Source of the DNA: Candidatus Omnitrophota bacterium
Lineage (GTDB): Bacteria; Omnitrophota; Gorgyraeia; 2-01-FULL-45-10
Length of the DNA stretch: 64,000 bases
Assembly: GCA_028699255.1 (NCBI GenBank)
Contig: JAQVUX010000002.1
Coordinates: 107,520-171,519, forward strand
Direction of reading: 5' to 3'
Shown here: positions 1-64,000 of the stretch, one piece after another
Layout: the number at the start of each line of letters is the position of its first letter
How positions within the stretch are numbered: the stretch's first letter is position 1
Translations under genes and position numbers: made by a program
The notes under the pieces: model-generated
What the model was told of the DNA's origin: nothing
The model's input: the letters and a program-made list of their open reading frames with translations, nothing else
Databases searched by the model: none

Positions 1-576
1 CTTCTCGACGGCGAAGGTAAAGTCATAACCGAAGTCTCCGAGATAACTCCTGAGATCGCCAGGCTCGGCGGGAAAAGCCATTGCGACCTGGGAACCGGCG
101 GCATGGCGACGAAGATCGAGGCCGCGCGAAGCGCGGTGCGCGCAGGCGTGGATTGCATGATAGCCAACGGTGCGGCCAAGGATGTTATTCGCAGGATCGT
201 CCGGGGCGACGCAGGTATCGGTACGGCCTTCAGGCACGGCGAGGGGAAGTTTTTAGCGCGGAAGCGGTGGATAGCGTTCTCATCGCGACCTAAGGGCGGC
301 ATACGCGTAGACGCCGGGGCAAAGGCGGCGCTCACTGAGAAAGACTCTTCACTGCTTGCCTCCGGGGTAACCTTGCTCGACGGACAGTTCCGTCGCGGCG
401 ATGTCGTACGCATCGAGGATGAGCTCGGGCGGGAAATAGCCAGAGGCGTTACGAACTATTCAGCCTTGGATCTTGCAAGGATAAAAGGCATGAAGACGAG
501 CAGTTTTAAAACCATACTTGGCGGCGGAAAGATGCCGGACGAAGTGGTGCATAAAGATAATCTGGTGATAACATGA
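1..576 (+). CDS. proB: Glutamate 5-kinase, C-terminal part with PUA domain (5' end outside window)
   Basis: Frame-1 translation from nt 1 gives ...GTGGMATKIEAA... and a PUA-like C-terminus; stop overlaps the proA start (ATGA). Confidence 0.85.
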   Translation, partial: LLDGEGKVITEVSEITPEIARLGGKSHCDLGTGGMATKIEAARSAVRAGVDCMIANGAAKDVIRRIVRGDAGIGTAFRHGEGKFLARKRWIAFSSRPKGGIRVDAGAKAALTEKDSSLLASGVTLLDGQFRRGDVVRIEDELGREIARGVTNYSALDLARIKGMKTSSFKTILGGGKMPDEVVHKDNLVIT

Positions 577-1826
577 ATATCAAAACGATAGAAATTCTTA
601 CGGCCAAAGCTAAAAAAGCGTCCCGCGAACTTGCGCTGGTCGATACCGACACGAAGAACAGGGCGCTTCTGGCGATGGCAGAAGCTCTTAGAAAGAACAC
701 TGGTCAAATAATCCGCGCAAATAAGAAGGACGTAACGCTTGCCGTAAAAAAGAGAATTCCGGAGGCGGTGATAGACCGTCTTACTCTGAACGAAAACAGG
801 ATATTCGCGATGGCCTCTTCGCTATCGCAGATCACGAAGCTTCAGGATCCTGTCGGAAAAGTTCTTGAAACGAGGCAGAGGCCTAACGGGTTATTGATAA
901 AAAAGGTCCGGGTGCCGATAGGCCTTATCCTTATAATATACGAATCGAGGCCTAATGTTACGAGTGATTGCGTTGGGCTGTGCCTGAAATCTTCCAATGC
1001 CGTTATACTGCGGGGCGGAAGTGAAGCGATAAATTCGAATCTGGCGATATTCAGCGTCTTGAACAAGGAAGCCAAAAAACATAATATTCCCGACGGCGCT
1101 ATCTCGATAATAAACGATACAGATAGGCGTATAATCGATGAGCTTCTGAAAAAAGAAGGCGTGATAGACCTTGTAATACCTCGCGGGGGAGAATCACTTA
1201 TAAGGGAAGTGTCTAAAAAGTCAAGAATACCCGTGATACGCCACTATAAAGGCGTGTGCCATACCTATGTCGATGCCGCCGCGGATTTGAAGATGGCCGG
1301 AGATGTATGTTTCAACGCGAAAGTGCAAAGGCCCGGTGTCTGTAACGCGATGGAGACATTGCTTGTAGACAGGCGGATAGCCAAAGTTTTTCTGCCGCCC
1401 ATGATCAGGCGTTATAAGAATGCGGGTGTCGAGATACGCGGGTGTAATAAGACGCGCGCGATAGTTTCAGGCATAGCGGCCGCCACGGAAAAAGACTGGT
1501 ATACGGAGTATCTGGGCCTTGTGCTTTCCGTAAAAGTGGTAAGCGGCGTAGACGAAGCGATAGCCCATATAATGAAATACGGTTCGTATCATTCCGACGC
1601 TATCGTTACCGAAAATAAAGCCGTTGCGGCAAAATTTTTAAAAGAGGTGGATTCGGCGTGTGTATATGTAAATGCTTCTACCAGGTTCACAGACGGCGGG
1701 GAGTTTGGGATGGGCGCCGAGATGGGGATATCTACAGATAAGTTACATGCGCGCGGGCCTATGGGCATAGAGGAACTAACGTCTTATAAGTATATTGTTT
1801 ACGGTAATGGGCAAGTCAGAAAATAA
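573..1826 (+). CDS. proA: Gamma-glutamyl phosphate reductase
   Basis: 417-aa ORF with ProA-like aldehyde dehydrogenase fold; translationally coupled to proB. Confidence 0.9.
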   Translation: MNIKTIEILTAKAKKASRELALVDTDTKNRALLAMAEALRKNTGQIIRANKKDVTLAVKKRIPEAVIDRLTLNENRIFAMASSLSQITKLQDPVGKVLETRQRPNGLLIKKVRVPIGLILIIYESRPNVTSDCVGLCLKSSNAVILRGGSEAINSNLAIFSVLNKEAKKHNIPDGAISIINDTDRRIIDELLKKEGVIDLVIPRGGESLIREVSKKSRIPVIRHYKGVCHTYVDAAADLKMAGDVCFNAKVQRPGVCNAMETLLVDRRIAKVFLPPMIRRYKNAGVEIRGCNKTRAIVSGIAAATEKDWYTEYLGLVLSVKVVSGVDEAIAHIMKYGSYHSDAIVTENKAVAAKFLKEVDSACVYVNASTRFTDGGEFGMGAEMGISTDKLHARGPMGIEELTSYKYIVYGNGQVRK

Positions 1827-1851
1827 TGAAAGTGCAAAAAGAGGTGTTGTG

Positions 1852-2421
1852 ATGAGAATAGGGATACTCGGCGGTACATTCAATCCGATACATATCGGCC
1901 ATTTAATACTGGCTGAAGAGGCCCTGTCCAAGCTGAAATTAGACAAAGTCTTGTTTGTGCCGACATATATACCTCCGCACAAAAACGTCGATCTATCGGT
2001 AAAACCTAAAGACCGGCTTAAGATGGTAGAGCTTGCCATAGCGGATAACAATGCGTTTGAGGTTTCGACGTTCGAGCTCGACTCGAAGAAAAAATCTTAT
2101 TCCATAGAGACATTAAAAGAATTCAGAAATATATACGGCACCGGCGCCCAGCTTTTTTTTATAACCGGATCTGACCTTCTCAAGGATCTCTTTTCCTGGA
2201 AGAACGTGAACGAGATATTTAAAATATCCAAGTTCATCGTGGCTAACCGGCCCGGATATCCGGTCAAGGACGTGCCTGAAGAGGTTGAGACCGTGGTCAT
2301 AACGCCTATAGAGGTCTCTTCGGAGGACATACGCCGCCGCCTCAAAGACGGCAGGTCGATAAGGTATCTGGTTCCGGAGAAGGTAAGGGCCTATATAATC
2401 AAGCGTGATCTTTATAAATGA
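1852..2421 (+). CDS. nadD: Nicotinate-nucleotide adenylyltransferase
   Basis: MRIGILGGTFNPIHIGHL (H/TxGH nucleotidyltransferase motif); RBS AAAGAGG 7 nt upstream of ATG 1852. Confidence 0.85.
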   Translation: MRIGILGGTFNPIHIGHLILAEEALSKLKLDKVLFVPTYIPPHKNVDLSVKPKDRLKMVELAIADNNAFEVSTFELDSKKKSYSIETLKEFRNIYGTGAQLFFITGSDLLKDLFSWKNVNEIFKISKFIVANRPGYPVKDVPEEVETVVITPIEVSSEDIRRRLKDGRSIRYLVPEKVRAYIIKRDLYK

Positions 2422-2428
2422 TGGGCTC

Positions 2429-2457
2429 TTGACCTTAAGGGCAATATAGTGTATAAT
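2429..2457 (+). promoter_or_regulatory. Near-consensus sigma70 promoter (TTGACC-17-TATAAT)
   Basis: -35 at 2429-2434, 17-nt spacer, -10 at 2452-2457; precedes small zinc-ribbon gene. Confidence 0.4.
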
Positions 2458-2483
2458 CTCATTTCATGAAGGGGGTGATATAA

Positions 2484-2627
2484 ATGGCAGAAATAGGATA
2501 TTGCGTAAAATGTAAAGCTAAGAAAGAGATGAAGGACACCCAGAAAGTCATCATGAAGAACAAGAGACAGGCCATGAAAGGCAAATGCACCACTTGTGGC
2601 ACTGGAATGTATAAGATAATGAAGTAA
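2484..2627 (+). CDS. Small zinc-ribbon protein (47 aa, two CxxC pairs)
   Basis: MAEIGYCVKCKAK...CTTCGTGMYKIMK; strong RBS GGGGGTGA; below the 60-aa ORF-track cutoff. Confidence 0.5.
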   Translation: MAEIGYCVKCKAKKEMKDTQKVIMKNKRQAMKGKCTTCGTGMYKIMK

Positions 2628-2666
2628 AAAAGAAGGAATGGGTCTATAAAAGCGAAGAATTTAGCG

Positions 2667-3089
2667 TTGGCTATAGCCGGCGCTGCCTCGGAAAAAAAGG
2701 CGCTCGACATTGTAATCATGAAGATGAGAAAGATGTCGAGCGTCTGTGACTATTTTGTCATAGCAAGCGGCACCTCTACTACTCATGTCAGGGCGCTATC
2801 CGATAATATAATCAGGACGCTTAAAGAGAAGGGCCAGCCTGTTCGCCATTCAGAAGGCGAGAGGGAGGCTTCCTGGATACTATTGGACTTTGGTGAGGCT
2901 GTATGCCACCTTTTCCTGAAAGAGACGAGGGCGTTCTATGACCTGGAAGGCTTATGGGTAAAGGCGCCGCGGGAAGATTTTAAAGAGCGCCGTCCCGGCA
3001 AGCCTTCGAAACGTGTTAAAAAGTTGAAGGTAAAGAAGCCGGGGGCTTTGAAGCGCCCCGCGGCAAAGAAAAAAAGAAGCAAAAGATAG
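2667..3089 (+). CDS. rsfS: Ribosome silencing factor RsfS (Iojap-like) with Lys-rich tail
   Basis: Aligns to RsfS core (DYFVIASGTSTTHVRAL...WILLDFGEAVCHLF); TTG start by elimination. Confidence 0.8.
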   Translation: MAIAGAASEKKALDIVIMKMRKMSSVCDYFVIASGTSTTHVRALSDNIIRTLKEKGQPVRHSEGEREASWILLDFGEAVCHLFLKETRAFYDLEGLWVKAPREDFKERRPGKPSKRVKKLKVKKPGALKRPAAKKKRSKR

Positions 3090-3100
3090 TATAAAAGACA

Positions 3101-4780
3101 ATGCAGTATGGCACAATCGAAAAAAATATCGCCGCTGTTATCGAAAGGTCTGTAAAAGAAGTATTTACGGATCTTGGTCTGCAATCCTCCATACCCTCGG
3201 ACTTCAAAGCAGAGCTGGACATACCTAAGGAAAAAAGCCACGGAGATCTCTCGAGCAATATAGCCATGCGCTCGGCTAAAATAGCCAGGAAAGCGCCTGT
3301 CGAACTGGCAACTCTTATAAAGGCGAAGCTTGACGCTTCGACCGATGAATTTTCAGGCATTGTGAGCAGTATTGAGGTAAAGGCCCCCGGTTTTATAAAT
3401 TTCTTCCTCGCAAAAGATTTCTTATGCAAAATACTCCTACAGATAAAAAGGGAAAAGGATAATTTTGGCCGTTCCGGAGTCGGCCGCGGCACAAAGCTAC
3501 AGGTGGAGTTCGTCAGCGCCAACCCGACGGGCCCGCTTACCATAGCGCATGGCAGGCAAGCGGCTATAGGCGACTCTTTAGCCAATATTCTCAAGTTCCT
3601 GGGATACAATGTAACCCGGGAGTATTATCTAAATGATGAAGGCACCCAGATGGACAATCTGGGTAAGTCCATAATGGCCCGATATAAGGAACTTTTCGGG
3701 TCCACTGAACCATTTCCCGCGGACGGATACAAAGGGGCGTATGTTTCAGATATAGCCAAGGCATTTAAGAAGAAACACGGTAAGAAGCACTTAGATAGCA
3801 AAGACATAACCATATTTCGTGAATTCGGGCTTCGATGGATACTCGACGATATTAAAAAAGACCTTAAGGATTTCGGCGTAAAATTCGATGTTTGGTACAG
3901 CCAGAAAGCTTTGAGGAAGTCCGGCAAGGTGGATAAAGCGATAGCTGTTCTGAAAGAAAAAGGCTATGTCTATGAACAGGACAACGCTGTATGGTTCAAA
4001 TCGACGCTCTTCGGCGACGACAAGGACAGGGTTCTTATTAAATCCGACGGAAGCAAGACGTATCTGGCGCCGGACATCGCTTACCATCTCGAAAAATACA
4101 GGAGAGGTTTTAAAAGGATAACGGATATCTGGGGGCCGGATCACCACGGCTACATCCCGCGCATGAGGGCGGCGATAAAAGCGCTGGGTTTTTCGGAAGA
4201 ATCGCTGACGGTATTGATCGTACAGCTCGCTACGCTTTATAAAGGCGGGCAGGTCGTTTCGATGTCGACGAGGGCAGGGGAGTTCGTTACTCTGCGCGAG
4301 GTCATGGACGAAGTCGGTAAGGACGTTGCCAGATTTGCGTTTCTCATGCGCCGCGTATCGAGCCACCTCGATTTCGACCTCGACCTGGTTAAAAAACAGT
4401 CATCGGAGAACCCCGTATATTACATCCAGTATGCCCACGCGAGGATATGGTCGATACTCGAATACAGCCATCGCGCGCATATAGTTACGGCAAAGTTCGA
4501 CTCACGTCTCCTGAAAGAGCCGGAGGAGCTCGAGCTTTTAAGAGCCTTGCGACAATTTCCCCTGCTTGTAAGTATAAGCGGTAAGGTGCAGGAGCCATAT
4601 GTTATATTGCAATACCTTCAGGATCTTGCCACGCTATTCCATTCCTTCTATAATAAGCACAGGGTCGTAGGCAGTGACGTATCGCTTACGAAATCGCGCC
4701 TGGTGCTGGTCGATTGTACCAGGATAGTCCTCGCGAACGGTTTGCGTCTTTTAGGTGTTTCTCTTCCCAAAAAGATGTAG
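3101..4780 (+). CDS. argS: Arginine--tRNA ligase
   Basis: 559-aa class I aaRS with Arg-tRNA synthetase N-domain and HIGH-like PTGPLTIAHGR. Confidence 0.9.
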   Translation: MQYGTIEKNIAAVIERSVKEVFTDLGLQSSIPSDFKAELDIPKEKSHGDLSSNIAMRSAKIARKAPVELATLIKAKLDASTDEFSGIVSSIEVKAPGFINFFLAKDFLCKILLQIKREKDNFGRSGVGRGTKLQVEFVSANPTGPLTIAHGRQAAIGDSLANILKFLGYNVTREYYLNDEGTQMDNLGKSIMARYKELFGSTEPFPADGYKGAYVSDIAKAFKKKHGKKHLDSKDITIFREFGLRWILDDIKKDLKDFGVKFDVWYSQKALRKSGKVDKAIAVLKEKGYVYEQDNAVWFKSTLFGDDKDRVLIKSDGSKTYLAPDIAYHLEKYRRGFKRITDIWGPDHHGYIPRMRAAIKALGFSEESLTVLIVQLATLYKGGQVVSMSTRAGEFVTLREVMDEVGKDVARFAFLMRRVSSHLDFDLDLVKKQSSENPVYYIQYAHARIWSILEYSHRAHIVTAKFDSRLLKEPEELELLRALRQFPLLVSISGKVQEPYVILQYLQDLATLFHSFYNKHRVVGSDVSLTKSRLVLVDCTRIVLANGLRLLGVSLPKKM

Positions 4781-4875
4781 AGAAGGCGGCGGCCGGGTCG
4801 AGAAGTTTTCGGCTCTCTACTGCTTCGGCTTCGTCCCGCAGTCGTTCGCTCGAACAGCAAACTAACCAATAGCCT

Positions 4876-6765
4876 ATGTTCGATTCCATAAAAATATACT
4901 TAAACGAAGACGTGGACGTTGAAGTTCTTGCGGCGAAGCTTGTCGAGTACGGTTACCGCGCCTGTAAACGCGTTGCCGAGGAGGGCGACTTCTCGCGTCT
5001 CGGCGATACTATTGCCATATACCCCGTTACGTTTGAATACCCTCTAAGGATAGAGCTCCTCCATGATCGCGTAGAAAAAATACGTTCGGTCGATCCTGTC
5101 ACATACGAGCCCGTGCAGGAACACGCAAGCGCCATAATACTTCCGATAAGCGGCATAGCGCGTAAGAAGATACGCCGCAAAGAACTCGGGTTCGTCGAAG
5201 AATCGCCGATAGATAATTTCGTCGATATAGAGCCGGGCGACTACGTCGTGCATATCGAACACGGTATAGGCAGGTATCTCGGGGTCGAAAAGATAAAGGT
5301 CGACAAAAAATATACGGAACATTTCGCGATAGAGTATTCCGGAGCCAACAAGCTTTATGTGCCGTTCGCCGACCTGGACAAACTGCACAAATACCTCGGG
5401 TTCGAGAAGCGCTTGCCGAAATTGAACAAGCTCGGCTCCGCGCTGTGGAAGAGCGCCAAGGAGCGCGCCAGGAAGGGCGTGCAAAAGGTCGCGCTCGAGC
5501 TACTCGAGCTCCAGGCAAAGCGCGCAGGCGCCGGAGGGTACAGCTTTCCGCCGGATACCGAATGGCAGGCCCAGTTGGAGAAAGCGTTCCCGTACAAAGA
5601 AACGCCGGATCAGGTAAAATCGTCCGCCGAGGTCAAGCGCGACATGGAGGCCCCTAAGCCGATGGATCGGCTTCTCTGCGGTGACGTGGGGTACGGCAAG
5701 ACGGAGGTGGCTATCCGCGCCGCGTTCAAGTCCGTCATGGCCGGCAAGCAGGTAGCCATCTTAGTGCCAACGACGATACTCGCCGAACAGCATTTCAACA
5801 CATTCACGACGCGCATGAAGAGTTTTCCCGTCAAGGTCGAGATGCTTTCGCGTTTTCGCACGGCTAAGGAGCAGGACGAAATAGTGAAAGGGATAGAGGG
5901 TGGATCGGTTGATATAATAATAGGCACCCATCGTCTCATATCGGGCGACATAAAATTTAAAGATCTCGGCCTTGTTATAATTGATGAGGAACAGCGTTTC
6001 GGGGTGCGTCACAAAGAACATTTGAAGAAGATGCGCGTCTCGGTCGATGTCCTTACACTTACCGCTACCCCGATACCCAGGACGCTTTACCTGGCGCTTA
6101 TGGGCGGCCGTGACATTTCTGTCATAAATACTCCGCCTTCCGAGCGCCTGCCGGTAGATACGAAGGTCGTGCATTACGACGAGCTCCTGATAAGGGACGC
6201 GATAATGAAAGAGAAACGCAGGGGAGGGCAGGTCTTCTTCGTCCACAACAGGATACGCGGCATAGACAGAGTGGCTCAGACGATCGCGAAACTGGTCCCG
6301 GACGTATCGATAGCCATAGGCCATGGCAGGATGAATGAAAAAGAGCTCGAGGCGACGATGATAAACTTCATCAAAGGCAAAGTCGACTGCCTTGTCTCGA
6401 CGACCATTATAGAATCCGGCATAGACATTCCGAACGCGAACACTATCATAATAAACCATGCAGACAAATTCGGGCTATCCGAGCTCTATCAACTGCGCGG
6501 CAGGGTCGGCCGTTTTACCCGGGCGGCATACGCGTATCTCCTGGTATCGAAGAATCTCGTCTTGAGCTCCGAGTCGCAGAAGCGTCTGGTCGCGATAAAG
6601 AAGTTCCAGGAGCTTGGTTCGGGCTTCAAGCTTGCGATGGAAGATCTGCAGATAAGAGGGGCGGGAAACCTGCTCGGTACCGAACAGCACGGTTTCATTA
6701 ACGCGGTCGGTTTCGATCTCTACTGCCGTCTTCTCAAATCCGCCATCGACAGCATGAAAAAATAG
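4876..6765 (+). CDS. mfd: Transcription-repair coupling factor, short form (RID + translocase; no D7)
   Basis: CarD_TRCF motif DIEPGDYVVHIEHGIGRYLG, Walker A GDVGYGKT, DEEQ, motif VI QLRGRVGR; ends ~87 aa after motif VI. Confidence 0.8.
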   Translation: MFDSIKIYLNEDVDVEVLAAKLVEYGYRACKRVAEEGDFSRLGDTIAIYPVTFEYPLRIELLHDRVEKIRSVDPVTYEPVQEHASAIILPISGIARKKIRRKELGFVEESPIDNFVDIEPGDYVVHIEHGIGRYLGVEKIKVDKKYTEHFAIEYSGANKLYVPFADLDKLHKYLGFEKRLPKLNKLGSALWKSAKERARKGVQKVALELLELQAKRAGAGGYSFPPDTEWQAQLEKAFPYKETPDQVKSSAEVKRDMEAPKPMDRLLCGDVGYGKTEVAIRAAFKSVMAGKQVAILVPTTILAEQHFNTFTTRMKSFPVKVEMLSRFRTAKEQDEIVKGIEGGSVDIIIGTHRLISGDIKFKDLGLVIIDEEQRFGVRHKEHLKKMRVSVDVLTLTATPIPRTLYLALMGGRDISVINTPPSERLPVDTKVVHYDELLIRDAIMKEKRRGGQVFFVHNRIRGIDRVAQTIAKLVPDVSIAIGHGRMNEKELEATMINFIKGKVDCLVSTTIIESGIDIPNANTIIINHADKFGLSELYQLRGRVGRFTRAAYAYLLVSKNLVLSSESQKRLVAIKKFQELGSGFKLAMEDLQIRGAGNLLGTEQHGFINAVGFDLYCRLLKSAIDSMKK

Positions 6766-6800
6766 TGTTGTGTTCGATACTTTATGATATAATTATTCCA

Positions 6801-7664
6801 ATGTTACGCCATAAATCTATAATAGTTCCTGTTGCCGTTATGGTACTGACCGTTTCCGGCTGTGCGAAGACGCAGGGCGCGGATGAAAAGGTGCTCGCGC
6901 GCGTAAGCAGTCATGTAATAACGGCGAAGGATCTTAAGTCAAAGATATCCAGGCTCCCTCCATACTACCAGAGTGTTGTCGCTAAAGACCCCAAACGATA
7001 TGTCGAAGAAATAATAGTCGAAATGCTGTGCTATGAAGAAGGCGTCCGCAAGGGGCTCGATCGGGATAAAGAGGTTAAAGAGCTCGTGAACGAGGCGAAG
7101 AAGAAGATAGTGACGGCGAAGCTCGTGAAGAATGAAGTGGAGGACAAGGTCGTCATCACCGAGGATGAGATAAAGAAATTTTACGACGAGAATAAAGAAA
7201 AATTCAAAACCCCCGAGATGTGGCGTGTGTCGCATATACTGGTACCTGACGAGGCCGCGGCAAAGAAGGCGTTGGACGATATAGCCGCCGGCGCGAAGTT
7301 CGAGGACATAGCCAGGGAGCGTTCGATAGACGCTACGGCGAGCCGCGGCGGCGATGTTGGTTTCTTCCGCTTAGGTCAGCTCGTGCCGGAATTTGAGAGC
7401 GCGTGCCTTAAACTTGAACCGGGTAAAACGAGCGGCATCGTCAAGACGCAATTTGGTTACCATATAATAAAGATGACGGGTAAGAAAGAATCCGGCGTCA
7501 TGACTTATCTCGATGCCAGGAAGGCCATAGAGGCGGAGTTGAAGAAGCAAAAACGCGCGGAACTTTTTGCCGCGCTCGTCCTTAAACTGAAGGACAAGTA
7601 CGGTGTCGAGGTTAACGAGTCCGCGTTCCCGAAAGAGGCGCAGGGTACGGCGCCTGCGAAATGA
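6801..7664 (+). CDS. Parvulin-type peptidyl-prolyl isomerase lipoprotein (PrsA/SurA-like)
   Basis: Signal peptide with lipobox (LTVSGC); parvulin domain (SHILV...GGDVGFF...FGYHIIK). Confidence 0.7.
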   Translation: MLRHKSIIVPVAVMVLTVSGCAKTQGADEKVLARVSSHVITAKDLKSKISRLPPYYQSVVAKDPKRYVEEIIVEMLCYEEGVRKGLDRDKEVKELVNEAKKKIVTAKLVKNEVEDKVVITEDEIKKFYDENKEKFKTPEMWRVSHILVPDEAAAKKALDDIAAGAKFEDIARERSIDATASRGGDVGFFRLGQLVPEFESACLKLEPGKTSGIVKTQFGYHIIKMTGKKESGVMTYLDARKAIEAELKKQKRAELFAALVLKLKDKYGVEVNESAFPKEAQGTAPAK

Positions 7665-8623
7665 CTATGAAAAAAATAATTCTTCAATCGACTATTGCGG
7701 TTTTTATGATCACAGCTTTACCGGTTCTTTCGCGCGGTGAGGTTGTTGACAAGGTTGCCATAGTGGTGAACGATGAGATAGTGACCGATCGGGAAATATC
7801 CCGGGCGTTGGCGCCGATCTACGAAAAATACAAGACGATGTTCAGCGGGCCGAAGCTTGTCGAGAAATTAGAAGAGGCTAAACAGAAGGTGGCGCAACAG
7901 ATGATCGAGGATAGGCTTCTTTACGCCGAAGCGAAGAAGCAGAATATCGAGATAGACGAGAAAGAAGTCGACGCTAAGGTGCAGGATATAATCAACGGGC
8001 TAGGGTCGCGGGAAAATTTCAATCAAGCTCTTCTACAGCAACAGTTGACGGTAAAGGATATAAAAGAGCGCTACAGACAGCAGTTCATGATACGCCGTTT
8101 AGTGGATCGTAAGATCGGGGCCGCGATAGTGGTTACTCCGGTCGACATCGATACATACTTTAACAAAAACACAGAAGATTTTATCCGGCCGGAACGGGTC
8201 AAGCTTAAAAATATACTGATAAGCCTTAGGAAATTTCCGGAGCCTACCAGGGCGCTGGCACAGGCGCGGGATATATCGAAACGCTTGCGCGAGGGGTGCG
8301 ATTTTGACGGATTGGCCAAGCTTTATTCCGACGGTCCGGGTGCTTCCGAAGGCGGCCTCATGGGACATGTAAAGCGCGGCGATCTTCTGCCTGAGATAGA
8401 GAAGGCGGTATTCGCTCTTAAGCCGGGCGAGGTCACGGGGGTAGTTCAGACGAGCCTTGGTTATCACATATTTAAAGTCGAGGATAAGGAGCCCCCGAGG
8501 ACACCGTCGTTGTCCGAAGTCAGGCGCGAAGTCGAAGCGGCGGCTTATAAATCAAAGGTGGACGCGAAGATAAGGGGTTGGCTTGAGAGCCTTAAGAAGA
8601 GCGCATATATCGCGTTCAAATAA
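7661..8623 (+). CDS. surA: SurA-like periplasmic chaperone / parvulin PPIase
   Basis: Signal peptide, SurA N-domain, parvulin domain (GGLMGHV...LGYHIFKV); upstream of pdxA-rsmA as in the E. coli surA-pdxA-ksgA operon. Confidence 0.7.
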   Translation: MTMKKIILQSTIAVFMITALPVLSRGEVVDKVAIVVNDEIVTDREISRALAPIYEKYKTMFSGPKLVEKLEEAKQKVAQQMIEDRLLYAEAKKQNIEIDEKEVDAKVQDIINGLGSRENFNQALLQQQLTVKDIKERYRQQFMIRRLVDRKIGAAIVVTPVDIDTYFNKNTEDFIRPERVKLKNILISLRKFPEPTRALAQARDISKRLREGCDFDGLAKLYSDGPGASEGGLMGHVKRGDLLPEIEKAVFALKPGEVTGVVQTSLGYHIFKVEDKEPPRTPSLSEVRREVEAAAYKSKVDAKIRGWLESLKKSAYIAFK

Positions 8624-9590
8624 AGCGCGGAGAAAGCCCCGTATCGTTATAACTATGGGCGACCCTTCCGGGGTCGGGCCGGAAGTTACATTGAAGGCAT
8701 TGGCAAATCCTGATGTAAAAGGGCTTGCCGATTTTTTTATTATAGGGGACCGTCGGGTATTGGCGGGAGCGTGCCGCCTCGCGCGCTGTAAGCCTTTTAT
8801 AAATATCGTGGATGTTTCCGAAGGACGCAGACAGAGATTTTCTTACGGCAGATTGACCGCCGAAGCCGGCCGGGCTTCGCTCCGGTATATAGATACCGCG
8901 CTCGAAATGATATCCGCAGGCGAAGCGGATGCTTTAGTTACCGCCCCGATAAATAAATCGTCGATAATAAGTTCCGGTATCCCGGAGTTTCAGGGGCATA
9001 CGGAATATCTGGCGGAGAGATTCGCCGTCAAGAAATTCGCTATGATGTTTGTAGGTAAAAAGCTTAAATTAACGCTCGTGACCCGTCATGTTCCCTTCCG
9101 CGATATCCCCCGTATACTGACGACCGAAAAAATATACGACGCTATAATATTGACATGCAAGGCGCTAAAGGAATATTTCCGGATCGCCTCTCCCCGGATA
9201 TGCGTATGCGGCCTCAACCCTCACGCCGGCGAGAACGGCGCCTTTGGAACCGAAGAAAAAAGAATTATCGCCCCGGCCATAAGAAAGGCCGCGCGCTCGG
9301 TGAAGAATATTGTAGGGCCGGTGAGCGCGGATATCGCTTTTTGCGAAGCGCTCGACGGGAAGCACGACGCGGTGATAGCGCTGTACCATGACCAGGGGCT
9401 GATACCGTTCAAGATGCTATATTTTTACAGCGGTGTGAATATGACACTCGGCCTGCCATTCGTCCGGACCTCGCCGGATCATGGAACCGCGTTCGACATA
9501 GCCGGTAAGGGTATCGCGAATCCGGAGTCTATGATCGAGGCTATACGGCTCGCGTGTAAACTTACAAAAAGACCGGGAAAAAATCAATAA
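8583..9590 (+). CDS. pdxA: 4-hydroxythreonine-4-phosphate dehydrogenase
   Basis: PRIVITMGDPSGVGPEV matches the PdxA N-terminus; the only in-frame start upstream of this motif is ATG 8583, overlapping surA by 41 nt. Confidence 0.8.
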   Translation: MRALRRAHISRSNKARRKPRIVITMGDPSGVGPEVTLKALANPDVKGLADFFIIGDRRVLAGACRLARCKPFINIVDVSEGRRQRFSYGRLTAEAGRASLRYIDTALEMISAGEADALVTAPINKSSIISSGIPEFQGHTEYLAERFAVKKFAMMFVGKKLKLTLVTRHVPFRDIPRILTTEKIYDAIILTCKALKEYFRIASPRICVCGLNPHAGENGAFGTEEKRIIAPAIRKAARSVKNIVGPVSADIAFCEALDGKHDAVIALYHDQGLIPFKMLYFYSGVNMTLGLPFVRTSPDHGTAFDIAGKGIANPESMIEAIRLACKLTKRPGKNQ

Positions 9591-9599
9591 TCAAACCTG

Positions 9600-10448
9600 A
9601 TGCTTACAAAAAATCAAATAAGAGAAATTTTTAAGCGATATGATTTCGCGCCGCTGAAACGGCTGGGCGAGAATTATCTTATCGATAGTAATATAAAGGA
9701 TAAAATAATTGCCGCGGCCGGTGTTTCCGCGAATGACACAGTTCTCGAAATAGGGCCTGGGCTCGGGGCGCTGACATCCGACCTTGCCAGCGCCGCAGAT
9801 TCGGTTATAGCCGTGGAGAAGGACGGTAAAGCGGTGGAGATACTCAGCGAAATCGCCGGATCGGAATTCCCGAATCTCAAGATCATAAACGGCGACATAC
9901 TGGAGTTTGATCTGAAATGCGTTGCCGGAAAGAAGTTGACGGTAGTAGGGAATCTGCCGTATTACATAACGACGCCGGTTATAGAATATCTCTTTACCAA
10001 CAAGCGCTTTGTAAAGTCAGCCGTGATCATGGTGCAGAAAGAGGTCGCACTGCGCCTCCTTGCGAAGCCGGGTACCCGGGATTACGGATCCTTAAGCTGT
10101 TTTGTCCAATACCATTCGCGTCCTGAGTATATTTACACCGTAAAACGCACATGCTTCTATCCGGCGCCCAAAGTCGACTCCGCGATATTGCGGCTCGAAA
10201 TACTGGACTCGCCTTCGGTCGATGTGGAGAGCGAGGAATTATTCTTTCGCGTAGTGCGCGGCTCGTTCAACCAGCGCCGCAAGTCGATCATTAACTCGCT
10301 TTCGCGCGAAGCCGTCCTGGATGTTTCCAAAGAAAAGCTGGCGGCCATCCTGAAGCGCGCCGGCATCGATCCTGCCGCCCGCCCCGAAACCCTATCCCTC
10401 GTCGATTTCGCAAAATTGACAAATGCCGCAGTATGTGGTAACTTATAA
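9600..10448 (+). CDS. rsmA: 16S rRNA (adenine1518/1519-N6)-dimethyltransferase
   Basis: LGENYLID, EIGPGLGALT SAM motif, NLPYYITTP. Confidence 0.85.
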   Translation: MLTKNQIREIFKRYDFAPLKRLGENYLIDSNIKDKIIAAAGVSANDTVLEIGPGLGALTSDLASAADSVIAVEKDGKAVEILSEIAGSEFPNLKIINGDILEFDLKCVAGKKLTVVGNLPYYITTPVIEYLFTNKRFVKSAVIMVQKEVALRLLAKPGTRDYGSLSCFVQYHSRPEYIYTVKRTCFYPAPKVDSAILRLEILDSPSVDVESEELFFRVVRGSFNQRRKSIINSLSREAVLDVSKEKLAAILKRAGIDPAARPETLSLVDFAKLTNAAVCGNL

Positions 10449-10465
10449 CAAATAAAGGGATTACA

Positions 10466-10765
10466 ATGAAAACGATAGACGCAAAAGTGGTGAAGCATGT
10501 TGCGCATCTTGGCCGCCTTGAATTGGACGATAAAGAGCTCGAGCTTTACAGCGGGCAACTGGCTTCTATTCTTACATATATAAGCAAATTAAATGAAATA
10601 GATACAAAAGATGTCGTTCCCACAAGCCATGCCCTGGCCACTCTCAAGAATGTATTCCGCAAAGACGTATTGCGACAATCCCTTACGCCTGATGAGGCCC
10701 TGGCTAACGCCCCGTCGCGAGATGACGATTTCTTCAAAGTTCCTCAGATAATAGAGGGCAAATAA
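10466..10765 (+). CDS. gatC: Asp/Glu-tRNA(Asn/Gln) amidotransferase subunit C
   Basis: 99-aa GatC-like protein heading the gatCAB operon. Confidence 0.85.
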   Translation: MKTIDAKVVKHVAHLGRLELDDKELELYSGQLASILTYISKLNEIDTKDVVPTSHALATLKNVFRKDVLRQSLTPDEALANAPSRDDDFFKVPQIIEGK

Positions 10766-12208
10766 GTGGAACAGTTTAATTCCCTCACGGCCCACAAATT
10801 AATCGAACTTATATCCAAAGGCGAAACTGTCCCGGCGGTGATCCTCGACCAGGTATTTTCCAGAATAGATACCGTAGATCCCAAAATCAAAGCGATAGTC
10901 CTTGCGAATAAAGACAAAGCGCGCAAGGCCGCCGCCTCTGCGAAAAAATCAGGACGCCTTGCCGGTATTCCGGTGCTCCTGAAAGATAATATCTGCGTTA
11001 AGGGCGAAGAGACGACATGCGCCTCCCGCATATTGAAAGGGTTTAAGCCGCCGTATAATGCGACGGTCGTAAAGAAGCTGGAGACCGAAGGTGCGGTGCT
11101 GATAGGCAAGGCCAATATGGACGAGTTCGCATTCGGCTCATCGTGCGAGACGTCGTGCTACGGCGCGACGAAGAATCCGTGGGATACCTCGCGCATCCCC
11201 GGCGGCTCCAGCGGCGGGTCCGCGGCCGCAGTCGCGGCAGACGAGACGATACTGGCGCTCGGCTCCGATACCGGCGGATCCATTCGCCAGCCGGCCGCGC
11301 TTTGCGGTGTCGTCGGACTGAAGCCGACTTACGGGAGAGTTTCGCGTTACGGACTCATCGCTTTCGCCTCATCGCTCGATCAGATAGGCCCGATCACCAA
11401 GGATGTCGAGGACGCGGCACTCCTCCTCGGCGCCATCGCCGGACACGACGAGATGGATTCCACCTCTGTTGATTTGCCGGTTCCCGACTACACGCGTTCG
11501 CTCGTAAAAGATGTTAAGGGGCTACGTATCGGCGTGCCCAAAGAATATTTCATCGAAGGGCTCAATAAAGAAGTTGCCGCCGGCGTTAACGCCGCCATAG
11601 AATTGCTTAAATCGCTGGGCGCGAAGATAGAAAAGATAACACTTCCGCACACCGAATACGCCGTCAGCACATACTACATAGTCGCGACCGCCGAGGCGAG
11701 CTCTAACCTCGCCAGGTTCGATGGCGTCCAGTACGGATTACGTTCCGCGGATCACGGCGACATGGTCGATATGTACATAAAGACGCGCTCTCAGGGTTTT
11801 GGCAATGAAGCTAAGAGGCGCATATTGCTCGGCACGTATTGCCTCTCGACCGGATATTACGACGCTTATTACCTTAAGGCGCAGAAAGTCAGGACCAGGA
11901 TACGCGAGGACTTCGACAATGCTTTCCGGACATGCGATTGCATAATCACGCCGACTTCTCCGACGCCGGCATTTAAAATAGGCGAGAAGACGGGCGATCC
12001 TTTGAGCATGTACCTTTCCGACATTTACACGATCCCCGCGAACCTCGCGGGACTGCCTGCGATGTCAGTGCCGTGCGGATTTTCCAAAAATGGTTTGCCG
12101 ATAGGATTACAGATACTCGCAAAGCCGTTTGATGAAGAGACGATATTCAGGACAGCGTATACGTTCGAGCAGAATACCGACTATCACAATCGAAAGCCGA
12201 AAATATGA
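10766..12208 (+). CDS. gatA: Glu-tRNA(Gln) amidotransferase subunit A
   Basis: Amidase signature [24 protein letters not shown]. Confidence 0.9.
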
Positions 12209-13623
12209 GTTACGAGACCGTCATAGGGCTGGAAGTCCATTTACAACTTGCCACGAAGACAAAAGCCTTCTGCGGCTGTTCGACGAAGTTCGGCGCCAGG
12301 GCTAATTCTCAGGTCTGTCCCGTATGTCTCGGCTTTCCGGGAAGCTTGCCCGTCCTGAACGAGGAAGCGTTCCGTTTCGCGATAAAGGTCGCGCTGGCGC
12401 TCAACTGCAAAATACAATCGCTTATAAAATTCGACAGAAAGAATTATTACTATCCCGACCTGCCGAAAAATTTCCAGATATCGCAATATGATATGCCGCT
12501 CTCGTATGATGGATTCATTGATATTGCGGCAAAAAAGATACGAATAAAACGCGTTCATATGGAAGAGGATGCCGGGAAATTGATGCATCCCGAGGGAGAA
12601 TCTTACAGTTTGGTCGACTACAACCGCGGCGGCATGCCGCTTTTGGAAATAGTGACGGAGCCGGATTTAAATTCGCCGCAGGAAGCGTACGATTATCTTA
12701 CAAAACTCAAATCGATACTCGAGTATCTAAGGGTTTCCGATTGCGATATGGAGAAGGGCTCGCTTCGCTGCGACGCGAATATATCGATACGGCCGCAGGG
12801 CGAGACGAAACTTGGGACGAAGGTGGAGCTTAAGAATATGAATTCGTTCAGAGGCGTGCGCTCCGCCCTCGAATACGAGGAGAAGCGCCAGGCGTCGGTT
12901 CTCGACGAGAAAGGCAAACTCATCCAGGAGACGAGATTATGGGATACCGGCAGATGCGTTACCGCGTCGATGAGGGTGAAGGAAGAGGCTGAGGACTACC
13001 GGTATTTTCCCGAGCCCGATCTCGTGCCTTTCGTTGTGGACAGAAATCAGATCGAGGAGGTAAGGAGCGCTCTGCCTGAACTTCCGGAAGCGAGATCGCT
13101 GAGATTCAAAGAAAAATTAGGGCTTTCGGATTACGATGCCGGTGTTTTGACCGGACAGGTCGATGTCGCCGATTATTTCGAAGAATGCCTTAAACTTTAC
13201 CCGAATGCCAAAGTAGCGGCGAACTGGATAATGGGTGACGTTATGGCCGCCGTCAACACTCGCAATATAAATATCAGGGAACTGGCCCTTACGCCCATAG
13301 CGCTCGTCGGGCTCCTTAAGATGATCGACTCGGGAGCTATAAACGGCAAGATGGCCAAGGACGTTTTAATCGAGGCGATCGAAACGAAGGCAAGTCCGGA
13401 CGAGATAGTCCGGAAGAAGGGGCTGTCTCAAATAAGCGATTCGTCCCAGATCGAGGAGGCCGTGAAGAAGGTTTTACAGAAAGAGATAAAATCCGTAGAT
13501 GATTATAAAGCCGGCAAGAAAGCGGCCCTCGGATTCCTCGTTGGACAGGTCATGAAAGAAACTAAGGGCAAAGCAAATCCCGCGATGGTGAATGCGACAT
13601 TAAAGAAGATTCTTGGAGAATAG
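12205..13623 (+). CDS. gatB: Asp/Glu-tRNA amidotransferase subunit B
   Basis: GatB N-terminus [15 protein letters not shown] and C-terminal YqeY-like domain. Confidence 0.9.
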
Positions 13624-13627
13624 CGAG

Positions 13628-14860
13628 ATGAAGTGTCTGCGTAAAATAATTTTCGGTTCCATTCTTCTCCTCGCGATAGCGTCTACGGCGATAGCGGCCT
13701 CCGGGGATAAAACTCAGGAAGGAGACCTGTACAAGGAGCTTGAGTTGTTTGCCGACGCGGTCAGTTTCGTGAAAAGCGATTACGCCGAGGAGGTGGATTC
13801 AAAAAAGCTCATGTATGGGGCCATGCGGGGCATGCTTGCCAGCCTCGATGATTACAGCGAATTCATGGATCCGGAGGAATATGCGGAGCTAAAGTCCGAG
13901 ACGAAAGGCGAGTTCTGCGGCATCGGTATCGAGATATCGATGAAAGAAGGTATCGTTACCGTGATAACGCCGATACCGGGTACGCCTGCTGAAGCGGCAG
14001 GTATAAAGCCGGGCGACAAGGTGGTTAAAATAGACGGCAAGATAACCAAAGACATGACGCTGGACGAGTCCGTAAAGAAGATGCGCGGTAAACCCGGCAC
14101 TATTATAAAACTCACCATATGGCGCGAGAAGGACCGGAAGATATTGGATATATCGATTAAACGCGCTACGATAAAGATACAAAGTATACGGGAAGCCGAT
14201 TTTATCGACGGAAAGATCGGTTATATAAAACTTACGGATTTTCAGGATAATACGATTCGCGACCTGGATAAAACTCTTAAGAAATTTGAGACCAGCGGTA
14301 TGGATTCATTGATCCTCGACTTAAGGTATAACCCGGGCGGCACTCTCGATAGCGCCTTCGATGTCGCCGAAAGATTTCTTGCTAAAGACAAGGTTATCGT
14401 ATCGACTAAGTCCAGGGTGCCGGACCAGAATGAGACGTTTAAATCGAGCGGCAAGCATACGCATGCCGAGTACCCGCTCATCGTATTGGTGAATGAAGGC
14501 TCCGCGAGCGGCTCCGAGATCGTTGCCGGCGCCGTGCAGGACAATAAACGCGGCCTGATCCTGGGCGTGAGGACATACGGGAAGGCGTCCGTCCAGACGG
14601 TAATACCTATGAGGGACGGCTCGGCATTGAGGCTTACGACGGCTTCGTATTTAACGCCGTCGGGGAAAATGATAAAAGGACAGGGGATAACGCCGGATGT
14701 TGTTATAGAAGACCGCGAGGATAATAAAAAAGATCCGGATGCGGCGGAAGACCTGTTCTACGAAAAGCTCCCGGCCAAAGATCGGCTCAGAAAAGACGAT
14801 CAGCTTTTTGCGGCGGTCGGCCTGATGAAGGGTATAAAAGTTTATAATGGAGTTAAGTAA
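13628..14860 (+). CDS. ctpA: Carboxyl-terminal processing protease (S41) with PDZ
   Basis: Signal peptide, PDZ (GIKPGDKVVKIDG), S41 catalytic region (NEGSASGSEI..K). Confidence 0.85.
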   Translation: MKCLRKIIFGSILLLAIASTAIAASGDKTQEGDLYKELELFADAVSFVKSDYAEEVDSKKLMYGAMRGMLASLDDYSEFMDPEEYAELKSETKGEFCGIGIEISMKEGIVTVITPIPGTPAEAAGIKPGDKVVKIDGKITKDMTLDESVKKMRGKPGTIIKLTIWREKDRKILDISIKRATIKIQSIREADFIDGKIGYIKLTDFQDNTIRDLDKTLKKFETSGMDSLILDLRYNPGGTLDSAFDVAERFLAKDKVIVSTKSRVPDQNETFKSSGKHTHAEYPLIVLVNEGSASGSEIVAGAVQDNKRGLILGVRTYGKASVQTVIPMRDGSALRLTTASYLTPSGKMIKGQGITPDVVIEDREDNKKDPDAAEDLFYEKLPAKDRLRKDDQLFAAVGLMKGIKVYNGVK

Positions 14861-15727
14861 GTGAAACGCGAAAAGGTCATTTTAATATTATCGGTCGCTA
14901 TTCTGATCCTCGCGGCATTTTTTTTAGGGCAGAAGACGCAGATTTCCCGCGCGAAGAAATCCAGGGTTAAAGAGCGCCCGGCATATAACACTCAGCGCAC
15001 CGCAAAGAAAAAAGCGGCCGCGCCCGCGCAAGCGCTCCCGCCGGTGCCTGTAAAAAAATCATCGCGTCCCGCGAAGGTGGCCATAGTCATAGACGACTTT
15101 GGATATAATACGAATAACCTCGAAACGCTCTACTCTATAAAGCTACCGCTGACTTTCTCGATATTACCAGGTTTGCGCTGTTCGCGTGAAATAGCCGAAA
15201 GCGCCGCATCTCACGGTTACGAGACAATACTGCACCTGCCGCTGGCTTCTCACAGGAAGGATGTTAAAGAAGAGTCGGAGACGATCCGGCCGGGCGAGAA
15301 TAAGAAAGAAATTGCGGAGCGCCTGTCTAAGGACATAGATTCGGTTCCGGGGATATGCGGCGTATCGAATCATATGGGTTCGCTCGCTACCGAAGACAAA
15401 GTGTTAATGTCGGAGATATTTTATTATCTGAAGAAGAGTGGGTTTTATTATTTTGACAGCCTGACATCGGAGAAATCGGTATGCCGCGAAGCGGCCGCCG
15501 GTATACATATACGTTTTGCCAGACGGGATATGTTTCTCGATAATGAAAGCAGTGCGGAATACATAGAAAAACAGCTCGACATCCTGGAAAAACTTGCTTT
15601 TAAAAGAGGACGCGCCATAGCCATATGCCACGACAGGAAGAGTACAGCCGTTGTGCTGGCGAAAGTGATGCCGCGCATGGCCAGGGATGGAATAGAGTTC
15701 GTTTATCTTTCGGATATGGTGGACTGA
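14861..15727 (+). CDS. Divergent polysaccharide deacetylase family protein (YibQ-like)
   Basis: N-terminal TM, then VAIVIDDFGYN...NHMGS motif. Confidence 0.7.
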   Translation: MKREKVILILSVAILILAAFFLGQKTQISRAKKSRVKERPAYNTQRTAKKKAAAPAQALPPVPVKKSSRPAKVAIVIDDFGYNTNNLETLYSIKLPLTFSILPGLRCSREIAESAASHGYETILHLPLASHRKDVKEESETIRPGENKKEIAERLSKDIDSVPGICGVSNHMGSLATEDKVLMSEIFYYLKKSGFYYFDSLTSEKSVCREAAAGIHIRFARRDMFLDNESSAEYIEKQLDILEKLAFKRGRAIAICHDRKSTAVVLAKVMPRMARDGIEFVYLSDMVD

Positions 15728-15728
15728 T

Positions 15729-16754
15729 ATGCTTACCATGGGTTTTGAAACATCCTGCGACGAGACGAGCGTATCCGTTACCGAGGGCCACAGGGTTCTT
15801 TCTAATATAGTGTCGTCGAGCGTGCATATCCATAAAAAATATGGAGGCGTTATTCCCGAGATAGCTTCCAGATTTCATGTGGAGTATATAAACGAGGTTA
15901 TCAGGAAGGCTCTGGCGGATTCGGGCAAAAGCATGAAAGACATAAAGCTCATAGCGGTTACGAACGGGCCCGGGCTTGTAGGAGCGCTTTTGATCGGTAT
16001 ATCGATGGCCAAGGCCATAAGTTACGCGCTCAATAAGCCGATCGTGGGCGTCAATCATATCCTCGCCCATCTATACAGTTCGTTTTTGAATGAGAAGGAC
16101 AGGCCGCAGTTCCCGTTTATAGGGCTTGTGGTTTCGGGTGGGCATACGAATTTATTCTATTGCGAAGATATCGGCGTCCAGCGGCTTCTCGGGTCGACGC
16201 AGGATGATGCTGTGGGCGAGGCGTACGATAAAGTTGCGAAGATGCTCGGCCTTGGATATCCCGGAGGTCCGGCGATAGACCGGATGGCACGGCGATCGCG
16301 CCGGGGCGCCGCGATCTCGTTCCCGAGGAGCTATCTCGGAAAAGATTCGCTGGATTTCAGCTTTAGCGGCGTCAAGACGGCGGTTCTGTATTACGTAAAT
16401 AAGAAAAAGGCGGCAGACGGCGTTTTGCGCGATAAAGACGTGGCCGATATTTCTTACGCGTTTCAGGAAGCGGCGCTCGACTCTCTGGTCGAGAAAGTGG
16501 GCCGCGCGGCCGAAATTACCGGCGCCAGGCGCGTAGTTATCGGCGGAGGGGTTTCGGCCAATTCCCGGTTGAGAGAGAAGATGAAAGAGCTATCGGCATT
16601 TTCTTCTATGAAAATACACTTTCCTGAGTTAAAATATTGTATGGATAACGCGGCTATGATCGGTTATCTGGGCGAGGCCCTTTACAAAAGAGGCGTGCGC
16701 TCCGACCTTTACCTTTCGGCCGAACCCAACCTCGAGGTGGTCGATGTTAAATGA
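15729..16754 (+). CDS. tsaD: tRNA N6-adenosine threonylcarbamoyltransferase
   Basis: MGFETSCDETSVSV, HIxAH, Kae1/YgjD family. Confidence 0.9.
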   Translation: MLTMGFETSCDETSVSVTEGHRVLSNIVSSSVHIHKKYGGVIPEIASRFHVEYINEVIRKALADSGKSMKDIKLIAVTNGPGLVGALLIGISMAKAISYALNKPIVGVNHILAHLYSSFLNEKDRPQFPFIGLVVSGGHTNLFYCEDIGVQRLLGSTQDDAVGEAYDKVAKMLGLGYPGGPAIDRMARRSRRGAAISFPRSYLGKDSLDFSFSGVKTAVLYYVNKKKAADGVLRDKDVADISYAFQEAALDSLVEKVGRAAEITGARRVVIGGGVSANSRLREKMKELSAFSSMKIHFPELKYCMDNAAMIGYLGEALYKRGVRSDLYLSAEPNLEVVDVK

Positions 16755-17415
16755 GTGGAGCATACTTTTCCGTTTGGTGTTGGCCGCGATCTTAAGTGGT
16801 ATCATAGGTTTTGAACGCGAATTCCACGGTCGCGCCGCAGGTTTCCGGACGCACATACTTCTCTGTGTCGGTTCCACGCTTATAATGCTTACCTCGATGC
16901 ACATATTCGACATATATTCCGCCAAGACTGCCATCGATCCCGCGCGAATAGCCGCCGGTGTTATTACAGGTATCGGATTTCTCGGCGCCGGCACGATAAT
17001 GCATTCCAGATCCGCCGTCAGAGGGCTTACTACCGCCGCGAGCCTGTGGGTCGTGGCCGGGATAGGACTCGCGGTCGGCTCGGGTTTTTACTACGGCTCC
17101 ATTATCACCACCATCCTGACGATAGTTACGCTTATGTTCTTCTCGCGCCTGGAACACGCCATGATCCGCAAAGATTGGTACAGGACTATCACTATTGAAA
17201 CTAAAGACGGCGTCGAGCAATTAAAGGCGATCCGGGAAATAATTGCCGGCTGTAGATCGGAGATAACTGACTTCGAAGTCGAACGTGCGCCGGACAATGC
17301 CGGCATGATATTACAGATAGGCCTGAAACTTTATCAGCCGAGGCTCGCCGACCAGATAATCGAAGACCTTGGGCACTTGGACGGCGTAAAGCATGTGAAG
17401 TGGGAGTTGGAATAA
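16744..17415 (+). CDS. MgtC/SapB family membrane protein
   Basis: 4-5 TM helices followed by a MgtC C-terminal ACT-like domain. Confidence 0.75.
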   Translation: MLNEWSILFRLVLAAILSGIIGFEREFHGRAAGFRTHILLCVGSTLIMLTSMHIFDIYSAKTAIDPARIAAGVITGIGFLGAGTIMHSRSAVRGLTTAASLWVVAGIGLAVGSGFYYGSIITTILTIVTLMFFSRLEHAMIRKDWYRTITIETKDGVEQLKAIREIIAGCRSEITDFEVERAPDNAGMILQIGLKLYQPRLADQIIEDLGHLDGVKHVKWELE

Positions 17416-17431
17416 AAACAGGGGGTGGGGT

Positions 17432-17974
17432 ATGATGGGAAAGAGGGATAAGAAGCAGGAGGTCGAAAGGGTTTTGGATGTAGATGCCTCTATGCAGGGT
17501 TCGCTCTCCTTTAATGACCCTGTCAATCTGCGCATCAATGGAAAGTTCGACGGTCTGCTCAATACGAAGGGCAACCTGATGATAGGCGAGCACGCGTCGG
17601 TGAATGCCGATATAACGGGCGAGTCGATCATAGTGGCGGGCAAGGTTTCAGGGACTGTGCGGGCGCTGAAAGAGTTGAAGCTGATTTCCCCCGCATGCGT
17701 TACGGGTGAGATATCCACTCCGGTCTTAAGCATAGCCGAGGGCGCTATATTCGACGGTACCTGCAGGATGCTCGGCCGCGCACCGGCCGACGCGGCGGGC
17801 GCATATGGGGTTATGATGACGCCGGACGAGTTGGCGAAATATCTCGAGGTCGAGGTCGGAGTTATATCCGAGTGGGTTAATTCCGGTAAGATCCCCGGCA
17901 TGAAAGAGGGGGACACCTGGAGATTCGACCGCAACCGTATCGATGAGTGGGTCGCGGAAGGGAAGATAAAATAA
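17432..17974 (+). CDS. Bactofilin domain fused to C-terminal excisionase-type HTH (HTH_17)
   Basis: Bactofilin beta-helix repeats (INGKFDGLL..GNLMIGEHASV..) then ...LAKYLEVEVGVISEWVNSGKIPGMKEGDTWRFDRNRIDEWV. Confidence 0.7.
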   Translation: MMGKRDKKQEVERVLDVDASMQGSLSFNDPVNLRINGKFDGLLNTKGNLMIGEHASVNADITGESIIVAGKVSGTVRALKELKLISPACVTGEISTPVLSIAEGAIFDGTCRMLGRAPADAAGAYGVMMTPDELAKYLEVEVGVISEWVNSGKIPGMKEGDTWRFDRNRIDEWVAEGKIK

Positions 17975-17977
17975 ACT

Positions 17978-18379
17978 ATGCCTGAAAAATTACTGAGCAT
18001 TAAAGAAGTCTCGGATTATCTGAAGATACCCGAGGAAGAGGTGAAGCGTCTCGTCGATATCGGGGAGATACCCGCTTATCGTATAGGCGATACGTTCTTA
18101 CGATTCAGGAAAGAGCAGATAGACGCGATAAAATCCGATATCTCCGAGATCGAAGAGAAGGAGCCGGAGCACGTAAAGCCTGTTCTGGACGTAAAGGGTA
18201 AGCCCGCGCACACCTATACCCGGATGGAGCAGGAGATAAAACGCAAAGAGCCCTCTACCCGTCAATATGATTATACGTTTGTGGAAAGGGTTAGGGATTT
18301 TTTCTATTTCAACGATTTCTATATTATCTCATTCCTGTTGATAGCTTTTTTGATGTATCTTATCTTTAAAAAGGCCTAA
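17978..18379 (+). CDS. HTH_17 DNA-binding protein with C-terminal transmembrane anchor
   Basis: LLSIKEVSDYLKIPEEEVKRLVDIGEIPAYRIGDTFLRFRKEQIDA, then charged linker and TM (FYIISFLLIAFLMYLIF). Confidence 0.6.
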   Translation: MPEKLLSIKEVSDYLKIPEEEVKRLVDIGEIPAYRIGDTFLRFRKEQIDAIKSDISEIEEKEPEHVKPVLDVKGKPAHTYTRMEQEIKRKEPSTRQYDYTFVERVRDFFYFNDFYIISFLLIAFLMYLIFKKA

Positions 18380-18387
18380 GCCCTAAC

Positions 18388-19128
18388 ATGACAGACGATA
18401 TCTCGACGATGCTCAAGGCTTTTAAGGCGAACCGTATTTCGCATTCCAAAGTCCGTAAGGTATTAAAGGATCTACCTTATAAGGATATCGGTTTTGCCAA
18501 GATTGATAACCACCGGTGTTTGCGCAGAGGATTCCCGGAGGTCGTATTTGGTAAAGGCAAGACGGTTGCGCAGGTGGTCGCGATATCGCGTAAAATAATA
18601 GCGCACGACGGCATTCTTTTAGTAACACGCGCCGATGAAAAGGCGTTCCGGATACTTAAAAGATCATACCCCGGTATTAAATACGACGCTTCGGCGCGGA
18701 TAATAAGTTACAGGCGCGACAGGGCTGTGTTAAAAAATGGCACAGTACTTATAGTAACCGCCGGCACTGCCGACCTGCCTGTGGCCGCGGAAGCGAAGGC
18801 GACGCTCGAGATCATGGGCAACAGGACGGAGCTTCTCTGCGATGTGGGCGTTGCGGGTATTCATCGTATTTTAGGCAAGCAGGATATTTTACGAAAGGCG
18901 AACGTCATTATAGTGATAGCGGGTATGGAAGGGGCGCTGGCGAGTGTGGTTAGCGGGCTCGTAGCGCGGCCTGTTATCGCGGTACCGACGAGCGTCGGTT
19001 ACGGCGCTTCCTTCGAAGGGATAGCGCCTCTTTTAACGATGATGAATAGCTGTTCTCCGGGGGTCGCGGTCGTTAATATCGATAATGGTTTCGGCGCGGC
19101 GTATTTCGCGTCGCTGATAAATAATTAA
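18388..19128 (+). CDS. larB: Nickel-pincer nucleotide cofactor biosynthesis protein LarB (PurE-like carboxylase/hydrolase)
   Basis: PurE-like fold with LarB-type N-extension; adjacent to larC. Confidence 0.8.
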   Translation: MTDDISTMLKAFKANRISHSKVRKVLKDLPYKDIGFAKIDNHRCLRRGFPEVVFGKGKTVAQVVAISRKIIAHDGILLVTRADEKAFRILKRSYPGIKYDASARIISYRRDRAVLKNGTVLIVTAGTADLPVAAEAKATLEIMGNRTELLCDVGVAGIHRILGKQDILRKANVIIVIAGMEGALASVVSGLVARPVIAVPTSVGYGASFEGIAPLLTMMNSCSPGVAVVNIDNGFGAAYFASLINN

Positions 19129-19140
19129 AAAGATAATCTT

Positions 19141-21276
19141 ATGCGCATAGCGTACTTCGACTGTTTTTGTGGCATATCCGGCGACATGACGCTCGGAGCG
19201 TTTTTGGACGCGGGCCTTAGCGTTAAAAAACTTTCGAGTGAGCTCGCGAAGCTTAAAGTCGGCGGATACAGGTTGAAAAAGTCGAAGGTTTTGCGCGGTA
19301 GTATAGCCGGCACAAAGTTCGAATGCGTCGCGGACGGTTCCGCGCATGGTCATCGCTCTCTCAAAAGTATTAATGCGCTTATCGACGGAAGCTCGCTTAG
19401 CGGCCGCGTCAAAACGATGGCGAAGCGGATATTCGGCGTTATCGCCGCGGCGGAGACGAAGGTTCACGGCAAAGCGCGCGCCAAAGACGTGATATTTCAT
19501 GAGCTCGGCGATATTGATTCGATCGTTGATATAGTTGGAACGGCTATCGCGATGGAAGAGATGAGTATCGACGCTGTCTACTCGTCCTGTGTAAATATGG
19601 GGCGCGACATAGTCATGACCAGACACGGCAATATCCCGGTACCGTCTCCGGCGAGCATAGAGATATTAAAAGGCGTACCTGTGTCGATAACCGGTATAAA
19701 TGCGGAGATCGTTACGCCGACCGGCGCGGGGATACTGAAAGCGCTCTCGAAAAGCTTTGGCCCGGTCCCGAGCATGGAAATATCCGGTATAGGATATGGC
19801 GCCGGTTCTAAAGATTTTAGCGAGCGCCCGAATCTTTTGCGGGTTATCATAGGCGAGTCGAAGAGTTCATTTAAAGAAGATACAGTGTATGTGGTCGAGA
19901 CGAATATCGACGATATGAATCCCCAGCATGCCGGATATGTCATCGAGAAGGCGATGACTGCGGGTGCCGTCGACGCGTACATCGCAAATATACAGATGAA
20001 GAAGGCGCGTCCGGCGTTTAAATTAACGGCGATAACGCCTGCGGGAAAATTGCGGAGCGTAGCCGATGTCATTTTTGCCGAAACATCCGCGATCGGCCTG
20101 AGGTTTTACGAAGTAAACAGAATGAAGCTCGACAGGAAGGTTGCCATCGTGAATACCAATTACGGAAAAATAAGCGTGAAGATAAGCAAAGGGCCGGGTG
20201 GGATTGCTACTGTGTCGCCGGAACATGACGAATGCGTCGAGGCGGCGCGGCGCAGGAATGTGCCGCTACGGAAAATATATGACGCGGCGAAATCGGCCGC
20301 CAGGACAGCGCTATTGGCGGCATCTTTTGTGCTATTTACCGCCGCCTGTCAACTATCGGTTTCCTGCGCAGATACCATCGATACGAACGAAGGGCAGGAG
20401 TTGAAAGGTATTGTCGTAGAGGACTATAAAGACCGCATTATAATGTCGACCGTGGACGGTGAAAAGACGATAATGAAATCGGATATCAAAGAACTTTATT
20501 ACGACGAAGAAGAAGATAACCTTATAAAACTTGGCGACCAGGCCAAAGAAAAACGCGATTATATAAAAGCCCTTACATATTATGACATGGCGTTTAAAAA
20601 GAACCCCAATTCCAAAGCGGCCAAGGACGGGCTCGTTTTTCTGGAAGGGTATTTATTCAGGAAAGAGCAGGCGCAGAAGGAAGAGGACGTAAGGCGGCGC
20701 GAAGATCTGGAGCGCCAGGGCGTAACGGCCACCGTACAGACGGAGCTTGATACTAAGCAGAAAGTCACTGCGCTGAGAAAAGCCGTCGGCATTACGCTTG
20801 CCGTGAAAGACGGATTTCCGGTGGCGGAGAGCGTTCAGCCGAATTCACCGGCGGACGAGGCCGGGATAGAAAGAGGCGATAGGCTCGTCGCTATATGGGC
20901 GCGCCTTACCGGATATATGAGCCTGGATGAGGTTTTAGGCGCCCTCTTAGATAAGCCATCGTTGGAATTGAAATGTACTATTGAGAAGACGGTAGATGTT
21001 GCGATAAATCCGTACAGGCTGGTGGCGCCCGGGCCCAACGAACTCATAGGAGCGTCTCTTGCGATGAGATTCGATGGGCTTACCATCGACTCAGTACGCC
21101 GGGACGGCGCGGTAGTTAAGGCCGGACTTAAAGCCGGCGACCTTATCACCGCGATAGACGGCAAATCGACCCGTTATATGCCGATGAAGAAAGCCGTAAG
21201 CATGATACGGGATTCTAAAGAGAAGACGGCGATCTTAACCGTGCGAAGAGAAATATTACTCTGGAGGAGAGATTAA
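19141..21276 (+). CDS. larC: LarC (nickel insertion, DUF111) fused to lipoprotein-like TM + 2x PDZ C-terminal module
   Basis: MRIAYFDCFCGISGDMTLGAFLDAG and LarC C-domain to ~aa 385; then ...ALLAASFVLFTAAC (lipobox-like), TPR-like region and two PDZ motifs (GIERGDRLVAI; GLKAGDLITAIDG). Confidence 0.7.
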   Translation: MRIAYFDCFCGISGDMTLGAFLDAGLSVKKLSSELAKLKVGGYRLKKSKVLRGSIAGTKFECVADGSAHGHRSLKSINALIDGSSLSGRVKTMAKRIFGVIAAAETKVHGKARAKDVIFHELGDIDSIVDIVGTAIAMEEMSIDAVYSSCVNMGRDIVMTRHGNIPVPSPASIEILKGVPVSITGINAEIVTPTGAGILKALSKSFGPVPSMEISGIGYGAGSKDFSERPNLLRVIIGESKSSFKEDTVYVVETNIDDMNPQHAGYVIEKAMTAGAVDAYIANIQMKKARPAFKLTAITPAGKLRSVADVIFAETSAIGLRFYEVNRMKLDRKVAIVNTNYGKISVKISKGPGGIATVSPEHDECVEAARRRNVPLRKIYDAAKSAARTALLAASFVLFTAACQLSVSCADTIDTNEGQELKGIVVEDYKDRIIMSTVDGEKTIMKSDIKELYYDEEEDNLIKLGDQAKEKRDYIKALTYYDMAFKKNPNSKAAKDGLVFLEGYLFRKEQAQKEEDVRRREDLERQGVTATVQTELDTKQKVTALRKAVGITLAVKDGFPVAESVQPNSPADEAGIERGDRLVAIWARLTGYMSLDEVLGALLDKPSLELKCTIEKTVDVAINPYRLVAPGPNELIGASLAMRFDGLTIDSVRRDGAVVKAGLKAGDLITAIDGKSTRYMPMKKAVSMIRDSKEKTAILTVRREILLWRRD

Positions 21277-21277
21277 C

Positions 21278-21886
21278 ATGCTCAAAAATGCAGTGAGGCC
21301 GAGATTTAAACGAAAGCAGTACATCGTAGCAAGGCAATTCCAGCTAAAGTACGCGGGCATGATACTTTTGCTCATGTTCCTCACCGCCGGTTTTTGCGCA
21401 TACGCCATTTATTACACGACGATGATATTATTCGGAGAGAAGCTCGCCAACGTATATCCGCAGGGCCAACTCGTATCTATCGTAAATACGGTTAACTTTC
21501 GCATACTTATCAGCATGCTCGTAATATCTCCGATAGTCGGATTTTTGGGAATATACTTATCCCACAAGATCGCGGGCCCTATCTATAGGATAGAGAAATT
21601 TCTCGGTACGATGGTATCGGGCGACCTTTCAACCCGTATTACATTAAGGAAAGGCGACGAAATGGTTTCTCTGGCGGATGGGATAAACCGCCTTACGGAC
21701 AGCCTGTCCTCGACCATTGCCGCGGAGAAGGCCCAGGTGGAGAATGCCTTGAAGGATCTCTATGCCCTGAGAGAACTCGTTTCTTCCATCCCGCCGAAAG
21801 ATCGCGAACGCGCCGATATCGTTATTGATCGGCTCGATGCCGCGATCCGCGCCATAAATAAGGAGATGGATAAGTACACGGTATAG
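21278..21886 (+). CDS. Membrane protein: 2 TM + HAMP + coiled coil, no output domain
   Basis: Two hydrophobic helices then HAMP-like IAGPIYRIEKFLGTMVSGDLSTRI. Confidence 0.6.
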   Translation: MLKNAVRPRFKRKQYIVARQFQLKYAGMILLLMFLTAGFCAYAIYYTTMILFGEKLANVYPQGQLVSIVNTVNFRILISMLVISPIVGFLGIYLSHKIAGPIYRIEKFLGTMVSGDLSTRITLRKGDEMVSLADGINRLTDSLSSTIAAEKAQVENALKDLYALRELVSSIPPKDRERADIVIDRLDAAIRAINKEMDKYTV

Positions 21887-21915
21887 CACCCGAGATATAA
21901 TTGTAGAACATTCCT
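21883..21915. repeat. Direct repeat copy A (33 bp, begins at stop codon of upstream gene)
   Basis: ATAGCACCCGAGATATAATTGTAGAACATTCCT; 29/33 identical to copy B at 23235-23267. Confidence 0.7.
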
Positions 21916-21957
21916 GACGCTTTATATAGAAAATGAGGGACTTGGGTCCAGTAGTTT

Positions 21958-21990
21958 CAAAAGGGGACGCTACGTCCTTTTTTCTTTTGG
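21958..21990 (+). terminator. Putative rho-independent terminator
   Basis: aaaaGGGGACGctaCGTCCttttttctttt; short GC stem followed by a T-run. Confidence 0.4.
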
Positions 21991-21997
21991 ATCGATA

Positions 21998-22052
21998 TTG
22001 ACTATTTCACTAAAATAGAGTATACTCCAATTTAGTAGCACTAAATTGGAGG
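21998..22052 (+). promoter_or_regulatory. Consensus promoter TTGACT-17-TATACT plus 9-bp palindromic operator overlapping the SD
   Basis: -35 at 21998-22003, -10 at 22021-22026; IR CAATTTAGT agc ACTAAATTG at 22028-22048, abutting GGAGG. Confidence 0.45.
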
Positions 22053-22061
22053 ACGATATAT

Positions 22062-23222
22062 ATGAAAAAGATCAAAAGAATTTTAGACATGAAGCTACCT
22101 GCCGGCCAGTCCGCCTTTTTATGGGGTGCCCGTAAAACCGGCAAAACCACGTATCTGAAAGAAAGGTTTCCCGACAGTAAAGTGTATGATTTTTTAAAAA
22201 CGGACCTGTTTTTGGAGATATCGAAAAACCCGGCGCTTTTACGCGAACGGATACTCGCGCTGGACAATGCGGCACTCAGGAAACCGATAATATTGGATGA
22301 GGTGCAAAAAGTCCCGCAGGCGTTGGACGAAGTACACTGGCTAATAGAAAACAAGGGGTTGGGGTTTGTGCTCTGCGGCTCAAGCGCGAGAAAACTTAAG
22401 AAAGGCCACGCCAATCTTTTAGGCGGCAGAGCCTGGAGATATGAACTGTTCCCGTTTGTGAGCAAGGAGTTGGATAGCATCGATCTTTTGCATGTATTAA
22501 ATCATGGCATGATACCGCTCCACTATTTACAGAATGACGCAGATTGCAGGAGATCTTTAGAGGCTTATGTGCAGGATTACCTACGCGAGGAAGTATTCGC
22601 TGAAGGTTTGACTCGTAATATTCCGGCATTTTCGCGATTTTTTGACGCTTTTGGATATTCGCACGGCGAGATAACCAATTACAGCAATATCGCCAGCGAG
22701 TGCGGAGTAGACTCCAAAACAGTTAAAGAATATTATAATATTCTAATCGATACGTTGTTGGCAATCAGAGTCGAACCTTTTAAAAAGAGACAATCGCGGG
22801 ATGTTATAACCAAGGCATCAAAATATTATATGTTCGATGTAGGTGTCGCCGGATACCTGACAAAAAGGCATCTGGTTGAACAGCGTGGCGCGGAGTTCGG
22901 TAAGGCATTCGAACATTTTATACTTATGGAAATTGCGGCATACAAATCTTATCGCAAGAAAGAGTTCGCGATAAATTTTTGGAGAACAAAGTCGGGTCTT
23001 GAAGTGGATTTTGTGCTCGGCGGCGAGATTGCTATTGAGGTAAAAACGGGCGCGCCGCTTGGTAAAAGGGATATGAATGGATTAAGCGCGTTTACCGATA
23101 CATATTCGCCGAAAAGAAGCATTGTGGTTTGCAACGAAAAAGAGAAAAGGATGCACAATAAAATAGAGATACTTCCATGGGAGAGATTTCTGCGCGAGCT
23201 TTGGGCTGGTAGTATTCTTTAA
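22062..23222 (+). CDS. AAA+ ATPase (COG1373; AAA_14 + DUF4143)
   Basis: Walker A GARKTGKTT, hhhDE Walker B (ILDEVQKV); typical stand-alone COG1373 architecture. Confidence 0.8.
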   Translation: MKKIKRILDMKLPAGQSAFLWGARKTGKTTYLKERFPDSKVYDFLKTDLFLEISKNPALLRERILALDNAALRKPIILDEVQKVPQALDEVHWLIENKGLGFVLCGSSARKLKKGHANLLGGRAWRYELFPFVSKELDSIDLLHVLNHGMIPLHYLQNDADCRRSLEAYVQDYLREEVFAEGLTRNIPAFSRFFDAFGYSHGEITNYSNIASECGVDSKTVKEYYNILIDTLLAIRVEPFKKRQSRDVITKASKYYMFDVGVAGYLTKRHLVEQRGAEFGKAFEHFILMEIAAYKSYRKKEFAINFWRTKSGLEVDFVLGGEIAIEVKTGAPLGKRDMNGLSAFTDTYSPKRSIVVCNEKEKRMHNKIEILPWERFLRELWAGSIL

Positions 23223-23234
23223 TATACAAATAGC

Positions 23235-23267
23235 ATAGCACCCGCAATATACTTGTACAACATTCCT
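23235..23267. repeat. Direct repeat copy B (33 bp, 13 nt after ATPase stop)
   Basis: ATAGCACCCGCAATATACTTGTACAACATTCCT; downstream CGCTTTATA element is also shared with copy A. Confidence 0.7.
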
Positions 23268-23280
23268 TAAACTTGCCCCC

Positions 23281-23346
23281 TTGACAATGCCGCTTTATAG
23301 GGTATACTTTAGGTTACTGCGTATCAGTGTATACTAAAAGAGTATA
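23281..23346 (+). promoter_or_regulatory. Consensus promoter TTGACA-16-TATACT followed by a TATACT/AGTATA palindrome
   Basis: -35 at 23281-23286, -10 at 23303-23308; IR TATACTaaaagAGTATA at 23330-23346. Confidence 0.45.
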
Positions 23347-23378
23347 ACCGATACCAATAATTTAGAGGTGGTGTTCTT

Positions 23379-23573
23379 ATGCCCGAAGACGTTGTCTTCA
23401 CGGTTCAGGAAGTAGCCACATATCTGCGGATGCAACCCGTTACCATCTATAAGCACGCAAAGGCCGGGAAGCTTCCGTGTTTCAAGGTTGGGGCTAACTG
23501 GCGATTTAAGAAGTCAACTATAGATCGCTGGATATCTGAACAGGAAGAGAAAGAAAACGGTTTTTCAAGCTGA
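23379..23573 (+). CDS. Small excisionase-family HTH (HTH_17) DNA-binding protein
   Basis: FTVQEVATYLRMQPVTIYKHAKAGKLPCFKVGANWRFKKSTIDRWI; third HTH_17 paralog in the window. Confidence 0.65.
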   Translation: MPEDVVFTVQEVATYLRMQPVTIYKHAKAGKLPCFKVGANWRFKKSTIDRWISEQEEKENGFSS

Positions 23574-23630
23574 TGTCCAATCTCATATTTTGAGGTTGGC
23601 ATTTTTGTTTGGAGCCGAGATAAGGTAAGT

Positions 23631-24872
23631 TTGAAAAAGCGTATAGTGATTACAGGCATCGGTGTGCTGGCGTCCAACGGGATCGGTAAAAAAGATTTCT
23701 GGAAAGCGATTCTCGATGGCACCTCCGGCATAAAACCCGTGACCCTTTTTGATACGGCAAATATGAAAACGAAGCTTGCCGGCGAGATAAAGGACTTTAA
23801 CCCGGAGGCGATACTCGGATTGAAGGGGCTGAGAAATCTGGATCGTTCGACTAAGCTTGCGCTCGCCGCCTCTAAGATGGCACTCGACGACGCCGCCTTG
23901 GCCGGCCCGGTCGCGGAAGAGGAGACGGACTCCTACGGCGTAGCGCTCGGCACGACGATGGGCTCGGTCTGGTCGATCAGCGAATTCGACAAGGAGGCGC
24001 TGAAAGAAGGGCCGCGGAGCGTCAATCCTGCGCTATTCCCCAATACGGTTATAAACTCTCCGGCGAGCCAGGTCTCGATACGTTTTAACATACAGGGCTT
24101 CAACGGCACGATCTCTACCGGATTTTGCGCGAGTTCCGACGCGATATATTACGCGATGAGCATGATGTCGCTGTACGATTACAAGGTTGTGCTCGCCGGC
24201 GGTGTCGAGGAGCTCTGCGAGCAGACGTATAAAGGTTTCTACAAGATAGGCCATCTCGCCGGATCCCGGACGGGCAAGGATGAGATCGACTGCCCGTTCG
24301 ATAAACGTCGTAACGGTATCATCTTCGGCGAGGGCGCGGCGATATTCGCGCTCGAGGAGCTGGAGCACGCGAAAAAGCGCGGTGCGGCCATATACGCGGA
24401 ACTGCTCGGTTACGGGACGTCGTTCGATCCGGACAGCAAAAATATATACAGCCCGAAGGCAAAAGGCGCAATCCGTGCCATGCTCTCATGCCTCAAAGAT
24501 GCCGGTCTTACAGCGGACGACATCGGATATATATGTGCGGCCGCGAATTCTACGCTCGATTGTGACGCGATGGAGGTTTTGGCCGTAAAAAGCGTATTCG
24601 CAGGCGCGGGGCGCGACGTGCCGATAAGCTCGATAAAGTCTATGATAGGCGAGACGTATTCGGCGGCAGGGGCTATGGGGCTTGCCGCGGCGATAGGCGC
24701 TATCGAGGAGGACGCGATCCCCCCGACGATAAATTACGCCAAGCCGGACAGGCGCTGTGCCGTCGATTGCGTGCCGAACGAAGCGCGCAATCTTAAAATT
24801 AAGAATATACTCGTCGATACTTTCAGCCCGACGGGCGCCAACTCGGTACTGGCCGTGGGAAGGTACGCATGA
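23631..24872 (+). CDS. Beta-ketoacyl-ACP synthase paralog with active-site Cys but lacking both catalytic His
   Basis: KS fold; Cys in GFCASS, but HGTGT is replaced by AAANST and GHxxG by GETYS; TTG start. Confidence 0.75.
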   Translation: MKKRIVITGIGVLASNGIGKKDFWKAILDGTSGIKPVTLFDTANMKTKLAGEIKDFNPEAILGLKGLRNLDRSTKLALAASKMALDDAALAGPVAEEETDSYGVALGTTMGSVWSISEFDKEALKEGPRSVNPALFPNTVINSPASQVSIRFNIQGFNGTISTGFCASSDAIYYAMSMMSLYDYKVVLAGGVEELCEQTYKGFYKIGHLAGSRTGKDEIDCPFDKRRNGIIFGEGAAIFALEELEHAKKRGAAIYAELLGYGTSFDPDSKNIYSPKAKGAIRAMLSCLKDAGLTADDIGYICAAANSTLDCDAMEVLAVKSVFAGAGRDVPISSIKSMIGETYSAAGAMGLAAAIGAIEEDAIPPTINYAKPDRRCAVDCVPNEARNLKIKNILVDTFSPTGANSVLAVGRYA

Positions 24873-25624
24873 GCATGCAAAGGACAGACCTTTTAAAGAA
24901 TAGAGTGGCGATAGTTACCGGCGGGACGCGCGGTATCGGCCGCGCCATCGTATTTGAGCTGATACATAATGGGGCGAAGGTCATATTTACGTATCTGCAG
25001 AGCGTCCAGTCCGCCTCGATAATTTTAGACGAGGTAAAAGAGCTGGGCGGGGAAGCTGTAGCCATCAGGGCGGACGTCAAGGATTACGAAGAGGCAAAGA
25101 AGGTTGTCAAAGAAGCGATGGAAAAATTCGGCGCGCTCGATATTCTCGTGAATAACGCCGGCATAATAAAAGACAAAGCGCTCATGTTTATGGAACCGTC
25201 CGAATGGCAGGATGTTATCGATACGAACCTCACCGGTTACTTTAATATGGCGAAGGCGTGCATCGTTACGATGATGAAACAAAAGAGCGGAAATATTGTG
25301 AATATTTCTTCGGTGTCCGGAGTGGTGGGGATAGCGAAACAGGTGAATTATTCGAGCGCGAAGGCCGGTATCGTGGGACTGACCAAGGCGCTCGCCAAAG
25401 AAGTCGCGCATTACGGTATCAGGGTCAACGCCGTCGCGCCCGGCTTCATAGATACGGACATGACGCGCCAGCTTAAAGCGCGCGATGAACTTATGAAGAT
25501 GATACCCGCCGGGCGGTTCGGCTCGCCTGACGAGGTTGCGAAAGCCGTGTCGTTTTTACTGAGCGACAGGGCGGGATATATAACGGGCCAGGTGATAAAG
25601 GTGGACGGCGGTTTGACCATGTAA
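24869..25624 (+). CDS. fabG: 3-oxoacyl-ACP reductase (SDR)
   Basis: TGGTRGIGRA Rossmann motif, NNAG, YxxxK (YSSAKAG). Confidence 0.85.
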   Translation: MSMQRTDLLKNRVAIVTGGTRGIGRAIVFELIHNGAKVIFTYLQSVQSASIILDEVKELGGEAVAIRADVKDYEEAKKVVKEAMEKFGALDILVNNAGIIKDKALMFMEPSEWQDVIDTNLTGYFNMAKACIVTMMKQKSGNIVNISSVSGVVGIAKQVNYSSAKAGIVGLTKALAKEVAHYGIRVNAVAPGFIDTDMTRQLKARDELMKMIPAGRFGSPDEVAKAVSFLLSDRAGYITGQVIKVDGGLTM

Positions 25625-25628
25625 CCAT

Positions 25629-25663
25629 ATTCGACCTCCGAGGTGCGACCTCGGAGGTCGAAT
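25629..25663. promoter_or_regulatory. Perfect 16-bp inverted repeat (hairpin, 3-nt loop) between fabG and the ACP gene
   Basis: ATTCGACCTCCGAGGT gcg ACCTCGGAGGTCGAAT; no following U-tract. Confidence 0.5.
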
Positions 25664-25702
25664 CAATCGAATCAAGGTAAAGTTAATAGAAGGGGGGAAT
25701 AT

Positions 25703-25951
25703 ATGCCACAGGTAGATGATGTAACGCTGGAAAAAGAGTTGCGCGAAATAATAGCGAAGGTTACGGAGATCGAAACCAAAGAGATCGGGCTCGAATCCAA
25801 GTTCGTAGAGGATCTGGGCATGGATTCGATGATGGCGCTCGAGATACTCGCCGCCATAGAGAAGAAGTACAAGATACAGGTTCCCGAGGAGAAATTGGGC
25901 CGCCTTACCAATTTAAAAGAAGCGGTGAAGCTTACGAAAGAATATCTTTAA
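25703..25951 (+). CDS. acpP: Acyl carrier protein
   Basis: 82 aa with phosphopantetheine attachment motif LGMDSM; RBS AGGGGGG. Confidence 0.85.
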   Translation: MPQVDDVTLEKELREIIAKVTEIETKEIGLESKFVEDLGMDSMMALEILAAIEKKYKIQVPEEKLGRLTNLKEAVKLTKEYL

Positions 25952-25962
25952 GAAAGAGCGCG

Positions 25963-26385
25963 ATGCTTAATGTCGAAGAGATAAAAAGCCTGATCCCCCA
26001 GCGGTACCCGTTTCTGATGATCGACCGGGTTATCGAAATAAAAGAGGGGGAGTTTATAAAGGCGTATAAGAATATCAGCCGGAACGAGGAATGCTTTAAT
26101 GGACACTTCCCGGATTCGGCCGTATTTCCCGGAGCGTTCATCGCGGAGGCGATGGCGCAGGCGGCGTGCATCCTGCTCAAAAAAAGCATTCTCGACCTGA
26201 AGGCCACGCTATTTTACGTTACAAATGTAAAAATACGGTTTTTCAAGACGGTGATTCCCGGCGACCAACTGCATATCACCATAAAAACGATAAAGATGAC
26301 GCGCATCGGCGGGATATTCGAGACCGAGGCGTCTGTAGATAATAATATTGTGTCGAAAGGAGAGATGACCTTTGCCTGCAAATAA
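25963..26385 (+). CDS. fabZ: 3-hydroxyacyl-ACP dehydratase (hot-dog fold)
   Basis: LIPQRYPFLMIDRV..FNGHFP..PG FabZ-like motifs. Confidence 0.85.
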   Translation: MLNVEEIKSLIPQRYPFLMIDRVIEIKEGEFIKAYKNISRNEECFNGHFPDSAVFPGAFIAEAMAQAACILLKKSILDLKATLFYVTNVKIRFFKTVIPGDQLHITIKTIKMTRIGGIFETEASVDNNIVSKGEMTFACK

Positions 26386-27595
26386 GAGAGTTGTTATAAC
26401 CGGCATGGGCGTGGTCTCTTCCATAGGGATAGGGAAGGACGAGTTCTGGAGGAACCTTATCGCCGGGCGGTCCGGTATAAGTGAGGTTAGCCGTTTCGAT
26501 ACGTCCGGTTTTCCCACTCACCGCGCGGGCGAGGTGAAGGACTTTGCCGCCGAGGATTTTATCCCGAAAACGATATGCAAGCGCATCGGCAGAGGCTCGC
26601 AACTCGCGATCTCCGCCGCGCGTCTTGCGCTCGAGGACGCGGCCTTCGATATGAAGAAAGATGCCGGAGACTCTTTTGGTGTAATAATCGGCACGACGAT
26701 GGGCGAGGCGCCGTCGATCGAGATGATAGACAGGTTCTGGACGAGTAAGGGCGAGGACGATGTATATCCGTCCAACGTGAAAAATTTCCCCGTAAACAAT
26801 CTGTCGGACAATGTCGCCGCCGTCCTGGGTTTCACGGGATACAATTATGTCATACCGACCGCATGCGCGGCCGGTAACTATTCTATAGGTTTTGCCTCCG
26901 ATCTTATACGGACGGGGCGCGCGGATTCTCTCCTTGCCGGCGGGGCAGACCCGCTGTCACGGCTCGCGTTCACCGGGTTCAACCGGCTCTTTGCCATGTC
27001 GCCGGATATGTGCCGGCCCTTCGACAAGGATCGTAAAGGAATATTGCTGGGCGAGGGCGGCGCGTTGCTTTTGGTCGAGGCTCTCGAACACGCAAAAGCC
27101 CGTGGCGCCAAGATCTACGCGGAAGTTTTAGGCTACGGGCTTAGCTGTGACGCGCATAACATGACGATACCGAGCCAGAAGGGCGTAATGAAGGTGATGG
27201 AGAAAGCCATACGAAATAGCGGCATAGCAAAAAAAGATGTCGGCTACATATCGGCTCATGGTACGGGCACAGGTTTAAACGACAAGACCGAGTCCGCGGC
27301 GATACGCGAAGTTTTCGGCGACCTGGCCAAAGATATACCCGTGAGCTCGATAAAGTCGATGCTCGGCCATACGATGGGTACGGCGAGCGCTCTCGAGGCG
27401 ATGGCCTGCTGTCTGGCGATACGCGACGGCGTCATTCCGCCGACGATCAATTTCGCGACGCCTGATCCTGAATGCGCTATCGACTGTGTCCCGAACAAAT
27501 CGCGCAAGAAGGATGTCCGGGTCGCGCTCAACAACTCATTCGCTTTCGGCGGCAACAACGCCTGCCTCGCCCTGGCGAGATACGGGGATAATTGA
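26372..27595 (+). CDS. fabF: Beta-ketoacyl-ACP synthase II (canonical Cys-His-His)
   Basis: TACAAGNYS (Cys), SAHGTGTGLND (His), LGHTMGTAS (His); TTG start. Confidence 0.85.
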   Translation: MPANKRVVITGMGVVSSIGIGKDEFWRNLIAGRSGISEVSRFDTSGFPTHRAGEVKDFAAEDFIPKTICKRIGRGSQLAISAARLALEDAAFDMKKDAGDSFGVIIGTTMGEAPSIEMIDRFWTSKGEDDVYPSNVKNFPVNNLSDNVAAVLGFTGYNYVIPTACAAGNYSIGFASDLIRTGRADSLLAGGADPLSRLAFTGFNRLFAMSPDMCRPFDKDRKGILLGEGGALLLVEALEHAKARGAKIYAEVLGYGLSCDAHNMTIPSQKGVMKVMEKAIRNSGIAKKDVGYISAHGTGTGLNDKTESAAIREVFGDLAKDIPVSSIKSMLGHTMGTASALEAMACCLAIRDGVIPPTINFATPDPECAIDCVPNKSRKKDVRVALNNSFAFGGNNACLALARYGDN

Positions 27596-27633
27596 TCTAT
27601 GCCTTTTAAACCTAAATACGTGCATAGAAAAAA

Positions 27634-27665
27634 TATAGGACATTATAGGACATCGATATAGGACA
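27634..27665. promoter_or_regulatory. Three direct repeats of TATAGGACA (spacing 10 and 13 bp)
   Basis: Copies at 27634-27642, 27644-27652 and 27657-27665 in the KS/CrtI-like intergenic region. Confidence 0.4.
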
Positions 27666-27722
27666 AGTGTATCGGCCGGTGCGTTATGACAGTCGTTCTG
27701 GCGAGATACGGGAATTAAAGGA

Positions 27723-29192
27723 ATGAATAAAAAATACGATGTGATAATAATCGGTTCCGGGATAGGCGGATTGGCTGTCGCCGGACTTCTGGCGGAGAAA
27801 AAGAAAGTTCTTGTGCTGGAGAAGAATCGTCCTTTGGGCGGATATTGCGCAAGCTTCAAAAGAGGCGACTATCTTTTTGAGTCGGCGGTCCAGGCGATAA
27901 ACGGTCTTTATAAAGGCAGTCCGATATATGATATTCTGAAAAGAACGAGCGCTCTTTCAGCCACGGAGATCGAAAGCCCCAAAGAGTTGTACAGGAGTAT
28001 ATTCCCGGATTACGACATAACTATTCCGCAAAAAGATCTGGCGAAGTATAAAAAGATGCTTTTTTCGTTTTTCCCGAGGGAGAAAGAGAATATCGAATCA
28101 CTTTTCAGCGTAATGGAGTCGCTATATATGGAGATGAGGAGATTTTATCTGGGCGAAGCGCCTAAGAAAAGCCCCTTTATCCTCCGTTATTATAAAAGGT
28201 CCCTCAGAGACCTGCTCGATGAATTCATAAAGGACGATAAGCTTAAGGCCATCATCTCGCAGTACTGGATGTACCGAGGCCTTCCGCCCAGCAAGCTCTC
28301 CGCGATCACTTTCTCATACATATGGTATGACTATACGGCGAACGGCAGTTATTTCCCGCGCGGGGGAATGGAAGACATTATAAAGAGCATGACAGATTTC
28401 ATCAGGAAGAGCGGCGGAGATGTGATGATTGGTTGCGAAGTCGCAAAGATACATGTCGAAAAGGGTGAGGCCTCAGGCGTGGAGCTTAAGAATGGGGATA
28501 GGTTTTCCGCGGATAGCGTTGTTTCGGGCATAGATGTTTTTGGGACATTCGCCATGATCGACGGCGCGGAGAAGACGGCCATCGCCCCATTTTTGAAAAA
28601 GCTTAAGGAGAATGCGATATCGATATCGGCTTTTAAAGTTTATCTTGGCCTTGATGTGGATGTCAGGAGCTTGGGCGTGAAAGATTATGAGATATTCGTA
28701 AATCCTTCATATGACATGGAGTCGATGTACCGATCGTCCGTAGATAATGATTTCCAGGACGCCCCGTATTCGATAACGATATACTCCAACCTGTCCGGCG
28801 CTTTCTGCGGCAAAGGCAAATCCGCTGTTTCCATAGGCATGTTGTCGGGTTACGATTTTTGGAAGGGCTTGTCCCGCACAGAATATAAAAAGAACAAGGA
28901 AGAGGCGCTCGAGACTCTGCTCGGCCGCGCGGAAAAAATAATCCCCGGCTTAAGAAAGCATATAAAAGTCAAAATAGCCGGTACGCCGCTTACAATGGAA
29001 AGATATACCGGCAACAGCCAGGGGTCGATCTACGGCTGGAATAGAAAAAACCTTGCCGACGAAATGCAGTTTATCAATCCCACTACGCCTATAAAAAATC
29101 TTATGCTTGCCAGCCACTGGACAAAGATGGGCGGAGGGATAGGTGGGGTGCTGTTATCGTCGGATCGTGTGAGTAATCTGTTAAAAGGATAA
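27723..29192 (+). CDS. FAD-dependent oxidoreductase, phytoene-desaturase (CrtI) family
   Basis: N-terminal dinucleotide-binding VIIIGSGIGGLAVAGLLAE..LVLEKNRPLGG; COG1233-like length. Confidence 0.8.
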   Translation: MNKKYDVIIIGSGIGGLAVAGLLAEKKKVLVLEKNRPLGGYCASFKRGDYLFESAVQAINGLYKGSPIYDILKRTSALSATEIESPKELYRSIFPDYDITIPQKDLAKYKKMLFSFFPREKENIESLFSVMESLYMEMRRFYLGEAPKKSPFILRYYKRSLRDLLDEFIKDDKLKAIISQYWMYRGLPPSKLSAITFSYIWYDYTANGSYFPRGGMEDIIKSMTDFIRKSGGDVMIGCEVAKIHVEKGEASGVELKNGDRFSADSVVSGIDVFGTFAMIDGAEKTAIAPFLKKLKENAISISAFKVYLGLDVDVRSLGVKDYEIFVNPSYDMESMYRSSVDNDFQDAPYSITIYSNLSGAFCGKGKSAVSIGMLSGYDFWKGLSRTEYKKNKEEALETLLGRAEKIIPGLRKHIKVKIAGTPLTMERYTGNSQGSIYGWNRKNLADEMQFINPTTPIKNLMLASHWTKMGGGIGGVLLSSDRVSNLLKG

Positions 29193-29193
29193 T

Positions 29194-30483
29194 ATGAAAA
29201 GAGTTGTTATTACAGGTATAGGCCCGATGTCTTCCCTGGGCACCGGATGCAAAGAGACGTGGGATTCGATCTTAAGCTCAAGATTGAATCTCGTCAAAGA
29301 GCATTATTCCGTAGGCGGCGAGGAGTGGGGAGAGTTTTATCTGCACAAACTGCGCGATTTTAGCATAGATAAGTTTGACCTGCCGAAGGAAAACTTCAAA
29401 TTTGTAAAAGGATTAAGGACGGTAAAAAAAGAGGATACGGATCTTTATTATCTGCTGGCTGTCATCAAGCTTGCTATAGAGGACAGCAAACTTAAGTACG
29501 ATCTGGAAAATAACGCCATGGGCCTTATCCTGTCGCACGAAAATCCGGGCGTGGAGATATTTTTTGAGGAGCTTATCGATTCACTTTACGATATATTCAA
29601 GACGAATCAGGGCAAAGACGCGACGAAGTTGGAACTCGCGAAAGCCGTATATAACGGCGGATGCGAAGAGCGCGGCTACAATCTGCAGTCATTTTCCTAT
29701 CTATTCTCCGCCGCGAAAGTCTTCGACCTGCACGGATATTCGCTCTTTATCAATAACGCGTGCGCGTCGGGACTATTCGCCATAGAATCGGCGGCGCGGC
29801 AGATAAAGTCCGGTGTTTCGCCGGCCGTTATCGTGGCCGCCGTGGATAATCCGACGAAGATATACAAATATTTGTGGTTTAAGAAGAAAGGCCTTTATGC
29901 CGAGGATGGCATCACGCGTCCGTTTTCAGACGAAGCCAATGGCATTGTTTTCGGAGACGGCGGCGCGGCGCTGGTGTTGGAGGATCTCGAACACGCGAAA
30001 GCGCGTAGCGCGCATATATATGCCGAGTACTTAGGCGGCGGCTTTTCGCTCGAGGGTTGGAAGATAACGGTGCCGGACGTAACAGGCGATTTTTACGCGC
30101 GCTCATTCAGGCAGGCGCTGGAAACCGCCAGGATCAAGCCGGACGATGTCGACTTTGTCAACCCTCACGGGGTCGGCATGAAGATAACCGATATATATGA
30201 GGCGAGGACCATCAACGATGTATTTAAAGGGAAGAAGCCGCTCGTAAGTGCGTTCAAACCGCTGGTCGGGCATAATCTGGGCGGTAGCGCGCTTTTGGAG
30301 AGTGCGATAGCGCTTTTAGCAATGGAAAACAGCCTCGTTCCGGCAACATTGAATTACAAGAGCGGAGCCAATGGCCTGAAAATCGTCAGCAAAAATCAAA
30401 AAGCGGATATAAACGTCATGGCAAAAATGTCATGCGGCTTCGCGGGGTTTAACGGGGTATCGATATTCGGGAAGGTAACATGA
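29194..30483 (+). CDS. Divergent beta-ketoacyl synthase paralog
   Basis: NNACASGL (Cys), NPHGVG and VGHNLGGS (His); long insertions relative to FabF. Confidence 0.75.
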   Translation: MKRVVITGIGPMSSLGTGCKETWDSILSSRLNLVKEHYSVGGEEWGEFYLHKLRDFSIDKFDLPKENFKFVKGLRTVKKEDTDLYYLLAVIKLAIEDSKLKYDLENNAMGLILSHENPGVEIFFEELIDSLYDIFKTNQGKDATKLELAKAVYNGGCEERGYNLQSFSYLFSAAKVFDLHGYSLFINNACASGLFAIESAARQIKSGVSPAVIVAAVDNPTKIYKYLWFKKKGLYAEDGITRPFSDEANGIVFGDGGAALVLEDLEHAKARSAHIYAEYLGGGFSLEGWKITVPDVTGDFYARSFRQALETARIKPDDVDFVNPHGVGMKITDIYEARTINDVFKGKKPLVSAFKPLVGHNLGGSALLESAIALLAMENSLVPATLNYKSGANGLKIVSKNQKADINVMAKMSCGFAGFNGVSIFGKVT

Positions 30484-31046
30484 GAGCATTGATATTGGAT
30501 GGATCGAGAAAAGAAGATAAGGTGCTTGAGAAGGCCCATAATATAATAAAAGAGCGCTTAGAAAAAGATAATTGGGAAGTAAAATCCTTTATCCTGCGAG
30601 ATATTCAGGTGGCACCATGTTTGGGATGTTTTGGTTGTTGGATAAAGACGCCCGGCGTATGCGTCATAAATGACCTCGGGCGGGAAGTGGCTCGTTTGGC
30701 ATCACAAAGCGATATGTGGGTTCTTATTACTCCGGTGATTTTTGGGGGGTATTCCTCGGAATTAAAAAAAGCTATTGATCGAATGATCTGTATCGGGTTG
30801 CCGTTTTTTAATACAGTAAAAAATGAGGTTCGCCATATTCCTAGATATTTGAAGCGTCCTATTCTTGTAGGGTTTGGGTTGCTCGGTGAAGATAATGTGA
30901 GTAGCGCGCCAATATTTAAAGCGCTCGTTGAAAGGAATAGTAATAATTTTCAAAGTGCTTTTAGCCGCAGTGAGATTTTTTTATCAGATGATGATGGGAA
31001 AAACATAGCAAATAAAATTGATAATACGTTATCAGGGGTAATTTAA
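30480..31046 (+). CDS. Iron-sulfur flavoprotein-like NAD(P)H-dependent FMN reductase family protein
   Basis: Flavodoxin-like fold with CLGCFGCWIKTPGVC (Cx2Cx2Cx7C); AT-rich gene. Confidence 0.6.
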   Translation: MRALILDGSRKEDKVLEKAHNIIKERLEKDNWEVKSFILRDIQVAPCLGCFGCWIKTPGVCVINDLGREVARLASQSDMWVLITPVIFGGYSSELKKAIDRMICIGLPFFNTVKNEVRHIPRYLKRPILVGFGLLGEDNVSSAPIFKALVERNSNNFQSAFSRSEIFLSDDDGKNIANKIDNTLSGVI

Positions 31047-31711
31047 TGAATTCATCAAAAAGCGTGCTAATTTTAAATGGTAGTCCAAAGCAAGACGGAG
31101 GAGTTTCGGGTAATATCGGTAATCGTATTTTGAGTTCTTTAGCCGTAAAAGGTATGCGGGGCGTAATGATTCGTATTATTGATGTTGCGGGTTCTAAAGA
31201 AAGATTGGATGTTTTAGTCGATCAGATAAATAATTCGGAAGCCATTATATTATCCTGTCCTTTATATATCGATAGCATACCATCTTATGTTATTCGCGCA
31301 ATAGAGCATATTGGCGAGTCCAGAAAAAAAACAGGTGGAGCTAATGTGCGATTGGCCGTAATTATGCACTGTGGCTTTCCGGAGGCTTTTCATAATGATG
31401 TTGCTATCCGTATATTTCGGCAATTTGCGATAGAGTCAAGATTTGAATGGATTGGCGGTATGGCATTTGGGATGGCACCGATAATTAATAATAAATTAAT
31501 AACTTTTCAGTGTAAAAATATAGATAAAGCGATTAAGTCGATGACCGATGCTATTTACTCAGGTACAGCGATTCCTGAAAAAGCTATTACTCTGATAGCA
31601 AGACCTTTTATGCCAACAATGCTTTATACATGCGTTGGTAATATTCTTTGGCGCATGATAGCTTTTAAGAATAAAGCATTAAAAATTAATGCGACTCCTT
31701 ACGCCAGTTAA
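31046..31711 (+). CDS. Flavodoxin-like NAD(P)H-dependent oxidoreductase family protein
   Basis: VLILNGSPK...ILSCPLY pattern of the FMN-reductase fold. Confidence 0.55.
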   Translation: MNSSKSVLILNGSPKQDGGVSGNIGNRILSSLAVKGMRGVMIRIIDVAGSKERLDVLVDQINNSEAIILSCPLYIDSIPSYVIRAIEHIGESRKKTGGANVRLAVIMHCGFPEAFHNDVAIRIFRQFAIESRFEWIGGMAFGMAPIINNKLITFQCKNIDKAIKSMTDAIYSGTAIPEKAITLIARPFMPTMLYTCVGNILWRMIAFKNKALKINATPYAS

Positions 31712-31752
31712 AAAATGTATTTTCTATAATGTGTAAATAGGGGATTGACAGT

Positions 31753-33918
31753 ATGAATTTATTTTCAATTTTCGGTTTAGTAATAGGGCTTACAACTCTT
31801 TTTTTGGCGGTGCTACTTTTAAGATTTGGAAATATGCGGAACGATTTGCACCGTTCGCTATTCTTACTAAATATAGCTTTGGTAATATGGGGCTTTGGAT
31901 GCATGATGGTTGGAATGTCGGCCGATGCGGCGTCAGCGCTTTTTTGGTGGAAGATAGCGCATATAGGCGGTGTTTTTACCGTTTGTTTTATTTTGGAAAA
32001 TGTATTAGCAGTTACTGAGAGTAAGAAGAGGTGGTTTTTGATTTTTGCATACACAGAAGCATCTCTTTTTCAAGTCTTCTCGTTCTTTGATCTTTTGCAA
32101 GTAAAAATGACGTATGTTTTTAATTCTTTTTACTACATCACTCCAAACGGTATTGTATATCCGATATTCACTTTTTGTTTTCTTTTAGTCTGTTACTATT
32201 CCGCTATTATTTTAGTTACCGCTCTTTGGCATTCGCAAGGTCAAAAACGTTTACAGCTTAAATATCATCTATTTGCATTTTTATTTGGCATAGTTGGTGG
32301 AACGACGCACTTTTTCACAGTTTATTTTCCGAATGTTTTTCCTTACGGGTCATTATTACTTCCCGGATTTCCATTATTGACGACCTATGCAATCCTGAAA
32401 CACAAGTTTTTAAATATCGAAGTAATCATAAAAAAGACTCTCGTTTTTGCAGGGTTATTTGCGTCTGTCTTTGCCATGGTCATTCTGCCGACGCTGATTT
32501 TGCAGGAATATATATTCCGAAGCGCGAGTTTTGGCGGTAAGATACTGGGATTTGCGATAAGCGGCGCTATTATTATCCTGACGATGCGGCGCATCGAGTC
32601 CTTCCTTATAAGCATTACCGATAAATACCTATTCCAGAAGAAATACGATTACAAGGAATTGCTCAAGACATTTACGACTGAGGTATTGACGGTACTGGAT
32701 CTCGACCGGCTCGTGAACCTGACGGTTGATAAGATCGGTGACATCATGAAGATATCTTCCGCATCGGTTCTTCTATTGGATGCGGACAAGGTGCAGTTCG
32801 ATGTCGCGGCATCGCAAGGCATAAAAGATCCGTCAGTCGCTTTATTGAAGTCGGACGCTATAGTAACATTTATGGAGAAGACGCACGGGCACATACTGCT
32901 TTCTGACATGAAAAAGAATAAGATAATAATACCTGCCGCGGTGCAGGCTACCATGGACAGGTTAAACACAGAGCTCATGATCCCTATGATCATGCGCGAA
33001 GAAGTGACGGGCATCCTGTCGCTCGGCAAGAAGAAGTCCGATGAGGAATACACACAGGACGACCTCGACATACTTTTGCCGCTGGCGCGCACTCTCGCCA
33101 TCGCCATATCGAACGCCAAGTTCTTCGACGAGCTCAGCAAAACGCAGGCCGAAGCCGCGCAGAAAGAAAAGATGGCGGTTATCGGTACGCTTTCGGCCGG
33201 GATAAACCATGAGATATGCAATCCTCTCGGCATAGCGCGCGGCCAGTGCGAGGCGTTCCTGCTGAATTTGAAAGACGGCCTCTATAAGTTGAAGACCAAC
33301 GAAGAGCTACTCACTAAAGCCAAAGATATCATGGCGAAGGTCATCCATGAAACCGACCGGGCGACGGCCATCACGAAGAAGCTGTCGCAATTTGCCAAGC
33401 CGGCTAAAGGCGACCTGGAGATAGTCGGTATTGATAAAGAGATTGACGATGTCCTGGGGCTGGTGGATTATGAGCTAAAGCTTGAGAAGATCGAGATAGA
33501 GAAACGGCTTCAGGAAAACCTGCCGAATATCTTTGTCGACAAGAAGCAGTTTCAGGAGGTTTTATTCAACCTGATACGAAACGCAGGGCAGGCGATAGGC
33601 GAGAAGGGCCGGATAATAGTTACCGCCAGGCGTGAGAAGGGAAAAGTATATATCGATATAAAGGATTCGGGCGCAGGTATTCCGCCCGATAAGATAAAAC
33701 AACTGTTCAATCCGTTCTTTACTACCAAGGATCCGGGCAAAGGCACCGGCCTCGGACTTTTCATAGTCCGCCAGGTCATAGAGAAGAACGGCGGCCGCAT
33801 TCGCCTTAAAGAGACTAAGGTCGGCGAAGGCACGACGTTTACTCTGGAATTCCCGGAAGCGAGCCAGGAAGATTATGCAAGCGCAAAGAAAGGAAAAACA
33901 GTTAATGGCAAAACCTAA
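31753..33918 (+). CDS. Sensor histidine kinase: polytopic membrane N-domain, GAF, HisKA, HATPase
   Basis: ~7 TM helices, GAF, H-box INHEICNPLG, then N/G1/G2 boxes (NAGQA, DSGAGIP, GTGLGL). Confidence 0.85.
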   Translation: MNLFSIFGLVIGLTTLFLAVLLLRFGNMRNDLHRSLFLLNIALVIWGFGCMMVGMSADAASALFWWKIAHIGGVFTVCFILENVLAVTESKKRWFLIFAYTEASLFQVFSFFDLLQVKMTYVFNSFYYITPNGIVYPIFTFCFLLVCYYSAIILVTALWHSQGQKRLQLKYHLFAFLFGIVGGTTHFFTVYFPNVFPYGSLLLPGFPLLTTYAILKHKFLNIEVIIKKTLVFAGLFASVFAMVILPTLILQEYIFRSASFGGKILGFAISGAIIILTMRRIESFLISITDKYLFQKKYDYKELLKTFTTEVLTVLDLDRLVNLTVDKIGDIMKISSASVLLLDADKVQFDVAASQGIKDPSVALLKSDAIVTFMEKTHGHILLSDMKKNKIIIPAAVQATMDRLNTELMIPMIMREEVTGILSLGKKKSDEEYTQDDLDILLPLARTLAIAISNAKFFDELSKTQAEAAQKEKMAVIGTLSAGINHEICNPLGIARGQCEAFLLNLKDGLYKLKTNEELLTKAKDIMAKVIHETDRATAITKKLSQFAKPAKGDLEIVGIDKEIDDVLGLVDYELKLEKIEIEKRLQENLPNIFVDKKQFQEVLFNLIRNAGQAIGEKGRIIVTARREKGKVYIDIKDSGAGIPPDKIKQLFNPFFTTKDPGKGTGLGLFIVRQVIEKNGGRIRLKETKVGEGTTFTLEFPEASQEDYASAKKGKTVNGKT

Positions 33919-34288
33919 AATAGTCGCGATAGACGACGAGGCTGATTTCATACAAATGTTGAGGGATTACTTCGAACCACGGGAGTACGAAATAAATGTC
34001 GCGATCCGTGGGGCGCGGGGGATCGAACTGGTTAAAGAGAAACAGCCGGATGTCGTCCTGATGGACCTGAAGATGCCGGGTATCGACGGCGACGAGGTGC
34101 TTAAGCTCATGGCGTCGATGAGCCACGCGCCGAAGATAATATTCATAACGGCGTACGACGACGGCGGTAAGACGAAGGCGCGCCTTCTGGAACTGGGGGC
34201 GTTCGCGTGTCTCGACAAACCGATAGCCTCGTTAAAAGGTCTGGAGGAGATGATTATCCGCGCGGCGGGTAATGTGGTAAATAAGTAG
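33905..34288 (+). CDS. Single-domain response regulator (receiver only)
   Basis: IVAIDDE...LMDLKMPGIDG...K; overlaps the kinase stop by 14 nt; RBS AAGGA. Confidence 0.8.
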   Translation: MAKPKIVAIDDEADFIQMLRDYFEPREYEINVAIRGARGIELVKEKQPDVVLMDLKMPGIDGDEVLKLMASMSHAPKIIFITAYDDGGKTKARLLELGAFACLDKPIASLKGLEEMIIRAAGNVVNK

Positions 34289-34311
34289 CGGTAAGCAGTA
34301 AGGAGGTAGTA

Positions 34312-34668
34312 ATGAAGAAGATACTCGTAGTTGACGATGAGCACGACATATGCGATTTTCTCCAGAGCTTCTTTCAGGAGAGAGGGTATGCCGTGCGGTT
34401 CGCCACGAGCGGAGACTCCGCGCTCGCAATGGTAAAAGAGGAGAGGCCCGACCTGATGCTCCTCGATGTAAAGATGCAGGGTATGGACGGTATCGCGGTG
34501 CTCAAGCACGTCAAGGATATCGATAAACAGATAAAAGTGGTCATGGTTACGGCTCTCGAAGACCAGGATAGGATAGATGAAGCGTGCCGCCTCGGCGCGT
34601 CCGAGTATATCACAAAGCCGCTTGTTCTCGAAAATCTCGAACGCGCGGTTGAGAATAATTTAAAATAA
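34312..34668 (+). CDS. Single-domain response regulator (receiver only)
   Basis: ILVVDDE...LLDVKMQGMDG...KP. Confidence 0.85.
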   Translation: MKKILVVDDEHDICDFLQSFFQERGYAVRFATSGDSALAMVKEERPDLMLLDVKMQGMDGIAVLKHVKDIDKQIKVVMVTALEDQDRIDEACRLGASEYITKPLVLENLERAVENNLK

Positions 34669-34680
34669 CAAAAGGAGAAT

Positions 34681-36051
34681 GTGGTAATGGATAAACCGAA
34701 AAAAGCGCCGAGTTGGGACAAGCTCAATAATCTCTTCGTCGAGAATACCGCGGGCCGCGGCGCCAACCGCATAAATCCGCAAAGCGATCAACAGGACGGC
34801 TCGCCACCGGAGGGCGTTATGCCAAAATACGATTACCAGGCGTTTTTGGAGAAGGCGTCCAGGACGATGATACGCTTCAAAAAGCCCGAACATCTTATAA
34901 AGATGATCGTCCGGACGATCGACGAACAGCTTAAGGTAACGCACACCGCCGTGCTTTTATTTAAAGAACATAAGCATTCCTATATTCTGATAGATTCGAA
35001 GGGCGCGCACGGTGTAAAACTGCCGATAGGTTTTATAAAGCTGGCCGCGGATAATCCTCTCATCAGCGTATTTACCGGGAAGGAAAGTTATCTTATATCC
35101 GAGACGGGTATATTGCGCTCCGACGATGTTATCACCGGCCTGCGAAACCGCGAGATACTCGAGCGCCAGCCGGCGCTTTATGACAAACTGCTTCTCATAA
35201 AGAAGCAGATGGATCTGATAAAGGCGAAGCTGTGCGTACCGTGTTATTTTAAGCGCGAACTCTTGGGCATACTCGTCCTGGGCGAGAAGATATCGGGCGA
35301 GAGTTTCAGCCGCGAGGAGATGGGATTTTTCGTTACGCTTGCCAACGACGCCGCAATGGCCATAGCGAACGCGCTACTTATCGAAAACTTACAGCAAAAG
35401 ATCGACGAGATAAAGGAGCTCTACGTCCGCGAGCACCGCATATTCATACATACGGCGATAGCGATGGCCGCGGCCATAGACGCGCGCGATCCGTACACGC
35501 ACGGACACACGGAGCGCGTTACGACCTACTGTCTGGCGATAGCCAGGGAGCTCGAGGGCATCCCCGAGATGTCGGCATACAAGAATTTCAGGGAGACTCT
35601 GCAGATATCGGCGCTCCTGCATGATATCGGCAAGATCGGCATTCCCGACCACATCCTAAATAAGCACGGCAAGCTTTCGCCGGAGGAGTTCGAGGAGATA
35701 AAGAAGCACTCGATAATCGGCGCGACTATACTGCATCCGATCAAGGAATTGAGCGACGTTGCGAGGGAAGTGCGCCACCATCAGGAGTGTTACGACGGTT
35801 CGGGTTATCCGGACGGGGTGAAGGGCGCGGATATCCCGCTCATCGCCAGGATAATAGCGGTGGCCGATGCTTTCGACGCCATAACTACCGACCGGCCGTA
35901 TAAACGCAGAAAGAGGATCGAGGACGCCCTGCAGGAATTGAAGCGCTGTTCCGGTTCGCAATTTGATCCGGTTATCGTGAGCGCGTTTTTATTGGCTTAT
36001 GAGAAAGGTAATATAATCACAAGTAGTGACCAAACCCCAAGGCTGGGATAA
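34681..36051 (+). CDS. GAF + HD-GYP domain phosphodiesterase (c-di-GMP)
   Basis: HTERVTTY, HDIGKIGIPD, GYP (YDGSGYPDG); GTG 34681 or ATG 34687. Confidence 0.85.
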   Translation: MVMDKPKKAPSWDKLNNLFVENTAGRGANRINPQSDQQDGSPPEGVMPKYDYQAFLEKASRTMIRFKKPEHLIKMIVRTIDEQLKVTHTAVLLFKEHKHSYILIDSKGAHGVKLPIGFIKLAADNPLISVFTGKESYLISETGILRSDDVITGLRNREILERQPALYDKLLLIKKQMDLIKAKLCVPCYFKRELLGILVLGEKISGESFSREEMGFFVTLANDAAMAIANALLIENLQQKIDEIKELYVREHRIFIHTAIAMAAAIDARDPYTHGHTERVTTYCLAIARELEGIPEMSAYKNFRETLQISALLHDIGKIGIPDHILNKHGKLSPEEFEEIKKHSIIGATILHPIKELSDVAREVRHHQECYDGSGYPDGVKGADIPLIARIIAVADAFDAITTDRPYKRRKRIEDALQELKRCSGSQFDPVIVSAFLLAYEKGNIITSSDQTPRLG

Positions 36052-36056
36052 AAGCG

Positions 36057-36608
36057 TTAAGCCGCGGGCGGACAGGATACAGAGACGATCTTCACCTCGC
36101 TATTTCCAAGATTCTTAAAATAGTGAGGTGCGGATGAGTCGAAGTATATAGTGTCGCCCGAACCCAATACGTATTTTTCCTCGCCTATAGCCGCTTCGAT
36201 CCGTCCTTCAATGACGTAAATGAACTTTTCGACGCCGCGCGCATCTTCTTCCGCGCCGGTGCGGCCGTGCTTTGCTATTGTAATGAGGATGGGGAGCATA
36301 TTCTTGTCGCGGACATTTGTCGCGAGTATAATTGACGCGGATTTCTTGTCGTGTATCGAGACCTTAGGCCCGGTTTCTTTTGTTTTTACCTCGACGGTCT
36401 TCTTTGCGGAGGGCAGATCTTTATAGAGATCGGTTATGGTAATGCCTAACGCGTCGCATATATTTATGTGCGATTTTAATGTACCCGTCATCTTGCCGTT
36501 CTCGACCCTGCTCAACGTGGCGAGCGCGACGCCGGATTTCTGCGACAGCTCCGAGAGCGTCATCTTTTCTTCTTTCCTGTATTTATTTATTATCTCTCCG
36601 ACATGCAT
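36057..36608 (-). CDS. XRE-family HTH regulator with C-terminal cupin domain
   Basis: HTH_3 (LSELSQKSGVALATLSRVENG) + cupin_2; the only convincing minus-strand gene. Confidence 0.8.
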   Translation of the reverse strand: MHVGEIINKYRKEEKMTLSELSQKSGVALATLSRVENGKMTGTLKSHINICDALGITITDLYKDLPSAKKTVEVKTKETGPKVSIHDKKSASIILATNVRDKNMLPILITIAKHGRTGAEEDARGVEKFIYVIEGRIEAAIGEEKYVLGSGDTIYFDSSAPHYFKNLGNSEVKIVSVSCPPAA

Positions 36609-36704
36609 ATATTATAGCTCCTATTTTTATGAACCAATTATACTACTCTTTTGTGGATTTGTCAAGTCATGAAACAATCAAACTTGATAAAAAGTAAAAA
36701 AGAT

Positions 36705-36733
36705 TTGACAAAATCGGAATTGCATGATATATT
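36705..36733 (+). promoter_or_regulatory. Promoter AAAGATTTGACAA-17-TATATT for the giant repeat-protein gene
   Basis: -35 at 36705-36710, -10 at 36728-36733; a TCAAGT/ACTTGA palindrome lies upstream at 36663-36687. Confidence 0.4.
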
Positions 36734-36765
36734 TCTTATGCTTGGTAGCGAGGATGGTCAAAATC

Positions 36766-39759
36766 ATGAGAAGAATAAATTTCCTAATCGTTTGTGCGCT
36801 TACCTGTATTGTTATTGCCGGAGTTACGGAGCTCTGCTTTGCTTCTATCCCGCCTACTACTATAATAACTGCTAAACTGGATGCTAATCCCGCCGAAGAC
36901 ATTATCATTAACTTCGGTTCTCAACACGGTCTTTGGGTATATTCCAATAACTCTGTCTGGTTTCACCTTCACCCTATAAGTCCTAAGTCAATTACCAGAG
37001 CTGATCTTGATGGCAATGGCATCGATGATCTCGTGATCGACTTCGGTTCTCAGTACGGCGTCTATGTGTATAGCGATACCGGTGCATGGACTCAGCTTCA
37101 TATTTTTACCGCAAGCTCCATTACCGCCGCCGATCTTGACGGCAACGGTAAGGACGACATTATAATCGACTTTGGTCCCCAGTACGGCATCTATGTGTAT
37201 AGCGATACCGGTGCATGGATTCAGCTTCATACTTTAACCGCAAAGTCAATCACCGCCGCCGATCTTGACGGCAATGGTAAGGATGATATCATCGTAGACT
37301 TTGGTTCACAGTACGGCATCTATGTGTATAGCGATACCGGTGCATGGAATCAGCTACATAACTTCACCACAAAGTCTATCACCGCCGCCGATCTTGACGG
37401 CAACGGTAAGGATGATATCATCGTAGACTTTGGTTCAGAGTACGGCATCTATGTGTATAGCGATACCGGTGCATGGAATCAGCTACATAACTTCACCACA
37501 AAGTCTATCACCGCCGCCGATCTTGACGGCAACGGTATTGACGACATTATAATCGACTTTGGTTCTCAGTACGGCATTTGGATATATTACAACAACTCTA
37601 CATGGCAAAAATTACATGATCTTAGCCCATGGGCAGTGAATGTACCGCCGCCGCAATTCACGAATCTAACCGATAAGACCGTGGTCATAGGTAATTTATT
37701 ACAATTTACGTTAGAAGCTGACGGCTCCTATGTTCCTGCGGGTGAGCTTGCGTATTCGGTTGCAGGCCTGCCTCCGGATGCTTCGTTTGATGCCGCAAGC
37801 CGCACTATTTCATGGACGCCAACCCTATCCGATAAAGGGACCTACGACGTTACCTTTACCGTAACCAATGGCGCTACATCATCCACCAAATCTATCATTC
37901 TCTCGACTGTATATATAGAGGAAGCCTTGCTCACAAATGACGCAAGCATTGTGGGTAAACCGTCTATTTATGACGATAAAGTTATCTGGTCAGATAATAG
38001 AAATTCAAGCTACGATCTTTACCTGTATGATATCTCAGGCCATAGCGAATCGCTCCTAAATATTGATACCGCGGCAAAATTTAAACCTGCGATATATGGA
38101 GATAATATTGTATATATCGATCAGGACTTCAACCTTTATATGTACGATCTCTCCACAACCCAGAAGACTGAAGTAACAACGCTTTCTACAGCCGATAACG
38201 GACCGGCTATTTATAAAAATAAAATAGCATATGTAGCTGACCCCGTGAATATCTGTATATATGATATACCAACCGGACAAGTAACTGCGATAAGCGACGC
38301 AAGCTCAAGCCATGGATCTCTGAATATGGATGAAAATTCTCTCTTTTGGGAAAGTAGTCGATTGGATTCCGGCCAGAATGTTTATGATATATACACCTAC
38401 GACCTTCAAGCCGGAACTAAATCTATGGTATTAAATAATCTTGCTTTATGCGGATTTGCCGCATATGGAGATAAGATATCCTGGGCTCAATCAACCGGAC
38501 TATGGATATACAATATCTCTACAAAAGAGGGGATGCAGTTAACGCAAAATTCAGGCTCTATCAATCTTGCCATGTATGAGTATAGGATCGTATGGGCGGG
38601 AGATGATAGCCAAATCCACCTTACGGCCATGACTTTCTCGCCTCGTATTATCTCTGCCGATTGTGAGTGCGGCTACACAGGCTATAATGTCAATATAACC
38701 GGCACAAACCTTGGGTATAGCCAGGGTTCTTCAAATATTGAGTTAGGTGGTAGTGTTGTAAATGCGGCCATAACATCCTGGTCAGACACTTCCATTGTCT
38801 GCGTAATACCGTTTAATACTGATTTATCAGGTAATCAGACGCTGAAAGTAAATACTCCAGGGGGTAAGAGTAATGGTGTTGAGATAACCTTGCAGGATTT
38901 ATCAAAGCTTCCCACAAAACCGACTCTTAACACTTTTTCTACTCCTACCAGTAATACGGTGCAGACATTGTCAGGAACTAAAGATATTAATACCTCTATA
39001 TGGATGAACGGAGTTGAAAAAGTCCCCATAGATAGCTTTACTACATGGTCTGTCTCTATAACGTTGGCAGAGGGTCAAAACAATATAAACGTCACAGCGA
39101 AAAACTCCACAGGCGGAGAGAGTCAATCCGCTCTCGCGAGCATCTTACTTGATACAACCCCTCCCACAACCCCAGTAATGATAGATGATGGAGCTACTAC
39201 TAATTATATAAGCACTTTTCATGCTGTTTGGTCGGCTCAAGATGCGGAGTCTGGAATTATCGAGTATCGATATCGCATAACGGATGGCACTAATGGCGGA
39301 TCGGTAATTCGTGATTGGACATCAACGGGTGTAGTGCCGGAGGTGACGGCTACGGAATTATCTCTATCCAAAGGTCATACGTATTATTTCAGCGTCCAGG
39401 CCCGGAATGGCGCGGGGTTGTGGAGCTGTATAAGTTCGAGCGGCGGCGGTACATTAATACAGGCCGCGCCGGATATAATATCGATCAGCCCGGTTGCGGG
39501 AAGTATTCTGGACTCTGAGAATACGGTGGATTTTAATATAAACGCTATCGACCAGGAAGGGGACGCCATCCAGTATAGGATATTGGTTGACGGCGAGATT
39601 GTAAGCGATTGGAATAGCGCTCCAAATTTTAGCTGGCAGATGACGTCGCCCGAATCCGGCGCAAGGCAGGCTACGGTTTATGTTAAAGATACATGGGGCA
39701 ATGAAAACTCCGGTTGTGTATCGATATACCTGGCCAGAAAGGCATTGGAATTACCATGA
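36766..39759 (+). CDS. Giant secreted surface protein: 6x FG-GAP-like 42-aa repeats, beta-propeller (YD-type) repeats, IPT/Ig-like domains
   Basis: Signal peptide MRRINFLIVCALTCIVIAG; ADLDGNGKDDIIIDFGSQYGIYVYSDTGAW x6; IPT-like GYTGYNVNITGTNLG. Confidence 0.75.
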   Translation: MRRINFLIVCALTCIVIAGVTELCFASIPPTTIITAKLDANPAEDIIINFGSQHGLWVYSNNSVWFHLHPISPKSITRADLDGNGIDDLVIDFGSQYGVYVYSDTGAWTQLHIFTASSITAADLDGNGKDDIIIDFGPQYGIYVYSDTGAWIQLHTLTAKSITAADLDGNGKDDIIVDFGSQYGIYVYSDTGAWNQLHNFTTKSITAADLDGNGKDDIIVDFGSEYGIYVYSDTGAWNQLHNFTTKSITAADLDGNGIDDIIIDFGSQYGIWIYYNNSTWQKLHDLSPWAVNVPPPQFTNLTDKTVVIGNLLQFTLEADGSYVPAGELAYSVAGLPPDASFDAASRTISWTPTLSDKGTYDVTFTVTNGATSSTKSIILSTVYIEEALLTNDASIVGKPSIYDDKVIWSDNRNSSYDLYLYDISGHSESLLNIDTAAKFKPAIYGDNIVYIDQDFNLYMYDLSTTQKTEVTTLSTADNGPAIYKNKIAYVADPVNICIYDIPTGQVTAISDASSSHGSLNMDENSLFWESSRLDSGQNVYDIYTYDLQAGTKSMVLNNLALCGFAAYGDKISWAQSTGLWIYNISTKEGMQLTQNSGSINLAMYEYRIVWAGDDSQIHLTAMTFSPRIISADCECGYTGYNVNITGTNLGYSQGSSNIELGGSVVNAAITSWSDTSIVCVIPFNTDLSGNQTLKVNTPGGKSNGVEITLQDLSKLPTKPTLNTFSTPTSNTVQTLSGTKDINTSIWMNGVEKVPIDSFTTWSVSITLAEGQNNINVTAKNSTGGESQSALASILLDTTPPTTPVMIDDGATTNYISTFHAVWSAQDAESGIIEYRYRITDGTNGGSVIRDWTSTGVVPEVTATELSLSKGHTYYFSVQARNGAGLWSCISSSGGGTLIQAAPDIISISPVAGSILDSENTVDFNINAIDQEGDAIQYRILVDGEIVSDWNSAPNFSWQMTSPESGARQATVYVKDTWGNENSGCVSIYLARKALELP
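36990..37620 (+). repeat. Tandem 126-bp coding repeats (5-6 units, up to ~95% identical)
   Basis: e.g. 37321-37440 versus 37441-37560 nearly identical; encode the FG-GAP-like units. Confidence 0.8.
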
Positions 39760-40829
39760 GTAATAAAATATTTGCCATAATTATAGTTATAGCTTTATCG
39801 TTAACTCCACGTGTTTTTTGTGCTGAGGAAACTGTAAAAACCGAAGATGTATCGGCGACCATCGAAACGAATACGGAAGAAGTCGTTTCCAAAAAGAGCG
39901 CGGCGGCTATGGTCAAATCCTCGGCCTCGGCGGTGGCGTCTATGGCGGCGGGCGAAGACGTAAGTTCCGGCTCCGTCGGAGGAGGCGCTTCGCTGTCACC
40001 GCTTTTGAGCGAATCATTTCAGACGGATCTTGCCACCGGCAGTGCGACTGCCAATATTCCGATAGTCGTGCCGCCCGGTAGAAAGAATATGCAACCGTCG
40101 ATAGCGATCTCCTATTCCAGCAATAACCCCAATGGAGTGTGCGGCGTCGGCTGGGGGCTTACAACCTCCAGCATTCAGCGCTCGACCAAGAATGGAACTC
40201 CAAAATACGATAGCACGGATACATTTGTTTTTGCTTCAAGCGGATCGAGCGGCGACCTCGCCCTGATCGATGCCGAGAATAATGAATATCGTCAGAAGAT
40301 AGAGACGGGTTTTATGAAGTATGTCTTTGATCCTGCCGGCTTAAAATGGACGGTATGGGATAAAGCCGGCACTAAATATGTATTTGGCACTTCCGTCGAT
40401 TCGAGGATCGTGGGTGACGACGCTACGAAAATATTCGCGTGGTTTCTGGACAGGGTCGAAGACGTATATGGCAATACGGTGTTATTTACTTATGAAAAGG
40501 ATAGCGGGCAGATATATCTGGCCGGAGCTATTTATACCTCCAACTCTACTGTGACTCCGGCGCTCGCCGCGGATAAAGCGGTGAGCCTTGTTTACGAAAC
40601 CGGCAGGGCCGATATTGCCTATAATAACAGAGCCGGGTGGCAGATAGCTACCGCCAAACGATTAAAAGAGGTACAGGTTAAAGTCGATGGCGTTCTCGTG
40701 TGGCGGTATGCGTTCAGTTACTCGACGAGCGCGGATACGACACGCTCGCTCCTGACGCAGGTTACGCTTTTCGACGCGGCCGGCAACAGTCTGCCTCCGA
40801 AGAAATTTACGTATCAAACGATCGAGTAG
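39756..40829 (+). CDS. Stand-alone SpvB / TcB-N-terminal domain protein (secreted)
   Basis: Signal peptide; ANIPIVVPPGRKNMQPSIAISYSSNNPNGVCGVGWGLTTSSIQRSTKNGTPKYD matches the SpvB hallmark; ATGA overlap with upstream gene. Confidence 0.8.
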   Translation: MSNKIFAIIIVIALSLTPRVFCAEETVKTEDVSATIETNTEEVVSKKSAAAMVKSSASAVASMAAGEDVSSGSVGGGASLSPLLSESFQTDLATGSATANIPIVVPPGRKNMQPSIAISYSSNNPNGVCGVGWGLTTSSIQRSTKNGTPKYDSTDTFVFASSGSSGDLALIDAENNEYRQKIETGFMKYVFDPAGLKWTVWDKAGTKYVFGTSVDSRIVGDDATKIFAWFLDRVEDVYGNTVLFTYEKDSGQIYLAGAIYTSNSTVTPALAADKAVSLVYETGRADIAYNNRAGWQIATAKRLKEVQVKVDGVLVWRYAFSYSTSADTTRSLLTQVTLFDAAGNSLPPKKFTYQTIE

Positions 40830-40835
40830 ACAAAA

Positions 40836-43800
40836 ATGCGAAAATTTATTTCCATAATCCTGGTATTTGCCCACGTTGCGCTTATACTGCCTCTTCCCGA
40901 GGCGCACGCGATGGAGAGCGCCAATTTTAAGGTAACGGAGAGCGCCGTATCCTCCGGAGGCGGCTCAAACGGCGGTATTGGGGCGGATATCGCTTATTCA
41001 AATGCCGCGGAACCGGCTACGGGTAATGCGGAGAGTTCAAATTATAAGGCCTCGCTCGGCTACATAAATGTTATCGCCTCGAACCCGCCGATATTCAAAT
41101 CATTGATACCGGACGCGAATATGAGAGCGGTGTGGGATAAGGCTCAGCCATGCGCGACGACGATATCCCTCGATGGGTATTTTTCCAGCCCCGATAATTT
41201 GCCCCTTACATATATAGTAGAAGGTAACTCGCGGATATCTGCGGTTGTTAATCCCGTAACGCACGTCGTCAATTTTTCGCAGGGCGATGATTTTTCCGGT
41301 GCCGAGGCCGTCAGGTTCGTTGCTGTAGATGCCTCAGGCAATAGAACCGTGAGTAATTTTGTGATGCTTGTGGTGAAAGGGGCCGGTAATAATCCTCCGG
41401 TGATCCATCCGATCAGCGACATTACGGTGCGCGAGAACGAACTCGTTCAGGTCGCGCCGACGGTATTCGATCCGGATGGCGATGCTCTGACTATAACTTA
41501 CAGCGCGCCCTTAAACGATACGGGAAGCTGGCAGACGTCCTACAAAGACTCTGGTGCATATAAAATAACGGCTACCGTTTCGGACGGGACGCTAAAAGCT
41601 TCTTCCGCTTTTAATATAACCGTAAAAAATGTGAACAGGCCTCCGGTTATCGATACGATTGCCGGCGTAACGGTCAACGAAGGTGATGTCGTCAAATTAA
41701 ACGTTACAGCCCGCGATCCTGATGGCGATAATGTCACCATAGATTATCCGAATCCTCTGGATAGCGACGGAAGCTGGCAGACGACGTACAAAGATGCCGG
41801 GTCATACAGTTTTACGGTTACCGCATCGGACGGCGATTTGAGCTCGACGAGCGAAGCCAATGTTACCGTAAATCCCATCAACGCGGCGCCTCTGGTCCGG
41901 CTTTACTCCGATAAGACCAGCCTATCTGCGAATGAAGAATTCACGGTTTATCTGCTTGCGCAGGATCCCGACGGCGACCAATTGACGCTGACACTCAAAA
42001 AGGATGGGAGCGCGATATCCGGTTGCGAAAACATTGTTCTCGACGCCCAGACTTTTACAAAAACTATATCCATATCGAACGCGGGAAGTCACACCATCGA
42101 CGCTGTAGTTACGGAAACCGGCGTTTCGGGCGACGCGAATACCGCCTCGGCTACGCTTAAGATAAACGTCGATGAAAATTCCTCGTCGGACGTATATTTC
42201 CCGATATCCGGAGATTTTAACGGTGACGGCTTAACGGATCTCGGCTATTTTAACAGGGCGCTCGGGATATGGAAGGTTCAGTTGTCCAAGGGTGACGGTA
42301 CATTTGGGTCTGTCGAATACTGGATAGCGAGCGGATTCGGTAATAACGACAGCTATTGCTATCCTATGACGGGTGATTTTAACGGTGACGGTAAGACTGA
42401 CGCGGGTTTTATACGCGTGCCTACTTCAGACGGTGCCGGCTCGTATGTTCGGCTTGCGTTATCAAGCGGTACGGCCTTCAGCGCCCAAACAACCGACTGG
42501 CGCAGTACGAGTGCCGGGACACTGATGAGCGACTGGCATTACACGACGTTTACCGGCGATTTTAACGGCGACGGCATAAGCGATACCGGCCAGGTTCATT
42601 ACGAGGAGGCGAACTATCGTTACGTTGGGCTTACCGGCGCGAATGGCGCGGTATCGGCGATGGAAAATTGGATAAAAGGCGGAAGCCATGTTTCGACAGG
42701 TGAAATATCGCCCATCGCGGCCGATTTTAACGGCGATGGATTAACGGACGCGTGTTTTTTCAGGAAGGCATACGGCACATGGACTGTATGCCTCTCGAAG
42801 GGCGACAGGTTTGGCGATACGACTACCTGGCTAACGGTATTTGGCACGGATAAAGATCCCGTCCTGGCCGATTTTAACTGCGATGGCCTGACGGACATCG
42901 GTTATATGGTAAAGGAAGATTCGCAGTGGTCGGTAAAATATGCCATATCGGACGGAACGAAGTTTAATCTTAAGAACGGCGAAGCGTATACCTACAAGAC
43001 GCTTATATCCGATTCTGTAAGCGGTACATTCATATCCGGCGATTTTAACGGCGACGGCCTTTTTGATATAGCGGTATTTAATAAGGATACGCGTGAATGG
43101 ACGGTTAAACTACACCATTCGAAATATCCGGATCTGCTCATCGGAATAGATAACGGTATGAGCGGTACGACCACGATAACTTACAAGGATTCGGCCGTAT
43201 TCGATAATACCGGCGACGACGGACTGCCGACCCTGCCATTCTCGATACGCGTCGTGACGAGCGTGACCCAGTCGGACGGTCTCGGAAGTAATTACACGGC
43301 GAATTATTTTTACCGCGACGGCGCCTTCGACTCCGTCCAGCGCGAGTTCCGCGGGTTCGGTTACGTTAAAGTAATAGACGCCGAAGGAAGCTACAAAGAG
43401 ACGTATTTTAACCAGGATGACATATATAAAGGAAGGCCGTCGAAAGAAGTGGTGCGTGATAAGTATAACAATATTTACTCGCAGGTTTTGTATAACTGGC
43501 AGGATCGTAAATTATTCAGCGACGCGGTTGATTATCCATACCTTCTGGACAAAACCTCAAATGCTTATGATCCGGTTACCGGCGCGACTAAAAGCGCGAA
43601 AACTATATACACCTATGACGACTATGGCAATGCGGTAAATGTCAGGGAAGAGGGTTTCCTCGATACGGCAGGAGATGAGCAGGAGGCGCAGATCACGTAT
43701 TATTACGACACCGCAAACTGGATACTCTCAAAGCCGGTTGAGAGCAGGGTGAAGGACGCCGCGGGCAATGTGGCCGCGGCGACGAAATACGAATACTATT

Positions 43801-46800
43801 CGGACGGCGCCCTGAAGAAAGAGGAGCGATGGCTCGGGCGCGCGGGCGGCGCTCCGTCGTGGGGATCAGGCGACAACCCGACGGCCGAGTTTACTTACAG
43901 CGCTGTCGGAAACGTCGAGACGGTTAAGGACGCCCGCGGCAGTGTTACCGCTACCGCATACGATGCCACAATGACGTTCCCGGTAATAGTTACCAATGCG
44001 CTCGGCCATACCCAGCAATTTACCTATAATAAAGCCACCGGCAAGATACTTACTTCCACCGACCCGAATGGCCAGGTGTCGTCTTCGCAATACGACGGAT
44101 TCGGCCGGTTATATCATGTAGCCGGGCCGGGCAATATCTCCGAGGTTGCGTATACTTACGATCTGGCCTCAACCCCGACCAGGATAATATCCGCTACAAA
44201 AACGGCGGACGGAAGCTACGCGAAGGCTTTTAGCTTTATCGACGGCCTTGGCCGACAGATACTCTCGCGCTCCGAAGCCGAATATAGCGGCGCCGCGAAA
44301 CACATCGTTTCGGGCGAGGTGCGTTACAATTCGCGCGGTCAGGTTGTGCGTAAATACCTGCCTTATTATATCTCTGTCCCAGCCCCCGAAGACTTGTATA
44401 TGCCGCCGCAGAACGCGACGTGTTATGTCGCGTATGAGTATGACGCCATGGGACGTCTGGTCAAGACGATCCGTCCGGATAATAAGGTGAGTTACACCAT
44501 ATATGGCGTGAATAAGCTGGAAGCGGTAAACGAGAACGGCCAGCGCGCCGCGCAGACGAAAGACGCTTATGGCAGGATAGTCGAGGTTCAGGAAGACATG
44601 GGCGATATCACGAATTACGTTTATGATATGCTCGGCAATCTTACCGATACTTACGACAGCGCCTCAACGCGCAATCACGTCCATATGGAATACGATACTT
44701 TAGGGCGAAAAATATTGATGACCGATCCCGATATGGGCGGATTCGCCGGCAAGAGCTGGCAATATTATTACGACAGGGCAGGCAACCTCGTCAACCAGGT
44801 GGACGCAAAAGGGCAGAGCATAACTTTTCAGTATGATGTCATTAACCGACTGGTTAAAAAATGGGGACTGTCCCCGCAGGGGGCTGTCCCCATTTTTTCC
44901 GTTGATTATTTCTACGACGACTCCTCTAAGCCGAACTGCATCGGAAGGCTGTCGAGCGTTACAGATCCAAGCGGTTCGACGGAATTCTTTTACGATATTC
45001 TTGGCCGTGAGATAAAGACCACAAAAAATATAGGCACTTCTTCATATTCCGTGGAGCGCTCCTATGATTCGCTCGACAGGCTCGTTACCGTTAAATACCC
45101 CGACAGTACTGTTATTGCCTACGTATACAACAAGCAGGGCGGGATCGCTACAGTTACGGGCGAGCAGGGGGCTTCTTATGTTTCCTCGGTAAGTTATAAT
45201 GCGAACGGCCAGATAGAGCATATAGTGTATGGCAACGGTACCTCGACCGATTATGCTTATGATCCTTATAATTTCCGGCTCGATCAGCTGAAAACTTTCG
45301 ATCCGCAAAAAACGGCTATACAAAATCTTGCTTATAATTTTGATCCTATCGGAAATGTAACCTCGATCCAGGATAGCGTAAATACCAATACGCAATCTTT
45401 TCAATATGACAATCTGAACCGTTTGATACAGGCGACAGGCAATAGTTACGGGCAGATAAATTATACTTATGACTCTATCGGCAATATTCTTACTAAAGGC
45501 GCCATCAGAATGGAATACGGCGCCAACGCCGGAGCGCACGCGGTTACCGCGTATACATTAAACGACGTACGAAAAACCATAGTTTACGATCATAACGGCA
45601 ATATGACTGCGAAAGGCAACAGTAGTTTCGAGTATGATATAGAGAATAGGCTTAATAAAGTAATGGTCGAAAAAGGCGGCGAGCTCTTCGATCTTTCCCT
45701 CAATCTTGCCGTCGGATGGAATTTCTTCTCGCTTCCCGGATTTATCCCGAACACAGCCGGCAAGATCAAAGATGTGCTCGCTTCGATAGACGGGAAATAC
45801 GACCAGGTTTCGACGTACGATCCGGTTACGGGTAAGTGGCTCCACTACGTCGGAGATGAAAAATTCAACCAGTTCGACAAGTTCGAGATCGGCATTGGAT
45901 ACCTCATATATGTAAAAGAGGCGTGCACTTTAAGTTTGAGCGGATCGTTCCCGGCTACCGCCCAGGTCAGCCAGTTAAAGACCGGTTGGAACCTGGTGTC
46001 CGCGCCCACGACGTCCGAGATCGAGCCTTCCGAAGCGTTCCGTAACATAACCTACGATTCTATCGTCGAATATAACGGCACGGAATATATCCATGATCCG
46101 GCGACGCTCAAGAAAGGCAATGCCTACTGGCTGCATGTAACGAGTGACCAGGCGTGGACTGTGCCTCTGTCGCAGGTCGAAACTACCTACTCTTACGACG
46201 GCGATGGTGGAAGAGTTTTACGAACTTCCCCGTCATTGATTACAGATAACCTCGGAGGTTGCGCCGCAGCAGATAACCTCGGAGGTTGCGCCGCAGGCGC
46301 ATCCTCCGAGGTTGGCAAAGGTCAAGTCACCGTCTATGTCGGCTCCTCTTACGAAGCCGAAGGCCCTGCCGGCCAGTCACCCGACAAGATCACAAAGTAC
46401 ATCTACATGGGCTCGACACGCATCTGCTCGGTCGAGACGTCGTTGCGAGCCGCCGAAGGGGGCTCCTCGGGGGTGGTTAAGGCTTACTACTACCACGCCG
46501 ACCATATCGGCTCATCCAACGTCGTTACCGACGAAACCGGTAGCGTCGTGAATATTCTCGAATATTCGCCTTTCGGCGAAGTATCTCGCAACACCGGTAA
46601 TTACTCGACAGATAAGCGCTTCACTGGTAAGATATACGACGAAGGTTCCGCTCTTTACTATTACGGGGCACGTTATTACGACCCCGAACTCGGACGATTC
46701 ATCACGGCTGATACAGTTATTGCTTATCCATATGATCCCCAGTGTTTCAATAGATATTCCTACGCTCGAAATAATCCCATAGTCTACATCGACCCATCGG

Positions 46801-47699
46801 GACACTTCTGGTGGTTTATAATATGGGCTATATGTCAGGTCATATCGGCTATAGCTGCCGTTGTATCTGCGGTATGTACAGTCGCAAGTATGATTAGTAG
46901 CGCGGCGGGTAATCAGGCGTTAGCTAATACGTTTAGTTCCATTGCCCAAATAGCTGGTTGGGTTAGCATAGGGGCTGGGTTGACTGCCATAGGTGCGGCT
47001 ACCGCCGCCGAATCTGCCGCAGCCGGTGTAGCGGCCAACACATCGCAAAAGGTTGTTAGTGAAACGACTATATATGTAGTGAGAAAAAGTTCCGAAAATT
47101 CAGTCGAGATGGGTTTATTTTATGTGTCACATGAAGTGCCAGCGGCTATTCAAAGCAGTGCAGTAAGCGCGGTTGGGTCACTCGTTGCATCAGGAGTAGG
47201 GGCGGGGAGCGCCGTGATAAATAGTGCTATGTCAGGAGGGTCAACAGCAGGAAACGCTTTTGGTAATGCAAATGCACCCGGTTTTTATAAAGACCTTTAT
47301 CCAGGCCAATATCGAACACAACTAAGTGCAGGGGAGATTGGAATCGGATACAAAGGGGCTGGAATTTTTTATCATACAGGACTAGAAGCAAAAAGCATAT
47401 CAGGCGAAAGCGCCATAATAGATTTTAATAGAGCACCGGGTGCAAATAATCTGGACACATTATTAGGTAAAGACGTTCCTGGCAAATTCGGTGGCTCCGA
47501 AAATTATCAATTTTATTTAGTTGTAGATAATAATTCAACCAAAGTTAATGCATTTTTTGACATAGCTGCAAAACTTCATAATACGGATCATTCATACAAT
47601 TTATATGGCACAGGGAAACCATTTAATTGCTATGAAGGTCGTGATTGGGTTTTGGAGCAGTTGAAAATTAAGAATAATGTAAGGTGGCGGAATCAATGA
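40836..47699 (+). CDS. Tc-toxin BC-like Rhs polymorphic toxin: cadherin-like domains, FG-GAP propeller, TcdB mid-N, YD/Rhs repeats, Rhs core (DPxG), novel C-terminal toxin domain
   Basis: Own signal peptide; GDFNGDGLTD x7; REFRGFGYV (mid-N); YxYDxxGN repeats; YYYHADHIGSSNVVTDETG...ARYYDPELGRFITADTV...NPIVYIDPSGHF; then ~300-aa hydrophobic/Gly-Ala-rich + unknown domain. Confidence 0.85.
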   Translation: MRKFISIILVFAHVALILPLPEAHAMESANFKVTESAVSSGGGSNGGIGADIAYSNAAEPATGNAESSNYKASLGYINVIASNPPIFKSLIPDANMRAVWDKAQPCATTISLDGYFSSPDNLPLTYIVEGNSRISAVVNPVTHVVNFSQGDDFSGAEAVRFVAVDASGNRTVSNFVMLVVKGAGNNPPVIHPISDITVRENELVQVAPTVFDPDGDALTITYSAPLNDTGSWQTSYKDSGAYKITATVSDGTLKASSAFNITVKNVNRPPVIDTIAGVTVNEGDVVKLNVTARDPDGDNVTIDYPNPLDSDGSWQTTYKDAGSYSFTVTASDGDLSSTSEANVTVNPINAAPLVRLYSDKTSLSANEEFTVYLLAQDPDGDQLTLTLKKDGSAISGCENIVLDAQTFTKTISISNAGSHTIDAVVTETGVSGDANTASATLKINVDENSSSDVYFPISGDFNGDGLTDLGYFNRALGIWKVQLSKGDGTFGSVEYWIASGFGNNDSYCYPMTGDFNGDGKTDAGFIRVPTSDGAGSYVRLALSSGTAFSAQTTDWRSTSAGTLMSDWHYTTFTGDFNGDGISDTGQVHYEEANYRYVGLTGANGAVSAMENWIKGGSHVSTGEISPIAADFNGDGLTDACFFRKAYGTWTVCLSKGDRFGDTTTWLTVFGTDKDPVLADFNCDGLTDIGYMVKEDSQWSVKYAISDGTKFNLKNGEAYTYKTLISDSVSGTFISGDFNGDGLFDIAVFNKDTREWTVKLHHSKYPDLLIGIDNGMSGTTTITYKDSAVFDNTGDDGLPTLPFSIRVVTSVTQSDGLGSNYTANYFYRDGAFDSVQREFRGFGYVKVIDAEGSYKETYFNQDDIYKGRPSKEVVRDKYNNIYSQVLYNWQDRKLFSDAVDYPYLLDKTSNAYDPVTGATKSAKTIYTYDDYGNAVNVREEGFLDTAGDEQEAQITYYYDTANWILSKPVESRVKDAAGNVAAATKYEYYSDGALKKEERWLGRAGGAPSWGSGDNPTAEFTYSAVGNVETVKDARGSVTATAYDATMTFPVIVTNALGHTQQFTYNKATGKILTSTDPNGQVSSSQYDGFGRLYHVAGPGNISEVAYTYDLASTPTRIISATKTADGSYAKAFSFIDGLGRQILSRSEAEYSGAAKHIVSGEVRYNSRGQVVRKYLPYYISVPAPEDLYMPPQNATCYVAYEYDAMGRLVKTIRPDNKVSYTIYGVNKLEAVNENGQRAAQTKDAYGRIVEVQEDMGDITNYVYDMLGNLTDTYDSASTRNHVHMEYDTLGRKILMTDPDMGGFAGKSWQYYYDRAGNLVNQVDAKGQSITFQYDVINRLVKKWGLSPQGAVPIFSVDYFYDDSSKPNCIGRLSSVTDPSGSTEFFYDILGREIKTTKNIGTSSYSVERSYDSLDRLVTVKYPDSTVIAYVYNKQGGIATVTGEQGASYVSSVSYNANGQIEHIVYGNGTSTDYAYDPYNFRLDQLKTFDPQKTAIQNLAYNFDPIGNVTSIQDSVNTNTQSFQYDNLNRLIQATGNSYGQINYTYDSIGNILTKGAIRMEYGANAGAHAVTAYTLNDVRKTIVYDHNGNMTAKGNSSFEYDIENRLNKVMVEKGGELFDLSLNLAVGWNFFSLPGFIPNTAGKIKDVLASIDGKYDQVSTYDPVTGKWLHYVGDEKFNQFDKFEIGIGYLIYVKEACTLSLSGSFPATAQVSQLKTGWNLVSAPTTSEIEPSEAFRNITYDSIVEYNGTEYIHDPATLKKGNAYWLHVTSDQAWTVPLSQVETTYSYDGDGGRVLRTSPSLITDNLGGCAAADNLGGCAAGASSEVGKGQVTVYVGSSYEAEGPAGQSPDKITKYIYMGSTRICSVETSLRAAEGGSSGVVKAYYYHADHIGSSNVVTDETGSVVNILEYSPFGEVSRNTGNYSTDKRFTGKIYDEGSALYYYGARYYDPELGRFITADTVIAYPYDPQCFNRYSYARNNPIVYIDPSGHFWWFIIWAICQVISAIAAVVSAVCTVASMISSAAGNQALANTFSSIAQIAGWVSIGAGLTAIGAATAAESAAAGVAANTSQKVVSETTIYVVRKSSENSVEMGLFYVSHEVPAAIQSSAVSAVGSLVASGVGAGSAVINSAMSGGSTAGNAFGNANAPGFYKDLYPGQYRTQLSAGEIGIGYKGAGIFYHTGLEAKSISGESAIIDFNRAPGANNLDTLLGKDVPGKFGGSENYQFYLVVDNNSTKVNAFFDIAAKLHNTDHSYNLYGTGKPFNCYEGRDWVLEQLKIKNNVRWRNQ
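46243..46313 (+). repeat. Exact 27-bp tandem duplication followed by a 17-bp-stem hairpin, inside the Rhs ORF
   Basis: CAGATAACCTCGGAGGTTGCGCCGCAG x2 (46243-69, 46270-96); AACCTCGGAGGTTGCGC cgcag GCGCATCCTCCGAGGTT pairs at 16/17 positions. Confidence 0.7.
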
Positions 47700-48103
47700 T
47701 TCCTTATGACTCTTGGATAAATAAAAAGCGATTTGGACGATTTACACTTTTATTGAGCCCTGTTTATTTTATAACCGCTACCTATCAAGTGTCTATGTAT
47801 ATTATATCAGCTGAAATTCGTAAATATGGAATTAGTCTATTAGTTTTTCCATTTGCACTTTTTCTTGTGCTGGTTGGAGTTGTCCGGGTATATTTAAGTT
47901 ATTTACTTCTTAGAAATGCTTGCGAAGAATGGATGATTAAATTAATTTTTGTTTTTCTTTGCGCTATTGAAATTTTTTTTGGATTTTTTGCAGGATTGAT
48001 TCTTATTGCTGAACTTGGGTTAATTGGCAATATAATAGTTATGCTATTTGTGATTTATTATGTATATGCATTATTGTTTTTTAGGAATAAAATAGAGAAT
48101 TAG
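47696..48103 (+). CDS. Putative immunity protein (4-TM membrane protein) for the Rhs C-terminal toxin
   Basis: Overlaps the toxin stop (ATGA at 47696); RBS AAGGTGG; ~4 hydrophobic helices; AT-rich. GTG 47684 is an alternative start. Confidence 0.5.
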   Translation: MIPYDSWINKKRFGRFTLLLSPVYFITATYQVSMYIISAEIRKYGISLLVFPFALFLVLVGVVRVYLSYLLLRNACEEWMIKLIFVFLCAIEIFFGFFAGLILIAELGLIGNIIVMLFVIYYVYALLFFRNKIEN

Positions 48104-48109
48104 ATTTTG

Positions 48110-48142
48110 TAGACACTTTACATAATGCCATACATCAAAAAG
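48110..48142 (+). promoter_or_regulatory. 33-bp conserved upstream motif (copy 1)
   Basis: TAGACACTTTACATAATGCCATACATCAAAAAG; 28/33 identical to the copy at 50238-50270. Confidence 0.5.
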
Positions 48143-48153
48143 GAGACGTTGCC

Positions 48154-49443
48154 ATGAAAACCAGGTTTAGCTTGATAGCAGTATTTTTATCTGCCGCGAT
48201 TTTGCTGTTTGCTTCCACAGCCTCTGCCGCGATCCCGCATCTCATGAACTTTCAGGGCAAGGCAACGGATAAGGCGGGAGCGCCGTTAAGTGGCACATAT
48301 AATCTCACGTTCAGGATATACGATGCCGAAACCGGAGGCGCCGCGAAATGGTCCGAGACCCAAACCGGCGTTCAGATAACGAATGGTATCTTCCAGGTTC
48401 AATTAGGCAGTGTTACCGCACTAACCCTGTCTTTCGATGTGCCATACTGGATATCGCTCGAGATCAACACAGACGGCGAGATGTCTCCCCGGACGCGTCT
48501 TGCATCGGTACCGTATGCGTATGCGGCTCAATCTCTATCTGAAGCACCAGTCATCCCATTCTACAGAAAGGGCTTCGATATTGTCTCTATAGATTTTAAC
48601 TCAATTAAAATCTCAGCCGGTGTTATGGACCTGGTGGGCAAAATGTTTGCGTCTACTATATATTCGGATCCGTTGCGACTTGAATGCCTGACAGAGCCTA
48701 AAAACCAGGACTGGATTCACGGATCAAAAACCCCCAACTCTGTGGCTTACGTTTATGCATTTAATAATGCCGGCCAGATAGCATTTAAATTTTCGGATGA
48801 GGCCCCTACTCTATCCGATTATTATGGGAATACCGCACAACAGCCTTTTTTGTACAAGCGATACCCCGAAACGAGCGAAGGAGTATATTATCGATATATT
48901 GGCCAAATACAGTTGGATGATGCAGGTAATCCGGGGCTTATTAGTAACATCGAGCAGATTGCGTCCACTGTGCGGCATCCGACATCTTATTATGTTTATG
49001 GAACAGCGAGTATATATCACAAAAACGATTCATTGGTATCCGGTGCGATCGGGTCTGTTCATCCGATCTATACAAAAAAGAAAGAGACGAAGATCCTTGC
49101 GCCGCTTTCTAATGTTACCATTAATGTGTCGTTCAAAATCACAGCATCATCTAACAATGGGCCAATGTATCATCAGCTATATAAAAACGGCACGGCTATT
49201 CCTGGAACTGAAGTTTTGTCTGAATCCGGTTTTAACGGGGTTTATGCATATGATGTTACTGGCGTGAATCAGGGTGATTTGATTCAGGTATATTTGGCTG
49301 CAAAATGGAACTCGGCCATCAATCCTACGGTAAGCGAGCTTCGGATAAATGGCGCGGCGATCAACTATGACAACTTTCCCAACATGGGAGCCGAAACGAA
49401 GTTTTATATAGATTCGGGCAGTTTCGGGCAGAGTAATTTATAA
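48154..49443 (+). CDS. Secreted protein with conserved N-terminal domain (IPHLMNFQGKATD...) of unknown function
   Basis: Signal peptide ending ASA; no recognisable catalytic motifs. Confidence 0.6.
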   Translation: MKTRFSLIAVFLSAAILLFASTASAAIPHLMNFQGKATDKAGAPLSGTYNLTFRIYDAETGGAAKWSETQTGVQITNGIFQVQLGSVTALTLSFDVPYWISLEINTDGEMSPRTRLASVPYAYAAQSLSEAPVIPFYRKGFDIVSIDFNSIKISAGVMDLVGKMFASTIYSDPLRLECLTEPKNQDWIHGSKTPNSVAYVYAFNNAGQIAFKFSDEAPTLSDYYGNTAQQPFLYKRYPETSEGVYYRYIGQIQLDDAGNPGLISNIEQIASTVRHPTSYYVYGTASIYHKNDSLVSGAIGSVHPIYTKKKETKILAPLSNVTINVSFKITASSNNGPMYHQLYKNGTAIPGTEVLSESGFNGVYAYDVTGVNQGDLIQVYLAAKWNSAINPTVSELRINGAAINYDNFPNMGAETKFYIDSGSFGQSNL

Positions 49444-49531
49444 TTCGAATGGTGATAGGGGGGGCGAAAGATATGGTTTTAGTGAAATAAAAACTATCTA
49501 TAATACCAACTTACGGAGAAGGGGCAAGCGT

Positions 49532-50221
49532 ATGTGTCATGAATCTTGCATTAATTTTGGAAAAAGAATTATTAAAAAAGAATATGTTGAGAATAAATTT
49601 GTGCTGGAAGTAGGCTCTATGGATATCAATGGTTCTCTGAGATCTTTCATAGAATCGTTTGCCCCTGTTGAATATATTGGGGTTGACATGCAAAAAGGAC
49701 CCGGGGTTGACCTGGTGTGCGCCGCCGAAGATATTGTAAACAAATTTGGACGAAACAAATTCGATTTAGTAATTTGCACAGAAGTCTTGGAACATGTGAA
49801 AAATTGGAAAAAAGTTATTTGGAATTTGAAGCATGTTGTAAAGCCAGGAGGAATAGTGGTCGTAACTACCAGATCAAAAGGGTTCCCGAATCATAGCTAT
49901 CCTTTTGATTTTTGGAGATATGAGATTTCTGACATAGAACATATATTCGCTGATTTTGATATTAAGGTCTTGGAAAAAGATACCGGTGCGCCAGGAGTCT
50001 TTCTTTTAGCTAAAAAAACTATTTTTTTAACTAATGGCAAGGCTGTCAGCATTGACCTTTACTCAATGCTGTTGGGAAAAAGATGCTCGATAGCGGCAAT
50101 CTATTTTTACACTTTTCCTATGCAAATGAAGGTTTATTTTAGGCATCCTTTGAAGTTTTTTACGATGATATGGTGTAGTTGTGTAAAATTATTTGTTGCG
50201 GCAAGCCGTTTTTTTAAATAA
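49532..50221 (+). CDS. Class I SAM-dependent methyltransferase
   Basis: VLEVGSMDINGS (motif I), DLVICTEVLEHV (motif II/III). Confidence 0.7.
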   Translation: MCHESCINFGKRIIKKEYVENKFVLEVGSMDINGSLRSFIESFAPVEYIGVDMQKGPGVDLVCAAEDIVNKFGRNKFDLVICTEVLEHVKNWKKVIWNLKHVVKPGGIVVVTTRSKGFPNHSYPFDFWRYEISDIEHIFADFDIKVLEKDTGAPGVFLLAKKTIFLTNGKAVSIDLYSMLLGKRCSIAAIYFYTFPMQMKVYFRHPLKFFTMIWCSCVKLFVAASRFFK

Positions 50222-50237
50222 ACAAAATAAATAAAAG

Positions 50238-50270
50238 TAGACACTTTATATAACACCATACAGCTAAAAG
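50238..50270 (+). promoter_or_regulatory. 33-bp conserved upstream motif (copy 2)
   Basis: TAGACACTTTATATAACACCATACAGCTAAAAG, upstream of the lipoprotein gene. Confidence 0.5.
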
Positions 50271-50291
50271 CGATGGTCGAGAAAGCGTAAT

Positions 50292-50924
50292 ATGAAAAGA
50301 GCGTTATTTCTAATCTTATCAATCCTTATGCTATCAGGATGTGCAAGCACCTTAAGTAATGTTAAAGAAAATGAGCCATTAATCGTATCATCAGATAAAA
50401 GCGTTGTTTTTGGCAAGGTCTCATTCTATATGCCCTCTGGCGCCGAATGTAAAGCCATGTTCATAAATGTGAAGACCAATAAATTTTATGAAATTCAAGC
50501 AAATGACGGGCCTTTTATAAGATATACGTTCTTTGAGAAGAATAAAAATTTTAAAGGCTATGTCGAAAAGACTTTTTATATTGCGCTTCCTCCAGGAGAC
50601 TATCGCTTCACTACGCTACGCTTCATGGAATATAATCAAAATGTCAGCGATGTTTATCCAAAGATAGACTTTTCTGTTTCGCCAAACGCAATCGTGTATA
50701 TTGGAACTCTTAAGCTTACACCTAAAGATATGCATAACTATATTCTATTTAGCGCAGGTCATGTAAATATAGCGATATATGATGAGAAAGATAACGCAAT
50801 TAAAGAATTAAAAGAAAAATATCCTAGCTTGAATGGCGAGGTCGTTACCAGTTTAATGAAGATACTTAGTAATAAAAAAGATAAAGGCGGCACAACAACA
50901 CAAGAGAACAAAGGGGCGGAGTGA
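50292..50924 (+). CDS. Lipoprotein, unknown function
   Basis: Signal peptide + lipobox LSGCAST; AT-rich. Confidence 0.6.
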   Translation: MKRALFLILSILMLSGCASTLSNVKENEPLIVSSDKSVVFGKVSFYMPSGAECKAMFINVKTNKFYEIQANDGPFIRYTFFEKNKNFKGYVEKTFYIALPPGDYRFTTLRFMEYNQNVSDVYPKIDFSVSPNAIVYIGTLKLTPKDMHNYILFSAGHVNIAIYDEKDNAIKELKEKYPSLNGEVVTSLMKILSNKKDKGGTTTQENKGAE

Positions 50925-51496
50925 AAAAAGTCGCTTATTTATTTACTGCAATACTATTTATTAGCGGGTGTGCGTGGCAAAGGATCCCGGCAATGCCCAC
51001 TTACAATGTTTCAAAAACAATTCCTATAAAGGTTGGCGTAGTATTGGGAGACACTTCCGCGTCTTTCGAGAATGGTTACGGTGTGGTAAAAAATTTGAAA
51101 GAAATGAGAGTGTTTGATGAAATTATTTTTCCGTATGAGAAAAACAATCAAGTTGATGGTATTCTCAAAATGGATATAAATGGCGGTTGGAACTCATCCG
51201 CGCTGTTCGAGTCTGCAAAAGGTACTCTTATCGGTCTTTCTATGGGTACTTTGGGTATGGCGATAGGTTCAAGCGGGACAGGTACCCACGATGCGATTAT
51301 TACACTTAATAAAGGTTCGATAGAAGTGGCGAGATATTCAGTGCATATTAAAACTACTGTGGAGTGTGGGATAAAAGCAGATTTAAGTGACGTTGACTAT
51401 AAAGCTAAAGGTCTCCAACACCGCAAACTGGCCGTTGAGATTGCCAAGCATATAAGCGACGATTATTCACGTATCGTAGAAGAATTTAAAAAATAG
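50921..51496 (+). CDS. Lipoprotein, unknown function
   Basis: Signal peptide + lipobox ISGCAWQ; overlaps upstream gene by 4 nt. Confidence 0.6.
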   Translation: MKKVAYLFTAILFISGCAWQRIPAMPTYNVSKTIPIKVGVVLGDTSASFENGYGVVKNLKEMRVFDEIIFPYEKNNQVDGILKMDINGGWNSSALFESAKGTLIGLSMGTLGMAIGSSGTGTHDAIITLNKGSIEVARYSVHIKTTVECGIKADLSDVDYKAKGLQHRKLAVEIAKHISDDYSRIVEEFKK

Positions 51497-51529
51497 AGAC
51501 TATCTATATTGCGCCAGTAGGGGGGCAAG

Positions 51530-52549
51530 ATGAATAAAGTTATAGTCAGGATTTCAATAATACTGACAGCGGTATTTTTATTGCGTGCTACGTGTAGTGC
51601 CACTGAGATTACAAAAATACCTAGTGATCCAAATTATATCAAGTTTTTAGAATATGGCTCACAAGGAAAATTTGAAGATGCGGAAAAAGAATTAAAACTA
51701 ATAAAGGCAAAACAATATGAAATGTTAATACATATTAATCTTAATGTGATTAAGAGCATATTTGATAAAAAAATCACAGAACAGACTGCAATGCATCTAT
51801 TTAATGGGTCTTATTATCTTGAAAAAGGTGAAACAAAAAAAGCAATCGCAGAACTTAACGAAGCTATTGCAGCTAATCCCAACTATTCAGAAACTTATCG
51901 CAAAATGGGCATTGCTTATTCTGCTGATGGTAAATTTGGGAAGGCAATATCTGAATTAACCAAAGCTATAAAAATCGATCCTATGAATGAATATCTTTAT
52001 TTTACTCGCGGAAGTATTTATTTTAAAGATGGTTATTATAGTAAAGCAAGCGATGACCATACTAAAGCGATAGAGATAGCACCAAATAACGCCAAATTTT
52101 ATGAACAAAGAGCTGTTTGTTATTATATGAAAGGGAAGTATGATAAAGTAATAGATGATTTTAGTAAGGCAATATCAATCGACCATAGTGATCCCAATGT
52201 CTATATACAGCGAGGTGTTGCGTATAGCATGAAAAAGCAATACAACAAAGCTAAAGATGATTTTGAGAAGGCGATGAAAATAGATCCTATTAATAGTTTC
52301 GCATATTTAAACCGCGGGATTTTAAATTTTGTGGCATTAAATGATGATGCTGCATGCACAGATTTTAAAACTGCCATAAAATTAAAGCTTGATAATATTT
52401 TGGCATATTTGTGGTTGGCAGATACATATTATCGACAACATGATTACGATAAAACATGGGAAACTGTTAACAAGATATTGGAATTGAAGGGGAAAGTTAA
52501 TCCCAGTTTTCTTGATAAATTGAAAAAGGAATCCGGTAGAGAAAAATAA
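51530..52549 (+). CDS. Secreted TPR-repeat protein
   Basis: Signal peptide; >=7 TPR units (AxxxxxKAIxxxPxxxxxYxxRG pattern). Confidence 0.75.
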   Translation: MNKVIVRISIILTAVFLLRATCSATEITKIPSDPNYIKFLEYGSQGKFEDAEKELKLIKAKQYEMLIHINLNVIKSIFDKKITEQTAMHLFNGSYYLEKGETKKAIAELNEAIAANPNYSETYRKMGIAYSADGKFGKAISELTKAIKIDPMNEYLYFTRGSIYFKDGYYSKASDDHTKAIEIAPNNAKFYEQRAVCYYMKGKYDKVIDDFSKAISIDHSDPNVYIQRGVAYSMKKQYNKAKDDFEKAMKIDPINSFAYLNRGILNFVALNDDAACTDFKTAIKLKLDNILAYLWLADTYYRQHDYDKTWETVNKILELKGKVNPSFLDKLKKESGREK

Positions 52550-52617
52550 AAGGTGATATTTCCGAACATTGGCAGGGGACACGCTACTTAATTAGTTTCA
52601 TAACGATGGTATGATAC

Positions 52618-53802
52618 ATGGACACAGATAATATAAAAAATAGGAAGCCCAGGATAGGAATCGACGCGAGGATACTTTCTCAGCCAATGAACGGCGTGGC
52701 GAGGTATGCTGTCAATCTCCTGAAGGGCCTTCAGCGGTACGATAAATACGAGATATGCCTCTTTACCGATACGCCCATCCTCGACGAATACAAACCCTGC
52801 ATATCCGGCCACAGGGTGATACTCTTCAGTAATAAAATATTTAAAAAATACTGGAAGAATTGGGTGTTGCCCGTCCAGCTTTTAAAGCATAAGATACAGC
52901 TGTACCATGCTTTGTGGGATAAGGGCGTGCCGCTCATCTCAGCTGTTCCGTCTATTATGACTATACATGACCTATATGCTATCTCCCGCGACAATAGTAC
53001 CATCAAAAGAAAAAAGAAGATCGCCAGATACGTCAATTATTTTCTTGAAGCCTTGGTTTCGAAAAAGATATTCACCGTATCCGAATATTCAAAAAAAGAG
53101 ATAGTTACGAAATTGCATGTTAGGCCCGGGAAGGTGTTGGTGGCTTATCCGGACTGCGATAGGGAATATATAGAGAAGGCCGCCGCATTAAAGGCCGCCG
53201 GTATGGAAGAGCCATATTTTATAAGTATCGCGGGAAGACTGGACGATGTAAGAAAGAACGTGCTCTTTCTTATAAGGTCTTTTTGCAAGTTTACGGCTAA
53301 TGGCGATCCGAAGAGGGCGCGTTATAAGCTGGTGGTGGTCGGCCATTGCGATAAAGAGGGCGAAGCGTTTAAGAGACTGACTAAGCTTATAGATTCCTGC
53401 GGTCTTAACGACAGGGTCATATTGACGGGATACCTCGACGATGCGGCTCTCTATTCGATGATTAAGCGGGCAAGGGCCATGATATTTACTTCTCTATTCG
53501 AGGGGTTTGGCATACCGATACTGGAGGCGTTCTTTCTGGGTACTCCCGTTATAACCTCCAATACTTCGGCTCTGCTCGAGGTCGCGGCGTCTAATAGCGC
53601 TCTACTGGTAAATCCGCTGTCGGAGGACGAACTGTCCGCGGCGATGACTGCCTTGAGCGAAGACGATAGCCTGCGGAACAAGCTTGCCGCAAATGGGAGG
53701 AGGCGGTTGGCGGATTTTGACTGGAAACTCACTATGGAACGGATAACCGCGGCGTATGACGAGATATTGCCTCCGACGCCTTGCATTATCCGGAAGATAT
53801 GA
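52618..53802 (+). CDS. Glycosyltransferase family 4 (GT-B, group 1)
   Basis: C-terminal GT1 motif EGFGIPILEA..G.PVITSN. Confidence 0.8.
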   Translation: MDTDNIKNRKPRIGIDARILSQPMNGVARYAVNLLKGLQRYDKYEICLFTDTPILDEYKPCISGHRVILFSNKIFKKYWKNWVLPVQLLKHKIQLYHALWDKGVPLISAVPSIMTIHDLYAISRDNSTIKRKKKIARYVNYFLEALVSKKIFTVSEYSKKEIVTKLHVRPGKVLVAYPDCDREYIEKAAALKAAGMEEPYFISIAGRLDDVRKNVLFLIRSFCKFTANGDPKRARYKLVVVGHCDKEGEAFKRLTKLIDSCGLNDRVILTGYLDDAALYSMIKRARAMIFTSLFEGFGIPILEAFFLGTPVITSNTSALLEVAASNSALLVNPLSEDELSAAMTALSEDDSLRNKLAANGRRRLADFDWKLTMERITAAYDEILPPTPCIIRKI

Positions 53803-53835
53803 TATACTTTCACTGCCGACGGTACAGGAGACCCG

Positions 53836-54261
53836 ATGGAAGTGAACACACTGCAAGAAAAACGCCGCTATGAACGCTATCCTATATATTGTCCTATTGA
53901 ATATAAGTCCGAAGATCATTACCCAAAAGAGCCGTCAGTAACGCTCAATATATCGGAGGCGGGCGCGCTGATAACGGTAGGGCGCGAGTTTCCGCTTTTA
54001 TCCAACCTGATAATAAAATTAATGCTTAAAGACGAGGTATTGTTTGTTATAAGCCAGATCCGGCATATCCGGCAGAAGCAGAACGAAGAGGCGTACGAGG
54101 CCGGTATCGAGTTTTGGGACAAGCCCAGAGATTTTGGCAAGAAATTCCACAGCGAGCTTAAGGCTATCAAAGAATACCAGCGAAAATACAGGGAGAATCA
54201 GGGTTCCGATATTTCTCTATCTGAGGCCTCGCTCAACTGGTATAAGGACGCGGAATACTGA
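53836..54261 (+). CDS. PilZ domain protein (c-di-GMP receptor-like)
   Basis: RRYERYPI...NISEAGALI (RxxxR ... D/NxSxxG). Confidence 0.65.
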   Translation: MEVNTLQEKRRYERYPIYCPIEYKSEDHYPKEPSVTLNISEAGALITVGREFPLLSNLIIKLMLKDEVLFVISQIRHIRQKQNEEAYEAGIEFWDKPRDFGKKFHSELKAIKEYQRKYRENQGSDISLSEASLNWYKDAEY

Positions 54262-54275
54262 ACCGTCCGTAAATC

Positions 54276-54360
54276 AACCGCGTAGGTTATCCGGCGTCGT
54301 TAACTGCCTAACCTACGCGGTTGTCATATACGGTTGTTATATATGCGCGGTTGTCATTTA
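54276..54360. promoter_or_regulatory. 14-bp perfect IR hairpin followed by three 13-bp direct repeats (CGGTTGTYATWTA)
   Basis: AACCGCGTAGGTTA-19nt-TAACCTACGCGGTT (54276-54322); repeats at 54318-30, 54331-43, 54348-60. Confidence 0.55.
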
Positions 54361-54392
54361 ACCCCACCCCGTAATAAAAATACAGGAATATA

Positions 54393-54453
54393 TTGACAAG
54401 GATGTTGTGTGATGATATGATTAACAGCATTGATATTTAACATAGTTAAATAT
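54393..54453 (+). promoter_or_regulatory. marR promoter TTGACA-17-TATGAT with 9-bp palindromic operator
   Basis: -35 at 54393-98, -10 at 54416-21; IR ATATTTAAC ata GTTAAATAT at 54433-53; SD GAGGAGG. Confidence 0.5.
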
Positions 54454-54467
54454 CGAGGAGGTTAATC

Positions 54468-54941
54468 ATGTCGGAAATGTCGCTTTCGGAATTTGCGGAT
54501 AAAGTATCCGGGATGATGCCGGAATTTATGAGGGAGCTTTACCGGAAAGATCCCTGTGATCTTCATAAGATGCGCATTACGCTTCCTCAGCTCGCGATAA
54601 TGATAATACTCGAGCGTGGAGGGAGCCAAAACATGACGGACCTTGCGCGCACCATGAACGTGACTACTGCCGCCATGACCGGCATAGTGGAGCGGCTCGT
54701 CCGTGAAGGTTATGTGAAGCGCGAGCGCGACCCGGAAGACAGGCGTATAATAAAAGTAATAGCTACAACTAAGGGCATCAATGCCGCTCGGGGCGCCGAA
54801 CAGAGCAAGAAGAAGATGCTTGCGAGGGTCTTCGGCGTCATCTCAGCGAAGGAGCGCGCAGAGTATCTGAGGATATTAACCATCGTAAGAGACCGCCTCC
54901 GCGAGAAGAGGGCGGATGAGGAAAAGAAGGGGAAAGAATAA
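54468..54941 (+). CDS. MarR-family transcriptional regulator
   Basis: Winged-helix MarR core (ITLPQLAIMIIL...TDLARTMNVTTAAMTGIVERL). Confidence 0.85.
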   Translation: MSEMSLSEFADKVSGMMPEFMRELYRKDPCDLHKMRITLPQLAIMIILERGGSQNMTDLARTMNVTTAAMTGIVERLVREGYVKRERDPEDRRIIKVIATTKGINAARGAEQSKKKMLARVFGVISAKERAEYLRILTIVRDRLREKRADEEKKGKE

Positions 54942-54943
54942 GA

Positions 54944-56380
54944 GTGAAGAGATTTGTAGCGATTTTATTATTATTTTTTATTTTATTGAGTTTAGGCCCG
55001 GCGGATGTCCTGAGCGAAGGGACGGCCGTTTCCGCAAAAGAGCGTAAAAAGGCCGCGCAGGAACAAGCCTCCTACAGTGTGCCCGCGAAGGCTGAACCAA
55101 CGTCTAAAGCGATTTCTGATAACCCTGCATCCGCTCCCGCGGAGAAAACTCCGATTTGTTCAATAGCATTTACATTACCGGATTGCTACCAGATGGCCCT
55201 TATACAGAGCGAAATAATCGCTATAAACGCCGATCTTATAAAAGAAGCGGATGCGCACTTTCTGGTGGCTTTGTCTGAGATACTGCCGCACGCATCGTTT
55301 ATATCCGAAGACTATCAGGAGACAAAGCCTGCCGATAAAGGCACGACCTTCGGTACTTTAAAACCAGCCAAGAGCTCGACCAGATATTTTAACGTTACAC
55401 AGACGCTTTTTAACGGTTTCAAAGCCATAGCCGCGATACGTGGCGCCAAATACGAGAAGAACCAGCGTATCGATGAAAAGATACGCGCCGAACAGCTCCT
55501 CCTCGTCGACGTAGCGGACGCTTTTTATCTTTTGAAAGAGAGACGGGACGATCTTAAAGTTTTGAAAAAGACTCGGAAAGCGCTCGCGGATCGCGTTAAG
55601 GAACTGATAGCCCGCGAAAAATTGGGACGTTCGAAGCCAAGCGAAGTGGTAAACGTTAAAGCCCAGCTTTATAACGTCGAGGCGTCTATAGAACTGGCGA
55701 AGAGTAGAGAGATAACGGCGCGCCAGCTTTTGGAATTTCTCGTGGGACAGCCGGTCGGCGAAATATCGGATTCGTACCCATTTCCCATAAAACTAAACAT
55801 AGAAGAGTATTATGTTTTAAAAGCTTCCGACAGGCCCGACGTGAAGGCCGCGAAGTTTGCCTGGGAATTGTCGAAAGAAAATATCAGGGTGGTGGATAGC
55901 GGTTTCCTGCCCGAAGCCGATTTGTCGGGCAATTATTACGTCCAGCGTACGGGTTTTTATGAAAATACCGACTGGGATGTAATGCTTACCGTAAATGTGC
56001 CGATATTCGAAGGAACCGAAGTTTTGGGCAATTCCAAAGTGGCCAACCTGGAGGCGGATGAGCGAAAGCAGGAATATCATCGCGCGAAACGCAAAGCGCC
56101 TTACGATATTAAGGATTCTTACGCAAACCTCGTTGGAGCTATGGCCGTATATGAAGCGTTAAGGAAGGCGTATTCGGCGGCAAAGCTGAATTATCATTTG
56201 CAGAAGAAAGATTACGAGCGCAGTCTGGTCAGCAACCTTGATGTTTTGACGTCTATCCAGACGCTGGAAGACGCCGAGAGAGATTATATAAGCGCTTTGT
56301 ATGCGGCTAAGCGCCAGTACTGGCAGTTGCGCGTTGCGGTCGGGCAGAGCGGAACGGAGAGCTTGAATGACACTTTCTGA
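54944..56380 (+). CDS. Outer-membrane efflux protein (TolC/OEP family)
   Basis: Signal peptide; two OEP repeats (QTLFNGF; NLDVLTSIQTLEDAERDYISALYAAKRQYWQLRVAVG); GTG start. Confidence 0.8.
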   Translation: MKRFVAILLLFFILLSLGPADVLSEGTAVSAKERKKAAQEQASYSVPAKAEPTSKAISDNPASAPAEKTPICSIAFTLPDCYQMALIQSEIIAINADLIKEADAHFLVALSEILPHASFISEDYQETKPADKGTTFGTLKPAKSSTRYFNVTQTLFNGFKAIAAIRGAKYEKNQRIDEKIRAEQLLLVDVADAFYLLKERRDDLKVLKKTRKALADRVKELIAREKLGRSKPSEVVNVKAQLYNVEASIELAKSREITARQLLEFLVGQPVGEISDSYPFPIKLNIEEYYVLKASDRPDVKAAKFAWELSKENIRVVDSGFLPEADLSGNYYVQRTGFYENTDWDVMLTVNVPIFEGTEVLGNSKVANLEADERKQEYHRAKRKAPYDIKDSYANLVGAMAVYEALRKAYSAAKLNYHLQKKDYERSLVSNLDVLTSIQTLEDAERDYISALYAAKRQYWQLRVAVGQSGTESLNDTF

Positions 56381-59300
56381 CCTTTCGATAAAAAATCCGG
56401 TATTTGCGTGGATGATGATGGCCGCGCTTATTATATTCGGCATTATAAGCTACACACGCCTGGGTGTCGGGCAATTGCCTGACGTCGACTTCCCGATGGT
56501 TTCGATAAACCTTACGTGGGAAGGCGCGGCTCCCGAGGTAATGGAGACGGACGTCGTAGATATAGCTGAAGATTCCCTGATGAGCATACAGGGGGTGCGC
56601 GAAATATCGTCTTCCATACGCCAGGGGTCGGCAACTATAAGCGTAGAATTTGATCTGAATAAAAACATAGATGTCGCCGTCCAGGATGTCCAGTCGAAGA
56701 TCGACCAGGCGCAGAGGACACTGCCGAAAGAGCTCGATCCTGCCGTTGTAACAAAGGTTAACTCCGAAGACCATCCGATATTGATGCTGGCCGTTTCGTC
56801 CGATGGCAGGCCGTTACGCGACATAATGACCTATGTGCAGGATCATCTCAAGAATCAGTTCGCCACTATAAACGGCGTCGGTGACATATTCCTCGGAGGA
56901 TTCGTCGACAGGAATCTCAGGGTATGGGTTGACGCCAATAAGCTCGAGGCCTACCAGCTTACCGTGCAGGACGTAATAGATGCCGTAAAATCGGAACATG
57001 AGGAATTGCCCGCCGGTAGAATTGAAACGCCGATAAAAGAATTTAACGTAAGGGTAATGGGGGAGGCGGCTACCACAAAAGAATTTGAAAACCTCCTTAT
57101 ACCTAAAAGGTCGGGCCAGCCGGTATTCCGGCCGATATATTTAAAGGAAGTCGCGACTATCGAAGACGGACTTGCCGACGTCAGGCGCATAGCGCGATCG
57201 AACAAGCGTCAGACGGTGGCGCTCGGCATCCGCAAACAACGCGGCGCCAACGAGGTCGAAGTCGCGCACAAGATAATGGAACGGCTGGCGGAGATAAAAA
57301 AATACGCGCCTAAAGATATCGATATAGGTATCCGCTACAATAAAACGAAATTCAGCGAGGACTCGATACAGGAATTGATATTCACGCTGATACTCTCGGC
57401 TATAGTTACGTCGCTCGTTTGCTGGTTCTTTCTGGGTTCATGGAGCGCTACACTCAATATATTGCTCGCCATCCCGACGTCGGTGCTTGGAACCTTCATA
57501 GTCATATACTTTTTAGGTTTTACGCTGAACACGTTTACCGTCTTGGGACTGTCGCTCGCGATAGGTATAGTCGTCGACGACGCCATAATGGTGCTCGAAA
57601 ATATCGTGCGCTACAGGGAGAGAGGTGTCGAAAAAGTAGAAGCCGCGCGCAGGGGCGCCCGGCAGATAACATTCGCGGCCATCGCCGCGACGATAGCTCT
57701 GATCGCCATATTCCTGCCGGTCGCGTTCATGTACGGTATTATCGGAAAGTTCTTTTTCCAATACGGCGTTACAATATCGGTCGCGGTAGCGCTCTCGCTT
57801 CTGGAAGCGCTGACTCTGGCGCCAATGAGATGCTCGCAATTCCTGGAGGTCGGGTCGCGCCGCACCTTTATAGGTAAGGGCGTGGATTCCGGGTTCAAAT
57901 GGCTGGCTTCGACTTACCATTTTTTGCTGGAGAAGGCGCTTAGGGCAAGGATACTCGTTGTGATATTGGCGCTTGCCTTTTTCGCGGCGTCAATATTTTT
58001 CGTCGGCATTATGCGCAAAGAGTTTTTGCCGTCACAGGATATGAGCATGCTCATGTGCCGTCTTCAGACGCCGGTCGGCTCGTCGATCACATTAACCGAC
58101 GAGCGTTCCAAACTGGCCGAAGATTTTCTTATGAGCAGGCCCGAGGTTAGCGATTACTTTTCGCTCGTCGGTGGTTTCGGCAGTGGCGAGGTTAATTCAA
58201 GCGTTATGTTCGTAACGCTGAAAGATCCCAAGAAGAGGCCCATCGTACCGCCTAATAAAAAACCGCTTACCCAGGGCGAGTTGATGACGGTATTCCGTAA
58301 GGAATTGAACAAAATACCGGATACTAAGGCTACCATACAGGATCTGTCGCTGTCAGGTTTCTCGGCGCAGAGAGGTTTTCCCGTTGAATTTACCGTCAGA
58401 GGGCCGGACTGGGAGAAGCTGTCGGCGTATTCCGACGAGATACGCGCGAAGATGGAAGAGTCGAAGCTTATGCTCGACGTCGACACCGATTTTCTTGCCA
58501 AGATACCGGAGATACGCGTCGTACCGAACAGGCAAAAGGCCGACGACATGGGTGTGAGTGTTTCCGCTATCGGAAGCGCGGTGAACGCTTTGATAGGCGG
58601 CGAGCGTATCGCGAAATATACCAAGGATGGGCGGCGCTACGACGTTAGGGTGCGGCTTATGCCGTCCCAGCGCACCGAGGAAGAGGATATAGAGAAGCTG
58701 TGGGTGTGGAACAACCGCAACGAGCTCGTCCAGCTGAAGAATGTCGTAACTATAAGTTCGAAACCGACGCCGATGACTATAACCCGGCGCAATAGAGAGC
58801 GGGCCATTACGATATACGCGAACGTTGCGCCCGGAAAATCGCAGACGGACGCTTTTAAAGAGGTTGAGCGCATAACAAAAAGCGTTCTCCCCGAAGGTTA
58901 CAAGGCGGTATTCTCGGGTAGCGCTCAAACCGCTATCGAATCTTTGGTTAGCCTATTGATCGCTTTTATACTTGGTATACTTATCGCGTACATGGTGCTC
59001 GCGTCGCAATTCAATAGTTACCTGCATCCGCTGTCGGTATTATTCGCTCTGCCGTTCAGTATCTCGGGAGCGTTCATAAGCCTGTGGGTGTTTAACCAGT
59101 CGCTCAATATCTACAGTATGATCGGCCTTATCCTGCTGATGGGTATAGTAAAGAAGAACTCGATCCTCCTTGTAGACTTTACCAACCAGCATAGGGAGGC
59201 GGGACTCGAGGTTAAACCTGCGCTACTCAAGGCGTGCCCGATACGTCTGCGGCCGATACTCATGACGTCGATCGCTACCATATCCGCGGCGGTGCCGCCG

Positions 59301-59510
59301 GCGCTTGCCATAGGCCCGGGCGCTGAGACGCGCATCCCGATGTCCATAACCATTATAGGCGGCGTTATCGTCTCGACGCTATTTACGCTCTTCGTCGTGC
59401 CGTGTGTTTACAGTCTCTTTTCGAAATTAGAGCGCCGCCGCTACGACATCAAATTTGAGGACCTCGACGATAAAAATGACAGCGCGGTTGCCATGGAAGG
59501 CGATATTTAA
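56367..59510 (+). CDS. RND efflux transporter permease (AcrB/HAE-type)
   Basis: 1047 aa, 12 TM with two large periplasmic loops; AcrB-like N-terminus. Confidence 0.9.
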   Translation: MTLSDLSIKNPVFAWMMMAALIIFGIISYTRLGVGQLPDVDFPMVSINLTWEGAAPEVMETDVVDIAEDSLMSIQGVREISSSIRQGSATISVEFDLNKNIDVAVQDVQSKIDQAQRTLPKELDPAVVTKVNSEDHPILMLAVSSDGRPLRDIMTYVQDHLKNQFATINGVGDIFLGGFVDRNLRVWVDANKLEAYQLTVQDVIDAVKSEHEELPAGRIETPIKEFNVRVMGEAATTKEFENLLIPKRSGQPVFRPIYLKEVATIEDGLADVRRIARSNKRQTVALGIRKQRGANEVEVAHKIMERLAEIKKYAPKDIDIGIRYNKTKFSEDSIQELIFTLILSAIVTSLVCWFFLGSWSATLNILLAIPTSVLGTFIVIYFLGFTLNTFTVLGLSLAIGIVVDDAIMVLENIVRYRERGVEKVEAARRGARQITFAAIAATIALIAIFLPVAFMYGIIGKFFFQYGVTISVAVALSLLEALTLAPMRCSQFLEVGSRRTFIGKGVDSGFKWLASTYHFLLEKALRARILVVILALAFFAASIFFVGIMRKEFLPSQDMSMLMCRLQTPVGSSITLTDERSKLAEDFLMSRPEVSDYFSLVGGFGSGEVNSSVMFVTLKDPKKRPIVPPNKKPLTQGELMTVFRKELNKIPDTKATIQDLSLSGFSAQRGFPVEFTVRGPDWEKLSAYSDEIRAKMEESKLMLDVDTDFLAKIPEIRVVPNRQKADDMGVSVSAIGSAVNALIGGERIAKYTKDGRRYDVRVRLMPSQRTEEEDIEKLWVWNNRNELVQLKNVVTISSKPTPMTITRRNRERAITIYANVAPGKSQTDAFKEVERITKSVLPEGYKAVFSGSAQTAIESLVSLLIAFILGILIAYMVLASQFNSYLHPLSVLFALPFSISGAFISLWVFNQSLNIYSMIGLILLMGIVKKNSILLVDFTNQHREAGLEVKPALLKACPIRLRPILMTSIATISAAVPPALAIGPGAETRIPMSITIIGGVIVSTLFTLFVVPCVYSLFSKLERRRYDIKFEDLDDKNDSAVAMEGDI

Positions 59511-59526
59511 ATAAAATCAAAAAGAT

Positions 59527-59580
59527 TTGACAAATAATTAAATAAGTGCTATACTCATCCTCCAAAAATAAGGAGGATGA
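59527..59580 (+). promoter_or_regulatory. Consensus promoter AAAGATTTGACA-17-TATACT immediately followed by a 9-bp IR that includes the SD
   Basis: -35 at 59527-32, -10 at 59550-55; TCATCCTCC aaaaataa GGAGGATGA at 59555-80. Confidence 0.45.
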
Positions 59581-59581
59581 G

Positions 59582-61237
59582 ATGTTCCGCAAGACCAAAA
59601 TATTCGTAATTTTCTGTCTGGTGTTTACCGCAATACAAGCTCGCGCCCAGGAAATCTATCCCGGCAAAGACGGCAGTATAAAAAATATCGAAACGCGCGC
59701 CATGGTGGCCGATAACGGCCTCGCATATCTGGCTACACGTACCGCGCTCTACAGGACGCACGACGTGGCGCAGGGCGACAAATGGCAGGAGGTATTTTCG
59801 CTTCCACCCGGAGAGAACGAAGTCAATTCGCTTAATGCCCGCGGCAAGAATATCCTGCTCGGTACAAAACGCGGACTTTTCAGATCGGAAGATGGCGGCA
59901 GAACGTGGCAAAATGTCTTCAGGACGGTAATCCGCGAGAAGAGCAACATCCTGTCCATCGAGATATCCAGATATGATCCGCGGCGAGTGGCCATCTGTAC
60001 CATGAAAGGGCTGTATTTGAGCGAAGACTTCGGCTCGCATTGGTCGGATATCAGCGCAAATCTCAGGAATAAACGGATATCGTCCGCGGCCCTGAATAAG
60101 GACGCGATATACGCCGCGGGCGAGGACGGGCTGTACGCCAGGCGGGGCGGTCAGACGGCGTGGGAGCGCATCTACGTCGGCGGCGGGAGCGGTGGCGCGG
60201 GAGACGCCGCGGGAGGAGGCGCGGAGGCGGGTGCTGACTCTGAGGCGGGGGATGAGGCGGTGAGCGCGGCTGAGTACGAGGAGGCGGGCGGGGCGGGTGA
60301 ACTGGGCGCCGTCAGCTGTGTTACGGCCAGGGGTTCGCGTGTCTACGCTGGCGTCGGTAAGTCTGTCATGTACTCGGACGACGCAGGCGCGTCGTGGAAG
60401 AGCGTTGCCGGTAGCGGGCTGGGCGGGGCGGTCAATTACATCCTGCCGTCAAAAAACCCCGCGACATTATATTGCGCAACCACCAAAGGCGTATTCGAAT
60501 TCACTAATGAGAAGAGCGGTTGGGCGGAGCTTTACAAGGGCACGGAAAAGACTCTTAACGCTTCGCGGATATTATTCTGCGCTGAGGACGAGAAAGCGTT
60601 ATGGGCCGTTACGGAAAGAGGGCTCTACAAGTTAGAGACGGGCAGGTACTCGGCCGATCAATATGTGGACATCGAGCGTAACCTGAAATCGTTCAAGATA
60701 GCATTCGATAACGAGCCATCTTTCAGGGATCTACAGGACGCGGCGATAAAGTTCTGCGATGTGAGCCCGCAGAAAATACAGAGTTGGCATAGGGATTCTA
60801 AATTAAAGGCGCTTGTGCCGAAAGTTTCTGTGGGGCTCGGCAACAACCAGTCATCCAACACCGAGATATATACAAGCGCTACGCGTGATTATGCCGTGGT
60901 AGGCCCTGACGATTATTCCAATAACCTCGACTTTAGCGTATCCTGGGACCTTGGCAACCTCATCTGGAGCGATAACCAAACGAGCATCGACGTCCGCTCG
61001 CGGCTCAATACCCAGCTCAGGAACGACATCCTCGATAATTTGCGGAGGATCTATTATGAGAGGAAGCGCCTGCAGTTCGATCTGGTCTTCACCCCGCCAA
61101 AGGACATGCGTACGCGTTTCGAGCGGGAACTCCGCATCCAGGAACTGACCCAGGCGATCGACGACCTCACCGGCAACTACCTCTCGGATCATATTAAGGA
61201 AAGAAGTGATAAAGGGGAGGCAAAAAGTGGGATATAA
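59582..61237 (+). CDS. Secreted BNR/Asp-box beta-propeller protein with Gly/Ala/Glu/Asp low-complexity linker
   Basis: Signal peptide; SxDxGxTW boxes (SEDGGRTW, SEDFGSHW, SDDAGASW); acidic G/A-rich linker; start moved to ATG 59582 (the ORF-track start lies inside the promoter). Confidence 0.65.
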   Translation: MFRKTKIFVIFCLVFTAIQARAQEIYPGKDGSIKNIETRAMVADNGLAYLATRTALYRTHDVAQGDKWQEVFSLPPGENEVNSLNARGKNILLGTKRGLFRSEDGGRTWQNVFRTVIREKSNILSIEISRYDPRRVAICTMKGLYLSEDFGSHWSDISANLRNKRISSAALNKDAIYAAGEDGLYARRGGQTAWERIYVGGGSGGAGDAAGGGAEAGADSEAGDEAVSAAEYEEAGGAGELGAVSCVTARGSRVYAGVGKSVMYSDDAGASWKSVAGSGLGGAVNYILPSKNPATLYCATTKGVFEFTNEKSGWAELYKGTEKTLNASRILFCAEDEKALWAVTERGLYKLETGRYSADQYVDIERNLKSFKIAFDNEPSFRDLQDAAIKFCDVSPQKIQSWHRDSKLKALVPKVSVGLGNNQSSNTEIYTSATRDYAVVGPDDYSNNLDFSVSWDLGNLIWSDNQTSIDVRSRLNTQLRNDILDNLRRIYYERKRLQFDLVFTPPKDMRTRFERELRIQELTQAIDDLTGNYLSDHIKERSDKGEAKSGI

Positions 61238-61404
61238 GGGGTAAGCGAGGCAAAATCCCATCCCTGCTTAACTCTTTCATCCTTTAATTATCAAGACGGC
61301 ACTTGTGTTAAAAATCTCCATGGGGGGCGCGGTAATTATCAATCATTCGACGCTGTGAAATATATACACGCGCACTGTAGCGCAGAATAAAAATAAAAAA
61401 AGAT

Positions 61405-61433
61405 TTGACAAGTATACGCCAATGACGTATACT
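61405..61433 (+). promoter_or_regulatory. TA-module promoter AAAGATTTGACA-17-TATACT with GTATACG/CGTATAC operator
   Basis: -35 at 61405-10, -10 at 61428-33; IR at 61412-18 / 61426-32 overlapping the -10. Confidence 0.5.
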
Positions 61434-61452
61434 TATACCGTAAGGATATAGT

Positions 61453-61770
61453 ATGGAACTTATCGAAACCCCGATTTTTACAAAGAAAATAGTTGATCTT
61501 TTAAGTGATGATGAGTATCGGGAACTTCAATGGTTTTTGGCGATTAATCCCGAAGCGGGGCCGGTCATTCCAGGTGGCGGTGGCATAAGAAAATTACGTT
61601 GGAGTAGTAGTGGTAAAGGCAAAAGCGGAGGCATACGAGTTATTTACTACGTATATGCGAGAGGCGCAAAGATATATCTCCTGCTTCCGTATAAGAAATC
61701 AAGGCAAGAGGATTTAACAAAAGAGCAGTTAAAGATACTGTATGATTACATAAAAGGCGGTGTGCTATGA
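61453..61770 (+). CDS. higB: HigB-2 family (RelE/ParE superfamily) toxin
   Basis: GGGIRKLRWSSSGKGKSGGIRVIYY matches V. cholerae HigB-2 (GTGGLRKIRVASKGKGKRGGSRIIYY, recalled from memory). Confidence 0.75.
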   Translation: MELIETPIFTKKIVDLLSDDEYRELQWFLAINPEAGPVIPGGGGIRKLRWSSSGKGKSGGIRVIYYVYARGAKIYLLLPYKKSRQEDLTKEQLKILYDYIKGGVL

Positions 61771-62063
61771 AGAACAAAGACTTCGGAGATCTGTTAAGGA
61801 GTATCGACCAGGCGAGAAAGATACACGCCGGTAAGATGAAGGCTGGCAGGGTTACGAAATTTAATCCTGTTATGGTTAGGGCTATACGCTTAAAGCTTCA
61901 CGCTTCTCAGGCCGTCTTTGCCCATATGATTGGCGTGAGTATCGATACGCTTCAGAATTGGGAACAAGGGCGCAGACGGCCGGAGGGTCCGGCTTTGGCA
62001 TTACTCAGGATTGCCGAGATAAACCCTCGTATCGTCATAAAAGCTCTGCACGGAGCAAATTAA
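61767..62063 (+). CDS. higA: HigA-2-like XRE-family HTH antitoxin
   Basis: QAVFAHMIGVSIDTLQNWEQGRRRPEGPALALL; 4-nt overlap with the toxin gene. Confidence 0.75.
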   Translation: MKNKDFGDLLRSIDQARKIHAGKMKAGRVTKFNPVMVRAIRLKLHASQAVFAHMIGVSIDTLQNWEQGRRRPEGPALALLRIAEINPRIVIKALHGAN

Positions 62064-62080
62064 GAGGGGGGTTATTTTTT

Positions 62081-62203
62081 ATGCTGAATTCTATTAAAAT
62101 TGACCGCGTATCGGTGATAGCCATGTTGTTCGGCGCACTGATCGCCGAGATTAAGCCTAACAGTATAAGTGTTACTGATTCTGAAAGTCAGCATAGTTCT
62201 TGA
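62081..62203 (+). CDS. Possible 40-aa small protein downstream of the TA pair
   Basis: RBS GAGGGGGG 6 nt upstream of the ATG; MLNSIKIDRVSVIAMLFGALIAEIKP...; no homology evidence. Confidence 0.25.
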   Translation: MLNSIKIDRVSVIAMLFGALIAEIKPNSISVTDSESQHSS

Positions 62204-62225
62204 CAGTATGGGATAATTTTTTCTA

Positions 62226-62253
62226 TTGACAAAATGCGATATATTGGTATACT
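62226..62253 (+). promoter_or_regulatory. Promoter TTGACA-16-TATACT upstream of polA
   Basis: -35 at 62226-31, -10 at 62248-53. Confidence 0.4.
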
Positions 62254-62344
62254 TATACACGGTAATTGACAATTCTAATTTCTAATTTCCTTTCGAAAGA
62301 GTAGATAAATCCCAAAAACATAAGATGCCTGCAAAGTCCGTTTA

Positions 62345-64000
62345 ATGTCCAATAAAAAGCTATATTTAATCGATGGTAATTCATTCTGCTACAGGGCATT
62401 CTATGCCATACGGGCCCTCACGAATTCAAAGGGCCAGCCGACGAACGCCATATACGGGTTCGTTACTATGCTCAATAAGATCGTTAAGGAAAAGAAACCC
62501 GACATGCTGGCCGTGGCTTTTGATATGAAAGGGCCTACGTTCAGACACAAGAAGTACGAAGATTACAAGATACAGCGTAAACCTATGCCGGACGACCTGG
62601 TCGGCCAGATGCCGCATATAAAGGATACAGTCGCCGCTTACAACATACCGATATTCCAGCTGGAAGGCTACGAAGCCGATGATGTATTGGCTACCATAGC
62701 GAAGCGCGCGGAAGGAAAAGGCATAGATACATTTATAGTTACGGGTGACAAGGACGCTCTCCAGATAGTCGGAGCCCACATCAAGGTTTACAATCCGCAT
62801 AAAGAGGATATTATATACGACGCCGCGAAGGTTAAGGAGAAATACGGTGTTGGGCCGGAGCACGTGGTGGACATAATGGCGCTCATGGGCGACGCGAGCG
62901 ACAATATACCCGGTGTTAAAGGGATAGGCGAGAAGACGGCGATGGAGTTGATCGCGGAATTCGGTTCGCTTGATGAATTGTACAAGAATATCGATAAGGT
63001 GAAGGGCGACGCGAAGAAGCGGATACTGGGTGAGAATAAGGACGTGGCGTACATGAGTAGAGAGCTGGCGGTTCTCGAGGAGAACGCGCCTATAAAGATA
63101 GATTTCAAGGAGCTTGAATTAAAGGAGCCGGACGAGGGCAGGCTCCTGGAACTCTTCAGGGAGTTTGAGTTCAAGTCGCTTATGAAGAGCGTGACGCCTA
63201 AGGGCACGCTCGATTCGCTTTACGAGACTATAGACAGCGACAAGGCTTTTAAAGAATTGGTCGACGAGCTTAAAGCGCTGGACGAGTTCGCGTTCGATTT
63301 CGAGACGACCAGTGAAGATCCGATGCTGGCCGAGCCCGTCGGAGTTTCATTCTCGTGGAAGATAGGCAAGGCGTGCTACGTGCCTATGAATAAACACTTT
63401 ACCGTCTCCGGTGTTTTCGAAGCGCTCAAGCCGGTCTTTGAAAATGAAAAAATAAAGAAGATAGGCCAGAATATAAAATACGAATATATTATTCTTGCCA
63501 ACCAGGGTATAGAGTTAAAAGGCATATCTTTCGATACGATGGTTGCGTCCTACGTCCTAAATCCGTCGAAGTTGAACCACAACCTCGACGATATCGCGCT
63601 CGAATATCTAAGCCATAAACTGACGACACCTATCGAGGAACTTTTGGGTAAAGGCAAGACAGCTATAACCATGGATAAGGTCGATGTGGCGAAAGTATCG
63701 GCTTATTGCTGTGAGGATAGCGACGTAACGCTCCGCCTTAAAAAGATATTAGAAAAGGATATCGCGGATAAAGGATTGGATAGGCTTTTCTACGACGTCG
63801 AGATACCGCTCATAAAAGTTTTGGCGATAATGGAGATAAACGGCGTCGCTATCGACAAGAATTATCTGGCGAAACTCTCGACGGAGATAGGGCATAAACT
63901 TGATAAGTTGACCAAGGAGATATATGATCTCGCCGGGGAGGAGTTCAATATAAACTCCCCGAAACAACTTTCGCGCATCCTCTTCGAAAAACTTAAACTA
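62345..64000 (+). CDS. polA: DNA polymerase I, N-terminal part (5'-3' exonuclease and start of 3'-5' exo/polymerase; 3' end outside window)
   Basis: MSNKKLYLIDGNSFCYRAFYA...; frame stays open to nt 64000. Confidence 0.9.
   Translation, partial: MSNKKLYLIDGNSFCYRAFYAIRALTNSKGQPTNAIYGFVTMLNKIVKEKKPDMLAVAFDMKGPTFRHKKYEDYKIQRKPMPDDLVGQMPHIKDTVAAYNIPIFQLEGYEADDVLATIAKRAEGKGIDTFIVTGDKDALQIVGAHIKVYNPHKEDIIYDAAKVKEKYGVGPEHVVDIMALMGDASDNIPGVKGIGEKTAMELIAEFGSLDELYKNIDKVKGDAKKRILGENKDVAYMSRELAVLEENAPIKIDFKELELKEPDEGRLLELFREFEFKSLMKSVTPKGTLDSLYETIDSDKAFKELVDELKALDEFAFDFETTSEDPMLAEPVGVSFSWKIGKACYVPMNKHFTVSGVFEALKPVFENEKIKKIGQNIKYEYIILANQGIELKGISFDTMVASYVLNPSKLNHNLDDIALEYLSHKLTTPIEELLGKGKTAITMDKVDVAKVSAYCCEDSDVTLRLKKILEKDIADKGLDRLFYDVEIPLIKVLAIMEINGVAIDKNYLAKLSTEIGHKLDKLTKEIYDLAGEEFNINSPKQLSRILFEKLKL

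What the first reader, a model, noticed from the sequence alone, without database searches (positions are those of the whole stretch)
17432..18379. Bactofilin fused to an excisionase-type DNA-binding domain, followed by a tail-anchored membrane paralog of the same HTH
ORF 17432-17974 has a typical bactofilin beta-helical core, then a C-terminal HTH_17 domain (LAKYLEVEVGVISEWVNSGKIPGMKEGDTWRFDRNRIDEW). The next gene encodes the same HTH_17 fold at its N-terminus, an acidic linker and a single C-terminal TM helix. Bactofilins normally recruit DNA-segregation factors through partner proteins. A direct bactofilin-DNA-binding fusion paired with a membrane-anchored protein carrying the same DNA-binding domain suggests a compact polymer-based DNA/nucleoid tethering or positioning device.
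Basis: partly seen in the sequence, partly recalled or inferred. Interest (0 to 1): 0.55.

Follow-up and report, generated by a model that had tools for sequence, protein, structure and literature searches.

The report
Bactofilin-HTH with membrane-anchored HTH partner
An uncultivated Omnitrophota bacterium carries a filament-forming bactofilin with a DNA-binding-type domain on its tail, always followed by a small membrane-anchored protein with the same type of domain; this conserved, unstudied pair probably scaffolds something (perhaps the chromosome) at the membrane, but the bactofilin's own domain seems to have lost a residue needed to bind DNA.

Summary
ORF 17432-17974 encodes a bactofilin beta-helix, a disordered linker and an HTH_17/BldC-type winged helix (wHTH). 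ORF 17978-18379 encodes an HTH_17 wHTH, a variable linker and a C-terminal TM helix.

The pair is a conserved module in Omnitrophota and related PVC lineages. Of 85 assessable unique fusion loci, 84 have the tail-anchored HTH gene directly downstream (median gap 15 nt). This holds in unrelated neighbourhoods and down to 33% identity.

Two corrections. The two HTHs are only 31% identical, and the bactofilin's HTH is closer to a third, standalone HTH_17 at 23379-23573. The bactofilin's wHTH is net acidic in all 30 family members examined. It carries Glu147 where RacA, RicO and BldC have the Arg whose loss abolishes RacA/RicO DNA binding. The partner in this window keeps that Arg (R24).

My best reading (about 0.4) is a split version of the RacA/RocS/RicO chromosome-membrane tethers. 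The partner supplies the wHTH and the membrane anchor. The bactofilin supplies polymerisation in trans and docks through its acidic wHTH. A polymer that binds DNA directly, a RodZ-like adaptor with no DNA role, and a BacR-like regulatory switch all remain possible.

I found no paper describing this. It is a new variant of known kinds.

The parts
17420..17431 (+). Purine-rich Shine-Dalgarno-like stretch (AGGGGGTGGGGT) in the 16-nt gap between the mgtC stop (17413-17415) and the P1 start. There is no room for a dedicated promoter.
   Evidence: Sequence read directly. The promoter scan finds only 9/12 matches here, no better than shuffles.
17432..17974 (+). P1: bactofilin-wHTH fusion gene (180 aa plus stop).
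17432..17470 (+). P1 N-terminal tail (aa 1-13, MMGKRDKKQEVER). It is basic and disordered and resembles the BacA membrane-targeting sequence MFSKQAKS (hydrophobic residue 2, K4, K7), but it is not conserved in distant family members.
   Evidence: pLDDT below 50 for residues 1-11. Family alignment. MTS definition from PMC12448750.
17471..17770 (+). P1 bactofilin beta-helical core (aa 14-113). F107 aligns with the polymerisation-interface residues BacA F130 and TtBac F105.
   Evidence: Pfam PF04519 E=3.2e-23. pLDDT about 90-97. Alignments to 2n3d and 6ria. Foldseek TM 0.81 and 0.78.
17771..17812 (+). P1 flexible linker (aa 114-127). Its length ranges from 4 to 20 residues across the family.
   Evidence: pLDDT below 50 for 116-126. 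Family alignment.
17813..17962 (+). P1 C-terminal HTH_17/BldC-type winged helix (aa 128-177). Net charge is -5 and the recognition helix is EVEVGVISEW, with Glu147 at the RacA R19 / BldC Arg position.
   Evidence: Pfam PF12728 E=8.8e-12. Foldseek to BldC at rmsd 1.1-1.3 A. Charge table. Profile alignment to RacA and BldC.
17956..17965 (+). SD-like GGAAGGGAAG for P2, lying inside the 3' end of P1. P1's stop and P2's ATG are 3 nt apart, which suggests translational coupling.
   Evidence: Sequence read directly. The median intergenic gap across loci is 15 nt.
17978..18379 (+). P2: tail-anchored wHTH protein gene (133 aa plus stop).
17990..18127 (+). P2 N-terminal HTH_17 winged helix (aa 5-50). 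The recognition helix PEEEVKRLV keeps the key Arg (R24). The wing FLRFRKE is conserved, and R42 is invariant across all lineages.
   Evidence: Pfam E=1.5e-9. Foldseek to BldC at rmsd 1.0-1.2 A and to RacA at rmsd 2.2 A. Alignments A2 and A6.
18128..18277 (+). P2 linker (aa 51-100). Its length ranges from 14 to 50 residues between lineages, model confidence is low, and no long coiled coil is predicted.
18278..18376 (+). P2 juxtamembrane motif (ERVRDFFYFNDFY) plus the C-terminal TM helix (aa 101-133). The aromatic/Asn-Asp motif is conserved across distant clades.
   Evidence: Helix 101-132 with block-mean pLDDT 74-93. Hydropathy. The motif is present in 76 of 94 partners. Alignment.
20299..21276 (+). 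Possible associated component (uncertain): the signal/TM-TPR-PDZ-PDZ half of the LarC-PDZ ORF. A homologue lies immediately upstream of the pair in an unrelated context (L030).
   Evidence: BLASTP 30% identity over 304 aa, E=5e-45. Pfam PDZ hits. L030 gene map.
21959..21983 (+). Strong terminator-like hairpin (11-bp stem followed by a T run) that closes the long co-directional gene array containing the pair.

Best explanation
The two genes encode one membrane-associated cytoskeletal unit, built like a split version of the RacA/RocS/RicO chromosome-membrane tethers. P2 supplies the N-terminal MerR/excisionase-type winged helix, with its DNA-contact Arg intact in this window, and the membrane anchor (a C-terminal TM helix). 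P2 has no oligomerisation domain of its own. P1 supplies the oligomeriser in trans: a bactofilin polymer displaying one winged helix per subunit on a flexible linker. P1's winged helix is acidic and carries Glu where DNA-binding relatives need Arg. I therefore infer that it docks onto P2, either wHTH to wHTH or onto P2's conserved cytoplasmic elements, rather than onto DNA. This would cluster many P2 molecules into a multivalent membrane patch able to hold DNA, most plausibly the chromosome. Shown: the domain architectures, folds and tail-anchor; the strict conservation of adjacent, tightly spaced genes across contexts; the charge reversal in P1 and the retention of the Arg in the window's P2. 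Inferred: polymerisation, physical P1-P2 contact, DNA binding by P2, and the cargo.
For: Architecture and fold. Linkage: 84 of 85 assessable unique fusion loci have an HTH_17 ORF with a C-terminal TM directly downstream (median gap 15 nt; 3 nt in the window), while the flanking genes vary (MgtC, TsaD, TPR-PDZ or hybrid kinase upstream; LarB or other downstream). The pair persists at 33-41% identity in unrelated neighbourhoods (L030, L035, L037). The polymerisation-interface Phe is conserved (F107 = BacA F130 = TtBac F105). P1's wHTH is net -2 to -7 in all 30 members, and RacA R19 / BldC Arg aligns with P1 Glu147 (acidic in 28 of 30). P2 has R24 at that position, invariant in the close clade. 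Several distant P2s have basic recognition helices and a net HTH charge of +4 to +8 (L020, L035, L037). P1's MTS-like N-terminus is missing in several lineages (L014, L020, L023-26, L035), whereas the partner's TM is always present, so P2 is the conserved link to the membrane. Precedents: RocS and RicO combine a wHTH, a coiled coil and a C-terminal membrane helix, and the RocS helix needs prior oligomerisation to bind membrane (PMC11500499; bioRxiv 10.64898/2026.03.06.710092). RacA is anchored by the DivIVA scaffold (PMC4914108). Overproduced membrane-bound PbpC can functionally replace BacA's MTS (PMC12448750). Bactofilins bind the HTH protein BacR and hold it at the membrane (PMC13649987).
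Against: No direct evidence of a P1-P2 contact: no complex prediction was possible and covariation was not assessable. In the window's own clade, P2's HTH is also net -2 and starts its recognition helix with EEE. The R24 position is not conserved across the P2 family (E, D or S in L019-L026 and L030), and the L023-L026 partners have an acidic recognition helix, so DNA binding by P2 is not secure either. P2 has no recognisable coiled coil and is only weakly similar in sequence to RacA (E=0.42). The P0296/P0415 clade keeps the fusion without the partner, so the fused wHTH can have a role independent of P2. P1 keeps basic wing residues (K158, R164, R167, R169), so weak or non-canonical DNA binding is not excluded. 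The genomic context (tsaD, mgtC, larBC, housekeeping genes) gives no hint of chromosome segregation.
Confidence: 0.4

Rival explanations
1. One reading: both winged helices bind DNA directly. The bactofilin filament is itself a DNA-binding polymer, and P2 ties the same DNA, or the same sites, to the membrane.
For: Both domains are bona fide HTH_17/excisionase-family members above the curated cutoffs. Both superpose on DNA-bound BldC, RacA and excisionases. BldC-type domains multimerise head-to-tail on DNA repeats (entry titles of 6ama/6amk and my own knowledge), which would suit a periodic array on a filament. P1's wing keeps K158, R164, R167 and R169. A few distant fusions have more canonical recognition helices (L035 DPKTLNQW, L030 DSQKVKKW).
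Against: P1's wHTH is net acidic in every family member (-2 to -7), against +4 to +6 for BldC, Pukovnik Xis and the window's own standalone HTH_17. The Arg essential in RacA and RicO is Glu or Asp in 28 of 30 members. BldC's K/T/T/R recognition-helix positions are G/V/S/E in the window protein. The two HTHs are not closest paralogs, so a shared site is not implied.
Confidence: 0.2
2. A pure cytoskeleton-membrane adaptor with no DNA involved. Like RodZ with MreB, P2 uses its cytoplasmic HTH as a protein-binding module to anchor or nucleate the bactofilin at the membrane. The scaffold then positions some other client, for example an envelope enzyme.
For: RodZ is a membrane-anchored HTH protein whose cytoplasmic HTH domain binds MreB (PMC6052060). 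CbpM (3ucs) is a MerR-fold protein solved in complex with the CbpA J-domain, and it appears among the structural matches of both proteins. Both HTHs are acidic in the window's clade. Envelope-related neighbours recur: SPOR and TPR-PDZ in L030, and Ctp, a polysaccharide deacetylase and a PDZ protein in the window. The juxtamembrane/TM motif is strongly conserved, beyond what a generic anchor needs.
Against: P2 has essentially no periplasmic part, so it cannot couple to periplasmic machinery as RodZ does. P2 keeps the DNA-contact Arg in this clade and has strongly basic HTHs in several distant lineages, which a pure protein adaptor would not need. HTH_17 domains are overwhelmingly DNA binders (my own knowledge).
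Confidence: 0.2
3. A BacR-like regulatory switch. One or both HTHs are transcription factors whose access to DNA is controlled by sequestration in the polymer or at the membrane. They would be released on envelope or polymer perturbation.
For: In B. subtilis and Geobacillus, bactofilins BacE/BacF bind the HTH protein BacR, reduce its DNA binding and hold it at the membrane, and vancomycin relocates it to the nucleoid (PMC13649987). The acidic P1 wHTH could act as a decoy for P2's DNA-binding surface.
Against: The pair sits inside a tightly packed co-directional housekeeping array, with a 16-nt gap upstream and no promoter-like region of its own, so classic autoregulation is unlikely. A covalently polymer-bound or TM-anchored factor cannot be released without proteolysis, and no protease site or partner is evident. 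Neither protein matches DUF4004.
Confidence: 0.12
4. Mobile-element excisionase/regulator genes, or an anti-phage MADS component, that happen to lie next to or be fused to a bactofilin.
For: The best NCBIfam hits are 'excise' and MADS MAD1. JGI names both proteins 'excisionase family DNA binding protein'.
Against: MAD1 scores (44 and 39 bits) are far below its cutoff of 80. No gene annotated between 573 and 25624 is an integrase or recombinase. The surroundings are housekeeping genes (proA, nadD, argS, mfd, pdxA, rsmA, gatAB, tsaD). The locus is syntenic across Omnitrophota species. The pair is conserved as a unit in 84 of 85 loci.
Confidence: 0.02

Closest known systems
RacA (B. subtilis), RocS (S. 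pneumoniae) and RicO (S. aureus) chromosome-anchoring proteins
   Same: P2 has the same logic as RocS and RicO: an N-terminal MerR-type winged helix, a spacer and a C-terminal membrane-binding helix. The RacA DNA-binding domain is among the structural matches of both P1 and P2. P2 keeps the Arg equivalent to RacA R19 / RicO R18. These systems need oligomerisation or a scaffold (a coiled coil, or DivIVA) for function and membrane binding, a role the bactofilin could fill.
   Different: Here the oligomeriser is a separate bactofilin polypeptide, not an internal coiled coil. The anchor is a true TM tail-anchor, not an amphipathic helix. Sequence similarity to RacA is marginal (E=0.02 for the P1 profile, 0.42 for the P2 profile). 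The phylum is Omnitrophota, not Firmicutes. The scaffold protein itself carries a second, acidic wHTH, which has no counterpart in those systems.
Canonical bactofilins (C. crescentus BacA, T. thermophilus TtBac, M. xanthus BacNOP/BacP)
   Same: A DUF583 beta-helical core (PF04519), a conserved hydrophobic polymerisation-interface residue, disordered terminal tails and an MTS-like basic N-terminus in this clade. In M. xanthus, bactofilins organise the ParABS system through the adaptor PadC (PMC5703909).
   Different: Known bactofilins reach DNA only through partner proteins. Here a folded HTH_17 domain is fused to the C-terminal tail, and a dedicated membrane-anchored HTH partner is encoded next to it. 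No paper in the searchable library mentions bactofilin together with excisionase or Omnitrophota.
BacR (YhbD, DUF4004) with BacE/BacF of B. subtilis
   Same: An HTH protein is genetically linked to bactofilin genes. The bactofilins bind it, reduce its DNA binding and hold it at the membrane (PMC13649987).
   Different: BacR is a soluble DUF4004 protein of about 210 aa, encoded upstream of the bactofilins. Here the HTHs are HTH_17, one is fused to the bactofilin and the other is TM-anchored. There is no DUF4004 match.
RodZ-MreB
   Same: A membrane-anchored protein whose cytoplasmic N-terminal HTH acts together with a cytoskeletal polymer (PMC6052060).
   Different: RodZ has an XRE-type HTH and a large periplasmic domain, and its partner is actin-like MreB. 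P2 has an HTH_17, has no periplasmic domain, and is paired with a bactofilin.
BldC (Streptomyces) and excisionases/RDFs (Pukovnik Xis, RdfS, Tn916 Xis)
   Same: These are the closest folds and sequence families for both winged helices.
   Different: They are small soluble DNA-binding proteins with basic recognition helices. P1's domain is charge-reversed at a key position, and neither protein is associated with an integrase or mobile element.

Membership tests
Bactofilin (PF04519/DUF583) | Profile match to the bactofilin domain above the curated threshold | tested here: met
   82.2 bits against a cutoff of 27.9, E=3.2e-23, profile positions 2-97 of 98.
Bactofilin (PF04519/DUF583) | Right-handed beta-helical core resembling solved bactofilins | tested here: met
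   AF2 gives strands throughout 14-113 at pLDDT of about 90-97. Foldseek matches BacA 2n3d (TM 0.81, rmsd 2.5) and TtBac 6rib (TM 0.78).
Bactofilin (PF04519/DUF583) | Conserved hydrophobic residue at the C-terminal polymerisation interface (BacA F130, TtBac F105) | tested here: met
   F107 aligns with both. The column is F, L or M across the family.
Bactofilin (PF04519/DUF583) | N-terminal membrane-targeting sequence (MFSKQAKS-like; F2 and K4/K7 critical) | tested here: inconclusive
   MMGKRDKK has M2, K4 and K7, but the motif is absent in L014, L020, L023-26 and L035.
Bactofilin (PF04519/DUF583) | Nucleotide-independent polymerisation into filaments | not testable with these tools
   Requires purified protein with EM, or in vivo imaging.
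HTH_17 / excisionase-family DNA-binding domain (PF12728, TIGR01764) | Profile match above the curated threshold | tested here: met
   P1 scores 45.5 bits and P2 38.4 bits against a cutoff of 27. TIGR01764 gives 41.5 and 38.4 bits against a cutoff of 28.8.
HTH_17 / excisionase-family DNA-binding domain (PF12728, TIGR01764) | Winged-helix fold (three helices plus a beta-hairpin wing) like BldC/Xis | tested here: met
   P1 matches BldC at rmsd 1.1-1.3 A over 49 residues. P2 matches BldC at rmsd 1.0-1.2 A and Pukovnik Xis at TM 0.79.
HTH_17 / excisionase-family DNA-binding domain (PF12728, TIGR01764) | Basic recognition helix with the DNA-contact Arg before the conserved Trp/Leu (RacA R19, RicO R18, BldC 'TRW') | tested here: not met
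   This applies to P1: Glu147 sits at that position (acidic in 28 of 30 members), the recognition helix has net charge -3 and the domain -5. P2 in this window does meet it (R24, invariant in the close clade), but the position varies in distant P2s.
HTH_17 / excisionase-family DNA-binding domain (PF12728, TIGR01764) | Acts as an excisionase/RDF next to an integrase in a mobile element | tested here: not met
   Housekeeping, syntenic context, and none of the genes annotated between 573 and 25624 is an integrase.
RacA/RocS/RicO chromosome-anchor family | N-terminal MerR-type wHTH resembling the RacA DNA-binding domain | tested here: met
   P2 against RacA 5i44: probability 1.00, TM 0.66, rmsd 2.2 A. 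Sequence-level similarity is marginal (E=0.42).
RacA/RocS/RicO chromosome-anchor family | Central coiled-coil oligomerisation domain | tested here: not met
   The P2 model has only short helices at 45-61 and 82-90 with low confidence, and the linker varies from 14 to 50 residues. No dedicated coiled-coil predictor was run.
RacA/RocS/RicO chromosome-anchor family | C-terminal membrane-binding element (an amphipathic helix in RocS/RicO) | tested here: met
   The element is present, but as a hydrophobic TM tail-anchor rather than an amphipathic helix. It occurs in 94 of 94 partners.
RacA/RocS/RicO chromosome-anchor family | Binds origin-proximal DNA and positions the origin | not testable with these tools
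   Needs ChIP, DAP-seq or imaging.
BacR / DUF4004 (PF13171) | DUF4004 profile match | tested here: not met
   The Pfam scan at E<=0.1 returned only HTH_17 (and a weak MerR_1 hit for P1).
RodZ | XRE-type HTH, a single TM and a periplasmic C-terminal domain | tested here: not met
   The HTH is HTH_17, and only 2-4 residues follow the TM helix.
MADS anti-phage MAD1 (NF047737) | Score above the equivalog cutoff (80 bits) | tested here: not met
   44.3 and 38.6 bits.

The most novel reading that the evidence does not exclude
Omnitrophota and related PVC lineages have a previously unrecognised chromosome- or DNA-organising system in which a bactofilin polymer replaces the coiled-coil oligomeriser of RacA/RocS/RicO-type tethers. 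The polymer carries an acidic, DNA-binding-incompetent 'decoy' winged helix that pairs with, clusters and possibly gates a tail-anchored DNA-binding winged helix. This would be the first bactofilin wired to DNA through a built-in HTH module, and a case of convergent evolution of membrane-chromosome anchoring in ultra-small bacteria.
Probability: 0.3. Interest if true: 0.72.

Novelty: new variant of a known kind. Interest (0 to 1): 0.55.

Why it matters
Bactofilins are widespread scaffolds, but only a few of their clients are known. In the one described link to DNA, M. xanthus BacNOP with PadC and ParABS, the connection is indirect. Here the client-binding element is fused to the polymer, and a dedicated membrane partner is encoded next to it. 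That gives a minimal two-protein system of 180 and 133 aa that could be rebuilt in E. coli or in vitro. Such a system could test how a bactofilin couples to the membrane without relying on an MTS. It could also test whether an HTH_17 domain has been repurposed for protein binding, and how Omnitrophota, reported as mostly ultra-small and uncultivated (PMC10066038), organise their cell interior. The Glu-for-Arg swap yields simple predictions to test with the mutants P1 E147R and P2 R24A.

Tried and rejected
- A profile of the most divergent fusions (A3) was too variable for the metagenome scan. A closer alignment (A4) worked.
- One search was an empty script.
- Single-sequence PDB searches with the two HTHs gave only marginal hits. 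Family profiles were needed to align RacA and BldC.
- Literature searches for bactofilin with excisionase (0 papers) and bactofilin with Omnitrophota (no paper holding both) found nothing.
- I first thought P1 lacked a membrane-targeting sequence. I dropped that claim after reading PMC12448750, because MMGKRDKK shares the hydrophobic residue 2 and K4/K7 pattern. The status is now 'inconclusive'.
- I rejected a mobile-element or defence-system reading (housekeeping synteny, no integrase, MAD1 score below cutoff).
- I considered a magnetosome link because of MamF/MmsF in L038, but this concerns only the most divergent clade (27% identity), not the window's family.
- The charges of the two HTHs show no simple correlation across lineages, so electrostatic co-variation neither supports nor refutes a direct HTH-HTH contact.
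Full report
**1. The observation**

The two ORFs are at the stated coordinates: P1 at 17432-17974 (+, 180 aa) and P2 at 17978-18379 (+, 133 aa). They are in the same frame, 3 nt apart, and a purine-rich SD-like stretch for P2 lies inside the end of P1.

Pfam places a Bactofilin domain at P1 residues 14-111 (E=3.2e-23) and HTH_17 at 128-177 (E=8.8e-12). P2 has HTH_17 at 5-50 (E=1.5e-9). Both pass the NCBIfam 'excise' domain cutoff, and both fall far below the MADS MAD1 cutoff.

The AlphaFold2 model of P1 (mean pLDDT 82.5) shows four parts:
- a disordered N-terminal tail (1-11);
- a confident beta-helix (14-113, pLDDT of about 90-97);
- a disordered linker (116-126);
- a three-helix winged helix (128-175, pLDDT 81-88).

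Foldseek matches the core to BacA (2n3d, TM 0.81) and to the Thermus bactofilin. It matches the C-terminal domain to BldC (rmsd 1.1-1.3 A over 49 residues), then to RdfS and Pukovnik excisionases, RacA, CbpM and MerR-family heads.

The P2 model is less confident (mean pLDDT 64.8). It shows the same wHTH and one long C-terminal helix, 101-132. Its wHTH matches BldC (rmsd 1.0-1.2 A), Pukovnik Xis and RacA.

Hydropathy puts a TM segment at about 108-133, followed only by 'KKA', so P2 is tail-anchored.

- The two HTHs are only 31% identical. P1's HTH is closer to a third, standalone HTH_17 at 23379-23573 than to P2's.
- The P2 linker has a net charge of only -1.

**2. Organism and context**

Source names on close homologues place the window in Omnitrophota.

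The surroundings are a long, tightly packed, co-directional array of housekeeping genes: proA, nadD, argS, mfd, two PPIases, pdxA, rsmA, gatA, gatB, ctp, a polysaccharide deacetylase, tsaD, mgtC, P1, P2, larB, larC-PDZ and a HAMP protein. A strong terminator-like hairpin at 21959-21983 closes the array.

None of the genes annotated between 573 and 25624 is an integrase. The gap upstream of P1 is 16 nt, with no convincing promoter. This is not a mobile element. The window holds only one bactofilin.

**3. The pair is a conserved module**

P1 has 1760 database relatives at E<=1e-3, and the best 120 all carry both Pfam domains. P2 has 750 relatives.

In the exhaustive search of 50%-identity representatives, only about 25-30 clusters match across both domains. 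The remaining hits are plain bactofilins. The fusion persists down to 27-41% identity.

I collected 118 loci from reference genomes, metagenomes and exact look-ups and counted the following:
- 102 unique fusion proteins, of which 85 have enough downstream sequence to assess;
- 84 of those 85 are followed on the same strand by an HTH_17 ORF, with a median gap of 15 nt and a length of 97-155 aa;
- all 94 partner ORFs found (before removing duplicates) end in a hydrophobic C-terminal helix.

The flanking genes are not constant. Upstream is MgtC, TsaD, a TPR-PDZ protein or a hybrid kinase. Downstream is LarB or something else. The linkage is therefore specific to the pair and not a by-product of local synteny.

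The only clade without the partner is the most divergent one (P0296/P0415, about 27% identity).

Across clades, P2 conserves three elements:
- the wHTH;
- a striking aromatic juxtamembrane motif (DFFYFNDFYI);
- the TM helix.

The linker between them varies from 14 to 50 residues.

**4. Is the fused domain a DNA binder?**

P1's wHTH is net acidic in all 30 family members examined (-2 to -7, and -5 in the window). By comparison, the BldC fragment is +4, Pukovnik Xis +5, and the window's own standalone HTH_17 +6.

Family-profile alignments to solved structures put RacA 'KTVQRW' and BldC 'KTVTRW' opposite the P1 consensus 'skvveW'. The Arg before the conserved Trp is therefore Glu147 in P1. That position is acidic in 28 of 30 members.

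That Arg is RacA R19 and RicO R18, and changing it to Ala abolishes DNA binding in both (bioRxiv 10.64898/2026.03.06.710092, read, which cites the RacA structural work in PMC4914108). BldC's K/T/T/R recognition-helix positions are G/V/S/E in the window protein.

P2 looks different:
- The window's P2 reads 'EEEVKRLV' and keeps the Arg (R24, invariant in the close clade).
- Several distant P2s have basic recognition helices and a net HTH charge of +4 to +8 (L020, L035, L037).
- The picture is not clean. The window clade's P2 HTH is itself net -2, the R24 position varies in distant lineages, and the L023-L026 partners have an acidic recognition helix.

**5. Membrane attachment**

The BacA membrane-targeting sequence is MFSKQAKS, with F2 and K4/K7 critical. 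[quoted passage not shown]

P1 starts MMGKRDKK, which resembles that pattern. The motif is missing in several lineages (L014, L020, L023-26, L035). The partner's TM helix is always present. P2 is thus the conserved link to the membrane.

The polymerisation-interface Phe (BacA F130, TtBac F105) corresponds to P1 F107.

**6. Mechanism**

The best-supported reading is a split version of the RacA/RocS/RicO tethers. Those proteins combine a MerR-type wHTH, a coiled-coil oligomeriser and a membrane or pole anchor. The RocS membrane helix binds membrane only after oligomerisation (PMC11500499).

In this module:
- P2 has the wHTH and the anchor but no evident oligomeriser.
- P1 is an oligomeriser that carries an acidic wHTH.

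I infer that P1 docks on P2 and clusters it into a multivalent membrane patch, which could hold DNA. I put this at about 0.4.

The rivals are:
- a RodZ-like adaptor with no DNA role (about 0.2; RodZ in PMC6052060, and the protein-binding MerR fold of CbpM);
- a BacR-like sequestration switch (about 0.12; PMC13649987);
- a mobile-element or defence reading, which is effectively excluded.

None of polymerisation, P1-P2 contact or DNA binding could be tested here.

**7. Novelty**

Sources annotate P1 only as 'polymer-forming cytoskeletal protein' or 'excisionase family DNA binding protein'. In the searchable library, 21 papers hold both 'bactofilin' and 'helix-turn-helix', and none of the 17 listed describes such a fusion in its title or abstract. 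No paper combines bactofilin with excisionase or with Omnitrophota.

I class this as a new variant of known kinds: a bactofilin scaffold combined with a wHTH/membrane tether. The finding is moderately interesting. The module is compact, conserved and experimentally tractable in heterologous systems, and it yields clear predictions to test by mutation. Its function remains inferred.

Noticed in passing
window 23379-23573 (+): A third, standalone HTH_17 gene (64 aa, Pfam E=8.5e-16) with a canonical basic recognition helix (net +6). It has the best promoter-like match in the region (23281-23308, 11/12) and a terminator-like hairpin just after it (23577-23599). A similar small HTH_17 ORF follows the HAMP gene in several relatives (L002, L003, L004, L008, L014). 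It is closer to P1's HTH than P2 is.
   Followed up: partly
window 19141-21276 (+): A single 711-aa ORF fuses cytoplasmic LarC (nickel-pincer cofactor insertion) to a signal/TM-like segment, a TPR region and two PDZ domains. In several relatives (L008-L017) tblastn splits the match near aa 388-405, which suggests two genes. A homologue of the TPR-PDZ half (30% identity, E=5e-45) sits immediately upstream of the bactofilin-HTH pair in an unrelated context (L030, next to a SPOR protein). It may be a third associated component.
   Followed up: partly
L038 1-6567 (JGI 3300009777, Ga0105164_10002154); also L029: The most divergent bactofilin-HTH_17 clade (about 27% identity, no HTH-TM partner) lies in a cluster with a MamF/MmsF-family gene, a full-length Volactin-family actin-like protein (E=2e-91) and a ParA/MinD-type ATPase fused to a CBM48/AMPK glycogen-binding module. 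This looks like an organelle- or cargo-positioning cluster.
   Followed up: partly
window 18278-18376 (P2 aa 101-133) and partners in L001-L037: The juxtamembrane/TM sequence DFFYFNDFYI, with Asn-Asp embedded among aromatics, is far more conserved than a generic membrane anchor would need to be. This suggests helix-helix association in the membrane or a specific membrane partner.
   Followed up: partly
window 4876-6765 (+): The mfd-like ORF is only 629 aa. It matches positions 290-820 of the 907-position Mfd model, plus a short UvrB-homology stretch at its N-terminus, so it may be a shortened transcription-repair coupling factor.
   Followed up: no
P0283 (311 aa): One database protein joins a glycosyltransferase domain to a partial bactofilin core and the HTH_17. 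It is probably a frameshift or assembly chimera rather than a real architecture.
   Followed up: no
L007, L011, L014, L015, L017: Several MAGs labelled 'uncultured Planctomycetia' carry the same syntenic locus as the Omnitrophota genomes (Ctp, deacetylase, TsaD, MgtC, then the pair). Their taxonomic labels are probably wrong.
   Followed up: no

Follow-up and report, generated by a model that had tools for sequence, protein, structure and literature searches.

[quoted passage not shown] The cluster lies in a 64-kb stretch of DNA, hereafter the window. All ten genes listed in a preliminary description of this DNA (10/10) lie where they had been placed, co-directional and tightly packed. The gene or transcription unit probably runs on past the end set there, to position 36051, and includes a histidine kinase, two receiver proteins and an HD-GYP protein. 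The features are:

23281-23308, + strand: sigma-70-like promoter match (TTGACA-16-TATACT), 11/12 positions, upstream of the HTH_17 gene
23379-23573, + strand: HTH_17, small excisionase/BldC-like DNA-binding protein, 64 aa (Pfam PF12728, 58 bits)
23577-23599, + strand: terminator-like hairpin and T-run between HTH_17 and KS1, a pattern match only
23631-24872, + strand: KS1, triad-less KS paralog, chain-length-factor (CLF)-like partner; amxFabFmut ortholog family
24869-25624, + strand: FabG, 3-oxoacyl-ACP reductase (TIGR01830, 304.1 bits; cut-off 297.75)
25629-25663, + strand: perfect 16-bp stem-loop in the fabG-acp spacer (-29 kcal/mol, z = -3.7, no U-tail)
25703-25951, + strand: acyl carrier protein (ACP), 82 aa, DSM phosphopantetheine site, amxACP-like (PF00550)
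25963-26385, + strand: FabZ, 3-hydroxyacyl-ACP dehydratase (NF000582, 147.9 bits; cut-off 113)
26372-27595, + strand: KS2, active-type KS (Cys-His-His), amxFabF2-like (NCBI MDD3905362.1)
27634-27665, + strand: three exact TATAGGACA direct repeats in the KS2-PDH spacer, candidate operator
27723-29192, + strand: PDH, FAD-dependent oxidoreductase of the CrtI/CRTISO/RetSat superfamily (PF01593 and NAD_binding_8; NCBI MDD3905363.1)
29194-30483, + strand: KS3, divergent KS, Cys-His-His complete, N-terminal insertion (profile matches, alignment, tree)
30480-31046, + strand: Isf-like FMN_red flavoprotein with Cys47/50/53/61, a possible Fe-S site (PF03358, 46.5 bits)
31046-31711, + strand: second flavodoxin-like ORF, a weak assignment (sub-threshold Pfam matches)
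31753-33918, + strand: HisKA_7TM-GAF histidine kinase, 41 nt past the last biosynthetic gene
33875-34668, + strand: two stand-alone receiver-domain proteins (33875-34288 and 34312-34668)
34681-36051, + strand: GAF/HD-GYP (HD_5) protein

KS1 has lost the whole Cys-His-His triad. At the positions of Cys163, His303 and His340 of E. coli FabF it carries Phe, Ala and Glu, respectively, and only Lys335 is kept. The replacement of both histidines had been noticed earlier and is confirmed by alignment to E. coli FabF. The active-site cysteine, in contrast, which was said to be retained, is not: three independent ungapped alignments (MAFFT of 170 KS, BLASTP against E. coli FabF and HMMER against 9s5h_C) all place Phe at position 163. 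The cysteine that KS1 possesses is at +1 to this position, where E. coli FabF has Thr, and is confined to close relatives, Thr, Ser or Asn being found elsewhere. Since the entire triad is missing, the proposal of a non-decarboxylating subunit, which was drawn from a retained cysteine with both histidines replaced, loses its support. The broader idea of a catalytically crippled KS partner within a type II FAS/PKS-like cluster is supported, and the loss of the whole triad therefore designates KS1 as a CLF-like partner, a role that experiments have demonstrated for its anammox relative. KS1 is as conserved in the Omnitrophota as KS2 (mean pairwise identity of 59.8% and 58.6%, respectively). KS2 itself, first described as a canonical KS, keeps Cys-His-His in the alignment of 170 KS, as does KS3.

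A speculative link to the candidate ladderane cluster of anammox bacteria turned out to be the best-supported relationship. Cluster I of Kuenenia (kuste3603-3608) encodes amxACP, amxFabZ, amxFabF2, amxFabFmut, a phytoene-dehydrogenase homolog and a B12 radical-SAM protein. AmxFabF2 and amxFabFmut form a KS/CLF-like heterodimer (PDB 9S5H/9S5I), which decarboxylates malonyl-ACP and favours C6-C8 substrates in crosslinking assays (bioRxiv 10.64898/2026.05.19.726425). The best PDB matches of KS1, KS2 and ACP are amxFabFmut, amxFabF2 and amxACP. KS1 scores 376 bits with 9s5h_C, against at most 265 with FabF and 163 with the actinorhodin CLF; KS2 scores 488 bits with 9s5h_B, against 374 with Iga11 and at most 340 with FabF; and the ACP, whose true start is 25703 judging from the start codon and RBS, scores 61-65 bits with the anammox ACPs 7auf, 7qv0_D and 9s5i_E and at most 43 with others. 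KS1 and amxFabFmut form one clade (bootstrap 100), while the clade of KS2 and amxFabF2 has a bootstrap of only 51%. Judged by sequence, these three proteins are the closest known relatives of their Cluster I counterparts. FabZ has no specific anammox likeness in the PDB comparison.

Should the cluster then be assigned to ladderane lipid biosynthesis, as was proposed for Cluster I? Of the six kinds of gene in Cluster I, five are matched here (ACP, FabZ, active KS, triad-less KS and PDH), and antiSMASH labels such clusters 'ladderane', its matches in Omnitrophota MAGs being already known (PMC9902471). However, every anammox locus that reaches far enough carries the B12 radical-SAM gene after PDH, whereas tblastn (E <= 1e-3) detected this gene neither in the 64-kb window nor in any locus from outside the anammox group, and ladderane synthesis is unsupported because of this absence. 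Furthermore, PDH is just 31-34% identical to the anammox PDH, ladderanes are known in the literature from anammox bacteria only, and no experiment reported there links Cluster I directly to them. Of the explanations weighed here, this is the least probable.

The core HTH_17-KS1-FabG-ACP-(FabZ)-KS2-PDH is repeated throughout the phylum. In most cases, genes for a 7TM histidine kinase, receiver proteins and an HD-GYP protein come after it. KS1 relatives make up more than 100 protein clusters (67-79% identity), the named ones nearly all from Omnitrophota MAGs; a genome scan found 122 relatives, and the module is also present in the complete 1.43-Mb chromosome CP070780.1 (L012). When gene frequencies were counted over 29 non-anammox loci, FabG and ACP each reached 0.97, the active KS 0.93, PDH 0.79 and the kinase 0.76, FabZ being found in 52% and KS3 in 24%. 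Only a minority of loci add KS3 and the two flavoproteins to the core. In 76% of the 29 loci the gene immediately before KS1 is an HTH_17 ortholog (identity up to 95%); the HTH_17 protein scores under the cut-off of the NCBIfam MADS1 model. A kinase is found in synteny behind the cluster in 76% of related loci, whose upstream contexts differ, and the HD-GYP protein is syntenic in L001, L003, L010, L011 and others. HTH_17, kinase, receiver proteins and HD-GYP protein are proposed to form the conserved regulatory neighbourhood.

The consensus promoter described before HTH_17 is there as a consensus match only, at 11/12 positions; such matches are no commoner in this region than in shuffled sequence (23 counted, 20.4 expected). 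The TATAGGACA repeats are the sole exact copies within the 64-kb window, and when looked for in relatives they were not conserved.

The assertion that this is not housekeeping FAS is upheld in one respect: fabH, fabD and fabI are absent from the 64-kb window and from the 10 kb upstream of it. It is nevertheless doubtful in view of the phylum-wide distribution, of FabG and FabZ, which both exceed their NCBIfam equivalog cut-offs, and of the operon in one MAG (L049). There the order is yceD-rpmF-plsX-fabH-fabD-fabG-KS1-fabZ-KS2-acp-PDH, to be compared with yceD-rpmF-plsX-fabH-fabD-fabG-acpP-fabF in E. coli. The module occupies the acpP-fabF place of the canonical operon, and it is therefore more likely the principal system for acyl-ACP elongation, with a flavin-dependent branch for tailoring, than a pigment cluster. 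In L012 the distance from the cluster to fabH and fabD is 8 kb. No second fabG-acpP-fabF set was found beside the cluster among about 55 loci. In WOR_2-type Omnitrophota the FabF-like KS occurs within this same HTH_17/7TM-kinase locus, either beside a KS1-type gene (L046, L088) or as FabG-AcpP-KS (L089), and therefore does not belong to a separate FAS operon.

The first reading of this DNA was of an accessory specialised-lipid or polyene cluster, canonical FAS being encoded elsewhere in the genome. Its own ACP, KS/CLF pair, ketoreductase and dehydratase, with no enoyl reductase, would then yield a polyunsaturated or modified acyl chain, which PDH would desaturate or isomerise and KS3 extend. 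Such a role would fit the absence of fabH, fabD and fabI, the greater closeness of KS2 to the highly reducing polyene KS Iga11 than to FabF, and the accessory genes that vary by genome (LuxD-like acyltransferase/methyltransferase, fatty-acyl reductase, KS3, PDH types). It would also fit the canonical-type AcpP of L042 and L089 (72-75% identity to E. coli AcpP in the latter) and the coexistence of the homologous anammox cluster with canonical FAS (PMC2649909, PMC4790861). It is harder to reconcile with a module that is phylum-wide, even in a 1.43-Mb genome, that stands at the acpP-fabF place in L049, whose FabG and FabZ have the scores of genuine FAS enzymes, and that adjoins a second fabG-acpP-fabF set in 0 of about 55 loci. 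We consider an accessory role unlikely, if worth keeping in mind, and the supply of membrane acyl chains, with the cluster forming all or much of the principal FAS II elongation operon, the most likely function.

Several observations count against a housekeeping function. The C6-C8 preference of the anammox heterodimer is short for membrane lipids. The ACP and KS2 are below the NCBIfam AcpP and FabF equivalog cut-offs (52.7 vs 70.45 and 443 vs 493.75, respectively), FabZ is found in half of the loci, the accessory genes are variable, and the bootstrap of KS2 with amxFabF2 is low. Neither the window nor any locus examined yielded an enoyl-ACP reductase (FabI, FabK, FabL or FabV).

The genes downstream of KS2 are more variable. 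PDH scores below the cut-offs of the NCBIfam models carot_isom (146.8 bits) and crtI_fam (118.9 bits); it is 60-64% identical to its counterparts in L009 and L013, PDH types diverging to 25-40% identity between genomes. The redox partner beside it also differs: Isf-like and flavodoxin-like proteins here, a nitroreductase in L003, and a Shikimate_DH-like protein adjoining PDH in L001, L012 and L042. KS3 is divergent, as had been noted: its score with solved KS never exceeds 149 bits, and it forms a clade of its own (bootstrap 100). Of the Isf-like flavoprotein, the motif C47-x2-C50-x2-C53-x7-C61 is present but only partly conserved across four homologs, in which the fourth Cys is not conserved. 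The second flavodoxin-like reductase is an ORF in its place, with three syntenic homologs (31-36% identity), but its Pfam matches are sub-threshold (23.1 and 21.4 bits). No solved relative was found in the PDB by sequence for either flavoprotein, the search with the Isf-like protein extending to E <= 1.

A KS with a defective KS partner, a ketoreductase, a dehydratase and an ACP could also belong to an aryl-polyene, flexirubin or other type II PKS pigment pathway, and FabG reaches 275 bits with the model of the flexirubin reductase FlxB, though this is below its cut-off of 340. The hallmarks of aryl-polyene clusters are missing, however, as had been remarked: neither the cluster nor the DNA beside it holds an ammonia-lyase, aryl-adenylating enzyme, thioesterase, second dehydratase pair or LolA/MMPL export gene, and an RND pump (54944-59510) is 23 kb off. 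Moreover, the KS proteins group with the anammox ones and not with a PKS CLF. A pigment pathway is very improbable.

According to the elongation model that we favour, KS2 would pair with KS1, as amxFabF2 does with amxFabFmut; by this analogy we infer a KS1-KS2 heterodimer in the Omnitrophota organism. Together with the amxACP-like carrier, FabG and FabZ, the pair would elongate acyl chains on ACP. PDH might then carry out C-C/C=C redox chemistry or isomerisation on the ACP-bound chain, either desaturating or isomerising it anaerobically or saturating an enoyl group. Elongation of the modified intermediate might fall to KS3 in this lineage, and the Isf-like and flavodoxin-like proteins might carry electrons to or from PDH.

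Compared with E. coli FAS II, the likeness lies in FabG and FabZ, at equivalog level, and in the L049 module, which directly continues the yceD-rpmF-plsX-fabH-fabD-fabG series. The differences are the proposed heterodimeric KS, where FabF is homodimeric, the extra flavoprotein branch, the sub-equivalog ACP and KS2, and fabH and fabD outside this window. With the type II PKS KS/CLF systems (ActI; Iga11/Iga12 of ishigamide) the cluster shares the logic of an active KS with an adjacent inactive, tunnel-shaping paralog, Iga11 being the second-best solved match of KS2. Classical CLFs, however, have Gln at the Cys position where KS1 has Phe, KS1 is far nearer amxFabFmut than the actinorhodin CLF, and cyclases, aromatases and other PKS tailoring genes are absent from the cluster.

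Isf of Methanosarcina thermophila is an iron-sulfur flavoprotein with a compact CX2CX2CX4-7C motif. The Isf-like protein is of the same FMN_red family and has its cysteine motif, a putative Fe-S site, in the same position; it differs in the unconserved fourth Cys and in having no solved-structure match. FabX of Helicobacter pylori is a flavin- and [4Fe-4S]-dependent acyl-ACP dehydrogenase/isomerase of anaerobic unsaturated fatty acid synthesis. A similar logic may apply here, with a flavoenzyme acting on acyl-ACP, an Fe-S/flavin electron path and a KS elongating the unsaturated intermediate. This is an analogy only, FabX being FabK/NMO-like and PDH CrtI-like and unrelated.

The closest comparison is with Cluster I. 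Both have an active KS beside a triad-less KS of the same ortholog family, in which Glu stands at His340 and Lys335 is kept, together with an amxACP-like ACP, FabZ and, beyond the KS genes, a CrtI-superfamily flavoprotein. Here, unlike in Cluster I, KS1 comes first, FabG is included, the B12 radical-SAM gene is absent, KS3 and two flavoproteins are added, PDH is distant, and the cluster lies between a conserved HTH_17 gene and a two-component system. Position 163 of the dead subunit is Phe here and Val, Ile or Glu in anammox loci, and this subunit is conserved like the active one in the Omnitrophota and evolves faster than it in anammox bacteria. The Omnitrophota cluster probably replaces canonical FAS instead of adding to it. 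With its KS pair and ACP the closest known relatives of the anammox 'ladderane' cluster, yet devoid of the radical-SAM gene, it therefore helps to separate the ordinary lipid-synthesis parts of the ladderane cluster from the special ones.

The ten co-directional genes of the cluster were borne out by the ORF list and by Pfam and NCBIfam scans. They are listed here with the signalling genes that follow them on the same strand (KS, ketosynthase):

23379-23573, +, HTH_17 protein
23631-24872, +, KS1, a KS paralog lacking the catalytic triad
24869-25624, +, FabG (TIGR01830 304.1, above the cut-off of 297.75)
listed ORF from 25643, likely start ATG 25703, +, ACP, with a AAGGGGGG ribosome-binding site upstream
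25963-26385, +, FabZ (NF000582 147.9, above the cut-off of 113)
26372-27595, +, KS2, the active partner KS
27723-29192, +, PDH, a flavoprotein of the Amino_oxidase/CrtI superfamily
29194-30483, +, KS3, a divergent third KS
30480-31046, +, FMN_red protein (Isf-like) with Cys47/50/53/61
31046-31711, +, flavodoxin-like ORF, a weak assignment
after a sensor kinase, to 36051, +, two receiver proteins, then a GAF/HD-GYP protein

Neighbouring biosynthetic genes overlap or lie at most 18 nt apart, except at fabG-acp (78 nt with the corrected ACP start) and KS2-PDH (127 nt). A HisKA_7TM-GAF kinase begins 41 nt past the last of them, and the tight packing persists beyond position 31711, where the preliminary description had ended the cluster. 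At 23281-23308 a promoter-like site agrees with the consensus at 11 of 12 positions; sites this good turn up no more often in the region than in shuffled versions of it. A terminator-like hairpin lies between the HTH_17 gene and KS1. Both long spacers hold features of their own. In the fabG-acp spacer, positions 25629-25663 form a perfect 16-bp stem-loop (-29 kcal/mol, z = -3.7, no U-tail), perhaps an element of RNA processing or stability that sets the stoichiometry of ACP. The KS2-PDH spacer carries three exact direct repeats of TATAGGACA, at 27634, 27644 and 27657 (span 27634-27665), the sole exact copies within the 64-kb window; a check of related loci found no conservation of this repeat, the spacer there being absent or holding an insertion of 2-3.6 kb.

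KS2, PDH and KS3 correspond to NCBI entries MDD3905362.1, MDD3905363.1 and MDD3905364.1, all on one 252,287-bp contig of an Omnitrophota MAG. The cluster is flanked by ordinary housekeeping genes (ProA, NadD, ArgS, Mfd, SurA, PdxA, KsgA, GatA, GatB, TsaD), and the 10 kb upstream of the window contain only pilus, ribosomal and Obg genes. Several other gene sets were noted nearby. Immediately before the HTH_17 gene comes an AAA_14/DUF4143 ATPase gene (22062-23222), and a very similar ATPase C-terminus is encoded between KS2 and KS3 in a related locus, L007 (about 14000-16170); judged by these positions, the gene may be mobile or often relocated. At 17432-17974 a bactofilin-HTH_17 fusion protein is encoded; in related loci, L003, L006 and L007 among them, more small paralogs of HTH_17 (several in all) precede the cluster. 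Nickel-pincer cofactor genes occupy 18388-21276, LarB-like (AIRC) and LarC-like (Ni_insertion); the LarC of the window is fused to PDZ domains (711 aa), both parts being separate genes in L003. Downstream, a Tc-toxin/RHS-like set (36724-47699) encodes a 1011-aa FG-GAP/He_PIG/TIG protein, a 371-aa SpvB-domain protein and a 2287-aa TcdB_toxin_midN and RHS-repeat protein. A MarR regulator, an outer-membrane efflux protein and an AcrB-type RND pump (54468-59510) lie 23 kb from the cluster, with no evident link to it.

KS1 had been described as keeping its active-site cysteine and losing both catalytic histidines. The histidine substitutions are real (His303 to Ala, His340 to Glu), but the cysteine is not the nucleophile in any of three alignments: MAFFT of 170 ketosynthases, BLASTP against E. 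coli FabF (gap-free over residues 122 to 221) and HMMER against PDB 9s5h_C. The KS1 motif STGFCASS aligns with ATACTSGV of E. coli FabF, placing Phe at position 163 and the cysteine at +1, where the E. coli enzyme has Thr. This +1 cysteine is confined to close relatives of the window, deeper Omnitrophota and anammox proteins having Thr, Ser or Asn. With Phe163, Ala303 and Glu340, the whole triad of KS1 is therefore lost; Cys-His-His is intact in KS2 and KS3. A role for KS1 as an acyl-holding or acyltransferase subunit acting through its cysteine was ruled out, since that residue is off the nucleophile position and is not conserved. Gln, the classical priming residue of chain-length factors (CLF), was not found at the Cys position; KS1 has Phe there, and members of its family have Phe, Ile, Met, Tyr or Leu. 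In a comparison of both families across loci L001-L085, mean pairwise identity within Omnitrophota is 59.8% for KS1 and 58.6% for KS2. Among anammox bacteria the dead subunit evolves faster than the active one (75.7% versus 81.9%). The difference hints at a role for KS1 beyond that of a passive scaffold.

A relationship to anammox genes, called speculative in the preliminary description, proved to be the best supported of all, through both the PDB matches of the KS and ACP proteins and the KS tree. The closest CHARACTERISED relative of KS1 is chain C of 9S5H (376 bits, compared with at most 265 for FabF and 163 for the actinorhodin CLF), and among solved structures KS2 scores highest against chain B of that entry (488 bits, with 374 for the polyene KS Iga11 and at most 340 for FabF). 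9S5H is the amxFabF2/amxFabFmut heterodimer of the anammox Cluster I (kuste3603-3608), whose genes encode an ACP, FabZ, FabF2, FabFmut, a phytoene-dehydrogenase homolog and a B12 radical-SAM enzyme. A 2026 preprint, which treated Cluster I as unique to ladderane producers, showed that the pair is a KS/chain-length-factor-like heterodimer, that malonyl-ACP is decarboxylated by the two proteins together and by neither alone, and that C6-C8 substrates are preferred in crosslinking assays (bioRxiv 10.64898/2026.05.19.726425). The top three PDB matches of the window ACP are likewise anammox ACPs (61-65 bits; all others at most 43), and it is 45-53% identical to the ACPs encoded in anammox loci. The FabZ match is unspecific, with 114 bits for the P. 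aeruginosa enzyme and 112 for amxFabZ. In a neighbour-joining tree of ketosynthases (100 bootstraps), KS1-type proteins group with amxFabFmut at 100%, divided into an anammox subclade (100%) and an Omnitrophota subclade (94%), and KS3 forms a separate clade (100%); the grouping of KS2 with amxFabF2 is recovered at only 51%, or 77% when Iga11 is included. From orthology and gene adjacency we infer that KS1 and KS2 would pair as a heterodimer, an association demonstrated only for the anammox homologs.

More than 100 protein clusters are homologous to KS1 at 67-79% identity, the named ones nearly all from Candidatus Omnitrophota/Omnitrophica MAGs. A scan with the KS1-family alignment, taking one genome per species, gave 122 relatives, the best 80 of which belong to Omnitrophota (45-77% identity), one Elusimicrobiota single-cell genome, one Rhodocyclaceae-labelled MAG and anammox Brocadiia (45-48%). 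The ORFs of these loci were typed by BLAST against the window proteins, and frequencies were taken from the 29 non-anammox loci with enough flanking sequence. FabG and ACP (97% each) and an active KS (93%) are nearly constant, followed by PDH (79%), the 7TM kinase and HTH_17 (76% each) and FabZ (52%); KS3 (24%), the Isf-like protein and the second flavoprotein (10% each) mark a sub-variant. The full arrangement of the window is common to L007, L009, L013, L018, L020 and L024. The KS1-adjacent HTH_17 protein reaches 95% identity between MAGs. The 7TM-GAF kinase, two receiver-only proteins and HD-GYP protein (31753-36051) follow the cluster in 76% of related loci, L001, L003, L010, L011, L023 and L031 among them, despite differing upstream contexts. 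The pattern suggests that a tie between lipid synthesis and two-component or c-di-GMP signalling has been conserved.

No fabH, fabD, fabI, plsX or extra fabF or acpP was found in the 64-kb window or in the 10 kb upstream, in agreement with the earlier remark that fabD, fabH and fabI are missing here. In another genome, the locus L049 (5100-15612) reads yceD(DUF177)-rpmF-plsX-fabH-fabD-fabG-KS1-fabZ-KS2-acp-PDH-fatty-acyl reductase; it matches the universal FAS operon of E. coli, but the KS/CLF module fills the acpP-fabF slot. On the complete 1.43-Mb chromosome CP070780.1, a distance of 8 kb separates fabH and fabD from HTH_17-KS1-FabG-ACP. WOR_2-type Omnitrophota have their canonical-looking FabF in the same HTH_17/7TM-kinase locus, beside a KS1-type gene (L046, L088) or FabG-AcpP-KS (L089), and not in a FAS operon of its own. 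A separate housekeeping operon was sought with the FabF-like KS of L046, and both matches examined lay in this same locus. As indirect evidence, the L049 gene order, the proximity of fabH and fabD on CP070780.1, the WOR_2-type FabF locus and the conservation of KS1 lead us to lean towards a housekeeping function, and we rate it somewhat above even odds that the cluster is an anammox-type KS/CLF FAS module for bulk lipid synthesis with a flavin-dependent tailoring branch.

Several observations argue against a housekeeping role and would suit an accessory, specialised-lipid cluster, a reading that we consider the less likely of the two. The anammox homologs coexist with canonical FAS (PMC2649909, PMC4790861), and the anammox pair prefers short chains. 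FabG and FabZ do score at equivalog level, as housekeeping enzymes would; KS2, on the other hand, falls below the FabF equivalog (TIGR03150 443.1, cut-off 493.75), passing only its subfamily model (PRK07314, 429 versus 387), and ACP falls below that of AcpP (TIGR00517 52.7, cut-off 70.45). The variation among accessory genes resembles that of specialised clusters, and no enoyl reductase was found in the window or the loci. For Omnitrophota, a literature search on how fatty acids are made yielded nothing usable. The aryl-polyene reading was rejected and is very improbable at best: as had been stated before, the hallmark genes of such clusters are absent, with no aryl starter enzymes, thioesterase, DH pair or LolA/MMPL export genes among those from 16744 to 36608.

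PDH is the least conserved part of the cluster. The window protein is 60-64% identical to those of L009 and L013, about 40% to those of L018, L020 and L024, and only 27-31% to most others from Omnitrophota. All PDH groups are deeply divergent, mutually only 25-40% identical, so that orthology of the window PDH to the anammox PDH is not established. Other proteins are encoded at or near this position elsewhere: L003 has a nitroreductase and a LuxD-like acyltransferase-methyltransferase, L001, L012 and L042 have a Shikimate_DH-like protein, and L049 has a fatty-acyl reductase (NAD_binding_4). The window PDH falls below the cut-offs of the CrtI family (TIGR02734, 118.9 versus 238.1) and of the carotenoid isomerase model (146.8 versus 586.9), and in E. 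coli its anammox homologs showed no CrtI activity (PMC4790861). Among family models the window PDH scores highest with carotenoid isomerase, and in some sources its homologs bear the name retinol saturase, which makes saturation, an enoyl-reductase-like role, as plausible as desaturation. The Isf-like protein matches PF03358 (46.5 bits) and has the four-Cys motif, yet this is incomplete in three of four homologs. Neither it nor the flavodoxin-like protein matched any PDB sequence at E <= 1, and single-sequence AlphaFold2 models of the two were unusable (pLDDT 34 and 41). Different flavoproteins are found near PDH in other genomes.

The cluster contains a full set of KS, KR, DH and ACP, a triad-less partner, a second active KS (KS3), a CrtI/CRTISO-like FAD enzyme and one FMN_red protein with a possible Fe-S motif. 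In the model we propose, KS2 and KS1 would elongate the chain as a heterodimer, PDH would act on the ACP-bound chain by redox chemistry or isomerisation with the small flavoproteins as electron carriers, and KS3 would elongate the modified intermediate; HTH_17 and the 7TM kinase, receiver and HD-GYP proteins suggest regulation tied to the membrane. The flavin- and Fe-S-dependent FabX of H. pylori, which introduces a double bond without oxygen, may offer a functional parallel. A bolder proposal, which we hold to be more doubtful still than the accessory reading, is that the primary FAS of Omnitrophota is a KS/CLF heterodimer, that PDH is the missing enoyl-ACP reductase or an oxygen-independent acyl-ACP desaturase or isomerase served by small flavin/Fe-S proteins, and that Cluster I arose from this ancestral lipid module by gain of a B12 radical-SAM enzyme.

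The ORF that follows PDH in anammox loci encodes B12-binding and Radical_SAM domains, and tblastn found this gene in every anammox locus long enough to span the position; in the window and all non-anammox loci there was no match at E <= 1e-3. Among the loci scanned, only the radical-SAM gene is restricted to anammox, which points to it as the ladderane-specific step. Since this defining feature is absent, we would not class the cluster with the ladderane clusters, and ladderane synthesis, a reading suggested by the KS and ACP likeness, was rejected as scarcely credible. In the literature, ladderanes are limited to anammox bacteria; the host here is an uncultured Omnitrophota MAG. 'Ladderane' clusters called by antiSMASH in non-anammox phyla, including Omnitrophota, have been mentioned briefly before, and a part in making fatty acids was suggested for them (PMC9902471; PMC11968836); those in Omnitrophota MAGs may mark radical-SAM-less clusters of the window type.

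Overall, the observations of the preliminary description were partly confirmed and its interpretation partly supported. New in this analysis are a corrected reading of the KS1 active site and a specific tie, at family level, between the KS pair and the anammox heterodimer whose structure is solved. Further additions are that, among the loci scanned, the radical-SAM gene is confined to anammox, that the module of L049 stands in a canonical operon, and that there is a sub-variant with KS3 and the flavoproteins. Ladderane biosynthesis is a long-standing open problem, and these data recast its KS/CLF, ACP and PDH genes as a general, possibly primary, lipid-synthesis module. The effect of the CrtI-like flavoprotein on acyl-ACPs and bulk fatty acid synthesis by a heterodimeric KS/CLF thereby become questions that can be addressed without anammox culture. 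Compared with Cluster I, the window differs in having no kuste3608-type B12-binding radical-SAM enzyme beside PDH. It resembles Cluster I in its active amxFabF2-type KS, adjacent triad-less amxFabFmut-type partner and amxACP-type carrier. A gene of the PDH superfamily lies downstream of the KS pair in each, but at an identity of only 31-34% the correspondence of the two is doubtful. The KS pair and ACP of Cluster I have specific relatives, and its FabZ and PDH counterparts at matching positions, in an operon conserved across the Omnitrophota loci scanned.

Follow-up and report, generated by a model that had tools for sequence, protein, structure and literature searches.

What do the last 300 residues of a 2287-aa Rhs protein from an Omnitrophota MAG encode, and what is the role of the small membrane-protein gene that overlaps their end? 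We examined this locus within a stretch of 64,000 nucleotides (the window, whose numbering is used throughout). A preliminary description had recognised here a C-terminal Rhs toxin of the polymorphic type, in a cassette with an immunity-like partner gene, an interpretation that the core motif, the overlapping gene and the orphan pairs reported below support.

The Rhs shell protein and the start of its tip

The Rhs protein begins with a signal peptide and continues through Big_9/cadherin/PKD, FG-GAP and TcdB_toxin_midN domains into RHS repeats (PF05593, E 3e-42, for the ORF at 40836-47699) and a Rhs-associated core. Upstream lies a separate SpvB ORF with its own signal peptide, MSNKIFAIIIVIALSLTPRVFCA, which is in frame with the Rhs ORF across a gap of one TAG and two codons; in L006, another Omnitrophota Rhs, the SpvB domain is instead fused to the Rhs protein. 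Among the neighbouring ORFs scanned in the 64-kb window we found no T6SS genes and no TcA gene or TcA-type domain. The features discussed here are as follows.

39756-40829, + strand: separate secreted SpvB (TcB N-terminal) protein (Pfam SpvB, E 1e-27)
40836-47699, + strand: Rhs / TcB-TcC-like shell protein, 2287 aa (NCBI MDD3905374.1, Candidatus Omnitrophota MAG)
40836-40910, + strand: Sec signal peptide of the Rhs protein
46563-46805, + strand: Rhs-associated core (NCBIfam TIGR03696, 1-76 of 76 positions, E 4e-23)
46806-47177, + strand: variable hydrophobic leader, CT residues 4-127 (Kyte-Doolittle maximum 2.36)
47178-47276, + strand: conserved Gly/Ala/Ser-rich connector, SLVASGVGAGSAVINSAMSGGSTAGNAFGNANA, joining the leader to the predicted enzyme domain
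47277-47696, + strand: ~140-aa toxin domain, modelled as a circularly permuted NlpC/P60 papain-like fold
47373-47375, 47427-47429 and 47628-47630, + strand: predicted triad of His2180, Asn2198 and Cys2265, respectively
47696-48103, + strand: candidate immunity gene, whose product is an integral membrane protein of 135 aa with four helices (NCBI MDD3905375.1)

Because the last residue in the TIGR03696 match is the YIDPSGH His, at nt 46803-46805 (core motif DPSGH), we placed the start of the C-terminal tip (CT) at 46806. Alignment of the window protein to L006 (40% identity) ends at the same place (YIDPSGH / YIDPTGN). GC3 falls from 0.576 in the core to 0.381 in the hydrophobic stretch that follows, 0.257 in the soluble domain and 0.199 in the membrane-protein gene, the lowest value in the window, before reaching 0.472 in the next gene; the mean for the other window ORFs is 0.553 (sd 0.107). 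The drop in base composition that had been noted by eye at the core/CT junction is therefore real for GC3, which breaks at the junction itself. Raw GC stays at ~0.49 across the hydrophobic stretch, since Gly and Ala codons are GC-rich, and falls only near 47300. Elsewhere in the window, further AT-rich islands occur at 30.5-31.7 kb and 49.5-52.5 kb, so that low GC is not confined to the cassette. Since similarity to L006 and GC3 both change at YIDPSGH, this motif is, as judged from sequence, the point of tip exchange, and it is also a predicted autoproteolysis site.

Family members and their overlapping partner genes

Among ~15 billion proteins, the toxin-domain family has five members, namely the window protein, P0001, P0005 (truncated), P0006 and P0007, and the three with a named source are all from Omnitrophota MAGs. 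When genome and metagenome contigs were scanned with the family profile, only the known loci came up. The domain occurs exclusively as a Rhs tip or as an orphan tip: its homologues (4/4) and the sole leader homologue are all orphan cassettes with a piece of Rhs core still attached, and orphan cassettes with such remnants adjoin recombinases and insertion sequences. The earlier proposal that the tip was displaced by recombination fits both these cassettes and the abrupt end of similarity at YIDPSG. We found no flanking repeats around the window cassette and no orphan Rhs remnants elsewhere in the window.

At all four loci with sequence 3' of the domain, an overlapping gene encodes a small (135-150 aa) polytopic membrane protein, and the 4-nt overlap of the two genes is conserved. 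In the window, the ATG at 47696 overlaps the Rhs stop codon, TGA at 47697-47699 (ATGA), and is preceded by the putative ribosome-binding site AAGGTGG. The NCBI annotation likewise gives 135 aa; a 139-aa form would begin at GTG 47684. No terminator was found 3' of the gene. Both hydropathy and an AF2 model (pLDDT 69) place four long helices at residues 10-42, 47-72, 78-107 and 109-134, bearing out the overlapping four-helix membrane gene of the preliminary description, and the protein has almost no extramembrane loops, being nearly all membrane-embedded.

A search of 5.8 billion protein clusters for homologues of the 135-aa protein gave two matches, itself and P0004 (70% identity). The P0004 gene overlaps the end of the P0001 gene in the same way, P0001 being the closest homologue of the window toxin, and the two form an orphan pair. 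Conservation of the partner independently of Rhs loci had been set out as a result that would count against the toxin-immunity interpretation; the membrane protein was never found away from the toxin. P0006 and P0007 are each accompanied by an overlapping ~140-aa four-helix membrane gene as well, and a profile comparison of these partners with the group of the window partner detected no homology.

Taken together, the sequences place the locus among the Rhs polymorphic toxins. It has RHS/YD repeats and a Rhs-associated core that terminates in a PxxxxDPxG(L/H) motif, a variable tip that starts at this motif and differs from that of a related Rhs, and a downstream candidate immunity gene that is co-inherited with the tip and recurs with it in orphan tip-immunity cassettes. 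Protection is a prediction; the four-helix protein probably protects the producer. We also considered that there may be no toxin-immunity pair here at all, the C-terminus serving to anchor a surface Rhs adhesin in the producer membrane and the downstream gene being unrelated. We infer that the 27-residue hydrophobic helix of the tip could be a stop-transfer anchor in a Sec substrate, but the recurrence of domain and membrane partner as orphan cassettes beside recombinases and insertion sequences, the conserved overlap, the sharp composition break and the absence of solitary copies of the membrane protein make this explanation highly improbable.

Architecture of the tip and predicted activity of its conserved domain

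Three segments make up the tip, the variable hydrophobic leader coming first, then a conserved Gly-rich connector and finally the ~140-aa domain. The hydrophobic stretch after the core spans 157 aa (CT residues 4-160) and is rich in Ala, Gly and Ser (Ala 22%, Ser 16%, Gly 10%, and Val a further 12%). Charged residues number only 8; its Kyte-Doolittle 19-residue maximum is 2.36 and it contains 24 small-xxx-small-xxx-small motifs. These values uphold the earlier reading of a hydrophobic, Gly/Ala zipper-like stretch. "Zipper-like" is a fair description, and "glycine zipper" is too strong, as a strict GxxxGxxxG occurs only once, within the connector (Kyte-Doolittle 1.67). The leader itself contains a helix of transmembrane grade, FWWFIIWAICQVISAIAAVVSAVCTVASMI, plus another hydrophobic stretch that is weaker and rich in small residues.

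The first ~125 leader residues of the window protein and P0001 are not alignable; the connector is conserved in P0001 along with the predicted enzyme domain, and the region overall (CT 128-300) is 72% identical. Between these two closest relatives, the identity of the immunity proteins (70%) follows that of CT 128-300 and not the first ~125 leader residues. In P0006 the domain starts 13 residues past DLWGL with no leader, and in P0007 a non-hydrophobic linker (Kyte-Doolittle maximum 0.61) takes its place. The sole relative of the leader, P0002 (36% identity), bears an unrelated C-terminal domain and is followed by a gene whose start encodes a hydrophobic helix. Because two members are leaderless yet have an overlapping four-helix gene, and because the leader homologue is attached to an unrelated domain, the leader is, on these alignments, a modular and exchangeable accessory and the predicted enzyme is the likely toxin.

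These observations bear directly on pore formation by the hydrophobic stretch, which the preliminary description had raised. Here the Gly/Ala-rich helices would themselves be lethal and depolarising, as in Tse5-CT, EsxX and the CDI ionophores, the four-helix protein would block their insertion or oligomerisation, and the soluble domain would be an accessory or a second activity. The transmembrane-grade hydrophobicity of the leader and its many small-xxx-small motifs agree with such a role, as do an immunity protein lying almost wholly in the membrane, which would suit an intramembrane interaction, and the hydrophobic helix at the start of the gene that follows P0002. There is also a precedent in Tse5/Tsi5, in which the Rhs protein forms pores and a membrane protein of two helices confers immunity (PMC9637101). 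However, the leaders of the window protein and P0001 cannot be aligned despite their similar immunity proteins, P0006 and P0007 retain polytopic partners where the stretch is absent, the leader occurs on different C-terminal domains, as would a delivery or anchoring module, and the conserved His, Asn and Cys of the domain (below) point to selected catalysis. The hydrophobic fragment does not appear to be the toxic element that specifies immunity, as it would be in a Tse5-like toxin, and we regard a pore as unlikely and not the best fit to the data.

Alternatively, the leader could be a translocation module that permeabilises the target inner membrane so that the enzyme reaches a cytoplasmic target, a role put forward for the Tde1 glycine zipper. 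A T6SS DNase reportedly depends on GxxxG to permeabilise the membrane and be translocated (PMC10240207), and the modularity of the leader across different C-terminal domains would be compatible with this. A cytoplasmic target would lead one to expect soluble cytoplasmic immunity, but every partner is an integral membrane protein, even in the leaderless members, and we consider translocation distinctly unlikely.

The tip, both of its halves and the membrane protein had no match in Pfam (E up to 10), NCBIfam or PDB sequences, and a PDB profile search with the toxin domain was empty. Pfam, including LRAT, Peptidase_C92, Peptidase_C97 and NLPC_P60, gave no match to the toxin domain, and the curated models PF04970, PF05708, PF05903, DUF6695 and DUF4105 showed no significant similarity to it. 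In hhalign comparisons the family profile aligned at the NC motif with human PLAAT3 and with a PPPDE-like orphan tip in L005, in both cases at a probability of <1%.

The domain model, built on a five-sequence alignment and with pLDDT <50 in the loop preceding the Cys, is more informative. It shows a predicted papain-like alpha+beta fold in which the conserved His lies in a strand, the Asn in the next strand and the Cys at the N-terminus of the last helix (model helix 118-128), so that the His strand would precede the Cys helix as in a circular permutation. The His...Asn...Cys order and the position of the Cys fit the permuted NlpC/P60 topology (H-box/NC-like). Cys, His and a polar third residue, Asn, are conserved in every family member covering those columns, indicating selection on catalysis by a predicted triad. 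Since the Pfam and PDB-profile searches were empty and hhalign probabilities were below 1%, we treat the toxin domain as a new family, placed by its model in the permuted NlpC/P60 superfamily at the fold level only. It was "unrecognisable", as first described, to sequence searches only; the predicted fold, with its His...Cys order, can be recognised.

The predicted fold matches that of lipid-cutting toxins. Other members of the permuted NlpC/P60 fold cleave isopeptide or thioester bonds. The enzyme could have another substrate, acting as a cell-wall amidase or endopeptidase, or as a hydrolase or acyltransferase on lipoproteins, lipid II or protein thioesters/isopeptides, with the leader serving only to place it on the periplasmic side of the membrane. 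Known effectors with peptidoglycan-amidase activity mostly pair with soluble, periplasmic immunity proteins and are not known to be paired with minimal-loop four-helix proteins, which argues against this possibility. In its favour, TseH is lethal when it acts in the periplasm, can lyse permeabilised cells and was initially proposed to be a peptidoglycan (cell-wall) hydrolase (PMC4453574), and relatives include lipoprotein N-acyltransferases, according to the Tox-Act1 paper (PMC12994826). That work, however, also holds that the permutation creates a lipid-specific hydrophobic pocket and reports phospholipase activity of TseH on liposomes (PMC12994826). We judge a non-lipid substrate of this kind to be a minority possibility and rather unlikely.

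The explanation we favour, to which we give an even chance, is that the last 300 Rhs residues, with the gene that follows them, make up an exchangeable cassette of toxin and immunity, namely a lipid-directed acyl hydrolase or transferase and an intramembrane immunity protein. After Sec export the tip would be cut at the core motif and kept inside the Rhs shell, which by analogy with Tse5 may also shield the greasy leader. Once a target bacterium is contacted, the leader would enter a membrane and keep the Cys-His enzyme at the lipid surface, where, like Tox-Act1 and TseH, it may attack membrane lipids with phospholipase A or acyltransferase activity. Neutralisation of the toxin by the four-helix protein would take place within the inner membrane of the producer or at its surface. 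A Rhs shell is able to bring hydrophobic cargo to a membrane (PMC10684867), and immunity proteins to lipid-targeting polymorphic toxins are generally transmembrane proteins or lipoproteins (PMC12419801). The lipid substrate, activity on PE/PG and periplasmic toxicity are suggested by the fold and the membrane-embedded partner through analogy with these systems; the link to the membrane made in the preliminary description is likely. Points against this explanation are the absence of sequence similarity to known families, the lack of detected homology between the partners of P0006 and P0007 and that of the window, and the need for a near-loopless partner to block a soluble active site.

Predatory or parasitic lifestyles are suspected in the phylum Omnitrophota. 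A further and doubtful extension is that the Ala/Gly/Ser-rich leader is a new exchangeable, self-inserting delivery module of T6SS-independent, Sec-exported Omnitrophota Rhs cocoons, with the four-helix partner as both intramembrane chaperone and antidote. Such a partner would be needed because the leader would otherwise be a stop-transfer signal, lodging in the producer's inner membrane during export. If true, the cocoon would carry an insertion device and varied enzymatic domains to prey membranes without an injection machine.

Confirmation of the favoured lipid-directed reading would add a new sequence family, missed by current profile libraries (Pfam, NCBIfam and PDB profiles), to the lipid-targeting permuted NlpC/P60 antibacterial toxins, a class recognised only recently, and would extend this class from T6SS cargo of Proteobacteria to Sec-dependent Rhs / TcB-TcC-like cocoons in uncultivated Omnitrophota. 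The near-loopless polytopic partners would provide a test case for intramembrane neutralisation of an interfacial enzyme. The modular leader raises the questions of how a Sec substrate with a transmembrane-grade segment enters the Rhs shell and by what route non-T6SS Rhs toxins reach target membranes. The general picture of polymorphic toxins is unchanged; the cassette represents a new family within an already known type of bacterial weapon.

Comparison with known toxins

One of the closest parallels is Tox-Act1/Imm-Act1 (Salmonella T6SS; PLoS Biol 2026), in which a permuted NlpC/P60 toxin cleaves PG and PE from the periplasm and the immunity protein has two transmembrane helices (PMC12994826). 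The window cassette resembles it in the permuted NlpC/P60 core (predicted here), the His and Cys residues and a membrane immunity protein and, under the proposed reading, would share its action on membrane phospholipids. The four predicted transmembrane helices of the window partner recall membrane-embedded immunity of the Tox-Act1 type by analogy, not as membership, given two helices in Imm-Act1. Unlike Tox-Act1, which has no detectable sequence similarity to the window domain, lacks a hydrophobic leader and is stand-alone T6SS cargo, the window domain has such a leader and forms the end of a Rhs / TcB-TcC-like protein with a Sec signal. TseH/TsiH (Vibrio cholerae T6SS; PDB 6v98, Pfam DUF6695) shows 8% identity to the window domain, which has no Pfam match, and TseH has no Rhs fusion.

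Mammalian PLAAT/LRAT enzymes, which have the same fold, are anchored to membranes by hydrophobic helices. Compared with these (H-RAS-like suppressor) and picornavirus 2A H-box/NC proteins, the window tip has its anchor N-terminal to the domain, whereas that of PLAAT is C-terminal, and Asn is the predicted third member of its triad, in contrast to His in LRAT/PLAAT-type H-box/NC proteins.

Tse5/Tsi5 of Pseudomonas aeruginosa has a Rhs shell enclosing a hydrophobic, membrane-inserting C-terminal fragment, together with a small integral membrane immunity protein, an arrangement proposed for the window cassette as well. Tse5-CT, however, has no enzymatic domain, is itself the pore and is delivered by a T6SS (PAAR/VgrG), whereas in the window family the hydrophobic part is dispensable and the predicted enzyme domain is conserved.

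Finally, the TcB-TcC cocoons of Tc (ABC) toxins have the same SpvB, FG-GAP propeller, TcdB_toxin_midN, RHS repeats, Rhs core and variable tip. In contrast to Tc toxins, the 64-kb window contains no TcA gene and its SpvB part is a separate secreted protein; the Rhs protein also has extra Ig/cadherin domains and is accompanied by a candidate immunity gene, a difference that points to a bacterial target.

The Rhs protein, its tip and the adjoining membrane-protein gene

The following features make up the locus (window coordinates).

39756-40829, same frame as the Rhs ORF: SpvB-domain protein (TcB N-terminal), encoded by a separate ORF, signal peptide included
40836-47699, + strand: Rhs protein of 2287 aa, from the ORF and its domain matches
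47696-48103: candidate immunity gene, 135 aa, ATG at 47696 in an ATGA overlap, ribosome-binding site AAGGTGG upstream

The 2287-aa Rhs protein is MDD3905374.1, encoded in a Candidatus Omnitrophota MAG; clustering at 90% leaves it a singleton. Besides a Sec-type signal peptide it contains bacterial Ig/cadherin/PKD domains, FG-GAP repeats, a TcdB_toxin_midN domain and RHS repeats, and it matches the whole of the NCBIfam Rhs-associated core model (E 4e-23). This match ends on the His of YIDPSGH (nt 46803-46805); position 46800, where the preliminary description began the toxin region, thus marks the core/tip junction. Since the SpvB-domain protein is separate, in frame and just upstream, we liken the locus to a TcB-TcC cocoon in its split form, with the SpvB part as an ORF of its own; no TcA or T6SS gene was detected among the neighbouring ORFs scanned. 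Only one TAG plus two codons separate the two ORFs (window 39756-40835), whereas L006, a related Omnitrophota locus, has the SpvB domain and the Rhs protein joined in one chain. The arrangement in the window could stem from splitting of the gene, from a nonsense mutation of recent date or from a stop codon that is read through. Within the Rhs gene we also noted a perfect 27-nt tandem duplication (46243-46313), which encodes DNLGGCAA twice and sits in a ∼29-aa insertion missing from the L006 Rhs; its second copy and the bases after it form an 18-nt inverted repeat.

The hydrophobic stretch seen earlier occupies the first 157 residues of the 300-aa tip (47% Ala, Gly and Ser, 8 charged residues), in which one helix is of transmembrane grade (Kyte-Doolittle 2.36) and two further stretches, rich in small residues, are less strongly hydrophobic. 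Its likeness to a Gly/Ala zipper holds in part: small-xxx-small motifs are plentiful (24), but the strict GxxxGxxxG occurs just once. A hydrophobic helix of 27 residues, placed close to the C-terminus of a Sec substrate, would be expected to behave as a stop-transfer signal. The start codon and ribosome-binding site of the downstream gene agree with the overlap described previously, and its product (MDD3905375.1, annotated as “hypothetical protein”) shows the four long helices expected of it in hydropathy analysis as well as in its AF2 model (pLDDT 69).

The change in composition at the core/tip junction, formerly judged by eye, is evident in GC3, which falls from 0.576 in the core to 0.381 in the leader and 0.257 in the soluble domain (window mean 0.553, sd 0.107); the membrane-protein gene stands at 0.199 and the gene after it at 0.472. 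Raw GC drops only at about 47300, since Gly and Ala codons keep the leader GC-rich. More AT-rich islands (30480-31711 and 49532-52549; GC3 0.25-0.36 against the window mean of 0.55), holding two flavodoxin-like genes, a methyltransferase, two unknown-function ORFs and a TPR protein, may be other horizontally acquired segments. Directly after the cassette, a 429-aa secreted protein (48154-49443), possibly a prey- or cell-recognition fibre, has an N-terminus weakly matching NF053851, the Bdellovibrio “mosaic adhesive trimer” fibre N-domain (E 5.9e-9; its 35.9 bits fall short of the cutoff, 60).

Relatives and exchange of the cassette

A whole-tip search of 5.8 billion protein clusters returned two relatives. 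P0001 resembles the window tip over CT residues 128-300 (72% identity) and lacks this resemblance in the first ∼125 residues, and P0002 shares the hydrophobic leader alone (36% identity), its C-terminal domain being unrelated; the leader is paired with differing C-terminal domains. An exhaustive profile search with the soluble domain against 1.84 billion representatives gave four proteins in all, P0001, P0005, P0006 and P0007, the last two from two further Omnitrophota MAGs. The membrane protein had one homologue among 5.8 billion clusters (P0004, 70% identity), whose gene occupies the same 4-nt-overlapping position after P0001.

Each of the five tip relatives is an Rhs tip or orphan tip. The Rhs core left before P0001 is just YYVDPTGY, and before P0002 just QYVDPTGNF; both P0006 and P0007 have full-length Rhs genes upstream, and the latter retains about 160 residues of near-identical core, a classic substrate for tip replacement. 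Similarity between the window and L006 Rhs proteins ends exactly at the DPxG motif. Together with the orphan tips bearing core remnants and the GC3 break, this fits the proposed displacement of tip and immunity gene by recombination. The Rhs C-terminus carries a real toxin-immunity-type cassette; that there is no toxin pair at all is very improbable, being contradicted by the orphan-cassette behaviour.

The closest toxin-immunity homologue, the P0001/P0004 pair (L001 1-4087; ENA ERZ27247916 k141_864112), is an orphan cassette between two tyrosine recombinase genes and a Y1 (IS200-like) transposase gene, and these flanking genes suggest recombinase-associated mobility. P0005 (L007 1339-3530) is a copy of the toxin domain truncated to 77 aa; it abuts an IS3-type transposase (rve), with a PhdYeFM/ParE toxin-antitoxin pair downstream of it.

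In P0006 the enzyme domain begins 13 residues after DLWGL without a hydrophobic leader, and the linker of P0007 is non-hydrophobic (Kyte-Doolittle maximum 0.61). The gene after each overlaps it and encodes a 137-150-aa protein with about four hydrophobic helices; the two partners are homologues (E 1e-8) with no detectable homology to the window partner. Because P0006 and P0007 are leaderless yet partnered, a small polytopic membrane partner follows the soluble domain with or without the leader. This weakens the pore-forming reading offered previously: a Tse5-like pore formed by the leader is quite unlikely, since the leader can be missing or swapped and the immunity protein goes with the enzyme-containing region.

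Predicted fold of the soluble domain

No sequence library searched recognised the soluble domain, in keeping with the earlier remark that it held no recognisable motif; its predicted fold, however, is that of the permuted NlpC/P60 superfamily.

Table. Fold comparison of the soluble domain.
TseH: 7.4
Aichivirus 2A: 6.8
PLAAT4: 6.4
YiiX: 6.3
Bacillus YiiX-like peptidase: 5.9
Euglena complex I subunit: 5.7
PPPDE/DeSI-2: 5.6
CLN5: 5.3

His2180 (YHTG), Asn2198 ((D/G)FN) and Cys2265 (NCY) are conserved throughout the members that cover them. The model places His2180 in a strand, Asn2198 in the next strand and Cys2265 at the N-terminus of the last helix, a predicted layout matching that expected for permuted “H-box/NC” enzymes. 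Very probably, then, the domain belongs to this superfamily at the fold level and outside any curated family; we keep the assignment at that level because the loop before Cys2265 is of low confidence and the geometry comes from a predicted model.

Proposed action and known precedents

From the observed anatomy and co-occurrence patterns we infer cleavage, delivery, substrate and protection as follows. A cut at the core motif would free the tip, which would be kept within the Rhs shell; the leader would enter the target membrane and tether the enzyme there; the enzyme would deacylate or transacylate membrane lipids; and the four-helix protein would neutralise it in the producer's own membrane. 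We give this whole chain an even chance. It is unlikely that the same fold acts on another substrate (peptidoglycan, a lipoprotein or a protein acyl linkage), and highly unlikely that the leader translocates an enzyme acting in the cytoplasm, which fits poorly with integral-membrane partners.

In two other Omnitrophota MAGs the main Rhs tips (L006 3101-3771 and L005 208-919) carry a PLA2-like motif (PGYGNYGGP...HD), with a weak PF08398 match in L006 (E 0.11), and each precedes a ∼75-aa protein predicted to span the membrane with two helices. By their motifs these are a second lipid-type tip, which again ties lipid-directed tips in the lineage to membrane partners. Another orphan tip (L005 3053-3988), with a His...NC pattern (SHSY ... 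NNCKDH), a weak PPPDE/Peptidase_C97 match (E 0.022) and a 149-aa membrane protein after it, may represent a second, distinct permuted papain-like toxin family within the same array.

The immunity proteins paired with lipid-targeting polymorphic toxins are generally membrane proteins or lipoproteins, and one of them has a four-helix core (PMC12419801). The cassette described here is of a known system type; its modular hydrophobic leader is unusual, and its toxin domain, novel in sequence, is placed by its predicted fold among permuted NlpC/P60 proteins. Its nearest functional precedent is the recently described Tox-Act1, a T6SS effector of that superfamily that cleaves PG and PE, kills from the periplasm, needs its His and Cys, and has an immunity protein with two transmembrane helices; TseH has phospholipase activity too (PMC12994826).
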